This document shows positions 1 through 64,000 of a stretch of 64,000 nucleotides of DNA, piece by piece. Each line of letters begins with the position of its first letter. Position 1 is the first letter of the stretch. A program made the position numbers and the translations under genes. Location: NCBI GenBank assembly GCA_002269645.1, contig NIVC01001172.1, positions 66,507 to 130,506 on the forward strand, in the 5' to 3' direction. The notes beneath the pieces are model-generated. The model did no database searches. It saw only the letters and a list, made by a program, of their open reading frames with translations, and had not been told where the DNA came from. This stretch comes from Macrostomum lignano (taxonomy: Eukaryota).

Positions 1-1324
1 ATAAATATATTGTTTCAATACTTTTTTTAATCTTCAAGACTTCATTAAATACTTTCCTTAAATTTAGACCTAGATGCAAAGTTGCATCTTGGTTTTCATA
101 TTTTCATCTATTTTTAAGCTTAAAATGCAAGCTTGCATCTACATTTTTAGAAAAAAACCCTAGCCATGAGGCCCCTATTGCAACCCCAGAGGCCTAACCT
201 AACTTTGCTTTATTTTGTTCTAGGCCTAGGCCTATGCCCTATTCAAGCCACTAAATTCTATAGGCCTAAGCTATCTTCCCTAGCTGCCTAAATGCATTTA
301 GCTGTATCTGTATCAGTGTATTTTAAGGCTAAGCTTGAGTTAAGGTTTGCTTGCATGCTTGACATGGCACTCAAATCTTTTTTAGATTCACCCCAAAATT
401 GCAAAAATAGGCCAAACAAACATGGCTTAATACAACATATTTTAGCATATTTTGACAAGATAGCCATATGCCTAGAGGCAAAGCCCCTTCTAGCATCTAT
501 GGGGCCTAAATAGATCTTAAATTCTTAATGAAAACACTTTAATGTATTAAGAGCTGTTTTTAAATTTATTAATTATGAAAAACCCCAAATAACAGCCAAA
601 GTAATAAATAAGACTAACACTAGACTAGAGCAGTCAAAACATTTTTACAGTATATTACTATACCTAGGCAATAAAAATAAATGTCTTTTAGGAAATTTTA
701 GGAAATGTTGTAACTTATAGCATCTGTTTATGAAAAAATATAACATAAACATCAATAACTCACCTTTTAATCCAGAATCAGTAAAGAATGCCAAGTTGCG
801 AAGTGAAGTGAGAGGAACACGTAACACCCGGAATAACAAAAAACATGGGCCAAGTGCTTATTAGTATATTGCATTAAATAGCGTTAACATGTTGTAATAA
901 ACCATTCTGTAAGATTTTTAATTTTTTGTGGCTTTTTTAATAACAGAATTTAACCACGAAAACAAATTTTTGACAGAAATTCAAATTTTTAATGTTATAT
1001 AATTCCGTGGATATTATTAATAAACAATGTGAAGAATTGCAACATGTACGTTATTTATTATTTAGTTTTTGCGAAAGCTAGAAAAATTATAAGAAGCACC
1101 AATAAATTCAGCAATCGGTGACTTCAACTTTAGCTACTCTCTTTGTAGAAAAAGCTTAGCAAAGCTTTAGAAAGTGTCACTTTTTAAAAGCCGTTTTGGC
1201 ACTAAAACAAAAGATTCGGTCACCTTGATAAATGTTAAGCAAAATTAGTTTCAACGTGTTTTGTAGTACATTTTTCACTTTTAAAGCAGATTCAACAGTC
1301 ATAGGCGCAGTTTTCGCTACTTTT

Positions 1325-2106
1325 AAGGTCATAAATCATTGCTTATGACCTGGTTTGACAGCCACCTGCGCCCACTCAGTGTTGAGACTGGCGCCAGATG
1401 GTCTGAGAAGATGCGGGCGGTAGCTTTTTTCTCATCATTTTTGACGAGCCATCAGATTTATGAGGTCAGGGTCTACTGTTCGTGTTCACTCAAGCGTGCG
1501 ACAGCTTTGACAGCTATGCGTTTTACCCCTAAAAGTTACTTTGGAATTAGCGATTATCGATTTCTCTTTACCATCTTCACTTTCTATTTAATGAGATCTT
1601 TCTAAAGATTTGTTTTCATTAATTTTTGTAATTCCCACGCGAAAGGTCATAAATCATAATGTAGCGATTTTGAGTGAGTTATGACCGCACCTTATGGCCC
1701 CGAGGGAACTGATCGGATCTTTTGGTCACGTAAGTTTGGGTGGCAATAAGCTCAGCAAATCAGAAAATTCGACGTCAGTTATAACAATCGGCTCAGCCAA
1801 TCAGCATCGAGGTGTTTCATTATAACAAATTGCGGTCCAGTTGTTGCGGCAATATAAACCGATGTTTTTGGCCCGTTCGGACTCAACCTTATTTTGGCGC
1901 CTCGGAAACTCCTTCTGACTCCCGGGACTCGACCTATTCCGGAGTCACGACTGTCGTCTCTTGATCCCCGGATTGCGATTCATCAGATCATCACCTGCTA
2001 GCTATCAGCAAAGACTATGTGATATCATCCCGGGCCTACAGCTACGAAGCACTGAGCCGATTCGGTCGCTGTGGATTACCTGGTCTCCGGCTGTGAGTTT
2101 CTGATT
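1325..2106. mobile_element. Possible remnant of a non-autonomous DNA element (paired palindromes and nested short inverted repeats)
   Basis: AAGGTCATAAATCAT is repeated directly at 1325 and 1643, each copy followed by the inverted TTATGACC. AATCGGCTCAG (1786) is inverted at 2052 and AATCAGAAA (1758) is inverted at 2098. No TSD or transposase was found. Confidence 0.25.
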
Positions 2107-3583
2107 GGTTGGGTGAGAGCTACCTGGACTTGCTTGATTGGGTGATTCCTTATCTGTCCCCTATTTCAGTGGCTGGATTAGGCGCACACTTTTGCTCAAT
2201 TTGCTCAGCAGTGCTGTTATTGAGGCAGTCATTCAATAATACTGTTAGTAGTCTGATACTCCAATTCAATCTGAAGTGTGAAGTGATTCAGTGAGAAGGT
2301 TAAATCTGACAGTTATTTTATCGGTTTTATTTCTTTGTTCGCCGATGGCTCAGAGGGGTAGCTAAGCTGGTAGGCGCCGGTCACTGTGGACTGGCAAAAC
2401 AGTTCTCAGTCGATCAATCTATCAAATCAGTTAGCAAAATTGCCAATAGTGCAAAATCGGCGCTAGAGATGTACTCATGTGCATGTGCACTCTCTAGAAT
2501 CGCCAAGCGGCTCGGGTAATGAATCATGCGGTTTCTGATGTTCGAGTTAGTCTATCATCAGCGCTACGAGAGGCTGGTTGGCGCGTTGAAGGCCAAAAGT
2601 ACAATTCCTCGTATTTAGCAATGTAATAGTACATGTAACTACCCCATAGTCTCGCCTCTGCAAGAATCCCCTGTACAAGTCCCCTCTGTACCTGCATGGC
2701 CAATGCGATCGAGTCCCAGCAGTGTCCCTTAACATCGGCTATGACTTCGAGATAGACAGCAAAAAGACACTAGTTGGCAGGTAAGTGCAAAGCCCCTTCT
2801 AGTCGGAAGCCCGATTTCGAGAGTCCCGGTGTGGTGAGCCAGGGCGCACGGGCTGGTGGCAGCAAGTTAGTTGATCTGCGGATTAGCTAATTTCTACTTT
2901 CAAAATTCTCCCTGCTCGTCTCTCGCTGTCCCTCTCTTAGCTATAGGACCTAGACTGCTCGCCACAGGATCAAGCTACCATGGGCCTGACCATCTGACAG
3001 GAGTGGGGGGCCAGGACTCTAATTGATTTATTTCTGAGACCTGAGGCCCGAAGGCTTTCTCTCCAAAAAGCCCGAAAAGGCCGAAATCCATCATGTATCA
3101 ATTACAGGAAATTGAGCGAATTTAAAATCATTTGTCTACGATTTTCAAACGATTGTAGCTCGCGACTAAGTGGAATACGTCATTATTAGCACATTGTGTC
3201 CGTTACCGACTGAGCAAAACACTTTTTTGAAAACGAATTGAAACGAAGCAGTCAAATCATGCTTATAGTAACCAAGAGATATACACCATTTTACATCAAA
3301 TTTTGAACAAATTCGAACTCAATTCAGACATTCACCATTGAGAATTCGGGTAGAGTTGAGAAGCTAAGCTAAGGAGGGGGGCTAAGCGTCTAGTTCTAAG
3401 TACAGTATGCTCGTATTGCAGCATTCTCTCAGAGCAGCTCGGCGGGTAAACGCGAATGACTCCTGGTTCGATTCCGTCCACGGCCACAATTTATAAATAA
3501 TTAATTAAAAATGCCAATAGAAGTACAGATTTAGCGGATTTAAAAGTACAGAATAGCGTAGAGCTTAGAAAACTTGCTAACAG

Positions 3584-3800
3584 AAACCTCGCTGCGGGAA
3601 AACCTCACTGCGGGAAAACCTCACTGCGGGAAAACCTCACTGCGGGAAAACCTCACTGCGAGAAAACCTCGCTGCGGGAAAACCTCACTGCGGGAAAACC
3701 TCGCTGCGGGAAAACCTCACTGCGGGAAAACCTCACTGCGGGAAAACCTCACTGCGGGAAAACCTCGCTGCGGGAAAACCTCGCGCGGGAAAACCTCCTG
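3584..3800. repeat. 16-bp minisatellite (CCTCACTGCGGGAAAA), about 13 copies
   Basis: Direct period-16 tandem repeat seen in the sequence. Confidence 0.95.
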
Positions 3801-5067
3801 CAGGAAATTCTCGTGCTCCCGTTTTGTATGCTAATTTGTATGTAACTTGTATTGTTCTACTGTTAGTAGCAAGGGATGCTATAATTACTTTGGAAAACCA
3901 TTTTGTAAAAAATGACAGATAAAAATAAATTCTCCAATTAATATTTTTTGCGAGACCAAACAAATTTTCGCCTTCCGAAACGTGATAATACATGTATAAC
4001 GATTAACAGCGTAAAACTATGTATATAGTGTTTCGATTATAACAACGGAAATTGTTTACAAAAGTTTGTAAATTTGTGCTAATTATAGAACTCCTTGTTC
4101 TGTATAAATAAGTAAAGGCTTTTCGCCAAAGACAGTCGCAACGGGCAACCACCAACAGCAACATTTTAAAGGACTTGCGAGTAGCGTCCTCTTTATATTG
4201 TTAATGGCCCTGAATGGAATTGTGCAAAGAAAAATAACTACGAGAGTCTAGAATGCTCCCACGTGACCATCATGAGACTATATAATGAAAAAATATAAAG
4301 AAAAAAACGTCAGTCAGTCAACGCTTATTTGCCCCTGTCAATGTCAGCAGCAGTCAAAAAGTCAATCATTCATGATATATTATAAGACCGCATTGTATAC
4401 CATAGCCTCTATAGAGTCCCTTGCTGGGTGTGTGTCAGCAGTTCAACTTTATATACGCAATGACTAAAGCAATGGAATCTAGGGGCCTGAGTCTCAATCC
4501 TTCAGCTGCACCCAACTAACTCAAATAATCCTAACCCCCACCCCCCTTATAGTGTTTGCTGACGCGCTGGGATCCGCAAGGCCTTTTGTGAGCCTCTTGC
4601 GTCAAGACCTGCCCCAAGCATCCACCGCGCCACACAGCGCACGCTAACTGAGCAAAACAGACCCTGATAACTCCAGGCTCCACACCTGCATAAACCAATG
4701 ACGGACATCAAAAAACTGGTTACAGAGGCGGCGGACACTCTTGTTCCGACAAAGACCAACCCCCAGCTGCGAAGATTTCAATCAATCACTATACAGGCGG
4801 CACACGGTGACATGTTGTTACTTAAATAGCTTGTCATTTATATGAAACCCTCGATTGTGTTTAGATCGCAAAAATAGCATTTTTTTATTCGGCGCGAAAA
4901 TTTCTGATGCGACATATTTTCATTGTGAAGCTGCACTGGCTCTTTGGTGCAAGTTTAACTTAGGGAGTAAAACTGACCGTCTGTCACCTGCCCCTGCTAT
5001 CTGCTAACTGCTATTCCATATCCCTCTCGTTTTCACCATTTTAATCTCATCTTCTCTCATCTTTCTT

Positions 5068-5497
5068 GCTCACCCCTCTCCCTCTCACCCCTCTCCCTCT
5101 CACCCTTTTCCCTCTCACCCCTCTCCCCCTCACCCCTCTCCCCTCACCCCTCTCCCTCTCACCCCTCTCCCTCTCACCCCTCTCCCTCTCACCCCTCTCC
5201 CTCTCACCCTCTCGCTCTCACCCATCTCCCTCTCACCCCTCTCCCTCTCACCCCTCTCCCTCTCACCCCTCTCCCTCTCACCCCTCTCCCTCTCACACTT
5301 CTCCTTCTCACCCCTCTCCCTCTCATCCCTCTCCCTCTCACCCCCTCCCTCTCACCCCTCTTACTTCACCCCTCTCCCTCTCACCCTTCTCCTTCTCACC
5401 CCTCTCCCTTCCCCTCTCACCATTCTCCTTCTCACCCCTCTCCCTTCCCCTCTCACCATTCTCCTTCTCACCTCTTTCCCTCTTCTCACCCTCTCTT
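5068..5497. repeat. Pyrimidine-rich 15-bp minisatellite (CTCTCACCCCTCTCC)
   Basis: Tandem repeat seen directly; it is the reverse complement of the array at 7545-7930. Confidence 0.95.
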
Positions 5498-6328
5498 TAA
5501 CCTGAAACACAGCTCAGCCACCTCACCGCATTAGAAAAAGAGGATTTGAGACAGAGATTCGGTACTCAAGCTGATTCTCATTCAGGGGTCTCTCTACTGT
5601 CATCCCCCTCTCTCATACACTCACCTCCCCTCGTCCCTTACCCTCATCCCTCAACTCCGATAAAAGTTGCTCCTATTTTGATTTATTGCAGCCCGTGCAA
5701 GAGGAGTAGCTGTGCGACACCTTAAAAACTCGATAGTGGAACCCCCTCCCCCCAGAAAATGGATGCGAGCATATTTTAATTCCCCTGGGGAGTCTGCGCG
5801 ACCCGGCTGAGCAACCTGTTGACTTTTTAATAGCAGCAGCTTGCGGGCTCTATAGAACGAGTTTTTGGGATGCCTCAGACTCGATCTCCAATGGATCGAG
5901 CTGTCGGGACAAAGATTGAAGCTTTCTATATTATGAGCTACCACTCAGATGCTAGCTAGGGGGAGTGAAAATAGATCAATTAGACAAATTAAGTCTTTGT
6001 TGCAAATTTTAACTCTGATAAAAGCGCTATAACTTATTCTGTATTAGCGGCATCAGCTATGCATCATAAATAATTGACGGAAACCATGCAGCGTTCTCCT
6101 TAGAGATTTGTAGATGGATGATGGAGAGAGTGAGAGAAGGAGAGGGGCGAGAAGGAGATGATAAGAAGATGATGATGAGGGAGAGGATGAGGGAGAGGAT
6201 GAGGGAGATGATGAGGGAGAAAATGAGGGAGAAGATGAGGAATAGGAAGAGGGAGAGTATGAGGGAGTGGATGAAAGGGAGAGTTAGAGGGAGATGATGG
6301 GGGAGAGGAAGAGGGAGATGATGAGGTA

Positions 6329-6785
6329 CAGGGGGGGGACAGGGGGGACATGTCCCCCCCAGTAAAAGCTCTGGGGGGGACATGCCAATGCTTTGTCCCC
6401 CCCACCCCACCTTGTGGCCCGTTGTGGAAATCAATAATTTTGCTGTATGGCGACAAAACATAGCGCCTGCGGCGCTAAAATGAGTGCTCTGGCGCTAAAA
6501 TGAGTGCTCTGGCGCTAAAATGAGTGCTCTGGCGCTAAAATGAGTGCCCGCGGCGCTAAAATGAGTGCCTGCGGCGCTAAAATGAGTGCCTGCGGCGCTA
6601 AAATGAGTGCCTGCGGCGCTAAAATGAGTGCCCGCGGCGCTAAAATGAGTGCCTGCGGCGCTAAAATGATTGCTGACAACACCGATTCTGAAAAGAATGT
6701 ACCAGTACATGTAGGAATTTAGTCATGTACATGTTGAATTCTTGGCTTTGTCCCCCCCACCATAAAATCCATGGCGACGCCCCTG
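6329..6785. mobile_element. Non-autonomous hAT-like DNA transposon (MITE) with 8-bp TSD
   Basis: Termini are CAGGGG...CCCCTG, flanked by an exact ATGAGGTA duplication (6321-6328 and 6786-6793). An 8-bp TSD with CAG...CTG ends is typical of the hAT superfamily. Internal GGGGGACA/TGTCCCCC palindromes are present. Confidence 0.8.
6462..6667. repeat. 21-bp tandem array (GGCGCTAAAATGAGTGCCTGC) inside the MITE, about 10 copies
   Basis: Direct tandem repeat beginning at the hairpin AGCGCCTGCGGCGCT. Confidence 0.95.
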
Positions 6786-7544
6786 ATGAGGTAGGTAGTG
6801 GATGAAAGGGAGAGTATGAGGGAGTGGATGAAAGGGAGAGGATGAGGGAGTGGATGAAAGGGAGAGGATGAGGGAGTGGATGAAAGGGAGAGTATGAGGG
6901 AGTGGATGAAAGGGAGAGGATGAGGGAGTGGATGAAAGGGAGAGGATGAGGGAGTGGATGAAAGGGAGAGGATGAGGGAGTGGATGAAAGGGAGAGGATG
7001 AGGGAGTGGATGAAAGGGAGAGGATGAGGGAGTGGATGAAAGGGAGAGTATGAGGGAGTGGATGAAAGGGAGAGGATGAGGGAGTGGATGAAAGGGAGAG
7101 GATGAGGGAGTGGATGAAAGGGAGAGGATGAGGGAGTGGATGAAAGGGAGAGGTGTCGCGGGTGAGGAGGCGATTGAAACACCGAGAAACTGCTGTAAGA
7201 GTTCTTTAGAGGTGGCAGCTGCTGCCCTACAATACACTGGCGCATGCGAGATACCTCAAACTTTATTCAGCGTTTGTTTAACCCTGGCCACACCGGAACT
7301 CAAGCTGTTTCGCAAGCAGAAGACAGGCAAGCTGCTTCAAAATTGATCAATCTTAGCTCTGTCGTGAGTCACGCGAATTAAAGGCGTGTCACAATCGAAT
7401 CACGTGATTATCTATAGCTTTGAAATATGGCTTGCAGATTGTACGCTAGTACTTATCTTGAATTCATGTATCATACTTAGAAAAAGGAGGCTTTCAATAC
7501 TAATAAATTAAGTTACAATTTGTTTATGACAGTGGGAAGGGTTA

Positions 7545-7930
7545 TAGGGAGAGGGGTGAGAGGGAGAGGTGTGAGAGGGAGAGGGGTGAGAGGGAGAGGG
7601 CTGAGAGGGAGAGGGGTGAGAGGAGAGGGACAGGGGTGAGAGGGAGAGGGATGAGAGGGAGGGGGTGAGAGGGAGAGGGGTGAGAGGGAGAGGGATGAGA
7701 GGGAGAGGGGTGAGAGGGAGAGGGGTGAGAGGGAGAGGGGTGAGAGGGAGAGGGGTGAGAGGGAGAGGGGTGAGAGGGAGAGGGCTGAGAGGGAGAGGGG
7801 TGAGAGGAGAGGGACAGGGGTGAGAGGGAGAGGGATGAGAGGGAGGGGGTGAGAGGGAGAGGGGTGAGAGGGAGAGGGGTGAGAGGGAGAGGATGAGAGG
7901 GAGGGGGTGAGAGGGAGGGTGAGAGGGAGA
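7545..7930. repeat. Purine-rich 15-bp minisatellite (GGAGAGGGGTGAGAG)
   Basis: Tandem repeat; reverse complement of the unit at 5068-5497. Confidence 0.95.
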
Positions 7931-8489
7931 ACTAAGGGTGAGATTGGCAGGAGGTAAAGAAGAAGGTTGGCAGTAGATGGGGGGAGTAGAGCAGGAGTGA
8001 GTGAGTTAGCAGATATCACAGATATCAGGAGCAGAGGCTGAGACAGAAGGGGACTGACAGAATTCGTTTCCCCCAGCTGCAGAAACCAGAAGCAATCAGG
8101 CGGCAGTGTGAGTTTAAAGAGTCAGTCAATACTCTGGCACCGAACGGCCGAGGCTGGCCATGCGTTGCGCAATGCTTATCTTCTACGCAACCAACTGATA
8201 CGGGGAGGCCGATGGATCAGCCAATATCGTGGACCCCTGGGGGGGGAGGGAGAACTGGTGTTTCAGTTGGAATTTTGGCTATTCAGCCAAAGTCGAAACA
8301 GAAGGCGCGAAGTTTTGAGCGGCATAGTTACCAATGGTTACCAATGCCCCATTGGGGCTCGCTGACATGGGGTTTGTAAAATATGTCTCTGAATAAGCAG
8401 CGACTGAAGAGGCGTGTGAGAGAGGGAAAAAGAGACACACAGAGAATTAATAGGAACATGAATAAGGGAGAAGGAGAATTTGGAGGGGG

Positions 8490-9145
8490 ATCAGACAGAA
8501 AGCATCAGAGAAGGGAATCAGGGAGGGGGGACCAGAGAGGGGGAATCAGAAGGGAAATCAGTGAAAGAGGATCAGAGATGGAAATCAGAAAGGGGAAATC
8601 AGTGAAAGGGAATCAGAGAGAGAGAATTAGTGGGGGGGGAAGCAGAGATGGGGAAGCAGAGAGGGGAAGCAGAGATGAGAAGCAGAGATGGGGAAGCAGA
8701 GAGGGGTGAGCAGAGAGGGGGAATCAGTGAGAGGGAATCAGTGAGGGGAAATCAGTGAGAGGGAATCAGAGATTCGAATCAGAGGCGGGGAAGCAGAGAG
8801 GGGGAATCAGAGATGGGGAAGCAGAGAGGGGGGAGCAGAAAGGGGGAATCAGAGATGGGAATCAGAGAGGGGAATCAGAGAGGGGGAATCAGAGAGGGGG
8901 AATCAGAGAGGGGGAATCAGAGAGGGGGAATCAGAGAGGGGGAATCAGAGAGGGGGAATCAGAGAGGGGGAATCAGAGAAGGGGAATCAGAGATGCGAGT
9001 CAGAGACGGGGAAGCAGAGAGGGAAAGCAAAGAGGGGAATCAGAGACGGGGAATCAGAGACGGGGAAGCAGAGAGGGGAAGCAAATAGGGGAATCAGAGA
9101 TGGGAAATCAGAGAGGGAGGAATGAGAGATTAGGAATCAGAGACA
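8490..9145. repeat. Purine-rich minisatellite (GGGGAATCAGAGAGG-type)
   Basis: Tandem copies of about 15 bp seen directly. Confidence 0.9.
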
Positions 9146-9876
9146 GACAAATCAAGTAACGCTTAGCCACAATTCTTTCCGGGAATTCTGTGTAACATTT
9201 TTATGTTCAGTCTCCGATTGCCAGGCGCAACAAGCTCGTCCGCTCGTACAGCAAAATAACTTTCAGGTCACAAAGTTCAGAGCTTGAGCTGTGCCCTCGA
9301 GTGAGCACAGATACTAACAGATAGCGCCGACAGAAAACTTTTTTTGCTACATGTTTTTCGTTTCAAACCCGATAACTGAGACAAACAACACTACAAATAA
9401 TAAGGTCAGTTTTAAAGAATGGTGAGATTTTAAACCAATTCTGCGCAAACGCAAACTGTACAGATTTGCTTAAATGATTAGAAATGTCTGCAAAATCGAC
9501 CTGCACCGAAATTGTACTGTTTTTAAAACCGGCAGCGTAGAAAATCCGATAATTAGTCTACTATAAGTAAACTAAAGGAAAATTACAATTAATTTATGTC
9601 CCAGCCAGATCTTCCTATTGGCTGTCGGCGAATAAGAATCGGGATTGGTGAAAACTCTTTATTAAACCGCAATAGAGAGGAGTCAGGGGAGGGGAGAGAG
9701 AGAGAGCTGAGCCCGAGCAGGAGGTGAAGCAATCAATTTTGCTGAGGAAAATTTGTAGCCTACAAATTTGGAGCAGATGTCAGTGGCTAAGCCTGGGCCG
9801 CTTTCACCTGATACTCGCTCACTCAGCCATTCTAGTCAGGGCAGCCGCTTAAATATAATTTCAATTTTAAATCGTC

Positions 9877-10024
9877 ATGATTAAAAGTCAGTCAACTCAT
9901 CAGGCCTCGGCTGTGGGCTCCGTGCCGGTTGTAGTCAAGTGCACCAGGTTCGACGCGGCTCAGGCGGTTCACTGGATCCCGGCGTGTGACAGCGGCGACT
10001 CATTCTCATCAGACTCGGATTCTG
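9877..10024 (+). CDS. Candidate first coding exon of the RasGAP gene (MIKSQSTHQASAVG...DSDS)
   Basis: ATG-initiated GC-rich ORF ending at a strong donor TCTG|GTGAGT in phase 1, compatible with the phase-1 acceptors at 13967 and 32235. No homology was recognised. Confidence 0.4.
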
Positions 10025-10029
10025 GTGAG

Positions 10030-10527
10030 TCTATGACTAAGTCTGTGACCGACTCTGTCTATGATCGATCCTGTCTATGACCGATTCTGTCTATGACCGA
10101 TTCTGTCTATGATCCATTCTGTCTATGACCGATCCTGTCTATGACCTATTCTGTCTATGACCCATTATGTCTCTGACCCATTCTATCTTTGACCCATTCT
10201 TTCTATGACCCATTCTGTCTATCACCCATTCTGTCTATTACCGATTTTGTCTATGATCCATTCTGTCTATGACCGATTCTGTCTATGACAGATTCTGTCT
10301 ATGACCGATCCTGTCTATGACCTATCCAGTCTATGACCTATTCTGTCTATGACCCATTCTTTCTATGACCCATTCTGTCTATCACCATTCTGTCTATTAC
10401 CGATTCTGTCTATAACCCATTATGTCTATGACCTATTCTGTCTATGACCCATTCTGTCTATTAATGATCCTGTCTATGACCCTTTCTGTCTATGACCAAT
10501 TCTGTCTATGACCAATTCTGTCTATGT
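10030..10527. repeat. 16-bp minisatellite (CTGTCTATGACCCATT)
   Basis: Tandem repeat starting immediately after the donor at 10025. Confidence 0.95.
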
Positions 10528-11420
10528 CCTAGTAGCCATTTGCATGCCACCGGCACTTCGTAATTAAGTCGCTGCATCGTATTTCCTCCTACCTTCCCTA
10601 GCCACGAGTTCCTTGCTTTCAAGCTAAAAATAGCAAGCATTTCCTCAATTTCCTTTTGTTTTCATAGCTTGCATCTATCACGGCTCTCACGGCTTGAATG
10701 CTTCTGAGAGATAGAAAGTACTTTAGAAAAAAATGGAAAGCCTTCGCTTAATTTTCATGCATAAAAAATCTCGAAAAAAATCTTTTTTCTAAAAAATGTC
10801 AAGTGATTTTTTAATCATTTTTTTGACTTGCCGTTTTGATTGTTTCGAATAGCAACGAACAAAACATTTGAATTATTTTTGCTCATACGTTTTACGGTTC
10901 AATTTCAAACCAATAAAATCTGTGGCCGCCGCCTGTTATTGAAAAGTTCCACTCCAACCAACACTGCTCAGATGAACTCCAGCAATTCAAAATCCCGAGT
11001 CTGGTTGCTATGCGGGCAAAATTTCTGATTCCCAAAAGGCGCGGAGACTCCCGGCCTGAACTAACCTAATCGAGCTGATAATCTTTGCTTCGCCTGAGAA
11101 ATTTTTCTCTCTTGGACTTGGTCTGATATTCTCCGGGAGAAATTGAGTTAATCTACTTTTTCGCTCGCCCAGGAGACGGCTCTCTCGCTAGAAAAAGCAA
11201 TGAAGAAGTCGAACTAGATTTCCTCTGCAAGCGAAAGCGACACTGCAGGACCAAACTCGAATTTCTCATTTTTCTTCTTAGACAGGAATCGAAGAAAATT
11301 GAAGTCTATCTGAGTATTTTTAGTGCTGGCAGTTGTGGCACAAGCGAACTTTGCTGAATAAGAGTTCACTGACAACTGACTCATTCCATTGCTGCTGGCA
11401 GGAATTTAAAATAATAAAAA

Positions 11421-12668
11421 GCACACAGACTGAAGTATGAGCACACAGACTGGAGTATGAGCACACAGACTAGAGTATGAGCACACAGACTGGAGTATGA
11501 GCACACAGACTGGAGTATGAGCACACAGACTGGAGTATGAGCACACAGACTGGAGTATGAGCACACAGACTGGAGTATGAGCACACAGACTGGAGTATGA
11601 GCACACAGACTGGAGTATGAGCACACAGACTGGAGTATGAGCACACAGACTGGAGTATGAGCACACAGACTGGAGTATGAGCACACAGACTGGAGTATGA
11701 GCACACAGACTGGAGTATGAGCACACAGACTGGAGTATGAGCACACAGACTGGAGTATGAGCACACAGACTGGAGTATGAGCACACAGACTGGAGTATGA
11801 GCACACAGACTGGAGTATGAGCACACAGACTGGAGTATGAGCACACAGACTGGAATATGAGCACACAGACTGAGAGGGGAGCATACAGACTGGAGTATGA
11901 GCACACAGACTGGAGTATGAGCACACAGACTGAGAGGGGAGCACACAGACTGGAATATGAGCACACAGACTGGAGTATGAGCACACAGACTGGAGTATGA
12001 ACACACAGACTGGAGTATGAGCACACAGACTGGAATATGAGCACACAGACTGGAGTATGAGCACACAGACTGAAGTATGAGCACACAGACTGGAATATGA
12101 GCACACAGACTGGAATATGAGCACACATACTGAAGTATGAGCACACAAACTGGAGTATGAGCACACAGACTGGAGTATGAGCACACAGACTGGAGTATGA
12201 GCACACAGACTGGAGTATGAGCACACAGACTGGAGTATGAGCACACAGACTGGAGTATGAGCACACAGACTGGAGTATGAGCACATAGACTGGAATATGA
12301 GCACACAGACTGGAGTATGAGCACACAGACTGGAATATGAGCACACAGACTGGAGTATGAGCACACAGACTGGAGTATGAGCACACAGACTGGAGTATGA
12401 GCACACAGACTGGAATATGAGCACACAGACTGGAATATGAGCACACAGACTGGGAGGGGAGCACACAGACTGGAGTATGAGCACACAGACTGGAATATGA
12501 GCACACAGACTGGAATATGAGCACACAGACTGGGAGGGGAGCACACAGACTGGAGTATGAGCACACAGACTGGAATATGAGCACACAGACTGGGAGGGGA
12601 GCACACAGACTGGAGTATGAGCACACAGACTGGGAGGGGAGTACACAGACTGCAATATGAGCACACAG
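11421..12668. repeat. 20-bp minisatellite (GCACACAGACTGGAGTATGA), about 62 copies
   Basis: Highly homogeneous period-20 array. Confidence 0.98.
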
Positions 12669-13344
12669 GCTGCTGGGAGGGGAGTGGCGGTACAGAGGCA
12701 GAGAATGAGGCATAGACATTTTGATTGATTGACATTGCTGCATCTGTCAAAAAATAATCAACAATAACAGTGATAAATAACAAAGAAAGCACAGCGTGGA
12801 GTGAGATGATGACCCCAGTAAAATTTGAAAATAACTTTGCGGTTAAGTCCCTCGCTTTGTTCATCTCGAACCACCCCCTCCTCCCTCTACTCATTCATTC
12901 ACTCAAGTCACTTTGCCGGCAAAATATGCGTGACTTCAACCCTTGGAGCTAAAAATAGTTATATGACATACGGCTGGTATGGTATTGTAGTTAGAGCTCT
13001 GAGTTGGGGTCTGGGCGTGAAATGAGTAAAGAGGCTGCTGACCCGCCAGGGCCCCCAGCTCGGGTCAGCGTGACTGACACCCTGCAGGCGGCATTTGCAA
13101 TAATTCTCTGACCCCGCCTGAGACTGAGCCCCTGCTCTGCTCTCCTCTCGCTCTTTCAAGCTGGCCCCAAACGGGTCACTGCAGGGGTCACCTTATCGCT
13201 TTCTTATTTTCTAGTTCTTTTTTCTCTAAAATCTTTATGTTATGCTGTGTTGCCGTTTCATCTGCTACGGGGCACCGCTTAAACTCTGCGGCCTGTTGAG
13301 ATGTTGAGACCGAAAAAGATTGCGGTCTATTATATGAAGACTGA

Positions 13345-13925
13345 CCACTGAAGGATGGCGCCTCACCCCCACTGAAGGATGGCGCCTCACCCCACTGAAG
13401 GATGGCGCCTCACCCCACTGAAGGATGGCGCCTCACCCCCACTGAAGGATGGCGCCTCACCCCCACTGAAGGATGGCGCCTCACCCCCACTGAAGGATGG
13501 CGCCTCACCCCCATTGAAGGATGGCGCCTCACCCCCACTGAAGGATGGCGCCTCACCCCACTGAAGGATGGCGCCTCACCCCCACTGAAGGATGGCGCCT
13601 CACCCCCACTGAAGGATGGCGCCTCACCCCCACTGAAGGATGGCGCCTCACCCCCACTGAAGGATGGCACCTCACCCCCACTGAAGGATGGCGCCTCACC
13701 CCACTGAAGGATGGCGCCTCACCCCACTGAAGGATGGCGCCTCACCCCCACTGAAGGATGGCGCCTCACCCCCACTGAAGGATGGCGCCTCACCCCACTG
13801 AAGGATGGCGCCTCACCCCACTGAAGGATGGCGCCTCACCCCACTGAAGGATGGCGCCTCACCCCCACTGAAGGATGGCGCCTCACCCCATTGAAGGGTG
13901 GCGCCTCACTCCCACTGAAGGATGA
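13345..13925. repeat. 22/23-bp minisatellite (CCCCACTGAAGGATGGCGCCTCA), about 25 copies
   Basis: Tandem repeat that decays into the sequence just upstream of the acceptor at 13966. Confidence 0.97.
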
Positions 13926-13966
13926 CTGCTTGCCCCTGAAGGACAGCGCCTCGCCCCCAATCGCAG

Positions 13967-14110
13967 TTCGCTCCCCGCGCTTCCCAGAGCCAAGGCGCGG
14001 CACACCGGCACGCAGACACCTGTCCATTTCGCCAAGCAGGCAGCAGGAATTGGGAAAAATGGGTCAGTTCGAATGTAGCGCAGCGGGACGGGCAATCCTA
14101 GAAGGGAGGG
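13967..14110 (+). CDS. Candidate symmetric (phase 1-1) 144-nt exon of the RasGAP gene (RSPRFPEPRRGTPARRHLSISPSRQQ...EGR)
   Basis: Acceptor CCAATCGCAG and donor AGGG|GTGAGT; open frame, length a multiple of 3, GC-rich. Confidence 0.45.
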
Positions 14111-14372
14111 GTGAGTCACCGCAGTCCACTTCAGCTGCATGCCTGCCCAGCCTCCCGTCTACATCAGACCGCAAAGTGCGCGCTAAAAAGCAGTGAAATA
14201 TCGTATATTTTGTGCAAAAATTGAAAATTCTCATATTTTCAGACGTAGCAGAATTTTTCTACGCGTAATATCTTTTCTCCCATTAAAATGTCGAAGTTTT
14301 TGGACGCAAATTTTATCTGAAATCCTCGAAGTGCGCAAATTCAGTCGATTTTTAAAATGGACGGAGACTGGA

Positions 14373-14740
14373 ACTGACTGACTGACTGACTGACTGACTG
14401 ACTGACTGACTGACTGACTGACTGACTGACTGACTGACTGACTGACTGACTGACTGACTGACTGACTGACTGACTGACTGACTGACTGACTGACTGACTG
14501 ACTGACTGACTGACTGACTGACTGACTGACTGACTGACTGACTGACTGACTGACTGACTGACTGACTGACTGACTGACTGACTGACTGACTGACTGACTG
14601 ACTGACTGACTGACTGACTGACTGACTGACTGACTGACTGACTGACTGACTGACTGACTGACTGACTGACTGACTGACTGACTGACTGACTGACTGACTG
14701 ACTGACTGACTGACTGACTGACTGACTGACTGACTGACTG
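14373..14740. repeat. Perfect (ACTG)n microsatellite, about 92 copies
   Basis: Uninterrupted tetranucleotide run. Confidence 0.99.
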
Positions 14741-14741
14741 A

Positions 14742-15558
14742 GTCTCTCGCCTGTCTCTCCCTGTCTCTCCCTGTCTCTCCCTGTCTATTTCTGTCTATCC
14801 CTGTCTCTCCCCTGTCTCTCCCCTGTCTATCCCTGTCTATCCCTGTCTCTCCCTGTCTATCCCTGTCTCTCCCCTGTCTCTCGCCTGTCTATCCCTGTCT
14901 ATCCCTGTCTATCCCTGTCTATCCCTGTCTCTCCCTGTCTCTCGCCTGTCTATCCCTGTCTATCCCTGTCTATCCCTGTCTATCCCTGTCTCTCCCTGTC
15001 TATCCCTGTCTCTCGCCTGTCTCTCCCTGTCTATCCCTGTCTCTCCCTGTCTCTCCCTGTCTATCCCTGTCTGTCCCTGTCTCTTCCTGTCTGTCCCTGT
15101 CTCTCCCTGTCTCTCCCTGTCTCTCCCTGTCTCTCCCTGTCTCTCCCTGTCTCTCCCTGTCTCTCCCTGTCTCTCCCTGTCTCTCCCTGTCTCTCCCTGT
15201 CTCTCCCTGTCTCTCCCTGTCTCTCCCTGTCTCTCCCTGTCTCTCCCTGTCTCTCCCTGTCTCTCCCTGTCTCTCCCTGTCTCTCCCTGTCTCTCCCTGT
15301 CTCTCCCTGTCTCTCCCTGTCTCTCCCTGTCTCTCCCTGTCTCTCCCTGTCTCTCCCTGTCTCTCCCTGTCTCTCCCTGTCTATCCCTGTCTCTCCCTGT
15401 CTATCCCTGTCTCTCCCTGTCTCTCGCCTGTCTATCCCTGTCTCTCCCTGTCTCTCCCTGTCTCTCCCTGTCTCTCCCTGTCTCTCCCTGTCTCTCCCTG
15501 TCTATCCCTGTCTCTCCCTGTCTCTCCCTGTCTCTCACTGTCTGTCCCTGTCTGTCCC
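14742..15558. repeat. 10-bp minisatellite (CTCTCCCTGT)n
   Basis: Tandem array directly abutting the ACTG run. Confidence 0.97.
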
Positions 15559-15678
15559 AGCAGCACTCCCGACCCATCAAGTCCCCATATCAGCTGTTGG
15601 GGCTGCAGTAGCCGGTCATTATTCAGCCGTATTTTTTCGCCGCGTCTTAATTACAAAAAAGAACCAGGCGCATCGTGT

Positions 15679-15763
15679 ATGAACCAGGCTGGAGGGCCGA
15701 AGGAGGCGAAAAAGGGGAAGATTCCCCAGCCCCCGGACACCGCGACCCGGCTGATTAGCGCAG
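15679..15763 (+). CDS. Candidate alternative first exon (MNQAGGPKEAKKGKIPQPPDTATRLISA)
   Basis: ATG ORF in a GC-rich island ending at CAG|GTGCCG in phase 1. The donor is weak and no homology was recognised. Confidence 0.25.
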
Positions 15764-16097
15764 GTGCCGAGCCGCAGACTCCACCACCACCGCTCCCCTT
15801 CATCCTGTCGAATTTTCTCCCAACTACGATTTTTTACCCTGGCCAGAATTTCCGCCCGCTAACCTGCCTGCCGGCCCATCTCCTAACCCCTCTGAATATG
15901 AACTGGGTGAATTCACTCCTGCCTTGGTTGGAGAATTTGCAGTGCTGGATCCCCCCAGTCAACCTGACACCCCCCCCCCCGATCCTCAGGTCCAATCCAT
16001 GGAAACCTTTGATACAAATATCTGGCCTAGGGAAAATCGCCATGTATGGCTCTGCATTATCTGCCAATCACTCCATTTACCTTGTCAACCCCATGCA

Positions 16098-16485
16098 TTT
16101 GGCTACCCTTTTTTCTACCCTTTTTTCTACCCTTTTGTCTACCCTTTTGTCTACCCTTTTGTCTAACATTTTGTCTACCCTTTTGTCTAACATTTTTTCT
16201 ACCCTTTTGTCTACCCCATTTGGCTACCCTTTTGTCTACGCTTTTGTCTACCATTTTGTCTACCCTTTTGTCTACCCCATTTGGCTACCCTTTTGGCTAC
16301 CCTTTTGTCTGCCCTTTTGTCTACCCTTTTGTCTACCCCATTTGGCTACCCTTTTGTCTACCCTTTTGTCTACGCTTCTGTCTACCCTTTTGGCTACCCT
16401 TTTGTCTACCCTTTTGTCTACGCTTCTGTCTACCCTATTTGTCTACCCTTTTGTCTACCCCCTGTCTATCTCCTTGTCTACACCT
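16098..16485. repeat. 12-bp minisatellite (CTACCCTTTTGT)
   Basis: Tandem repeat seen directly. Confidence 0.93.
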
Positions 16486-17134
16486 TTTTGTATTTTTCGT
16501 TTTTAAGCTGAGAGGAAATAAAAGAAAATATCTATTAAAATTTTAGCAGTCGGTGTTGACAGTTTATTAATATTAACAAAAATACAATATAAAAATTCAC
16601 CCAATCTGAAGCAGACATTTTTTTAATCTGACCATTTTTGTCCATATGCAGTTTCTAAAAAGCATTCTCTAGAAGTATAGAAACCCATGTGTAGCCCTAA
16701 TCCCCCTGACTAATACCCATATCAGGGCAAAGGGGGTTGTGCTTGTAGTCAGAGCGGAACAGAGCGAATGAATTGAGTGTGAGAGACAGGCAGAGGGGGT
16801 TTAAGCCCGGCTTCGTTGGCACACGGAACAGGTGGGGGATCGGCTCTCTCCCGTTCTCCCAGTTCCCCTCTCCTCCTCTCCTTTTCATCCCCATACCGAC
16901 CGACTTCCTTTCACTTCAGGTTTTTCATGTCGAACTGATTCCGGGCGCGGTTCTGAGCCACCTACACCCGTTAAAAGCAGATCTTAGCCGATTCTTTTTC
17001 GAAATGAACCCCGACCCCTGATCACCGATCTGCGCTTAAAACCGAAGCCCCAGCTTCCCTTGTAAGAAATCTTCGCACATTTCGCAAATTGTTTTTCTGA
17101 TACTGTTTTTGGGAATTGCTTTCGCTCGCATGAC

Positions 17135-18865
17135 CTCCCTCTCATTGTCTCCCTCTCATTGTCTCCCTCTCATTGTCTCCCTCTCATTGTCTCCCTCTCA
17201 TTGTCTCCCTCTCATTGTCTCCCTCTCATTGTCTCCCTCTCATTGTCTCCCTCTCATTGTCTCCCTCTCATTGTCTCCCTCTCATTGTCTCCCTATCATT
17301 GTCTCCCTCTCATTGTCTCCCTCTCATTGTCTCCCTCTCATTGTCTCCCTCTCATTGTCTCCCTCTCATTGTCTCCCTCTCAATGTCTCCCTCTCATTGT
17401 CTTGTTCTCAGTATCTCCCTCTTATTGTCTCCCTCTCCCAGTGTTTCCCTCTCTCAGTGTTTCCCTCGTTCAGTGCCTCAATCTCTCAGTGTCTCCCTCT
17501 CAGTATCTCCCTCCCTCTCATTGTCTCCCTCTCATTGTCTCTCTCTCTCAGTGTTTCCCTCGCTCATTGTCTCACTCTCTCAGTATCTCCCTCTCATTGT
17601 ATCCCTCTCATTGTCTCCCTCTCATTGTCTCTCTCTCTCAGTGTTTCCCTCGCTCATTGTCTCACTCTCTCAGTATCTCCCTCTCATTGTCTCCCTCTCA
17701 TTGTCTCCCCTCTCATTGTCTCCCCTCTCAGTATCTCCCTCTCATTGTCTCCCCTCTCATTGTCTCTCCTCTCATTGTCTCCCCTCTCATTGTCTCCCCT
17801 CTCATTGTCTCCCCTCTCATTGTCTCCCCTCTCATTGTCTCCCCTCTCATTGTCTCCCCTCTCATTGTCTCCCCTCTCATTGTCTCCCTCTCATTGTCGC
17901 CCTCTCATTGTCTCCCTCTCATTGTCTCCCTCTCATTGTCTCCCTCTCATTGTCTCCCTCTCATTGTCTCCCTCTCATTGTCTCCCTCTCATTGTCTCCC
18001 TCTCATTGTCTCCCTCTCATTGTCTCCCACTCATTGTCTCCCTCTCATTGTCTCCCTCTCATTGTCTCCCTCTCATTGTCTCCCTCTCATTGTCTCCCTC
18101 TCAATGTCTCCCTCTCATTGTCTTGTTCTCAGTATCTCCCTCTTATTGTCTCCCTCTCCCAGTGTTTCCCTCTCTCAGTGTTTCCCTCGTTCAGTGCCTC
18201 AATCTCTCAGTGTCTCCCTCTCAGTATCTCCCTCCCTCTCATTGTCTCCCTCTCATTGTCTCTCTCTCTCAGTGTTTCCCTCGCTCATTGTCTCACTCTC
18301 TCAGTATCTCCCTCTCATTGTATCCCTCTCATTGTCTCCCTCTCATTGTCTCTCTCTCTCAGTGTTTCCCTCGCTCATTGTCTCACTCTCTCAGTATCTC
18401 CCTCTCATTGTCTCCCTCTCATTGTCTCCCCTCTCATTGTCTCCCCTCTCAGTATCTCCCTCTCATTGTCTCCCCTCTCAATGTCTCCCTCTCATTGTCT
18501 TGTTCTCAGTATCTCCCTCTTATTGTCTCCCTCTCCCAGTGTTTCCCTCTCTCAGTGTTTCCCTCGTTCAGTGCCTCAATCTCTCAGTGTCTCCCTCTCA
18601 GTATCTCCCTCCCTCTCATTGTCTCCCTCTCATTGTCTCTCTCTCTCAGTGTTTCCCTCGCTCATTGTCTCACTCTCTCAGTATCTCCCTCTCATTGTAT
18701 CCCTCTCACTGTCTCCCCTCTTATTATCTCCACTCTCATTGTCTCCCCCTCTCATTGTCTCCCCTCTCATTGTCTCCCCTCTCATTGTCTCCCCTCTCAT
18801 TGTCTCCCCTCTCATTGTCTCCCCCTTTCATTGTCTCCTGTCTCACTGTCTCCTTCTCATTGTAA
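17135..18865. repeat. Pyrimidine satellite (TCTCATTGTCTCCC / TCTCAGTGTCTCCC, 14-15 bp) with higher-order blocks
   Basis: Tandem array; the diagnostic block CAATGTCTCCCTCTCATTGTCTTGTTCTCAG recurs at about 17381, 18102 and 18479. Confidence 0.97.
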
Positions 18866-19544
18866 TTAATCTGCTTATTCACATTGAGTGTCACTCAGAA
18901 CTTTCCCGGCAGACCCTACCCCAGAGTAGAGCAGGTAAATTGAAATAATTCATGCCCATCTGAGACAGCTCTCAAGTCCTAGTCGGGCAGGAGAGCTCAG
19001 ATGAGTAGCAGATGTATCACAGCTACTCTGCCCTATTTGCAGATGATCTCCGGGTGAGAGCCAAGGCAGTCCCGATCCCCTTCCTTCCTTAGAATTTCAT
19101 CCAACTCGTCTCAATTTGGGTCCGCGGCAGTCCACTTGAGTGCTCAAGCTGAGGCTGGGAGGACATGAGACGTGCCAAATAGGAGGGGTAGAGGGGTACC
19201 TCACCGGATTCCCAGGGCAATAGGGGGAGGGAAATCCCGCTTCTCTGACTGAAGTTCAGCGGCCAGGTAACTCACTTCACTAAACTAAAAGCAGAGCGAA
19301 ACCTGCTTCTGGGGTGAGTCATGCTTGCCCGACCGAGGGTTGGCGGCAGAACTGCATTTCCTCCACCATTTTCTGTCACGCCTGCAGTCTTCCCTGCCTC
19401 AGCGATTCTTGCATTCTTATCGACTTGGCTGGCTAACCATTGTCTCACCTTGGTTAGGTAGGCTGCGCTCTATAGTTGCAAATTTTCATGATTGAGCTGT
19501 GGGCTGGGGATGTAGCGATTGAAGATTGAGTGTGAGACAAGGAG

Positions 19545-22500
19545 AGAGGGGAGACACTGAGGGGAAGACACTGAGGGGGACACTCTGAGGGGGAGACACT
19601 GAGGGGGAGACACTGAGGGGGAGACACTGAGTGGGAGGCACTGAGTGGGAGACACTGAGTGGGAGACACTGAGTGGGAGACACTGAGTGGGAGACACAGA
19701 AAGAGGGAGACACTGAGAGAGAGGGAGACACTGAGAGAGAGAGAGAGAGACACTGAGAGACGCTGAGAGGAGAGGGAGACACTGAGAGAGAAAGAGACAC
19801 TGAGAGAGAGAGAGACACTGAGAGAGAAAGAGACACTGAGAGAGGGGGAGACACTGAAAGGAGAGGGAGACACTGAGAGAGAGAGACACTGAGAGAGAGA
19901 GACACTGAGAGAGAGAGAGAGAGACACTGAGAGACGCTGAGAGGAGAGGGAGACACTGAGAGAGAAAGAGACACTGAGAGAGAAAGAGACACTGAGAGAG
20001 AGAGAGACACTGAGAGAGAAAGAGACACTGAGAGAGAAAGAGACACTGAGAGAGAGGGAGACACTGAGAGAGAGGGAGACACTGAGAGAGAGGGAGACAC
20101 TGAGAGAGAGAGAGACACTGAGAGGGAGAGAGAGACACTGAGAGAGAGAGAGAGACACTGAGAGACGCTGAGAGGAGAGGGAGACACTGAGAGAGAGAGA
20201 GAGACACTGAGAGAGAAAGAGACACTGAGAGAGATGGAGACACTGAGATAGAGGGAGACACTGAGAGAGAGGGAGACACTGAGAGAGAGAGAGACACTGA
20301 GAGAGAACGAGACACTGAGAGAGAGGGAGACACTGAGAGGAGAGGGAGACACTGAGAGAGAAAGAGACACTGAGAGAGAAAGAGACACTGAGAGAGAGGG
20401 AGACACTGAGAGAGAGGGAGACACTGAGAGAGAGGGAGACACTGAGAGAGAGGGAGACACTGAGAGAGAGAGAGACACTGAGAGAGAAAGAGACACTGAG
20501 AGAGAGAGAGAGACACTGAGAGAGAGAGAGAGACACTGAGAGAGAGGGAGACACTGAGAGAGAGGGAGACACTGAGAGGAGAGGGAGACACTGAGAGAGA
20601 GAGAGACACTGAGAGAGAAAGAGACACTGAGAGAGAAAGAGACACTGAGAGAGAAAGAGACACTGAGAGAGAGAGAGAGAGACACTGAGAGAGAGAGAGA
20701 GACACTGAGAGAGAGAGAGAGACACTGAGAGACGCTGAGAGGAGAGGGAGACACTGAGAGAGAGAGAGAGACACTGAGAGAGAAAGAGACACTGAGAGAG
20801 ATGGAGACACTGAGAGAGAGGGAGACACTGAGAGGAGAGGGAGACACTGAGAGGAGAGGGAGACACTGAGAGAGAGGGAGACACTGAGAGGAGAGGGAGA
20901 CACTGAGAGGAGAGGGAGACACTGAGAGGAGAGGGAGACACTGAGAGGAGAGGGTGACAATGAGAGAGGGGGAGACACTGAGAGAGAGGGAGACACTGAG
21001 AGAGAGAGAGGAAGACACTGAGAGAGAGGAAGACACTGAGAGAGAAGGAGACACTGAGGGGGAGACACTGAGACAGGGAGACACTTAGAGAGGGACACAC
21101 TGAGAGAGATGGAGACACTGAGAGGAGAGGGAGACACTGAGAGGAGAGGGAGACACTGAGAGGAGAGGGAGATACTGAGAGGAGAGGGAGACACTGAGAG
21201 GAGAGGGAGACACTGAGAGGAGAGGGAGAAACTGAGAGAGAGGGAGACACTGAGAGAGGGGGAGACACTGAGAGAGGGGGAGACACTGAGAGGAGAGGGA
21301 GACACTGAGAGGGAGAGAGAGACACTGAGAGAGAGAGAGAGAGACACTGAGAGACGCTGAGAGGAGAGGGAGACACTGAGAGAGAGAGAGAGACACTGAG
21401 AGAGAAAGAGACACTGAGAGAGATGGAGACACTGAGAGAGAGGGAGACACTGAGAGAGAGGGAGACACTGAGAGAGAGAGAGAGAGAGAGACACTGAGAG
21501 ACGCTGAGAGGAGAGGGAGACACTGAGAGAGAAAGAGACACTGAGAGAGAGAGAGACACTGAGAGAGAAAGAGACACTGAGAGAGGGGAGACACTGAAAG
21601 GAGAGGGAGACACTGAGAGAGAGAGAGACACTGAGAGAGAGAAAGACACTGAGAGAGAGAGAGAGAGACACTGAGAGACGCTGAGAGGAGAGGGAGACAC
21701 TGAGAGAGAAAGAGACACTGAGAGAGAAAGAGACACTGAGAGAGAGAGAGACACTGAGAGAGAAAGAGACACTGAGAGAGAAAGAGACACTGAGAGAGAG
21801 GGAGACACTGAGAGAGAGGGAGACACTGAGAGAGAGGGAGACACTGAGAGAGAGAGAGACACTGAGAGGGAGAGAGAGAGACACTGAGAGACGCTGAGAG
21901 GAGAGGGAGACACTGAGAGAGAGAGAGAGAGACACTGAGAGAGAAAGAGACACTGAGAGAGATGGAGACACTGAGAGAGAGGGAGACACTGAGAGAGAGG
22001 GAGACACTGAGAGAGAGAGAGAGAGACACTGAGAGACGCTGAGAGGAGAGGGAGACACTGAGAGAGAAAGAGACACTGAGAGAGAGAGAGACACTGAGAG
22101 AGAAAGAGACACTGAGAGAGGGGGAGACACTGAAAGGAGAGGGAGACACTGAGAGAGAGAGACACTGAGAGAGAGAGAGACACTGAGAGAGAGAGAGAGA
22201 CACTGAGAGACGCTGAGAGGAGAGGGAGACACTGAGAGAGAAAGAGACACTGAGAGAGAAAGAGACACTGAGAGAGAAAGAGACACTGAGAGAGAAAGAG
22301 ACACTGAGAGAGAAAGAGACACTGAGAGAGAGGGAGACACTGAGAGAGAGGGAGACACTGAGAGAGAGGGAGACACTGAGAGAGAGAGAGACACTGAGAG
22401 GGAGAGAGAGACACTGAGAGAGAGAGAGAGAGAGACACTGAGAGACGCTGAGAGGAGAGGGAGACACTGAGAGAGAGAGAGAGACACTGAGAGAGAAAGA

Positions 22501-23802
22501 GACACTGAGAGAGATGGAGACACTGAGATAGAGGGAGACACTGAGAGAGAGGGAGACACTGAGAGAGAGAGAGACACTGAGAGAGAACGAGACACTGAGA
22601 GAGAGGGAGACACTGAGAGGAGAGGGAGACACTGAGAGAGAGAGAGACACTGAGAGAGAAAGAGACACTGAGAGAGAAAGAGACACTGAGAGAGAGGGAG
22701 ACACTGAGAGAGAGGGAGACACTGAGAGAGAGGGAGACACTGAGAGAGAGGGAGACACTGAGAGAGAGAGAGACACTGAGAGAGAAAGAGACACTGAGAG
22801 AGAAAGAGACACTGAGAGAGAGAGAGAGACACTGAGAGAGAGAGAGAGACACTGAGAGAGAGGGAGACACTGAGAGAGAGGGAGACACTGAGAGGAGAGG
22901 GAGACACTGAGAGAGAGAGAGACACTGAGAGAGAAAGAGACACTGAGAGAGAAAGAGACACTGAGAGAGAAAGAGACACTGAGAGAGAGAGAGAGAGACA
23001 CTGAGAGAGAGAGAGAGACACTGAGAGAGAGAGAGAGACACTGAGAGACGCTGAGAGGAGAGGGAGACACTGAGAGAGAGAGAGAGACACTGAGAGAGAA
23101 AGAGACACTGAGAGAGATGGAGACACTGAGAGAGAGGGAGACACTGAGAGGAGAGGGAGACACTGAGAGGAGAGGGAGACACTGAGAGAGAGGGAGACAC
23201 TGAGAGGAGAGGGAGACACTGAGAGGAGAGGGAGACACTGAGAGGAGAGGGAGACACTGAGAGGAGAGGGTGACACTGAGAGAGGGGGAGACACTGAGAG
23301 AGAGGGAGACACTGAGAGAGAGAGAGGAAGACACTGAGAGAGAGGAAGACACTGAGAGAGAAGGAGACACTGAGGGGGAGACACTGAGACAGGGAGACAC
23401 TGAGAGGAGAGGGAGACACTGAGAGGAGAGGGAGACACTGAGAGGAGAGGGTGACACTGAGAGAGGGGGAGACACTGAGAGAGAGGGAGACACTGAGAGA
23501 GAGAGAGGAAGACACTGAGAGAGAGGAAGACACTGAGAGAGAAGGAGACACTGAGGGGGAGACACTGAGACAGGGAGACACTTAGAGAGGGACACACTGA
23601 GAGAGATGGAGACACTGAGAGGAGAGGGAGACACTGAGAGGAGAGGGAGACACTGAGAGGAGAGGGAGATACTGAGAGGAGAGGGAGACACTGAGAGGAG
23701 AGGGAGACACTGAGAGGAGAGGGAGAAACTGAGAGAGAGGGAGACACTGAGAGAGGGGGAGACACTGAGAGAGGGGGAGACACTGAGAGGAGAGGGAGAC
23801 AA
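19545..23802. repeat. 4.2-kb purine satellite (GGGAGACACTGAGAGA-type) with higher-order duplication
   Basis: Tandem array whose unit is the reverse complement of a unit in 17135-18865. Rare variants recur at about 2.3-2.5 kb spacing. Confidence 0.98.
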
Positions 23803-24367
23803 GATAGGAAGGGTACAAGATGATCAATTAAAATTGCAAAGTAAAACTAGCCAAAATACTTGAATGCAATGAAAAGTCAGACATGTAATATAGAGGCCTA
23901 TAAACTATCCTGTACAAATGTTGAGCTCAGAGACCCCCAGACAGCCAGTCTCTCTTGTCTAGCGCGCGTTCTGACAAAACAAACCGCGCCATGCCAGTTT
24001 AAGACGGGAAATGCTTTGTGTCCTCGCGCGGCCACTAGCAGCTCGGGCTCGACTTTGTTGGCCCTAAGCAAACAGACCAGAGTTTCAGACTGCGCCCATA
24101 CCAATGCCTGGGCTGCAGTGCAGCACTGCAACGCCTCCTGTGCCTGCTGCGGGCCGTGCATGATCTGGGGGCATTGCTGCGAGATGCTTTCAAGTTCTCA
24201 GTTGCTGCCCCCAACATGGCCGAACGAATCTGCAATAGATGTGCTGTTAAATGAGACTGACTGGGATGGGGGCACACAGAAACTCGGGAAAATATTGATT
24301 GATTATTGACTGAAATTATAAAAGTGAAAATCGATAATCCATTCATATGGCCAGCAAGGAATCGGAG

Positions 24368-25833
24368 GGGAGGCAGAGAAGGAGGCAGAGAAGAAGGCAG
24401 AGAAGGAGGCAAGAGAAGGAGGCAGAGAAGGAGGCAGAGAAGGAGGTAGAGAAGGAGGCAGAGAAGGAGGCAGAGAAGGAGGCAGAGAAGGGGGCAGAGA
24501 AGGAGGCAGAGAAGGGGGCAGAGAAGGAGGCAGAGAAGGGTGCAGAGAAGGAGGCAGAGAAGGAGGCAGAGAAGGAGGCAGAGAAGGAGGCAGAGGAGGC
24601 AGAGAAGGAGGCAGAGAAGAAGGCAGAGAAGGAGGCAGAGAAGGAGGCAGAGAAGGCAGAGGAGGCAGAGAAGGAGGCAGAGAAGGAGGCAGAGAAGGAG
24701 GCAGAGAAGGAGGCAGAGAAGAAGGCGGAGAAGAAGGCGGAGAAGAAGGCAGAGAAGGAGGCAGAGAAGGAGGCAGAGAAGGAGGCAGAGAAGGAGGCAG
24801 AGAAGGAAACAGAGAAGGAGGCAGAGAAGGAGGCAGAGAAGGAGGCAGAGAAGGAGGCAGAGAAGGAGGCAGAGGAGGCAGAGAAGGAGGCAGAGAAGGA
24901 GGCAGAGAAGGAGGCAGAGGAGGCAGAGAAGGAGGCAGAGGAGGCAGAGAAGGAGGCAGTGGAGGCAGAGAAGGAGGCAGAGGAGGCAGAGAAGGAGGCA
25001 GAGGAGGCAGAGAAGGAGGCAGAGAAGGAGGCAGAGAAGGAGGCAGAGAAGGAGGCAGAGAAGGAGGCAGAGGAGGCAGAGAAGGAGGCAGAGGAGGCAG
25101 AGAAGGAGGCAGAGAAGGAGGCAGAGAAGGAGGCAGAGGAGGCAGAGAAGGAGGCAGAGGAGGCAGAGAAGGAGGCAGTGGAGGCATAGAAGGAGGCAGA
25201 GGAGGCAGAGAAGGAGGCAGAGAAGGAGGCAGAGAAGGAGGCAGAGAAGGAGGCAGAGAAGGAGGCAGAGAAGGAGGCAGAAGAGGCAGAGAAGGAGGCA
25301 GAGGAGGCAGAGAAGGAGGCAGAGAAGGAGGCAGAGAAGGAGGCAGAGAAGGAGGCAGAGAAGGAGGCAGAGAAGGAGGCAGAGAAGGAGGCAGAGAAGG
25401 AGGCAGAGAAGGAGGCAGAGAAGGAGGCAGAGAAGGAGGCAGAGAAGGAGGCAGAGAAGGAGGCAGAGAAGGAGGCAGAGGAGGCAGAGAAGGAGGCAGA
25501 GGAGGCAGAGAAGGAGGCAGAAGAGGCAGAGAAGCAGGCAGAGGAGGCAGAGAAGGAGGCAGAGGAGGCAGAGAAGGAGGCAGAGGAGGCAGAGAAGGAG
25601 GTAGAGGAGGCAGAGAAGGAGGTAGAGGAGGCAGAGAAGGAGGTAGAGGAGGCAGAGAAGGAGGCAGAGGAGGCAGAGAAGGAGGCAGAAGAGGCAGAGA
25701 AGCAGGCAGAGGAGGCAGAGAAGGAGGCAGAGGAGGCAGAGAAGGAGGTAGAGGAGGCAGAGAAGGAGGTAGAGGAGGCAGAGAAGGAGGCAGAGGAGGC
25801 AGAGAAGGAGACAGAGAAAGCAGAGGAGGCAGA
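24368..25833. repeat. Purine minisatellite of mixed 12-bp (GCAGAGAAGGAG) and 9-bp (GCAGAGGAG) units
   Basis: Tandem array seen directly. Confidence 0.97.
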
Positions 25834-26369
25834 GGGGGGAGGGAAAAGTGTAGCTGGCAGCATTGCAGTTCTCTTTATGCATATTGATGAAGCAGCCGCT
25901 CCTTGCTGGGCCAGTCAAGGCCCATCGATTGTCGGCCACTTTATTGTTTTGAGTCGGAGAACTAATTTCCAATTCGCTTAGCAGCTCTCGATGAGCTGTG
26001 CTAGAAAATTAATTACTAAAGCATCTTTACTCAGTTTCACAGGAACAAATATCAGAGGAACTGGCTTTGATTAATGAAAGTTGAGAGCAAGGCTTGAAGA
26101 CAATTAAGTTCAAGACGAAAAAGTCCATTGCTACTTTTGTTAAAATGAACTTTCTTTTCAAAATCATCACACGAGTGTTTACCCTCTAGCTATAAATTTC
26201 ATCGAAAATAAGGAAGAAAATCTTCAAACGCTACTTGAAGTAGAACATTTCTACGAGTACTTAACTTATAGCAGTTGGTTTGGTGCAGTTTTTTATTAGA
26301 AAGTTGAATGCAATTTTCATCCAGAAACACAACTTATCTTGTACCATTTAAAAATATTGAAAGTTATGC

Positions 26370-27302
26370 ATGTTAGACAGATATTGTACCTGTTAGACAG
26401 ATAGTGTACCTGTACCTGATTGACAGATAGTGTACCTGTACCTGTTAGACAGATAGTGTACCTGTACCTGTTAGACAGATAGTGTACCTGTACCTGTTAG
26501 ACAGATAGTGTACCTGTACCTGATTGACAGATAGTGTACCTGTACCTGTTAGACAGATAGTGTACCTGTACCTGTTAGACAGATAGTGTACCTGTACCTG
26601 TTAGACAGATAGTGTACCTGTTAGATATTGTACCTGTTAGACAGACAGTGTACCTGTCCTTGTTAAACAGATAGTGTACCTGTTAGACAGATAGTGTACC
26701 TGTTAGACAGATATTGTACCTGTTAGACAGATATTGTACCTGTTAGACAGATTGTGTACCTGTACCTGATTGACAGATAGTGTACCTGTACCTGTTAGAC
26801 AGATAGTGTACCTGTTAGACAGATAGTGTACCTGTACCTGTTAGACAGATGGTGTACCTGTTAGATATTGTACCTGTTAGACAGACAGTGTACCTGTACC
26901 TGTTAAACAGATGGTGTACCTGTTAGACAGATAGTGTACCTGTTAGACAGATAGTGTACCTGTTAGACAGATAGTGTACCTGTTAGACAGATAGTGTACC
27001 TGTTAGACAGATAGTGTACCTGTTAGACAGATAGTGTACCTGTTAGACAGATAGTGTACCTGTTAGACAGATAGTGTACCTGTTAGACAGATAGTGTACC
27101 TGTTAGACAGATAGTGTACCTGTTAGACAAGTCGTGTACCCGTCAGACAGATAGTGTACCTGTTAGACAGACAGTGTAGCTGTCAGACAAATCGTGTACC
27201 CGTCAGACAGATAGTGTAGCTGTCAGACAAATCGTGTACCCGTCAGGCAGATAGTGTAGCTGTCAGACAAATCGTGTACCCGTCAGGCAGATAGTGTACC
27301 CA
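26370..27302. repeat. 20/26-bp minisatellite (GTACCTGTTAGACAGATAGT)
   Basis: Tandem array seen directly. Confidence 0.96.
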
Positions 27303-27987
27303 AGTCTAACAAAGCCAGTTGGCAATTCCAGTTGGTAGAAGTTGCAAATAATGAGCAAATTGAGTAGCCTCCATCTCAGAGCAGTACAATTGTTATTGGG
27401 TCTGAAATGACTCACTAACTGTGCTCAGCCAAAGCACTGCGGGCTTAACCGCTCTGTTGAGAATAAAAAAACCACAAGACAAGCAGAAAGAAGCACCGAA
27501 AGAAGGAAAGAGAAGAGATTCTTCTTTGCCATGGCGTCAGACTAATCTCGGGGTATTTTGCACTGTATCTGACACCGCCCCCCCCCCCAACGGCCGCCCC
27601 TCCTCCCTGTAGCTGATAGTGAAGTTTGTCGCTCGAGACTGCCCCCTGAGGGCTCCGCCAGGGACACCATGGTTTAGCAATCTGGATTGGAAAACACCGC
27701 ACACGATAAGGCCTGTTAACCGTTTATTGTATGCCTCTGATGCTTGGGAGAACTTCTGACTCTCCCGCTACATCCCTGGTTCGATTCCACATTCATTTTG
27801 GGGCTTGTGTGCCTGACGATTAGAAAGTCAGAGCCAGACTGTACACCCTGGGTGAGCGTGTGCATGAGTCAGTATTGACGCGCTTGCATGTGCTCAGGAG
27901 TCAGCGGAATGGGCAGAGTTGCCGTCAGCGCTGCCTCATTATTATTAGTATTAAATTTATAATTATTATTGTCATTATGATTTTTTC

Positions 27988-28049
<62 letters not shown>
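27988..28049. repeat. (ATT)n microsatellite, about 20 copies
   Basis: Seen directly. Confidence 0.98.
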
Positions 28050-28661
28050 GAGCTTGTGAAAGTGACAGTAAAACAAGCCACCAGTCGGCTGCCAGTCCAG
28101 ATACTCTGTCCAGGACTCTCTGGTTCAGCTTGGTGTGTCTCATGCTTTTTCTGGATTCGACCCGCCTCTCCAACCCCCCCCTTCTCTGCATAAACGGAGG
28201 TGAGGCAGCCTAATTGCCGGTGTACAATTGAGGGGCTGGCCGGCAGTCTGGAGGCGCATGAATCTTGAAGGGGCCGCAGGGAGCCGCCTACTTACTCGGG
28301 GCATAAATTAGAACACGCGTGGCAACTGCGGGCTTGGCACACAGTTGGAAAAGAGATACTGTGTTAGAGACAGGCGCAGGCGGCACAGTTAAAAAAGAAG
28401 TCAGTCTGTCAGCTATAGTTGTCAGTGGCTTTGAGCAGCAGCAGAAGTTGAAGCCATCAGCATCGTGGTAGAGCAAGTCAAAGTCTGCGCGGTCAAGTTG
28501 ATTGACAGAAGCTGTCAAATCCTCCCGCTGACACAGCCTCCCATTGTCCCTGGCTGACTCATCCCATCTCATCTCAAACCTACCGTTGTGTGGAGACACC
28601 AACAGGCCACCGGCTGCTACAGTTTGCTTCTGAAAGCAGAAATTTAGCGTTATTTTCTCTA

Positions 28662-28818
28662 ATGTCAAAGAGCTTCAGGCGGCTGGGCCTGGGTCGCAGG
28701 TCGGACTCCAGACTGCAGTCCAAGTGGAAAGAGCAGCTGCACTGCGCTGGCACCGAGCCAGCCACTGAGTTTGAGCCGCAGATGCCTCACGGCCGCTATG
28801 GAGCTGACAGGGGACACG
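28662..28818 (+). CDS. Candidate alternative first coding exon of the RasGAP gene (MSKSFRRLGLGRRSDSRLQSKWKE...ADRGH)
   Basis: ATG ORF with exon-like GC content ending at CACG|GTGAGA in phase 1, which joins in frame to the exon at 32235. Confidence 0.45.
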
Positions 28819-28904
28819 GTGAGAGATTTGGGACTGGCGAGCAATGCGTCCGTGAGTCACGGGTTGCAAATTCCCGAGTAATAAGAGAATAAGAAAGGAA
28901 ATGA

Positions 28905-29535
28905 GAGGAGAGAATGGAGGGAGAGAATGGAGGGAGAGAATGGAGGGAGAGAAGAGAGAATGAAGAGAGAGAATGAAGGGAGAGAATGGAGGGAGAGAAT
29001 GGAGGGAGAGAAGAGAGAATGAAGAGAGAGAATGAAGGGAGAGAACGAAGGGAGAGAATAAAGGGAGAGAATGAAGGGAAAGGAAGGAGGGAAAGAATGA
29101 AGGGAGAGAATAAAGGTAGAGAATGGAGGGAGAATGAAGGGAGAGAATGAGAGGAACGGATGAAGTGGGAGAATGAAGGGAGAGAATGAAGTGAGAGAAT
29201 GAAGGGAGAGAATGAAGGGAGAGAATGGGAGGAACGGATGAAGTGAGAGAATGAAGGGAGAGAATGAAGTGAGAGAATGAAGGGAGAGAATGAAGGGAGA
29301 GAATAAAGGTAGGAAATGGAAGGAGAATGAAGGAGAGAATGAAGGGAGAGAATGAGAGGAACGAATGAAGGAGAGAATGAAGGGAGAGAATGAAGGGAGA
29401 GAATAAAGGTAGAAAATGGAAGGAGAATGAAGGGAGAGAATAAAGGTAGAAAATGGAGGGAGAATGAAGGGAGAGAATGAAGGGAGAGAATGAGAGGAAG
29501 GAATGAAGGAGAGAATGAAGGGAGAGAGTGAAGGG
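28905..29535. repeat. 13-bp purine minisatellite (GAATGAAGGGAGA)
   Basis: Tandem array seen directly. Confidence 0.95.
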
Positions 29536-30469
29536 AGAACAAAGTGGGATTTGCAGGGGTGATAAACAAAATAATGGCTAAAGATTAGTGACCCCGCTCT
29601 TATCACACGAGCTTAATGAGTAAGATGAACCATTCACGGGCTAGAGCTTTAGCAAGAGTCGAGTGCCTAATGGAGGGGATCATTAATAAGTAAATAAATC
29701 GGAGGCAAAAGTTACCAAACGGTAGCAGCTATAAATCATTGGCAGAACCAACCTGCACCAGCCATTCTTTCGCGCTCCGGTCGACATCCACCGCTAATTA
29801 TCATCTGGGAGATTGGTTGCGACCAACTTTTCTGCACTTTTCTGTGCAAATTTTAGCTGATAAACTGGTCCCCCTTTCTTGCCAATACTTGACCGATTCT
29901 GGGGTGTAAACCTGTCAGCACCGGCCCCTCTGCCCTCCTATTGCACTCTCCCTGTGCAACCAACTGATCGGGGCTGTAAATCATTCCACCCTCAAGTGTA
30001 ATTTGGTCCGACTTTATTGCCGAAATAAACTTTTCCACGCGTGCTAACTACACTACTGATGGTCAGTAGAAATAAAAGAAAAACCATTCTCTTTTATACA
30101 TATATTATCCACAAACAATGATTCACTCATTGTTAACAAATTCAAATTGAAAAAATATGAAAATTCGCTATGCTGCCTGTTTGACAGCTGAAAAATCAAT
30201 AAATCAACCAACTAACTTGAGCATGACGCATCCTATCCTTACTCCAGCTATAACTTAGCCATACTTAGTGAGACCAGCTGGTTCGCTTTGGACTGAGTGG
30301 GACGCAGAGTTTTACTGGGAGCTCCCGCATGCTGGGCATATTTGATATTTGACTGCTGCAGACACTGGCTGTCTGCGAATTTGTACACTAACTATTCAAC
30401 CCATTTTTTCTCTTTGTCTTTGCTCATTGTAGTGACTGCCGGCCTCTCACCTTTCCTCTCCCTTTATCC

Positions 30470-30843
30470 TCCTGACTCTCACCCTATTTTCAATTTTATT
30501 CTCCTGAATTTTACCCTTATTCTCCTGACTCTCACCCCTATTTTCCTGACTCTCACCCCTATTCTCCTGACTCTCACCATATTCTCACCCTTATATTCTC
30601 CTGAATCTCACCCTATTCTCAACCTATTCTCCTGACTCTCACCCTATTCTCAACCTTATTATCCTGACTCTCACCCTTATTATCCTGACTCTCACCCTTA
30701 TTCTCCTGACTCTCACCCTTATTCTCCTGACTCTCACCCTTATTCTCCTGACTCTCACCCTTATTCTCCTGACTCTCACCCTTATTCTCCTGACTCTCAC
30801 CCTTATTCTCCTGACTCTCACCCTTATTCTCCTGACTCTCACC
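30470..30843. repeat. 21-bp minisatellite (TCTCACCCTTATTCTCCTGAC)
   Basis: Tandem array seen directly. Confidence 0.95.
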
Positions 30844-31249
30844 GCAGTCTCTGTGTGACTCCCTTGCACCATCGCTGTCTCCTATCCATTTCATCCCCAT
30901 TTATCTATTCTCCCTCCAATCTGTCTCTCCCTTGTGGCCGCATCCATTCACCTGTCTCACCCTAATCAGGGCTTCACCCCCGGGAGTGCTCCAGCACTCG
31001 TTCTCCACACACCGCCCCCCCCCCAGTCGCAGGCACAATTTATGACAATGAAAACCTGCTCAATGCCGCCTCATCATAGAGATTGAGTGAGCAAATGGCG
31101 ACAGTCTGGGCGGGCGCAACCCCGTCAGCCAGCCGCCTCCCAGCCAGGTAATTAATAATTCAGCAGCATTGGTCTGCTGTGAGGCTGACCGCGCGCCAAT
31201 TTATGAAATGCAGCTGAAAATGATAATCAAAGAAGAATCAGAAATGGAT

Positions 31250-31564
31250 GAGATGGTGTCTCACTCAAGTTAGATGGTGTCTTACTCAAATTAGATGTTA
31301 GTCTTACTCAAATTAGATGTCGTCTTACTCAAATTAGATGTCGTCTTACTCAAATTAGATGGTGTCTTACTCAAATTAGATGGTGTCTTACTCAAATTAG
31401 ATGGTGTCTTACTCAAATTAGATGGTGTCTTACTCAAATTGGATGGTGTCTTACTCAAATTAGATGTCGTCTTACTCAAATTAGATGTCGTCTTACTCAA
31501 ATTAGATGGTGTCTCACTCAAATTAGATGGTGTCTTACTCAAATTAGACGGTATCTTTACTCAA
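31250..31564. repeat. 21-bp minisatellite (TTAGATGGTGTCTTACTCAAA)
   Basis: Tandem array seen directly. Confidence 0.96.
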
Positions 31565-32105
31565 GTCCCTATCAATAACTGAGACCAATTAATTTCGTTT
31601 CTTTCAGTATACGATAGCATAATAGCTTTTCTATTTTTCAATTCCAAGAAACCTTTTCAATCCCAGTCCATCTACTTGTTAGTAGTCCTTGAACTAGCCC
31701 CGTAATTATCCTCTTAATCAGTCTGTCTGGCAGAGTGGAGGCCTGTACCGTGTGCGCAGATCTGCATTGACGCGGGATGCGGATCTCTCGCCGTGACTCC
31801 CCACAGCCTCCCCCCCCCTGAGGAAGGGGGATAACCAGGCAATAGATGGAAATGAAAATCCCAGCAACTGCTAGCCAAATTCCCGTTCAGGTGGCGCAAG
31901 TCAAATTTGGCCCTGAAAAGCCAACGCCAGTACCTGGGAGTGCAGTGCGTGTGTGTGTGTGGGGGGGGGGTAGAGAGGAAGGCAGTGCAGGGTTGGGCAA
32001 ATTCTATGCATATATAAGCCATTCCATGCATCCTCAATAGGCCAGTGCTTCCCTCCAAGCACTCTCCTAGAAAAAATTGCAAATAATACGGCTGCAATCA
32101 TAGAG

Positions 32106-32163
32106 ATGTTACGTCACAACCAAGAATCTAAATTAAAACTTTCCTATACATTTTTATTTCCAG
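32106..32163 (+). CDS. Candidate short alternative first exon (MLRHNQESKLKLSYTFLFP), or a recursive splice site at 32163
   Basis: ATG ORF ending at CCAG|GTGAGA in phase 1, 71 nt before the acceptor at 32234. The same bases also read as a polypyrimidine tract plus AG. Confidence 0.3.
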
Positions 32164-32234
32164 GTGAGAATAATGCGTATTAGCAAACTGCGAGAAATAT
32201 TTGAAAACAATTAATGCCTTTGTTATCTTCGCAG

Positions 32235-33190
32235 ACTCTTCCGCTGATTCAACTGGAGTGTCTGGCGCCCACTTCGACCCGAGCTGGAGACGGAACCAGC
32301 AGCAGATGCCGGCTGGAGCATCCGGGATGTCTGCTAGCAGCGGTGCAGGAGGCGCCAACAGCGACAAGCCCGCGACAGGCAGCAAAATCAAGGTGCGTTA
32401 TTTGCTGCAAGTCTGCTTTTGCTTGCTGCTGTTTCTGCTCACAAGCTTGTCAAGTCCACAGATACTAAAATAACTAGATGGGCCACTCAGGCAGCATATA
32501 TACTTAGTCAAACAGCTTTCTACTTTCAGTTCAGTAGCAAAGAAGAATACAGAAGCTATTTTATAGAAATAAAGGCAGCTGAAATTGACTTTGATAAGTT
32601 TAGAAGCCCAAGCTTGCAGGCGCGTAAACAGCTTGCTAATTGGTTCAGCAGCAATGTACATTAGCCAGTCCACTGAAATGTACATGGCAGCTTTAGGCTG
32701 GAATTCTGAGAAAGGCAATAAAAATTGGGGCGGGTGGGGGGCGGGGTTGATTGGATGGTTTAAACTGGGGAGAGCCAATTAATGAGCCTTGGCTTTAAAA
32801 GTACATTAATATGCTTCTGTTTAACCTACTACTGAGCTGAAAGTAGCTTACACGCCAATGTGCTGAGTGGCCCATCCAGTCATCCAGTGGTCAAGTCCCA
32901 GAAAATCTCAGTCAATCTCGTACGTCTACACGGGTTTACGATTAGAAAGCAGCCACGCTACAACATAATAAATAATTAAGGTTATTTAGATAGTACGAAC
33001 CTGGGATTAGTTGCTTCAATTTTCGAGTGAACATCGAAGACCTGTCAGAACTAATAGTTTTACAGAGTTAAATTTATTGATTAAAAAAATAATCATGCAT
33101 GGCTAAAATAAACATTTCGCAGAGCATTTTTCGCGGAATTGGCATCAAACGAGCCAAAAGTTCATCAAAGTTAGACAATAAGAAGAAGAC

Positions 33191-33251
<61 letters not shown>

Positions 33252-36200
33252 TACGAACAACAGATGAAACTCCAGCAACTGTTGATGCAACAACAGCAGC
33301 AGCAACAGCTGGCAATGACTCAGAGTGCCCTCCTTGGCACAGACAGTCGCAGTCACCTGTACAACCTGCAGCAGCAGCAGCAGCAGTGAGTTCAATGAAA
33401 GTGTTACAAAGTAAAGAAGTGTAGATTTCTTTTTTATGATAAATATACGAGGTACTTGCACGAATGCTTAGTGCTGTTTGCATGAAAAAGTTTTCTACTT
33501 AAAGTAGTGCGAGTGAAAATAGGAATAGAATAGAATAGAATAGAATAGAATAGAATAGAATAGAATAGAATAGAATAGAATAGAATAGAATAGAATAGAA
33601 TAGAATAGAATAGAATAGAATAGAATAGAATAGAATAGAATAGAATAGAATAGAATAGAATAGAATAGAATAGAATAGAATAGAATAGAATATAATAGAA
33701 TAGAATAGAATAGAATAGAATAGAATAGAATAGAATAGAATAGAATAGAATAGAATAGAATAGAATAGAATAGAATAGAATAGAATAGAATAGAATATAA
33801 TAGAATAGAATAGAATAGAATAGAATAAAATAGAATAGAATAGAATAGAACAGAGTACAATAGAATGGATAGGGTCGGATGCAACCGCATGCTTCCAGTG
33901 CAGTGTCTGCCGCACCCCAGTCCTGCATGCCTGAATCTCCCAAATCGATCAACCCAGCTACTACGGTCAGCAGCAGCAGCAGCAGCTCCATCACCCAGCC
34001 AGCCAGTTTCCCCGCTCGGCCAGCTCCGGCCCCGTTCTGCCGCAGCCGCCGCCTCCTCCAGCAACCAGTGCGGCTGGTGGCTGCCTCGAATGCTCCATCG
34101 AGTCCGCGCAGCAGCAGCAGCAGCAGCAGCCGATGCTGCGAAATCGGCACCGCCTTGCTGGTGGCGTCTCTCCGGCCTCCTCCGACCGGGTGGCCAGCAG
34201 CTGCCTGCCGATCGGCGCTGGTTACGGTGGTAGCGGCGGCGGCGGAAGCTTCCGCATGGAGGCCTCAGCATCTGGAGGGTCCGGCATCGAGGCCCACAGT
34301 TACCGGCCCAGCCACCTGGCCGTGCCGGGCGAACCGCTGGAGTTGTGAGTCAGCTCTGATCTCATCTCAGCTCTGATCTTATCTCAGCACTGATCTCATC
34401 TCAGCTCTGATCTCATCTCAGCTCTGATCTCATCTCAGCTCTGATCTCATCTCAGCTCTGATCTCATCTCAGCTCTGATCTCATCTCAGCTCTGATCTCA
34501 TCTCAGCTCTGATCTCATCTCAGCTCTGATCTCATCTCAGCTCTGATCTCATCTCAGCTCTGATCTCATCTCAGCTCTGATCTCATCTCAGCTCTGATCT
34601 CATCTCAGCTCTGATCTCATCTCAGCTCTGATCTCATCTCAGCTCTGATCTCATCTCAGCTCTGATCTCATCTCAGCTCTGATCTCATCTCAGCTCTGAT
34701 CTCATCTCAGCTCTGATCTCATCTCAGCTCTGATCTCATCTCAGCTCTGATCTCATCTCAGCTCTGATCTCATCTCAGCTCTGATCTCATCTCAGCTCTG
34801 ATCTCATCTCAGCTCTGATCTCATCTCAGCTCTGATCTCATCTCAGCACTGATCTCATCTCAGCTCTGATCTCATCTCAGCTCTGATCTCATCTCAGCTC
34901 TGATCTCATCTCAGCTCTGATCTCATCTCAGCTCTGATCTCATCTCAGCTCTGATCTCATCTCAGCTCTGATCTCATCTCAGCTCTGATCTCATCTCAGC
35001 TCTGATCTCATCTCAGCTCTGATCTCATCTCAGCTCTGATCTCATCTCAGCTCTGATCTCATCTCAGCCCGACTCCCATCTCATAATTATTCTTATCTCT
35101 TTTCTCGCCTCTGTCAATAGATTATATTTATATTTATATTTATATTTAGATTATACTCTATTTTCTACTTTATTTGTTGACAAAAACCCAGCATTTCTAC
35201 TCATAGTAGACTACTACTAAAATAGAGTTTAAGTGCGACTAGAAACCATTAATTGGTGTTTGCAAACTGCACTCTTTTCTCCGCGTGCGCGCATGCCCCC
35301 CCCCCCAATCGTTTTGAATGAGCTGCAAGCATGAGAAGGGCATGAAGCTGAGCTAGTAATTTATTATTTCCTCGGACCATGGCGGCGCCTCATCCACCCA
35401 CGCTTTTCTGACTGAGAGAAAAAACTTGCAATAAAAGCCAAAAAAATTAGAATTCGAGCGAGGCTATCTGACTCAGCTCTCATGTGGGAATGAATTTTGT
35501 GCAGTTCTCAGATCTTCTACCATTCTGCCGAGCGCAATGGTGAATGAAAATATGGCTGTGAATTCTCGAAAAAAATTTCTTGTTTCTGCTTTCAATACGA
35601 GAGCTCTGGGTCCCACTGGAGATCTGAATCTCACTGTAAGAGATCTGAATCTCACTGTAAGAGATCTGAATCTCACTGTAGGAGATCTGAATCTCACTGT
35701 AAGAGATCTGAATCTCACTGTAAGAGATCTGAATCTCACTGTAGGAGATCTGAAGGAGATCTGAATCTCACTGTAGGAGATCTGAAGGAGATCTGAATCT
35801 CACTGTAGGAGATCTGAAGGAGATCTGAATCTCACTGTAGGAGATCTGAATCTCACTGTAGGAGATCTGAATCTCACTGTAGGAGATCTGAAGGAGATCT
35901 GAATCTCACTGTAGGAGATCTAAATCTCACTGTAGGAGATCTGTAGGAGATCTGAATCTCACTGTAGGAGATCTGTAGGAGATCTGAATCTCACTGTACG
36001 AGAACTGAATCTCACTGTAGGAGATCTGAAGGAGATCTGAATCTCACTGTACGAGATCTGAATCTCACTGTAGGAGATCTGAATCTCACTGTAAGAGATC
36101 TGAATCTCACTGTAAGAGATCTGAATCTCACTGTAAGAGATCTGAATCTCACTGTAGGAGATCTAAATCTCACTGTAGGAGATCTGAATCTCATCCCAGA

Positions 36201-39200
36201 GCATAATTCCTCTCAAACCACCCTCAGTGGGATGCTGCGCTCAGCCCAGTCTCACGAGTCCCTCATCGGTCCATCGCCGCACCATCAGCAGCAACAGCAG
36301 CAGCTTCAGCCTCACCCGTCCAGTTTCAGCGATCGGTAAGTTAAACAAAGCTAACATGTGAAAGAACGAAAAGAATCGAACCCAGGACCACTTGCATATG
36401 CAGTTTGAATGTTCAGGCAATGAGAAACATCTGTTTTTATGCTAAGAACGTGAAAAGCCTTTATTAACCTGTGAGGTTGAAGTCAGAGACACCTGCCAAG
36501 TGCCAACTGGTTAAAGCAGTCCCAGACTTGCATCGGACCTATTGTGTTTACTTTAAGCTAAGCAGGGCTTAAAACTCGGAAAAGGGCCAAACAGCAAAAC
36601 GGGTTTGGAAAGCTTTGCACTTTCCCTGTCGATCCAAACTCTATCTGTGCCCGGGGCACGTGCAATTTGCATTCTTGAATTGTTTGAATTAGAAGCAGCT
36701 AGGGAGAGTGGTGGGGCCAGAGCGGGAGGAGAGGTGCAATTCAGCCAGTCGAATGAAAGTTGAGAGAGTGGGAACTAAGGCAGGGAATATTCTAGGGAGT
36801 GTGGGATCAGGATCTTGTCCCGGCGAGGTCAGCGCCAGGCTGTTGGGATTAGGGAATCAGCCAGCCCTTAGTCTGCCAATAATTCGCCCCCTCTGCAGTG
36901 TTTTTAGAAGTACGCAGCACCAGATTGAGGTTAGTGGGAGAGAACCAGTATAGAAGGGAGTGAGGGAAAGGGGTTTAGCGCACAGGCCTTCAACTTGTGC
37001 CTCTCCACCCTTCTCCCTCCTCTCTCCTCTCCTCTCTTTCTCTCCAAGGCAGACAGCAGAGCGCAATAGCCCTGAAACTGCAGCCATAGGTGCTTTGGTG
37101 GCTGGGGGGGGGGGGGGGGGGGGGGTGCAGTATCTTGTCTGCCTGCCCGACAGCCATGGTTGGCTGGCCTGTCTATAATTATACGCTCGTACTAATATTA
37201 GTAATAAAGCTGTTCGCTGTCCCGCGGGCGAGAGCCGAGCCCTGACCGCACAAGAAGAGCTGTTGCAAAAATTGCCAACAGCCCCACAGTTGAGGGGAGC
37301 TTTAAATCCGATAGACCAGTTGGGTCAGCCCGCATAAGGGAGAGAGAGTGAGACGGCGGCATTAAACGCAAAAATGCTCAGCTGACTCGCGCTGGACTGC
37401 AATGGCGTCAACAAATGGATCTGGCGGCGGGCACAGAATCTGGACAGGGTCGCTGATGTACGGCAATCCACTGAGTTCTCTTCATTTGTAGCGTTATTAT
37501 GATTTTAATGATTTTTTATCTCCTTAGGAGTTCCAGTGCTGGTTTACGTATGCTAAAAATCTCTTCAAGCAACTGCAGGAACTATAAAGGGTAACTTTCG
37601 TATCCAACCTTCGCTGCAGCCTGAAGAAGGTGAACAGGCCCGACCTGGAGAACACGCGCCATCGAGACAACTCGCTGAAGCTGTGGATCTTCGAGGCTAA
37701 AAGACTGCCGCCAAAGAAGAGGTTAGCGAGCTGAAGCCCTATTTTATCTAACTTTCTAGGTTAATATCAAACGCTCTGAAAAAATCTGATTGTACTGTGT
37801 ACTATTGAATCACTTCAGGTACTTCTGCGAAATTTGCCTGGATCATATCCTGTACGCCAGGACTACTACAAAGGAGAAGACTGCGGATTCTGACCCGTTC
37901 TGGGGCGAACCTTTCGAGTTCAGGTGAGATTTTGATAAAAGCTGGGATTTGAGATGATGCAAATGGACAGGAAAGAATGGGAATGAGAAGTATAGAGATG
38001 GGAAGAATGGGAATGGGAAGAATGGGAATGGGAAGAATGGAAAGGAAAGAATGGGAATGAGAAGTATAGAGATGAGAAGAATGGGAATGGGAATGGGAAG
38101 AATGGAAAGGAAAGAATGGGAATGAGAAGTATAGAGATGAGAAGAATGGGAATGGGAAGAATGGGAATGGGAAAATGGGAATGGGAAGAATGGGAATGAG
38201 AAGTAAAGAGATGAGAAGAATGGGAATGGGAAGAATGGGAATGGGAAGAATGGAAAGGAAAGAATGGGAATGAGAAGTATAGAGATGAGAAGAATGGGAA
38301 TGGGAAGAATGGGAATGGGAAGAATGGGAATGGGAAGAATGGGAATGGAAAGAATGGGAATGGGAAGAATGGGAATGGGAAGAATGGAGATGGAAGGAAT
38401 GGGGATGGGAGGAATGGGAATGGAACGAATATTATCAATTAGAATTCAGAGACCATTGTAGCTGACAAACTCCCCGATCCCAAACGCAGCAACCTGCAAG
38501 ACATCGCCCTAGTAACCGTGAAGCTATTCCGCGAGGCGGACAAAAAGAAAAAGAAGGACAAGAATCAGCTGATTGGTGAGGTTCGCCTGCCAGTGCACGA
38601 CATTGGCTCGGCCATTGAGCAATGGCACTCGCTGGCGGCGCCTCAGCAGCCTCAGCAGCAGCCGCAGCCGCAGCCACAGCCACAGCCGCAGCTACCCCAG
38701 CAGCCGTGCATCAGACTCCGCTCGCACTACATCAGCATAGATGTGCTACCATTGCAGTGCTACAGAGGCCTGCACCGGTGCCTCATGCAGCAGGCTGAGC
38801 CTCTGGTGGCCGCCCTGGAGCCGCGGCTCAACCTTCGCGACAAAGAGGAGCTGGCGGCACGCCTGATCTCCGTGGCTCACGCTGACGGTGGCGCCCAGGA
38901 GCTGCTGACTGGCCTGGTGATGCAGGAGCTGTCTGCCTCCGCCAACGACTTGCTGGTGTTCCGTGGCAACAGCATAGCAACCAAGGCGGTGGAGTTTTTC
39001 CTTCGGCTGGTTGGCAGCGACTATCTTCGCCGGGTGCTAACCGAGCCGCTCAGCATCCTGCTGAGAGATGACCCGCAGTGCGAGGTGGACCCCCAGCGGG
39101 TGCGTCATTTATCACTACGTCAATCTAGCATTCTTATTCAAACTTTTACTAATCAGCTTGTAAATTAATCTCGGGGTTGTAAATAGAGAAGCAGAGCGAA

Positions 39201-41124
39201 ATTCAGCGGTGTTTTATTTAAATTCAAATTGGATTTTAGGTCGAATTGAACTGAAAAAAATCAATATGAGGGTGTAGAAAGTTAGAGGGAGTTAAGAAAT
39301 GTCTACCATGGCTGGATTGAGTTTCAATGGATAACCAATGTACATTGTATAAGACTTAGAAGAGGGGCAGAGAGAAAAAGCAAGAGATAAAAAGTTCTAG
39401 CATGGCAGGCTTGAGTGGCGATCGATAACCAATGTACATTGGATAAGACTTGGAAGAGGGGCAGAGAGAAAAAGCGAGAGATGGAAAAGTTCTAGCATGA
39501 CTGGCTTGTGGGGCGATCGATAATTTTAACCAATTTACGTTTTATAAGACTTGGAAGAAGGACAGAGAGAAAATGGGGGGACAGATAGCAATTTTGCAAC
39601 AAAGATTAAAAGTACATGTACTTTTCGCCGTTCACTTTAGGTGGACGCCCCGGACACCCTAGCAGCCAATCAGCGCCGACTTCGAGAATTCGTCGACCTG
39701 TTCTGGACTCGTGTGCAGGCCTCGGCTCCGGCCGTACCGCCCGAGATCGGCCGCCTGTTCGCGCTGATCCGCCAGCGCCTCGCTGAGTCCCGACGCCCCG
39801 AGCTCGGCGACACCCTGGTCAGCGCCAGCCTGTTCCTGCGCCTGCTCTGCCCCGCCATCCTCGGCCCGACCCTATTCGGCCTCACCCAGGAGCTGCCGAG
39901 CCAGCGGGCCGCGCGTTCCCTCACCCTCATCGCCAAGACAATCCAGAATCTCGCCAATGGTACCCTGTACGGCGCCAAAGAGGCCTACATGCAATTCATG
40001 AACAGGTTCCTGGAGGAGCGCACCACCGAGATGCGGCTGTTCCTCAAGGCGGCGTCGAGGCCCAGTCAGCTTCCCGACGCTCCGCCCGGCATTGATCTGG
40101 GCTGCGAGCTCGCCCAGCTGCACCTGCTGCTCAGCGCCACCTGCTCAGACCAGCAGCAGCAGCAGCTTCAGGAGCCCTGTTTGGCAGCTCTTTCCAGCCA
40201 CTTGGCCACCCTGACCCACTGCCTGCGACACGGTGGCTACCTTGCACCTGCAGCAACTCCAGGATCTTCGTCTTTAACAGCGGCAACAGTCCAACAAGAC
40301 GACGACGACGACTGGGTGTACAGCAACGTTGCGGAGCCTTCGCCGCCACCGCAGCCGCATCAGCAGCTGCCGCTGCAGCAGCAGCAGCCACCGCAGGCCA
40401 GGCGGCATCAAGAAAACTTGAATTATCAGCACTATCCAGCCGCGCCAAGCTACCAGCAGCAGCAGAGGCAGCACAGCACCCAGGAGGACTGGAAGAAGAT
40501 GCTAGAAGAGGCCAACAGTTTCGCTACTGCAACCAGCGTCCCAGCCGGTCAGCCGGCCAGCGGCTCCGGCGGCGTCGCCGGCTGCGCGGCGTCTGGCGCG
40601 GCGGCCTCGACAACCGGCAGCAGCGGCTACCAGAGCTTCGCCGCCGCCTCCCCGGTGCAGTTCTTCAACCCCACCTATCAGAAGGGCTGCCTGCCGCCTC
40701 TCTACTCCCAGTCGCGCCGCAGCTCCGACAGCTCCGAGGTCGACAACGACGACAGACAGCGCCGGCTGGCCGACGACGACTACGAGGGCGGCGAGGAGGA
40801 CGACGACGAGGACCCGCTGGACAGCCCGCCGAGGGAGCGGCGCCTCGGCGGCCGAGGCAGCTCCTCCTCCGAGATGGCCAGTTCAGAGGCGTCCTCGCTG
40901 GGCCGGTCGCAGCGTCATCAGTTTGCGCCGCAGCGTCGCGAGGTCGCCTCGCAGGCGTCGCAGGCGGCCGCCAGCAAAGTTCGGCCCCCCGTTGGCTGGC
41001 CCTCGCCGTCAGACGCCGAGGCGATGCGGCTGAAGACCCGGTCGCTGGGCCCGGGAGCCGGCCTGGACTTCAACAACTTTGGAGTCGGAGGCGCTGGTGG
41101 AGGCAGCGACGATTCGCTGATGTT

Positions 41125-41158
<34 letters not shown>

Positions 41159-42042
41159 GTTCGAATGGGACTAAGGTGAGGCTTGAGACTCGAGTCATTG
41201 ATCCATGGATCGGTTAAATGAATGGCTGATACGTTCGGTATGTTATTAATAGGGTGATAGGTTAAATAGATCGATAGACCGAAAAAGCAATTGGTTGAGA
41301 GATTGATAAAATGATAGAATGATACAATGACTTTTTATTAGAGGCAGGGGCTGTGTGCACCTGAGCAGGCACACAAGCGCGCGGATACGTACGCAGTCAC
41401 ACGCACAGGCACACACTCACACAGGAGTGTACAGCGGCCCTAACTTTATTTATCGTTGGACATGTACACTTCACTGTGCCTTGGGGGTTGACCCTCAAGA
41501 GCGTTAGTTGCACGAGGATGCAGAGCCAAGCCGAGACTCCAGTTTAGCCCCAAATTAATGAGACTGCACTGGGAATCGAACCTGGGCCGCTGCTAGAGCA
41601 CTGGGCTACGCCACTGGGCTACGTTATGACTAATTGATAGAAGGCAGGTGGGCAGATGAAGAACTAAGACTCCGAAACCCTGAAAAACCACAGAGCCACC
41701 CAGGGCCAGTCGCAGCAGCACCACCGGAGCAGCCAGCAGCAGCTGCAGCAGCAGCCGTCTCCAGGCTATGACAACGAGTTGCAGAAATTGCAGCGCGAGT
41801 TAGAAGAGACCCGTCAACGTCTCCAGGCCACGGAGGCCCGGTTGCGCTCCAATGAGCAGGAGAAGGTGCAGCTGATTGCCCAGTTTGAGAGCCGACAGCA
41901 GCAGCAGCAGCAACCTGGAAGCAACTCTTCAACGCCAAACTCCGCCAACCAGCAGCAGATGATGGAGATCCTGGAGCGTTTGCAGAGTCTGGAGAGCACC
42001 ATCACGGCCGGCAGGCGGCAGAATGCAACCGATTCGATCTAA
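32235..42042 (+). CDS. SynGAP/DAB2IP/RASAL2-family Ras GTPase-activating protein (C2, RasGAP and C-terminal coiled coil); about 1205 aa from the shared exons
   Basis: Phase-consistent GT-AG exons: 32235-32392, 33123-33385, 33958-34344, 36228-36335, 37620-37721, 37819-37923, 38490-39099, 39641-41175, 41694-42042 (TAA). Family motifs: [53 protein letters not shown] (C2), [23 protein letters not shown] (arginine finger), [12 protein letters not shown], and [16 protein letters not shown] (coiled coil). Confidence 0.93.
33515..33850. repeat. (TAGAA)n pentanucleotide microsatellite in a RasGAP intron
   Basis: Seen directly. Confidence 0.99.
34350..35068. repeat. 17-bp minisatellite (CAGCTCTGATCTCATCT), about 42 copies
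   Basis: Begins within 6 nt of the donor at 34345. Confidence 0.98.
35617..36193. repeat. 21-bp minisatellite (GGAGATCTGAATCTCACTGTA)
   Basis: Ends about 35 nt before the acceptor at 36227. Confidence 0.96.
37965..38425. repeat. Purine minisatellite (GAATGGGAATGGGAA) in a RasGAP intron
   Basis: Seen directly. Confidence 0.95.
41320..41625 (-). mobile_element. tRNA-derived SINE-like element in a RasGAP intron
   Basis: The minus strand has an A-box-like TAGCCCAGTGG (tandemly duplicated) and a B-box GGTTCGATTCCC. The body is shared with 58078-58150, and the tail is CTCTAATAAAAAG-TCATT-like. Confidence 0.6.
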
Positions 42043-42264
42043 CGCACCCTTGCACCCTTAGACATGACGGCGTCTTGATATTAATGTAGATTTGAAAATT
42101 TCAAGGTCGCGTATACACTGCAGTACCCCACAGGTGTTTTGCATTGCCTTGGAAATGAATTTATGTAACTAGAAAAATGTGCAATTATGTCAACCGTATT
42201 ACGAGAGTTTGCACACGCAGCAAGATGGCGCTTTACAAAGAGCAAACTGGTCATGCAGTTGTAA

Positions 42265-42270
42265 AATAAA
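42265..42270 (+). promoter_or_regulatory. Candidate polyadenylation signal of the RasGAP gene (a second lies at 42381-42386)
   Basis: AATAAA about 220 nt after the stop codon. Confidence 0.45.
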
Positions 42271-42654
42271 GAACAAGCTTAGCCTTTTTTCGGATGTGAC
42301 ACACATGAATTATAGATGCCCTGTTTCTGTTGTATGTACACTGTTTGTTGCTATTGGTCTTCTCTAGGCGCCACGGAGTTAATAAATATTTACACCTGTT
42401 GTCAACTCCCGCTTATCTCATGCTCTGACTCTCATTTTCTCTCTCGTTCGCATGCTTGGTTTTTTAAATTAAAAAGTTGTCACTTCAATTAAAACAAAAA
42501 GCTAGTTGTGTTATGCTGTTAGCATGGCGAATTGCCATTGCCTTCTTCGAACTCAATAAAGTTAAATACAAGCTCGTATTGTACACGCTGTCCTACTGTT
42601 GGTCAATGATTTATCAATCTATTTTTGGAAGCAAAAGTGGGGTGGGCGTCGCGA

Positions 42655-42962
42655 CCAATCAGCGTTGAACACCCCCCTTCGCCCATTTTCGACAACCAAT
42701 CAGCGTTGAACACCCACCCCTTCGCCCATTTCCGACAACCAATCAGCGTTGAACACCCACCCCTTCGCCCATTTCCGACAACCAATCAGCGTTGAACACC
42801 CACCCCTTCGCCCATTTCCGACAACCAATCAGCGTTGAACACCCACCCCTTCGCCCATTTTCGACAACCAATCAGCGTTGAACACCCACCCCTTCGCCCA
42901 TTTCCGACAACCAATCAGCGTTGAACACCCACCTCTTCGCCTATTTCCGAAAACCAATCAGC
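42655..42962. repeat. 43-bp tandem array carrying 8 CCAATCAG motifs
   Basis: Period-43 repeat CCAATCAGCGTTGAACACCCACCCCTTCGCCCATTTCCGACAA. Confidence 0.96.
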
Positions 42963-44267
42963 TTAGAGAGCGGGGCTTGTTCGTTCTCTGAATTATATTT
43001 TAACTAGACTGGAATACGACTACACTCTTGGTCTACATGAGTACACAGAAATGACGCTCTACCTGTTTGTTCATTGGTCTGTATAATTAAACCTGGCTAA
43101 CAACCTAACAAGTTAAATTATTCTTTTTATGGTTATGGCTAAGGATGTTTCGTGTCTATGACAGAAAGAGAACTTCGATCACTTGCTTGCCACCAAAGTA
43201 ATCAAAATGCACAAAATAGCTTGAACATTTGAAGGTCATTTTTTTACGCGATTTAGTCTATAGTAGCAACTACTTCGGTATTTAAATATTAGAAAATGTT
43301 CTCCTTCCTAAATGAGAAATTATCGTTAATTTTGCTCATCTCTGACATGCTGCTACAGATGGTCAATAACCCATTGTGGGGGGGGGACATCACAGCCGAA
43401 AAATCACAACACCGAATGTAAATAAAATTACGAAAGTATTACAAGCCCGAAATATCACTTAATAATAAATGCCATAGACTAAAACCGTCGTGGGTCGCAC
43501 GGCCCGCAAAATCATGGGACAACTTCATTGCTACACTTGCTGCTAATTTTAATGGATTTTTCCAATTGCTCGGCTTATATGATTAACTTCAGTGATAAAA
43601 GCATAGATGTAGCAGATGAAGCTAACAAGGCAAAACTGGTTTTGCGCGAATTGGTTATTCGAATTGTAAACAACAGTCGGGCACGGAAGCATCCACGAAC
43701 TGGCTCGCTTGATTTGGCTTATCACAGCGGCCTGGGGGTATCAGGCCGGCAGGGTGGCAACTGCGGTGACCCTTAAAAATTTTCTCAATCTGTAATCTGG
43801 TTTTGTCTGCGCGAAAGCTCTCTGAAACGTATAATATTAACCAAAATCAGCTATAAGCATTGTATGACATGATTTAGACAAATTCCGATGTTCAGTGCGA
43901 ACAGACGAGAAATACAAACTATAAAACTCCTTTACTGCTACTCAAGCGCAGTAAGTAGTAAGTAGTACATGAATGAACTCAATAAGAGTGAAACAAAAAG
44001 TGTTTGTTGAATAAGATACATTTTCTTGGCAAACGGTACGCGCAACTAACTGCAAGCATCATAAAACTGAAATTAATTGGCATTGTAAATTCCAAAAACA
44101 CACTGCTGGGAAGTAAGCAGTCTTAGCAGTAACAGAGCCAAAACAGAGCAAAGCCAAAAGAGAAATAAGATTATACACAAGATACTTCTAATGCATATAG
44201 ATAAACTGATAATCGATTGCAGAAAAAAACTCTTGTTTAGAACCAAAGTGTCAATAATTCCAACGCC

Positions 44268-44840
44268 TATGATCCAACCTGTCTATGAACCAACCTGCCT
44301 ATGACCAACCTGTTTATGACTCAAACTGTCTATTACTCAAACTGTCTATGACCCAAACAGTCTATTACCCAAATTGTCGATAACCTAAACTGTCTATGAC
44401 CCAAACAGTCTATTACCCAAACAGTCTATGACCCAAACAGTCTATTACCCAAACTGTCTATGACCCAAACAGTCTATTACCCAAACTGTCTATGACCCAA
44501 ACAGTCTATTACCCAAACTGTCTATGACCCAAACAGTCTATTACCCAAACTGTCTATGACCCAAACAGTCTATTACCAAAACTGTCTATGACCCAAACAG
44601 TCTATTACCTAAACTTTCTATGACCCAAACTGTCCATTACTCAAATTGTATATGACCCAAACAGTCTATTATCCAAACTGTCTATGACCCAAACTGTCTA
44701 TGACCAACCTGTTTATGACTCAAACTGTCTATTACTCAAATTGTCTATGACCCAAACTGTCTATGACCCAAACTTTCTATGATCAAAACTGTCTATGACC
44801 CAAACTTTCTATGATCAAAACTGTCCATGACCCAAACTAC
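44268..44840. repeat. 16/32-bp minisatellite (CTGTCTATGACCCAAA / CAGTCTATTACCCAAA)
   Basis: Tandem array sharing a 13-nt core with the array at 10030-10527. Confidence 0.94.
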
Positions 44841-46534
44841 TTGTCTCAATTTTTTACTGAGAAATTGTCAATACTTATTTTAAAAATGATCCCTTTAAAC
44901 TGGGTGATTTATAAGTAGGTGGTGTGTACGGCATGGCTAAAAAGAGGAGCACAGTGACTTACGAAGCAAGCAATGCAGTGGCTTATCAGTGCCATCAGCC
45001 AGAGCAGTGGCAGAAGAAACGGTTGAGACAGCCGCTTTGGCGCCTTATCTCATAAATTTTTGCTCAATTTTACTCGTAGTTGAGTCCTTAAGTCGTAAAA
45101 TTACCAGTTTTAGCTAATAAAAAATTGTCGAAACAAAGTCTATATATTATCTGGCGATTTTAAAAGTTCATAACTAAATTATTAGACTATAAAAAGTCTA
45201 TGGACAGCAGATAAAAAGAACTTGCTGAGATGTCTTATAAAATATTCTAAGAATTTTCACTTTCACATCAACCTTTCCTAGAAAATATTTCTGTAGAAGT
45301 CGTTATTTCGAAGAAAATTGTTTTTTATTCCCTAGAAAGTGCATATTTTCTTGGAGAATCTTTACTTTCGAGAAATCACAATTTACTAAAGAAATCGTTG
45401 CTTTTTCTTAGAAACAATGTTCAATAGGGCTAAGCACTAGAATTGCTGCATTTGCAATTATAAATGTTTTACAACCTACATTCAATTATAAGGTATGTAT
45501 CCAACCGTTTTCAAACTCAATGTTTGCAACATTACAACCGGCTTGAGTTCTACGAGAGCAACACATCTAGCTTGTCAAGAGGGCAAAGTTTCTCTAAATC
45601 TATATTTATAATTCTTGCTGGCGAATCTGGCTCGCTTCTTTAGAAGTGGAAAATTATCAAATGTGTGCTTTTAGAAGCAAAACCACCCCTACTTAGACTA
45701 ACCACTTAGCCTTAGCCATACAAATCGCTGCTGCAATTGTAAACTGGCAGTACAGTGCAGACAGGGCAGACCCCAGCAGACTAACAGTATAAAGAATTGA
45801 AAAGCAGAAATTCTGATGCGGTCTGCTGTCAACGCGAGTGAGCGAGCTACTTAAACAACCCTAAAAGAAGACCGCACAGTGCTTTCTGGCCACCTGAATA
45901 ATGGCTGGCCTGGATAAAGGGCGAGTTTTTTCGCAACAGCAAGACGATAAAATTACTCACTGAATTGGCCCAAAACACCTGTACAGCAGGCTGGAAGGAA
46001 TAAAAACATGAAGCACGATCATTGTATGGCCAGTAGCACCGTGGTACTTTGCACGATCTGACCCAAACTTGAATAGCACTTTGGTTCAGTTTTTAGCCTC
46101 AATTACGAGCGCACATACGAGCGTAGCACAAATAAGTTTTATAAACTCATAGCAGAAAGAAGAGTTTAAAAATAACAGGAAATGTTTTTTCTGGAATTTA
46201 AATAAATATTATCTAAATATGGATAGCTTTACAGTTCTTACATAGAAATTTCTACTTTCTAAAAATCTAATTTTCAAATACTCTTTTCAATAAAAAATAA
46301 AAAAGCTTTATCTTTAACCACACTAACCACCAACCATTAGATTCTATAAGAGTGTCGTCTTGAGAAATCTCTCTCTTCTACAATTGCCTATTTCCACGAA
46401 ATACATCTTTGCTACAAGCAAATTTCTCCAAGGAAGCCATTTTTCATGGAGAGCACAATTTTTTATAAATCCATCTTTCTTAGAAATCATTTTTTCTAAT
46501 ACGACTAGAAATCTGAATTTCCTACGAACCAGTG

Positions 46535-46858
46535 TTTTTCTAGAAATTGACATTTCCTAGAAATCTGTATTTCCTAGAAATCAGTATTTCCTAGAAATCA
46601 GTATTTACTAGAAATCAGTATTTCCTAGAAATAGATATTTCCTAGAAATCAGTGTTTCCTAGAAATCGACATTTCCTGGAAGTCTGTATTTCCTAGCAAT
46701 TGACATTTCCTAGAAGTCTGTATTTCCTAGAAATCGACATTTTCTGGAAGTCTGTATTTCCTGGAAATCGACATTTCTTAGAAGTCTGCATTTCCTAGAA
46801 ATCGACATTTCCTAGAAATCAGTATTTCCTAGAAATCAGTATTTCCAAGAAATCATTA
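46535..46858. repeat. 17-19-bp minisatellite (ATTTCCTAGAAATCAGT) just beyond the DEG/ENaC stop codon
   Basis: Tandem copies with a quasi-palindromic TTTCCTAGAAA core. Confidence 0.9.
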
Positions 46859-46864
46859 GAAACT

Positions 46865-49307
46865 TCACGCGGAAGCCGGCGGCCGGACAAGCGACTCGGC
46901 GGCACCATCGGCCTGCATCTCTAATTCTGTTTGGCAGTTTGCCGGCGTCTTTTTGCCGCTACTCGATCTGAGCCTGTCGGCCAGACTGTAGAACAGCTCG
47001 AATATCTCGCAGACAGTCAGCAGGCTGCAGCCGATGTACAGTCCCAGTAGGCCGCCTGTGTCCGCCAGGAAGGCGGTGAACGAATAGGAGCGAGAGATGA
47101 CCACCTGCGGCGAGACTGTGCTACTCGGCGCAATGGTGACGCTGACCATTGACTCGGCAATGTAGGACCGGAACACGCCTTCCAGGTGGGCCGGATGCTC
47201 ACCTGCTTGCCGCGAGAGTGACGAGCTGCTCAATATTGAGTAGAAACTCTTTGTTAGAGCAAGAGCTCAAAATTGATATGAACAAAAGATTTTTTTGCAA
47301 AGAGTTTGCCTGTCATTTGACTGCCTGTAATTTGACTGCCTGTAATTTGACTGCCTGTAATTTGACTGCCTGTCATTTGACTGTCTGTCATTTGACTGTC
47401 TGTCATTTGACTGCCTGTCATTTGACTGCCTGTCATTTGACTGTCTGTCATTTGACTGTCTGTCATTTGACTGCCTGTCATTTGACTGCCTGTCATTTGA
47501 CTGTCTGTCATTTGACTGTCTGTCATTTGACTGCCTGTAATTTGACTGCCTGTAATTTGACTGCCTGTAATTTGACTGCCTGTAATTTGACTGCCTGTCA
47601 TTTGACTGTCTGTCATTTGACTGCCTGTAATTTGACTGCCTGTAATTTGACTGCCTGTAATTTGACTGCCTGTCATTTGACTGCCTGTAATTTGACTGCC
47701 TGTAATTTGACTGCCTGTCATTTGACTGCCTGTAATTTGACTGCCTGTCATTTGACTGCCTGTAATTTGACTGCCTGCCCTTCCGAGAATATAAGCCTGG
47801 CTTGCTTCATTCCTATGCGGATATCCAGAAAGTGAGCAGAAAGAGTGAAAGACAGTTCTTCATGCAGACCGCCAGCTGTACACTCACCGCTGTCCAACTG
47901 CTTGGCAATTTTGATCAGCTCTGCAATAGCCGGCGCCAGGTGCTCACTGTCGTTGAACAGCGGCATTCTGGCGAAGTAGCTCACTGCCGAGCTGCCAACG
48001 CTGGGCCAGGTGGCGAACGAGAAGGACGCGCTGTACTCCGGGTGCTGGCAGGGCTGGGACAGCCGGCAGATTCGCTTCACATCGGCTTCGATCTGCTTCC
48101 AGTCGATTGGCTTGTTCTTCAGGGCCTGTATGCTCCGCTTGCTGGATTCGGACATGTTGAAGCAGCGCTTGGCGTGCCGCATGCTCCAGATGATGGGGTA
48201 GTGAGAGAACACGCAGTCCAGCTCTTGTAGCAGCTGCTTGGTCATCTCGTGATAGTAACAGGCCGCGTAGCTGTAGGTGAAGTTCACTTTCTCGTCTGTC
48301 AAGTAGTCCTTGAAGTTGACATTCGGATTGTTCACCGAGCAGTTGGTGCCGTGCAGATCGTGGCTGAAAAAGTTCTCCTCCATCTCGAGACTGACGGTGT
48401 AGGACTTGCCAGGCGCCAGCAGGAAGCTGGTCTCGTGATCGAACGACGGATAGGTGCCGTTCTGCACTATCAGCATAGTGAAGCCGGAGCTCTTGAGCTT
48501 CTCGATGCCGACGGTGGGGTGCCAGTCCTGGTAAAGAATCTCCTCACCAGAGTCGGGGTCAACCATGGGCTTGATGTGGTGCCCGGAGTAGGAGAAGTCC
48601 TTGAAGTACGGATCCGCCGACAGCTGAACCTCCAGCTTGTACATCTTGGTCTCCATCTGATGCCGCTGCTCCTCGGTCAGGACGAGCTTGAAGCAGATGA
48701 GGTTCTCTGGATGGCTGAACTCCTCCACTGCCACGCTGAAGGTCTCGTGCAGGGAGGAGATGTTGCACCGCAGGATGGATTGAGACTTGCGATGCGTCAG
48801 GTACTTGGTGATGAGGTCCACCGGTAGCGAGTTCTGGATGAACGAGGCCCGCGACTTCAGGCTCATGTGCATCTCACCGCTCGAGTTGCCGAAAACATCG
48901 TCGTAGAGTTTTCCGAGCCGTCTGATCTCCTGGTTCACCTGGCGGGCCTCCTCGGTGCTCAGGACGAACGGGAAGCTGCCCGAGTACGGGTTAATTGGGC
49001 AAAAGTACAAGTCGGGAAAAACGAACGGAACCTTGTCCAACTCGTACGACTTGCTGATTTTGTTCTCGCTGAGCCGCCTGACCAAAGTGCTGGCGTTGTT
49101 GAAGAACAGGCCGAGGAACACCAGGAACAGCAGCAGCCACATGGCCCGCATCGGGGTGCTGTGTGACGCTGCCGCCCGGCTGATGCCGTGGGCGGTGCTG
49201 CCGGCCAGAATGGTGAGCACTGTGCCGCTAAGGGCGGCGGTAGTTCGGCTGTTGCACAACTTGGCTGGGCAGCAGCCGCAGCAATCGTGCTTCTCATTGC
49301 TGCAAGC
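46865..49307 (-). CDS. DEG/ENaC (amiloride-sensitive sodium channel/ASIC superfamily) subunit, about 590 aa; first codon not resolved
   Basis: Exons 49307-47888 and 47205 (or 47202)-46865, with a phase-1 junction. Motifs: pre-TM1 STAHG, TM1 MWLLLFLVFLGLFF, FPDLYFCPINP, cysteine-containing thumb, and TM2 YSFTAFLADTGGLLGLYIGCSLLTVCE with the GxS selectivity filter. Confidence 0.93.
47305..47778. repeat. 15-bp minisatellite (ACTGCCTGTAATTTG) in the DEG/ENaC intron
   Basis: Seen directly. Confidence 0.97.
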
Positions 49308-52271
49308 CTGAAAATATGTTTTATATGCATGCGTGAGCTGAAAATATTATAATAATAATAATTATTATTATTATTATATTATTTTCTGACAGTGAAGGAA
49401 TTAGTAGCTTAAAACCTGTATCAGAAATAATTGAATAATTGAATAATTATAAGTATAATAATTATAACAAAGTAATAACTATTATTACTTTACTTTATTG
49501 TAATTATAATAAATATTTAACAATATTATTTACACTAATGAAATATTGAAATATTGTAATAATGTGCATTCTTTTACTTTAAATGAAATAAACCACATCA
49601 TTTCAAGAGAGACTGATTAAATTACCAATTTTGACACAATTTTGTTAAATTATGCGTTTAAAATATATATCAGCAGACTCTACATGTATTTTTATAAGGT
49701 TAAAAATGGGATTAATAAAGTTATGCTTTAGTCTATTATTATTTATTTGTAAAAATATAAATATAAAACATAGGCATTCAATCTAAAGGTTACTTTTTAC
49801 ATCTGGTCAGCAATAGAAAAGTGTAAAGTGGAAATGCAAAATTTGCCTGTTTCTATCAAGTAAATAATATATTTACATGTATAACAAACAATCCAAACAT
49901 GAAGCAGTTGTTTGAAGCCATTATTTGACAAAAAACCATTTCAATCAAATACTAGTTAATTAGCAAAATAATTGAGTTACAAAACTTAGGATGCTAGTTA
50001 TTAAAGTACTATTGAAATAGAATATATTTGGAAAGGAGCTGTTTGTACTCATGAAAAGTTTTTAATATCACTAATTCTCACGGTGGGCTAGGAGAGTTTT
50101 TTTTAGAAACATTGCACGTGTGATTTTGAAAATGTTCGAATTTATTTTCGTAATATTTTATAGCCGACATTTCATAAACTATAACAAAGCGGTATAAATT
50201 TGAGTATCTGTACGAGATAAGCATCTTATGACAAGATTTATAATGAGTTTAAGTATACATATAAAATAGATACATGAAATCACATCAGCAAATAAAAACC
50301 TGAACATTCATTCGCACTTCAAGCACGAATTCTCAAACAACGTATAAAATTACATGCATTAAAACTTGTGTTCATTATCTAAGCCAGTTTATTTTGCGAA
50401 TGAATTTTTAACATCAGGAACATATGAGAATTTATAAGTTAAGAGTTCGATGTGTTTCACCCCTCATGTTGATGTAGATGTAGATGTTGATTAGAGAGTG
50501 CAGACTTAACCTGACGAGAAAATTCGTTTTTAGAAATGTTTTGGAGACTTGGTTAACGCAAAAAGTACACTATAGAGATAAGAACTTCTCATTTTTGGAA
50601 CGGAAATAGCGATAGTTTTCTTTTGGATGCAGATCTAAAGCTCATATTTTAGTACACTCGTAGAAATATACCCTGCTTTATTGATTTTTAAAGCTTTTTC
50701 TGCAAAAGTTAAACTCACGACGCCACTCCTCCGTTGGAGGAGAAATGCCATTCCCAAAACTCTACCCGGATTTCCCCGGGAACTGCATCTCAGGAACTCC
50801 GGAAGCTATTAAAATCGCAAAATATTATCAAACCACAGCCCAGTAATCCTAGTCATAACCTTAAAGCCAACCCTTCCATTAATTATAGTTATCCAACGCA
50901 GAGAGTTATCAAAAAAATCTCGACAACTATACACGATTTAGTTAATTCCAGCCGACCAATAGCTTCAAACGCCACCCTAACTTTCTCTGTCAATGCGAAC
51001 AATATTTTACATGTACAGTACAGTCGAAACATTTTGCGATAAGAAGATTACTGGATTTCAAGCGTTGAAAAAATGCTTTTAACGAATTTTTCATCTGAAT
51101 CTGTGTGACAAGTACTAGCGCTTTTCAGCGCCGCAAAAAGCCGCAGGTACTGCATGCCAATTATTGACAGTACATGTAAATTTAAAGAATACGATAAAGA
51201 TTATGAATCAAGAAGCACATTCGCGCGTTAGCTACTGTCAGTTTATTAGGCTAAATATACATGTGAAGCATTTTAATGCCATGTATGTATTTTAGATACC
51301 CCCCCCCAGCTGAACCCCTCCGAGCGCGTTTTTTCACACCAAAACCACCAACCAACCAATTTTTATTGCCTTCCTAGCCCGGTGTTCCAGCCTAAAGCTG
51401 CCTGCTATGTACACTTGCAGTAGCGCTGGCCTAATGTACATATCATTATTACGGCTGCACCAATAGCAGTAGGCTGTTTACGTCTGCAAGTCACCTTAAA
51501 TGCCTTCATTTTTATAAAATAGCTTACGCATTCTTTCTTACTACTACTTAACTAAAAGTAGGAAAACAGTTTTACCAAGCAAATATAGCTAAAGGGCCCT
51601 AGTGTTTATGTGTGATCAAGACCAAGATAAAAATTCAACTTTTCAGCCACTAAGGTGGATTCACAGACTTCATCAAGATTAACCAATGTCTGCAATATGG
51701 ATCAGCTCAAACTTTAAGAAAATCTTCAAGGAAATTTACCGGTATTGACTGGAATTTGGAAGGCCAATAAAATGAAGCAAAAACAAAAGCAAATTGCTAT
51801 TCAAATTATTTTAAAGGTTAAATGGCACAAGCAGAAATTCATTAATGCTTTTACTGTATATTTGACAGCAATAAAGAGAATCGCGTTGCTACCACGACAC
51901 AGAGAAACAGCCAGAGTTAATTTTCGACCGCTTACAAAAATGCATGCGTGCGCCAATCAGAATCACACACATTTATATATTTGAGCTACTAATAGTAGGG
52001 GGCAAAGAAAACTAATAAGAAAAATCACCGTTAAAAGATTTGGTGAAAATCAAAACCAGAGTACATCTGACTCTTTGTGCGAATCTGCGAACTGGGAATT
52101 CAATCAGACTATGGGATTATAATGAAATTGGTTTATTTGCTAAAAACGCAACTGTTGAAAAATATGATAATCTAATCAAAAACACAATTACCATAATTAT
52201 ACGCATACAAAATGGAGAGTCTGACAAGTGCACTATGTATTAATATAGTCTGCATTAGAAACAGTTCGTAT

Positions 52272-54474
52272 TCAAAGCGGCTTCCTAGCCTTGAACAGGC
52301 CCCAACGCTGGCAGCCCCGGTCCACTCGTCCGATTTTGGCGCCCCAACCGTCCAGGATGTACTGGTACATCTGTTCGCCAACATCCTGGTGAAATTCGGT
52401 TTCGGGGAATGCTTTCATTAAAACAGGCAGCAGCATTTAACAGTTGAATGGAGTGACCTTGAATCACGCGAGTTTGAATGACGTGACCTTGAATCAAGTG
52501 AGTTAGAATCGTGTGACCTTGAATCACGTGACCTCGAATCACGTGACCTTGAATCAAGCAAGTTTGAATGACGTGACTTTGAATCACGTGACTTTGAATC
52601 ACGTGACCTTGAATCACACAAGTTTGAATCACGTGACCTTGGATCAAGTGAGTTAGAATCGTGTGACCTTGAATCACGCGACTTTGAACCACGTGACCTA
52701 GAATCACGCAAGTTTGAATGACATTACCTTGAATCAAGTGAGTTAGAATCGTGTGACCTTGAATCACGTGACTTTGAATCACGTGATCTTGAATCACGCA
52801 AGTTTGAATGGCGTGACCTTAAGTCACGTAACTTAATCACTTTAACCTTTGTACTTTAAGAGCCTCTTACATGCAGCTAGGATTGGGAGGGACTATTTGC
52901 AACGAGGATGGGGTTGATTGCTAGAATCATGACGCACCAACGTGCATTGGCCTCTCACCTTAAGAAACTGCTCGCGCAGTCCCACCACCCGGGACTGCTC
53001 GTCGACCAGGGCTCGGCGAAACCGGTCGGTGAAGTCGATAGCTTCGACATCAGTGAAACCGACGCTTGACAGGACGGCGCCGTACTCCGGCACGGTCAGC
53101 AGGTGGTAGCCTCGCTGCTTCACGTAGGCCGCGTAATCGTCTGGCCAGGGCTTCTCACCGCAGCAGTAGTCCGTGACCAGCAGCTGGCCGCCCGGCTTCA
53201 GCCAGCGCAGGCAGCGCTGATACAGAGTGGCCTTGTCGGCGATGTGCAGGATGGTGTCCCGGCTGTACACCAGGTCGAATGAGGCCTCTGGATAGTCCAC
53301 GGTGGTGCAGTCGGCCAGGACGAGGCGGACTTGATCTTCGCGCAGGCCTTCTGGAAAGTAGATTAGCAATCCATTCCATTCCTTAATGAACCATGTTGGC
53401 TAGATTAGCAATCCATTCCATTCCTTAATGAACCATGTTGGCTAGATTAGCAATCCATTCTATTCCTTAATGAATGATGTTGGCTAGATTAGCAATCCAT
53501 TCTATTCCTTAATGAATAATGTTGGGTAGATTAGCAATCCATTCTATTCCTTAATGAATAATGTTGGGTAGATTAGCAATCCATTCTATTCCTTAATGAA
53601 TAATGTTGGCTAGATTAGCAATCCATTCTATTCCTTAATGAATAATGCTGGGTAGATTAGCAATCCATTCTATTCCTTAATGAATGATGTTGGCTAGATT
53701 AGCAATCCATTCTATTCCTTAATGAATAATGTTGGCTAGATTAGCAATCCATTTTATTCCTTAACGAATAATATTGGCTAGATTAGCAATCCATTTTATT
53801 CCTTAATGAATAATGTTGACTAGATTAGCAATCCATTTTATTCCTTAATGAATAATGTTGGCTAGATTAGCAATCCATTCTATTCCTTAATGAATAATGT
53901 TGGGTAGATTAGCAATCCATTCTATTCCTTAATGAATAATGTTGGCTAGATTAGCAATCCATTCTATTCCTTAATGAACCATGTTGGCTAGATTAGCAAT
54001 CCATTCTATTCCTTAATGAACCATGTTGGCTAGATTAGCAATCCATTCTATTCCTTAATGAATAATGTTGGCTAGATTAGCAATCCACTTACGCATCTTT
54101 AGTTCCTCAGAAAGGCACTAGACTAGCAATCCACTCTAATCCCTCCACAATCGAGGCTCACCCTTCTCAACCTGCTCCTTGAGCCGCTCCATGCCGATGT
54201 CCAGCATATTCTTGGACAAGTCGATGGCCTCGACTCGGCAGCCGTACTTTCTTGCCAGATAGAAGGCGCTACCGCCGATGCCGCAGCCGATGTCCAGCAC
54301 GGAGCTGTCGGGCCTCAGACTCAGCGCCGAGCACAGATCATTAGTGGTGTCCTCTCCGCCAGTGCTAACGTAGGTGTGACCGAAGATCTTCTCGTAGCTC
54401 AGAATGCCGATTCGAGAATATTGGACATTGTCCAGGAACTCTTGAAATGTAGCGTAGCCGTGATAGTCTGTCAT
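52272..54474 (-). CDS. PMT: Phosphoethanolamine N-methyltransferase, single SAM-dependent domain, 272 aa
   Basis: Exons 54474-54162, 53350-52959, 52385-52272 (TGA), joined in phases 1 and 0. Motifs: FQEFLDNVQY, YEKIFGHTYVSTGG, VLDIGCGIGG, IDLSKNM, YSRDTILH, LKPGGQLLVTDY, KQRGY, GWGAK and QRWGLFKARK all match the C-terminal domain of plant PEAMT, nematode PMT-2 and Plasmodium PfPMT. Confidence 0.93.
52445..52832. repeat. 15-bp minisatellite (TTGAATCACGTGACC) in PMT intron 2
   Basis: Seen directly; many copies carry CACGTG. Confidence 0.94.
53359..54090. repeat. 42-bp tandem array filling PMT intron 1, about 17 copies
   Basis: Period-42 unit GATTAGCAATCCATTCTATTCCTTAATGAATAATGTTGGCTA. Confidence 0.98.
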
Positions 54475-55711
54475 AGCGATCCCGGTGGCTAATTAATTAT
54501 CTGTGCTGTTGTTGCCTGTTCTGTAAATCGTGCGCCAATGAAACTTCTCTTCACTCCAAATGCTTTTATTACGCGGTTTAAAAGCCCGAGTGGCGTGGAG
54601 GGAGGGGTACAGAGATTATAGCTACGAATGGAAATGAGTAATTTTCCATTGCATTCAGAATTACACAGGCTGCATTTGCACTGGCATTGGCTGGCGTGGC
54701 GTGTGTTGGGTGGCGGCCGAGGACCACTAGAGACCCAAAGCTATCTGGAGTGGAAACTACCAATAAAGAGTTAGTCAATTGGAAAATATGAAAAGCACTC
54801 TGAACCTCTGACAAGTTAGCATGATTTCCAATCCAAATACTTGGTTTTTTTTTCAGAACTCCTTGAACTGTAGGTATTTCTATACATAGCATATAAGCTA
54901 TAGATTAATTCAAAATCAAAAAACAAATTGAAGCTTCCAATCCAGATGTTTGCTCTGTAGTAGTTCTTGAATTTTATTGTACTTTATTACGTCTTGCCCT
55001 ACACCTGACAGCTTATTAATTTAAGTAGAGTCAGCTATGCGCTTCGGACAATTCGGTCAAAGATTTCCACTCCAGAATAACAATTTGTACTCCTTGAACG
55101 TAGGCGCTCTTTTCCTTGGACTGACTGCTTAGTTTGTGCTTAAAACCCGGTTAAAACCCACACTAGGGGGGATTTTCTCGTAGCAAAATTAAACTTCTCT
55201 CTCTACCCCCTCCATGATATTCCATAGTCCGGAAATCTTCCTGCACACTGATTAACACTAACAGCATGCGGTGCCTATTGAAGACTTGAGTGGCAATGTT
55301 CAGTCAGTGCCGCAGTCATATATTATCTTACACGTGTAAGCTAGACTAGTGTCAGAAAACCGGTTTGAACCGGCGCATGCCAAATCTATAACTGGAATTG
55401 TAAACGCTACCAAATAGCTTTGAGATAACAATAGATTTATAGCAGCATGTAAAGCTTACCAGAACCCGTGTAATAAAGCATGACTCAGCAATTTTATTTT
55501 ATCTTATTTACGCAAAATTTACATGCAAATCATTCTCAATAAGGAGAGTTCAACTCAATAGAAACACTAAAAGGAACACAGTTGATGCAATTTCAGATTG
55601 CATTGTACCACAAAATTAAGAATTAACAAGCTATAAGCATACAAAGTACCTACTTACTACTTACTATAAGTATTCAACACAATTTTAGATTTTACAGCGT
55701 GAAAATTCGAA

Positions 55712-55899
55712 TCAAACGATATGTATCGATATTCGAATTAAACTTTATGTATCAATATTTGAATTAACCGATACGTATCGATATTCGAATTAAACGATAT
55801 GTATCGATATTTAAATTAACCAATATATATCGATATTTGAATTAACCAATATGTATCGATATTAAAATTAAACGAGTATTAGAATTAAACGATCTATTA
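55712..55899. repeat. AT-rich minisatellite of about 26 bp (TATCGATATTCGAATTAAACGATATG)
   Basis: Tandem copies; a further copy resumes at about 56177-56220, after the SINE. Confidence 0.85.
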
Positions 55900-56185
55900 G
55901 GGGCTGTAGCCTAGTGGTTAGAGCGTCGGACTCACAACTTGAAGGTCGGGGGTTCGATTCCCGATTCCACCGGAACAATTTGTGTTATTGAGCAAGACAC
56001 TTAACTCTGCATTGCTTCAGTTCACCCAGCTGTAAAATGGGTGCCAGCATCAGCTGTACTAATTGAGGATGTGTGTGGCGACCCCCCCTCCCCAGCCCTT
56101 GGACTGAACAGCCGTACGCAGCCTTGAGATGCGCCGTGCAATAGCTGCGGCTGAGCTGTCGGTTGCACAACCTGGCCAAAACGAT
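55900..56185 (+). mobile_element. tRNA-derived SINE with a CORE central domain
   Basis: A box TAGCCTAGTGG (55907) and B box GGTTCGATTCC (55951). Then TGTGTTATTGAGCAAGACACTTAACTCTGCATTGCTTCAGTTCACCCAGCTGTAAAATGGG (55981-56041) aligns by eye with the MIR/CORE consensus (TTGGGCAAGTCACTTAACCTCTCTGAGCCTCAGTTTCCTCATCTGTAAAATGGG). The acceptor stem is not intact, so this is not a tRNA gene. Confidence 0.85.
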
Positions 56186-56286
56186 ATAATCATCGATATT
56201 CAAATTAAACAAAATATGCAACTATCTAGAAATCTAAATTGCGTAAATACGCGCAGCAAAATTTCGAATGAGCAGTGGAGCACTTT

Positions 56287-56628
56287 CTAAAAGTCAATGC
56301 AGCGCCCTTTCCGCTCCCAGTCGCCGAATCTCGTCGGCTCCGGCCCTCGAGGCCCTTCAATCTCTCCAGTCAGCGGGTTGACATTGTTCGGAAATGCTTC
56401 CAGCGGCTCTTTCGGCGCGTCCGGATGCGGCGGCTTCGTCTTTGCTGGCTTCTCCTGGTCGTGAGAATCAGTGGCGGCGCCCGACAGTGGCTGCTGCTTG
56501 CCCGATGAAGCCGAGTTGGATGAGGAAGCCAGCATCCGCGACTGCATCGGAGCGGCGACAGGTTTGATTGACAGGCCAAGTTGTACCGCCTTTCCTAGAA
56601 CAGCTCTGCTCAGTGCGACAGGCCACAT
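56287..56628 (-). CDS. SDHAF4: Succinate dehydrogenase assembly factor 4 (DUF1674/Sdh8), 113 aa, with a putative mitochondrial presequence
   Basis: C-terminal signature NPLTGEIEGPRGPEPTRFGDWERKGRCIDF; basic/hydroxylated N-terminus MWPVALSRAVLGKAVQLGLSIK; acceptor TTTGCAG 12 nt upstream of the ATG. Confidence 0.93.
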   Translation of the reverse strand: MWPVALSRAVLGKAVQLGLSIKPVAAPMQSRMLASSSNSASSGKQQPLSGAATDSHDQEKPAKTKPPHPDAPKEPLEAFPNNVNPLTGEIEGPRGPEPTRFGDWERKGRCIDF

Positions 56629-56689
56629 GTTCGTCTGGGACTGCAAATTTCGAAGGCTCTTATTGATTTGAAAAAATAGCTGTGAGAGT

Positions 56690-57480
56690 AGATAAAGTGA
56701 GGGAGAGGGCAGATGGACTGAGGGTAGATAGAGCGAGGGAGATAAGGGGTAGATAGAGTGAGGGAGAGGGCAGATGGAGTGAGGGTAGATGGAGTGAGGG
56801 CAGATGGACTGAGGGCAGATGGACTGAGGGCAGATGGAGTGAGGGCAGATGGACTGAGGGCAGATGGAGTGAGGGCAGATGGAGTGAGGGCAGATGGAGT
56901 GAGGGCAGATGGAGTGAGGGCAGATGGAGTGAGGGCAGATGGAGTGAGGGCAGATGGAGTGAGGGCAGATGGAGTGAGGGCAGATGGAGTGAGGGCAGAT
57001 GGACTGAGGGCAGATGGACTGAGGGCAGATGGACTGAGGGCAGATGGACTGAGGGCAGATGGAGTGAGGGAGAGGGAGGTAGATAGACTGAGGGAGAGGG
57101 AGGTAGATAGATTGAGGGAGAGAAAGTAGATAGAGTGAGGGACAGGGGGTAGATAGACTGAGGGAGAGGGGGTAGATAGAGCGAGGGACAGGGGGTAGAT
57201 AGAGTGACCAAGAGAGTAGATAGATCGGGAGGAAGAGAGGGTAGATAGAGCGAAGGAAATGGGGTAGATAGAGTGACCAAGAGAGTAGATAGATCGGGAT
57301 GAAGAGAGGGTAGATAGAGCGAGGGAAATGGGGTAGATAGAGTGACCAAGAGAGTAGATAGATCGGGAGGAAGAGAGGGTAGATAGAGCGAGGGAGACGG
57401 CAGATACGGGAGACGATAGCTAAGGGAGAGGTTAGATAAGGGAGGGCAGATAAGGGAGGGCAAGAGTGGATGCAGATGGA
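56690..57480. repeat. Purine minisatellites (GAGGGCAGATGGAGT, 15 bp, and longer variants)
   Basis: Seen directly. Confidence 0.95.
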
Positions 57481-58077
57481 AGATGAGAAGTGAAATCCTG
57501 ACAAACAAATAATTAAATTCAAACTGGAAAATTGAATAAAAACCAGTTCAGAGAAGCCAGTTAGGCAGTTGTATTGGCCAGCTAAAACACACAACAAGTC
57601 TGCAAGTCGGTCAATATTGTTTTGTAGAGGGTAGGTGGATGTCAGACAGACGGTTCGTATTTATTTTATTTGCGTCTTTCGTCTACTTATACTCAGTTGG
57701 AGCACAACTCGTTATTAAATTTTACGAGAGAATTCATCCATACTACTTATACAGGAAAAAATAAGTAGGTAGCTATTAGAAAGGACAATAATAACAAATA
57801 TACAGATTTTCAACTTTTTGAATTCCGATAAAACAATTTGCGTTCAAACGAAAGAGAAAATAAGAGGCATATTGTGCTACTGAGCTAAGTAGCAGTAGTA
57901 GCATATATATTACAGACACAACGGTGCTACGCTATGAAAAAGTAAGGTTATATTTTAAGTTCTTAAATTTCCATTTTTTGGTAACCAACAGATACCTGAG
58001 TCTTAGAAATAGAAATCAATATTCGCAGAAGGTCTGTGGGGACCTTTAGACCCCCATTCCGCTGACTCCTGACCCTA

Positions 58078-58150
58078 CACGCGCTCACACAGAGTGTACA
58101 GCGCCCCTGGACATTCTAATCGTCTTGGGGGCTGGCCTCATGGGTGTTAA
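58078..58150 (-). mobile_element. Fragment of the same dispersed repeat family as 41320-41625
   Basis: Shared blocks CTCACACAG(G)AGTGTACAGCG(G)CCC, GGACAT, and CTTGGGGGxTGxCCTCAxGxGxGTTA. Confidence 0.55.
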
Positions 58151-58391
58151 TTTAGATTTGAATCTAAATTTAGTTTAAACTTTCTTTAAATGTTAATTCT
58201 ATGAGTGAAATCATGATAACAAAGTTCAAAGGGTCGCACAAAACGGCCTCCATTGTTATGCTGATGTTAAACCATTACAGACAGCTGAACCCCCGCTGGA
58301 TAGACAAAGAAGAATAAATACAAATATAAAATTCTAAAGAAGCGGAGTTCTCAAACGAATAGCAGTCCCGATGGTGAAGTTCTCCTTACTC

Positions 58392-58778
<387 letters not shown>

Positions 58779-58782
58779 TTAT

Positions 58783-59565
58783 TGGAACTTTCCATTCGAC
58801 CTTGATGCTTAACGAAAGATATTCTAATCGATCTTGAGAGCTAAATAATCTTGGAATTTTCCATTCGACCTTGATGCTTAACGAAAGATATTCAAATCGA
58901 CCTTGAGAGTTAAATAATCTTGGAATTTTCCATTCGACCTTGATGCTTAACGAAAGATATTCCGATCGACCTTGAGAGTTAAATAATCTTGGAATTTTCC
59001 ATTTGGCCTTGATGCTTAACGAAAGATATTCCAATCGACCTTGAGAGTTAAATAATATTGGAATTTTCCATTCGACCTTGATGCTTAAAGAAAGATATTC
59101 CTATCGACCTTGAGAGCTAAATAATCTTGGAATTTTCCATTTGACCTTGATGCTTAACGAAAGATATTCTTATCGCCCTTGAGAGCTAAATAATCTTGGA
59201 ATTTTCCATTTGACCTTGATGCTTAACGAAAGATATTATTATCGACCTTGAGAGCTAAATAATCTTGGAATTTTCCATTTGACCTTGAGAGTTAGATAAT
59301 AATTAAGTTTTCCATTTGACCTTGATGCTCAACGAAGGATAATCTAATCGACTTTGATTTTAAATTATCTTGGAGTTCCCCACTCGACCTAAAGAGCTAA
59401 ATAATATTGGAATTTCCCATTCGACCTTGATGCTAATCAAAGGGTATTCCAGCTGACCTTGAGAGCTAAATAATATTGGAATTTCCTATTCGACCTTGAT
59501 GCTTATCAAGGGTATTTTAACTGACCTTAAGAGTTAAATATTATTTTAATTTTCCATTGGACCTT
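58783..59565. repeat. 69-bp tandem array upstream of ELOC, about 11 copies
   Basis: TCCATTCGACC recurs at 58791, 58860, 58929 and onward; the unit has an internal GACCTTGA duplication. Confidence 0.95.
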
Positions 59566-60928
59566 GCTTAGCAAATGTTAAGCAATGGGTACTAAAACTG
59601 ACATAGGAGCTCAATAAATCCAGAAATATATCAGCTATTATACCACATGACCGACTCCGACTAACCATCTACCCGCATAAAAGGAGGAAAATTTAACTAC
59701 TAATAGAATCGAGCAGTTCAATGAGCAATTTTATTAATTTATACAATACCTCTGTTGCAAAAAGAGCGCAAGGAAAAACACGAAACAATTTTTCAAAACG
59801 AAAAACACACGCGACTAATTAAAAGTGAAAGGAGTTTTGAACAATGTGCGCGCGCTTTGGAATGCGGTGTTAGATTAACAAATGGGATTAACAATTCACA
59901 GAGAGATCTCACAAGAGCGCTACTGGATACTGAAAAGATGGCAATTTGATTTAGAACATTAGCACAAAAATTTACAATTGAGTTTAGGCATGAAGGAACC
60001 AAATCACAGCTCTTGGTCGATTTTCGAAGCAGCAAACTCAAATTAAGGTAAAAAATTATGTTTTAGTAGAAAATGCTAACAACACTACTAGTAGATAGCT
60101 CTTGGACAGTAGCACAATAGGGAAAAATGTGACAATTAAAAAATCGCACAATGCTTAAACAAAGAAAGTATATTATTTGTTATTCTACTCTAATTAATCC
60201 ACTATTCAAACAATTTTAAAAAGCAGAAACCAACCAATTAGTGGAATAAATAATTATTAGGTAAAAATATTGATTACCAAACAAGTCTATTTGGACTGCC
60301 ACCATTCCTGAGTGTACAGCAGTATCCTTCTCTAGTCTGGAAGTCCTTGCGCATCGGGTATTGGAAGATTTAAGGAATAAAAGACGCGGCTTTGAGAATA
60401 AAATAGAATCTATAGAAATAAAAGTGCAAATGATGTACAAGCCAGCAATATGATAATTTGCAATGGTTTTAAAATGAAAATGAATGACAGAAGCACGGAA
60501 TATATTATTGAAATAGCCAGCTGTAAACTTAGGTAATGTAGTTGGAACATGGCCGCAGCAGATTGATTACAGTAACTACTCAAGTCCTGAGCTCGATTCT
60601 CTACCCACCAATGAGGCTAAAAAATCTTGATGGTAAATGATATGTAAAAATGATCAAATTTCTTATGCTGCTTCTGCAAAATAAGGTATCAATAATCGCT
60701 ACTTGCCTACTTAAAAAGATAAGTAGACAGTAGCGCACTTTTATTCTGCGACGTGAATCTGATTAGCCACATTTGATAGGCCCAAGGCACTGTTAAGAAC
60801 CGTGAAAATAAGATGCAGATTTTGGAGGCCGATTTTTATCATCCGTTAATACAAAACCGGCCTTCAAAACGTTGATTGTTTAAATTAAACAAAAGGCCAA
60901 CGGTGGACATATTCCAACTACAGTCCTA

Positions 60929-63900
60929 CTACTGAGAAGAGGTGGCAGGTTGGCCCTCCTCAGGCGGTTGCTCGGTCGCCGCCTCTGAATCCGGTTTGTA
61001 AAATTGGGCCAGCACAGACTCCGGCAGCTCGGTGAAGTGCACCAGCATCGAAGGCGACCGATAGAGAAACAGCAGCTTGGCGAACAGTTCCTCCTCCAGA
61101 CGGAGTTCGCCGCTCTCCCGCACCAAATAGATGTCGTTTAGCAGGGACAGGATTCTGTCCACGTGCGGCATGTCCACGTAGGGCACCAGATAGTGCACTG
61201 GCACAATGCCAGACCGCAGGATTCTGGCCACAGAGATCAGAAATACAGACAGGACGCCGTACATGCCGACCTTTTGAATGGCCTTTGAGCAGCGAGTAGT
61301 CATGGGGCGGTGGGAATTCAGTTTGATGGCAAATTTGAGGTTTCGAGAATATTACAATTAACATACTATAGACAATGGGCTTTAAGAGGAAAGTTATGCG
61401 TGGAATGTCATCAGAATGTGTATGGCATGTCATAAGAATGTGTATAGCATGTCATCAGAATGTATGTCATGTCATCAGAATGTGTATGTCATGTCATCAG
61501 AATGTGTATGGCATGTCATAAGAATGTGTATAGCATGTCATCAGAATGTATGTCATGTCATCAGAATGTGTATGTCATGTCATCAGAATGTGTAAAGCAT
61601 GTTATCAGAATGTGTGTGTCATGTCATCAGAATGTGTGTGTCATGTCATCAGAATGTGTAAAGCATGTTATCAGAATGTGTATGTTATGTCATCAGAATG
61701 TGTAAAGCATGTCATCAGAATGTGTATAACATGTCATCAGAATGTGTCTGTCATGTCATCAGAATGTGTATGTCATGTCATCAGAATGTGTATGTCATGT
61801 CATCAGAATGTGTATGGCATGTCATCAGAATGTGTATAGCATGTCATCAGAATGTGTATGGCATGTCATCAGAATGTGTATAGCATGTCATCAGAATGTG
61901 TATGTCATGTCATCAGAATGTGTATGTCATGTCATCAGAATGTGTATGTCATGTCATCAGAATGTGTATGGCATGTCATCAGAATGTGTATAGCATGTCA
62001 TCAGAATGTGTATGGCATGTCATCAGAGTTTCACCTGAATCAGGCGGTTCTGGGACTTGGACCGCTCTGACAGCACCACAATACGGAGGCCGCCGTGGCG
62101 CCGTGGCGCGCAGCCGCTGTCAGACTGTGCCGGGCACAGCGGACTGCCGCAGTACAAATCGCTCAGCTGCCACCAGGCGATGCCGCCAATTGTGGAATTC
62201 AAAGCCGCTTGAATGTCGATCCTGCTAGTGGACAGCGGCCGGCAGGCAGGCTGCGGGCCAGCAGCTCGATGCTGTCGTCTGCCAGCGTGGGTCCGCCCGC
62301 TCCCCGCCACCGCTGCCGCCTCCGCCGCCTCCTCTGCCGCCGCCTCTGCCTCCGCCAGACGACCAGGTGGACTCGGAGGCTCGCATCAGCAGGAACCGAT
62401 GGCCAATCTGGCGGAATACAACGCTGGCATTGTCAGAGGCTGGGTGGAGTACGGAGAGCAGGTCGGAGCTCACGTCCGGCGGAAGCGGATTCTGGAACAC
62501 GTACTTTCTGGCCACTCCGTTGTCTTTATCGCGCAGGCATTCCACCTGGATTGGAGAGTTGTGCAGAAATTATCTTCTCTGTTGAATCTCATTCCCGTGT
62601 CTGAGCTAAACAGCTTCTGGTTCTGCGTCACTTATCACTCAGCTTCTCGTCTCCATCTCACAGTCCTCTTCTACATATCTTGACTTCTCTTCCCCATCTT
62701 TCAAGTTCTCTTCCCCACTCCCAGTTCCTCTTCTTTATCTTTTTAACTTCTCTTCTACATCTCTCAATCCCTCTTCCACATACGAGTATCTTAACTTCTC
62801 TTCCCCATCTTCCAGTTCTTCATCGCCATCTCCCAGTTCCTTTTCCACATATCCAGTTTTTTCTACATCTCTCAACGTCTCTTCCTATCTCCCAGTCCCT
62901 CTTCCACATCTCTCAACTTCTCTTCCCCATCTTCCAGTTCCTTCTTTCACTCAATAACAAATCAGATCTCTCTAATTTCTCACCTTAAAGTACAGATTCA
63001 AGGTGGCATTGTTCTGCAGTTCCGCGCGTAGGGCCTCACGCGAGGGCGGAGTTATAGTCCACAGAACGCTGGACATGCCGTCGAATTCAACGCTATATGC
63101 GGTAGTAGAGCTCAGAAGGGCTTGGACACGTTTTCTAGTTTGCTGCAAGAACAACGAGTGAGCGAAAGTGTTCTAGCAGTGAGTGGTGAATAGGCAGCGG
63201 GTAGAGAGTAGATAGCGGATGGGGAGTAGGCAGCAGATGGGGAGTAGGCAGCGGGTGGGAAGTAGGTAGCGAGTGGAGAGTAGATGGAGGATGAAGAGTA
63301 GATAGCAGATGCAGAGTAGATACCGGGTGGAGAGTAGATAGTGCATGGAGAGTAAATAGCGGATTGGGAGTAGGTAGTGGGAGTAGATAGCGGATTGGGA
63401 GTAGGTAGTGGGAGTAGATAGCGGATTGGGAGTAGGTAGTGGGAGTAGATAGTGGATTGGAAGCAGGTAGTGGAGGTAGATAGCGGATTGGGAGTAGATA
63501 GCGGATTGGGAGCAGGTAGTGGAGGTAGATAGCGGATTGGGAGTAGGAGAGCGGATGGAGAGTAGATAGCGGATCGGGAGCAGGTAGTGGAAGTAGATAG
63601 CGGATTGAAAGCAGGTCGTGGGAGTACATAGCGGATTGGGAGTAGAGAGCGGATTGGGAGCAGGTAGTGGAGGTAGATAGCGGATTGGGAGTAGATAGCG
63701 GATTGGGAGCAGGTCGTGGGAGTACATAGCGGATTGGGAGTAGGAGAGCGATGGAGAGTAAATAGCGGATTGGGAGTAGGTAGTGGGAGTAGATAGCGGA
63801 TTGGGAGCAGGTAGTGAGAGGTAAATAGCGGATTGGAGCATGTAGCGGCAGTAGATAGCGGATTACACTGGGAGAGCAAGACTCTTACCTCAGTCTCATT

Positions 63901-64000
63901 GGCCCCGGAAAAGCACTGATAGACAATGTCGGTTTCAGCGGCAGTCAAATTACGGACAGACGTAGTTTTAGAGTGTAAAGAGGCGTATATGAGCCCAGAG
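60929..64000 (-). CDS. PIEZO: Piezo mechanosensitive channel, 3' part (cap, inner helix, C-terminal domain); continues beyond the window
   Basis: Exons >64000-63889, 63142-62984, 62545-62035 (needs frame correction) and 61282 (or 61270)-60929. Motifs: SSVLWTITPPSR, AWWQL, IVVLSER, VDRILSLLNDIYLVRESGELRLEEELFAKLLFLYRSP. Confidence 0.9.
61403..62028. repeat. Minisatellite (CATGTCATCAGAATGTGTATG(G/T)) filling the last Piezo intron
   Basis: Starts within about 7 nt of the donor at 62034. Confidence 0.97.
62640..62950. repeat. Degenerate pyrimidine-rich repeat (TCTTCCCCATCT) in a Piezo intron
   Basis: Low-complexity repeated motif. Confidence 0.7.
63185..63868. repeat. Purine minisatellite (GGGAGTAGATAGCGGATT-type) in a Piezo intron
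   Basis: Seen directly. Confidence 0.93.

Follow-up and report, generated by a model that had tools for sequence, protein, structure and literature searches.

A single-domain phosphoethanolamine methyltransferase gene of Macrostomum lignano and its counterparts in other invertebrates

The minus strand of a 64-kb stretch of Macrostomum lignano DNA, referred to here as the window, carries an intact gene whose three GT-AG exons encode a 272-aa protein. The product is almost certainly a monopartite member of the phosphoethanolamine methyltransferase family (PMT/PEAMT, EC 2.1.1.103). Its single domain is of the MT2 type, equivalent to the whole of the Plasmodium enzyme and, in plant and animal enzymes with two domains, to the catalytic domain at the C-terminus. 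The gene is real but ordinary, since sea anemones, corals, shrimps, barnacles and a tunicate have the same short form. The locus alone is accordingly of little import, being correctly modelled, already named publicly and of an architecture that is common among invertebrates.

Gene structure and active-site residues

The gene comprises the following elements, listed with their surroundings by position in the window and in the direction of transcription.

56625-56287, minus strand: SDHAF4 (Pfam DUF1674, E 1.6e-22)
54495-54493, minus strand: in-frame TAA, 7 codons 5' of the ATG; kept in all three M. lignano copies
54490-54489, minus strand: AG dinucleotide, 14 nt before the ATG; candidate cis- or spliced-leader (SL) trans-splice acceptor
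54474-54162, minus strand: exon 1, 313 nt; ATG at 54474-54472; residues 1-104 and the first base of codon 105; contains FLDNVQY (Y19) and Y27 in the N-terminal lid, and SAM motif I, VLDIGCGIGG
54161-53351, minus strand: intron 1, phase 1, GT..AG
53359-54087: 42-bp tandem array, 17.4 copies, filling intron 1 almost entirely
53350-52959, minus strand: exon 2, 392 nt; residues 105-235; contains D118, R135-D136-H140, TDY (Y166) and Y180/R184/Y186
52958-52386, minus strand: intron 2, phase 0, GT..AG; position common to five other animal PMT genes
52453-52840: 15/30/90-bp tandem array inside intron 2
52385-52272, minus strand: exon 3, 114 nt; residues 236-272 and TGA at 52274-52272; contains GWGAK (K252) and QRWGLF
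52137-52132, minus strand: AATAAA, a candidate polyadenylation signal by sequence match only, 135 nt 3' of the stop

A first-pass annotation of this DNA had proposed a complete 272-aa open reading frame with an in-frame TAA 7 codons upstream. Both proposals were correct, the TAA being located at 54495-54493 and the public RNA-seq-based model having exactly the same CDS. The window matches contig NIVC01001172.1 at 100%. Our CDS equals that annotated on this contig, the annotated start in GCA_002269645.1 coinciding with the start of exon 1, and the product is 100% identical to the public model BOX15_Mlig015119g9 and to PAA71323.1/PAA78210.1. UniRef already names the protein phosphoethanolamine N-methyltransferase. 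The public annotation derives from a genome-guided RNA-seq transcriptome in which gene ends were set by trans-splice and poly(A) signals (PMC5730564).

Two further intact copies are present in the same assembly, giving at least three in all, and the gene order Piezo-Skp1-SDHAF4-PMT-ASC channel is conserved among the three. The length of the intron 1 array varies from copy to copy. Differences between paralogues (4 synonymous and 2 non-synonymous) were too few for a dN/dS estimate to be feasible. Neither Mlig015119 nor Mlig025765 occurs in the supplementary files of Wudarski 2017 or Grudniewska 2018, which were consulted for trans-splicing status and expression.

The protein has a class I SAM-methyltransferase core (Pfam Methyltransf_11 and Methyltransf_25, E about 1e-21). 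Homology to PMTs is far beyond chance, given E-values of 1.9e-94 for Xenopus PMT and 4.9e-85 for the AtPMT2 structure 5wp5. Residues 9-270 match residues 236-490 of AtPMT2 end to end (E 1.6e-75), N-terminal lid and C-terminal helices included, and no solved structure is matched better than the C-terminal domains of Arabidopsis PMT1/PMT2 (5wp4, 5wp5; E 5e-85). The match of residues 11-270 to residues 11-265 of Plasmodium PMT (PfPMT, PDB 3uj6; E 9e-60) ranks ahead of that to nematode PMT-2 (4e-49). PfPMT is likewise a single domain, of 266 versus 272 aa, and can be aligned with the M. lignano protein over its whole length apart from an 8-residue insertion in the latter (EQVEKEGL region).

This alignment confirmed the earlier proposal that the PMT domain stands alone, is of Plasmodium size and has its active-site residues complete, all of the PfPMT-equivalent motifs being present. 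The catalytic Tyr-His pair and adjacent Asp are found as Y19, H140 and D136 (PfPMT Y19, H132 and D128, within R127-D128-H132/R135-D136-H140), with roles that we take to be those established by structural work on PfPMT. The phosphate-binding set is also present, with PfPMT/M. lignano pairs Y27/Y27, Y160/Y166, Y175/Y180, R179/R184, Y181/Y186 and K247/K252. SAM-binding residues D61, G63, D85 and D118 align with PfPMT D61, G63, D85 and D110. We examined 17 PfPMT residues of the SAM site, the catalytic set and the phosphobase site, and each is either identical or changed conservatively (I36V, I86L, I111C). Among 42 single-domain homologues, Y19, Y27, D61, D85, D118, R135, D136, H140, Y180, Y186 and K252 show no variation.

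Single-domain enzymes in other animals

A stand-alone PMT domain had been thought exceptional for an animal, a view that the protein databases do not support. Single-domain forms of 253-289 aa accounted for 45 of 122 proteins retrieved by a homology search and its cluster look-up, and were found in Cnidaria (sea anemones, corals), Decapoda, Cirripedia and Tunicata (Oikopleura). Examples, known from database models only, are the proteins of Amphibalanus (271 aa), Actinia (265 aa), Oculina (267 aa), Dendronephthya (267 aa), Penaeus (265 aa), Homarus (265 aa), Macrobrachium (270 aa) and Oikopleura (268 aa). They share with the M. lignano protein its architecture and size, 48-55% identity and the same invariant active-site residues. 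In all three genes checked at genome level (Actinia, Oikopleura and Amphibalanus), no N-domain was present within 10 kb upstream, and an opposite-strand gene lies 0.1-1 kb upstream of the PMT gene. In targeted literature searches, no description of single-domain PMTs from animals other than nematodes came to light.

The C-terminal (MT2) domains of two-domain PEAMTs, including those of Arabidopsis PMT1/PMT2 and of vertebrates, molluscs and rotifers, are 47-54% identical to the M. lignano protein, which is without their N-terminal MT1 domain. Nematode PMT-2 (4ine, 4krh) also has an active C-terminal domain of the MT2 type. Its similarity is lower, and at about 430-450 aa it retains a vestigial N-domain of which the M. 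lignano protein has none.

Intron positions point to common ancestry. The M. lignano gene has its phase-0 intron at residue 235/236 in common with the PMT genes of Actinia, Oikopleura, Amphibalanus, Batillaria and Rotaria, which include both single- and two-domain genes. This shared position indicates a resident gene inherited within animals, in agreement with the first-pass annotation, which had argued for residence from the presence of spliceosomal introns. It is the only ancestral C-domain intron kept by the M. lignano gene, whose phase-1 intron at residue 104 is its own. C-domain intron positions are identical between the single-domain gene of Actinia and the two-domain gene of Rotaria, indicating that single- and two-domain genes are one gene lineage. 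Horizontal transfer or contamination is ruled out by the introns with their one shared position, the animal neighbours in three syntenic copies and the animal best matches. A Plasmodium-type orthologue or transfer is also ruled out: identity is 42% to PfPMT versus 53-55% to animal PMTs, PfPMT forms an isolated long branch in a neighbor-joining (NJ) tree, and the intron at 235/236 is shared with animals.

In the same tree, built from 121 sequences, M. lignano is placed beside a barnacle sequence among single-domain forms with 17% bootstrap for the pairing, and is nested among two-domain sequences in 28% of bootstrap replicates. Support is too weak for the tree to separate an ancient single-domain lineage from secondary loss. 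In rotifers and Physella, the N-domains are visibly decaying and have lost SAM motif I, which suggests that the C-type domain is the indispensable one.

Three methylations or two

The M. lignano enzyme would use S-adenosylmethionine for three successive methylations, converting phosphoethanolamine to phosphomonomethyl- and phosphodimethylethanolamine and then to phosphocholine. It would act alone, as do the solitary MT2-type enzymes in Plasmodium and Toxocara canis. The phosphocholine formed would be used for CDP-choline-dependent phosphatidylcholine synthesis and perhaps also for the choline and glycine-betaine pools. By analogy with these lone enzymes, we lean towards an enzyme that performs all three steps; of the M. 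lignano protein and PfPMT, trifunctionality is shown for PfPMT only. Sequence does not distinguish three steps from the last two, and we know of no signature by which trifunctional and bifunctional MT2 domains could be told apart.

Among PMT domains, that of M. lignano most resembles the MT2 domains at the C-terminus of two-domain enzymes, a likeness that would also fit a pathway divided between proteins. The 272-aa enzyme would then methylate only phosphomonomethyl- and phosphodimethylethanolamine, and a separate enzyme, of MT1 type or unrelated and encoded at another place in the M. lignano genome, would perform the first step. We consider this arrangement rather unlikely. Divided pathways are realistic because stand-alone N-type genes exist in some animals. 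Ciona intestinalis has two, whose products are 217 and 218 aa long, and no C-type gene lies within 10 kb of them. Among barnacles, a Pollicipes model consists of an N-domain and only the first ~45 residues of the C-domain, and another species has a stand-alone C-type gene. In plants, as reported with the Arabidopsis PMT structures of Lee and Jez, the MT2 domain is limited to the second and third methylations. MT2-type domains of plants and most nematodes methylate phosphoethanolamine inefficiently.

Against such a division, a profile of nine intact N-domains searched against annotated proteomes matched 153 proteins, and the 120 listed included no N-type protein from Macrostomum, cnidarians or decapods, despite the many annotated cnidarian and decapod genomes. 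In this search, bacterial relatives sharing 35-40% identity still reached E-values of about 1e-45. That no stand-alone N-type protein of Macrostomum is among the listed matches mildly favours a trifunctional enzyme. In addition, the lone MT2-type enzyme of Plasmodium is well established to perform the first step. The same holds for T. canis, which has only a PMT2-type enzyme, and this also methylates phosphoethanolamine (PMC10269165).

A PMT-fold enzyme acting on a different phospho- or phosphono-amine, such as 2-aminoethylphosphonate, and not serving phosphocholine synthesis, is improbable. Marine invertebrates carry 2-aminoethylphosphonate in lipids, and the phosphate-binding residues would presumably also fit a phosphonate. 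However, every PfPMT residue that contacts phosphoethanolamine or phosphocholine is conserved, and identity to functionally characterized plant PMT domains is about 50%.

The case for three methylations may extend beyond M. lignano. Whether its protein and the counterparts from cnidarians, crustaceans and a tunicate are all single-domain PMTs that perform the three steps unaided we regard as evenly balanced. If they are, many aquatic invertebrates would possess a plant-like phosphobase-methylation route to phosphocholine, and N-domain loss would be seen in animals at all its stages, from intact through vestigial to absent. PMTs have been put forward as drug targets specific to parasites, on the view that only plants, nematodes and apicomplexans have them. 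The enzymology literature describes the phosphobase-methylation route as limited to plants, nematodes, some protozoa and frogs (PMC2824672, PMC4805780, PMC4357015, PMC10269165). Sequence data instead show PMTs distributed widely among Metazoa, with fused, vestigial-N, N-only and C-only forms of the family. Because M. lignano is amenable to transgenesis and RNAi, it would be a convenient animal in which to ask if de novo phosphocholine synthesis can proceed with a single MT2-type domain alone.

The region upstream of the start codon

The first-pass annotation had recognized no first methyltransferase domain ahead of the gene as far as SDHAF4, and a wider search agreed. Using the N-domains of seven two-domain PMTs as tblastn queries, we found no N-domain anywhere in the 64-kb window, the 1.8 kb that separate the gene from SDHAF4 included; the sole matches were weak cross-matches to the gene's own domain. 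None was found in the 10-kb upstream flanks of the two other M. lignano copies. The predicted 272-aa product has one methyltransferase domain, with neither a fused N-terminal MT1 nor a vestigial second domain.

A phase-1 acceptor close to the start codon had also been noted, at 54489. The AG is present and its phase is 1, with a one-base difference in position: the dinucleotide occupies 54490-54489 and an exon would start at 54488. It reads TTAG in the window copy and CCAG in copy L003. The spliced-leader sequence of M. lignano has been reported (PMC8629364). Joined at this AG, the leader provides no in-frame AUG, and the AUG that it does carry begins an upstream ORF of just 6 codons; SL trans-splicing here would therefore still give 272 aa.

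That the model is truncated, its transcript being cis-spliced at the AG to undetected upstream exons encoding an N-terminal methyltransferase domain, is highly improbable: the AG leaves the frame open to the ATG and is kept as a pyrimidine-AG (TTAG or CCAG) in a diverged copy, and two-domain genes do have an intron in the inter-domain linker, but that intron is phase 0 and ~25 residues before FLD, whereas the AG here is phase 1 and 17 residues before; SDHAF4 and Skp1 intervene on the same strand, no N-domain-like coding sequence occurs over the 9.5 kb that remain upstream before the contig ends, nor over 10 kb upstream of either of the other copies, and RNA-seq-based models at the three loci are all 272 aa.

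An operon of SDHAF4 and the PMT gene finds no support under the published criterion, the spacer being ~1.8 kb with only ~0.27 kb of recognizable repeat or tRNA-like sequence. ARAGORN detected no tRNA genes in the window. A borderline tRNA-like Rfam match lies between SDHAF4 and the PMT gene.

Gene model and active site

Macrostomum lignano is a free-living flatworm (Platyhelminthes, Macrostomorpha), and its phosphoethanolamine methyltransferase (PMT) gene comprises three exons:

54474-54162, minus strand, exon 1, 313 nt
53350-52959, minus strand, exon 2, 392 nt
52385-52272, minus strand, exon 3, 114 nt including TGA

Two GT..AG introns (phase 1, then phase 0) interrupt the 819-nt CDS, which encodes a 272-aa protein. 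An in-frame TAA lies at 54495-54493, 7 codons 5' of the ATG, and a sequence match to AATAAA occurs 135 nt 3' of the stop codon. Re-derivation of the three exons, the upstream TAA and a possible acceptor AG bore out the first-pass annotation's description of the gene to within one base. The product was 100% identical to M. lignano PAA71323.1/PAA78210.1 (BOX15_Mlig015119g9 and g4), named phosphoethanolamine N-methyltransferase in UniRef. Furthermore, positions 42272-64000 were 100% identical to the end of NIVC01001172.1, where the coordinates of the annotated CDS exactly match the derived model. The gene is already correctly annotated in public databases. That annotation was built on a genome-guided RNA-seq transcriptome, with gene ends set by trans-splice and poly(A) reads (PMC5730564), so the 272-aa model is transcript-based and no ab initio guess.

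Pfam recognized generic class I methyltransferase domains only. Residues 9-270 aligned end to end with solved PMT structures, and matches included the C-terminal domains of Arabidopsis PMT2 (5wp5, E 5e-85) and PMT1 (5wp4, E 1.5e-82), whole Plasmodium enzymes (3uj6, E 8e-60) and nematode PMT-2 (E 4e-49). Identity to the Plasmodium falciparum enzyme (PfPMT) was 42%, and conservation extends to every residue of the SAM site, of the catalytic group (Tyr19/His132/Asp128) and of the phosphate-binding set. PfPMT Y27, Y160, Y175, R179, Y181 and K247 aligned with flatworm Y27, Y166, Y180, R184, Y186 and K252. The SAM, catalytic and phosphate-binding roles come from published PfPMT structural work and are predicted by alignment for the flatworm residues. 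Almost all of the equivalent residues were invariant across 42 single-domain homologues, and action of the flatworm enzyme on another substrate seems very unlikely.

Domain architecture and ancestry

The earlier claim that no first methyltransferase domain (N-domain) lies upstream held across the whole 64-kb window. Seven two-domain PMTs (gastropod, rotifer, fish, frog, annelid, plant) supplied their N-terminal domains as tblastn queries, and no N-domain was found in the window or in the 10 kb upstream of each of the two other M. lignano copies; the sole matches were weak cross-hits to the PMT gene's own Rossmann core. The AG at 54490-54489 could in principle take an upstream exon in phase 1. 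About 30% of M. lignano genes are trans-spliced, with a 35-nt spliced leader (PMC8629364), and we therefore joined the published leader to this AG in silico. In the joined transcript the enzyme frame contained no AUG inside the leader, and the leader's 3' AUG opened a 6-codon upstream ORF (MPPGSL*) overlapping the PMT start codon. The product is 272 aa with or without leader joining. The copy at locus L003 has CCAG in place of the acceptor-like TTAG and keeps the TAA. A truncated model, with undetected upstream exons spliced in at this AG, is highly improbable.

Among three sequences compared (L003:9975-9985 versus window 54485-54495), the pyrimidine-AG 14 nt before the ATG was kept while adjoining bases had changed. 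This dinucleotide could be a spliced-leader trans-splice site.

Single-domain proteins made up 45 of the 122 retrieved by homology search and cluster look-up (lengths 253-289 aa, with 7-37 residues ahead of the FLD..QY motif). They included five cnidarians (among them Actinia, Actinostola, Oculina and Dendronephthya), five decapods, one barnacle and Oikopleura. The first pass thus identified the gene correctly but was mistaken in calling a single-domain PMT unusual for an animal. At all three of the Actinia, Oikopleura and Amphibalanus loci, a gene on the opposite strand terminates 0.1-1 kb upstream of PMT, and no N-domain sequence was found within 10 kb. Published work confines PMTs to plants, nematodes, some protozoa and frogs (PMC2824672, PMC4805780, PMC4357015, PMC10269165), and targeted searches found no paper on single-domain PMTs of non-nematode animals. 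The record of this architecture is thus in databases, not in print. The flatworm gene is an uncharacterised member of a known enzyme family, with an architecture common among aquatic invertebrates.

Exon structures were reconstructed exactly for six animal PMT genes (M. lignano, Actinia, Oikopleura, Amphibalanus, Batillaria, Rotaria), and all six share a phase-0 intron at M. lignano residue 235/236. All six intron positions of the single-domain Actinia gene (L004), each phase 0, coincide in position and phase with introns in the second-domain (C-domain) part of Rotaria's two-domain gene (L009). These shared positions indicate that one lineage comprises the single-domain genes together with the C-domains of fused genes, and that the flatworm PMT was inherited within animals. 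By comparison of intron positions, the flatworm gene has lost most of its introns, and the one at residue 104 was either gained or shifted. In a neighbor-joining tree the flatworm sequence adjoined the barnacle among single-domain forms, with poor bootstrap support; the single-domain form may be ancient or may stem from secondary loss of the N-domain. In both two-domain genes (Rotaria L009, Batillaria L008) the linker is also interrupted by a phase-0 intron, roughly 25 residues N-terminal to the FLD motif, at a site naturally suited to gene fusion or fission.

Predicted activity

PfPMT performs all three methylations. The lone flatworm MT2-type enzyme would likewise carry phosphoethanolamine through to phosphocholine, and we consider such trifunctionality somewhat probable. 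Toxocara canis, with a PMT2-type enzyme only, methylates phosphoethanolamine (PMC10269165); action of both lone enzymes on the first step was counted in favor of trifunctionality. In some two-domain PMTs, N-domain SAM motif I (ELGAGIGR) is replaced, for example by AIVNDVEH or HFIGNDKC:

P0092, P0098, P0111, bdelloid rotifers
P0012, Physella (gastropod)
P0028, P0044, P0105, environmental

The bdelloid rotifer and Physella N-domains are thus vestigial, as in nematode PMT-2, which suggests that the N-domain is dispensable and was also counted for a trifunctional enzyme.

Alternatively, the flatworm PMT may be half of a split phosphobase-methylation pathway, a reading we consider unlikely. Stand-alone N-type genes do occur in animals, and Ciona has two; a Pollicipes model consists of an N-domain and C-domain remnant only:

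L011:3158-6786, minus strand, and L011:10001-11861, plus strand, divergent Ciona intestinalis N-type (MT1-like) genes, 218 and 217 aa
L010:10001-33478, PMT model of the barnacle Pollicipes pollicipes, N-domain plus first ~45 residues of the C-domain

Both Ciona proteins stop precisely at the linker between the domains, and no C-type gene was found within 10 kb of the pair. PMT genes in animals therefore take fused, N-only and C-only forms. Against a split pathway, a profile of nine intact N-domains searched against annotated proteins yielded no Macrostomum, cnidarian or decapod N-type protein among 120 of 153 matches listed, although such absences need caution because targets far longer than the query are apparently passed over: no listed match exceeded ~390 aa, and the two-domain proteins that built the profile were not among them. 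Bacterial relatives at 35-40% identity scored ~1e-45. This profile result was counted for trifunctionality.

Gene copies, gene order and repeats

Two more intact copies reside on other M. lignano contigs. The L001 copy has a CDS identical to that in the window, and the L003 copy (Mlig025765.g3) differs at 4 synonymous and 2 non-synonymous sites. The three copies share the gene order Piezo-Skp1-SDHAF4-PMT-ASC channel, consistent with the partial genome duplication known in the sequenced line (PMC5730564). SDHAF4 (Pfam DUF1674, E 1.6e-22) and Skp1 lie upstream of PMT on the same strand. Both PMT introns are largely tandem arrays that vary in length among the copies, giving gene spans of 2203, 2161 and 1626 bp. 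Features of the region are:

56705-57462, 15-bp and 23/69-bp tandem arrays, directly 5' of SDHAF4
56625-56287, minus strand, SDHAF4 CDS, 112 aa
55900-55969, plus strand, tRNA-like element in the SDHAF4-PMT interval, antisense to both genes
55705-55875, 26-bp tandem array accompanying the tRNA-like element
53359-54087, intron 1 array of the minus-strand PMT gene, 42-bp unit, 17 copies, 96% match
52453-52840, intron 2 array of the minus-strand PMT gene, 15/30/90-bp unit, CACGTG cores
47748-49259, minus strand, ASC/ENaC channel exon
39641-41179, plus strand, RasGAP fragment

The tRNA-like element scored 29.7 bits against the Rfam tRNA gathering score of 29, with no ARAGORN call, and is probably a tRNA pseudogene or tRNA-derived repeat. 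Stretches at 11381-12894, 17109-18948, 19454-23802 and 24035-25972 each have two or three frames open simultaneously, with ORFs reaching 1437 aa; no meaningful Pfam domain was found in these four, which are probably satellite-like or low-complexity repeats, not genes. The arrays at 56705-57462 are stop-free in frame, producing a spurious 436-aa ORF that runs into the true 112-aa SDHAF4 CDS.
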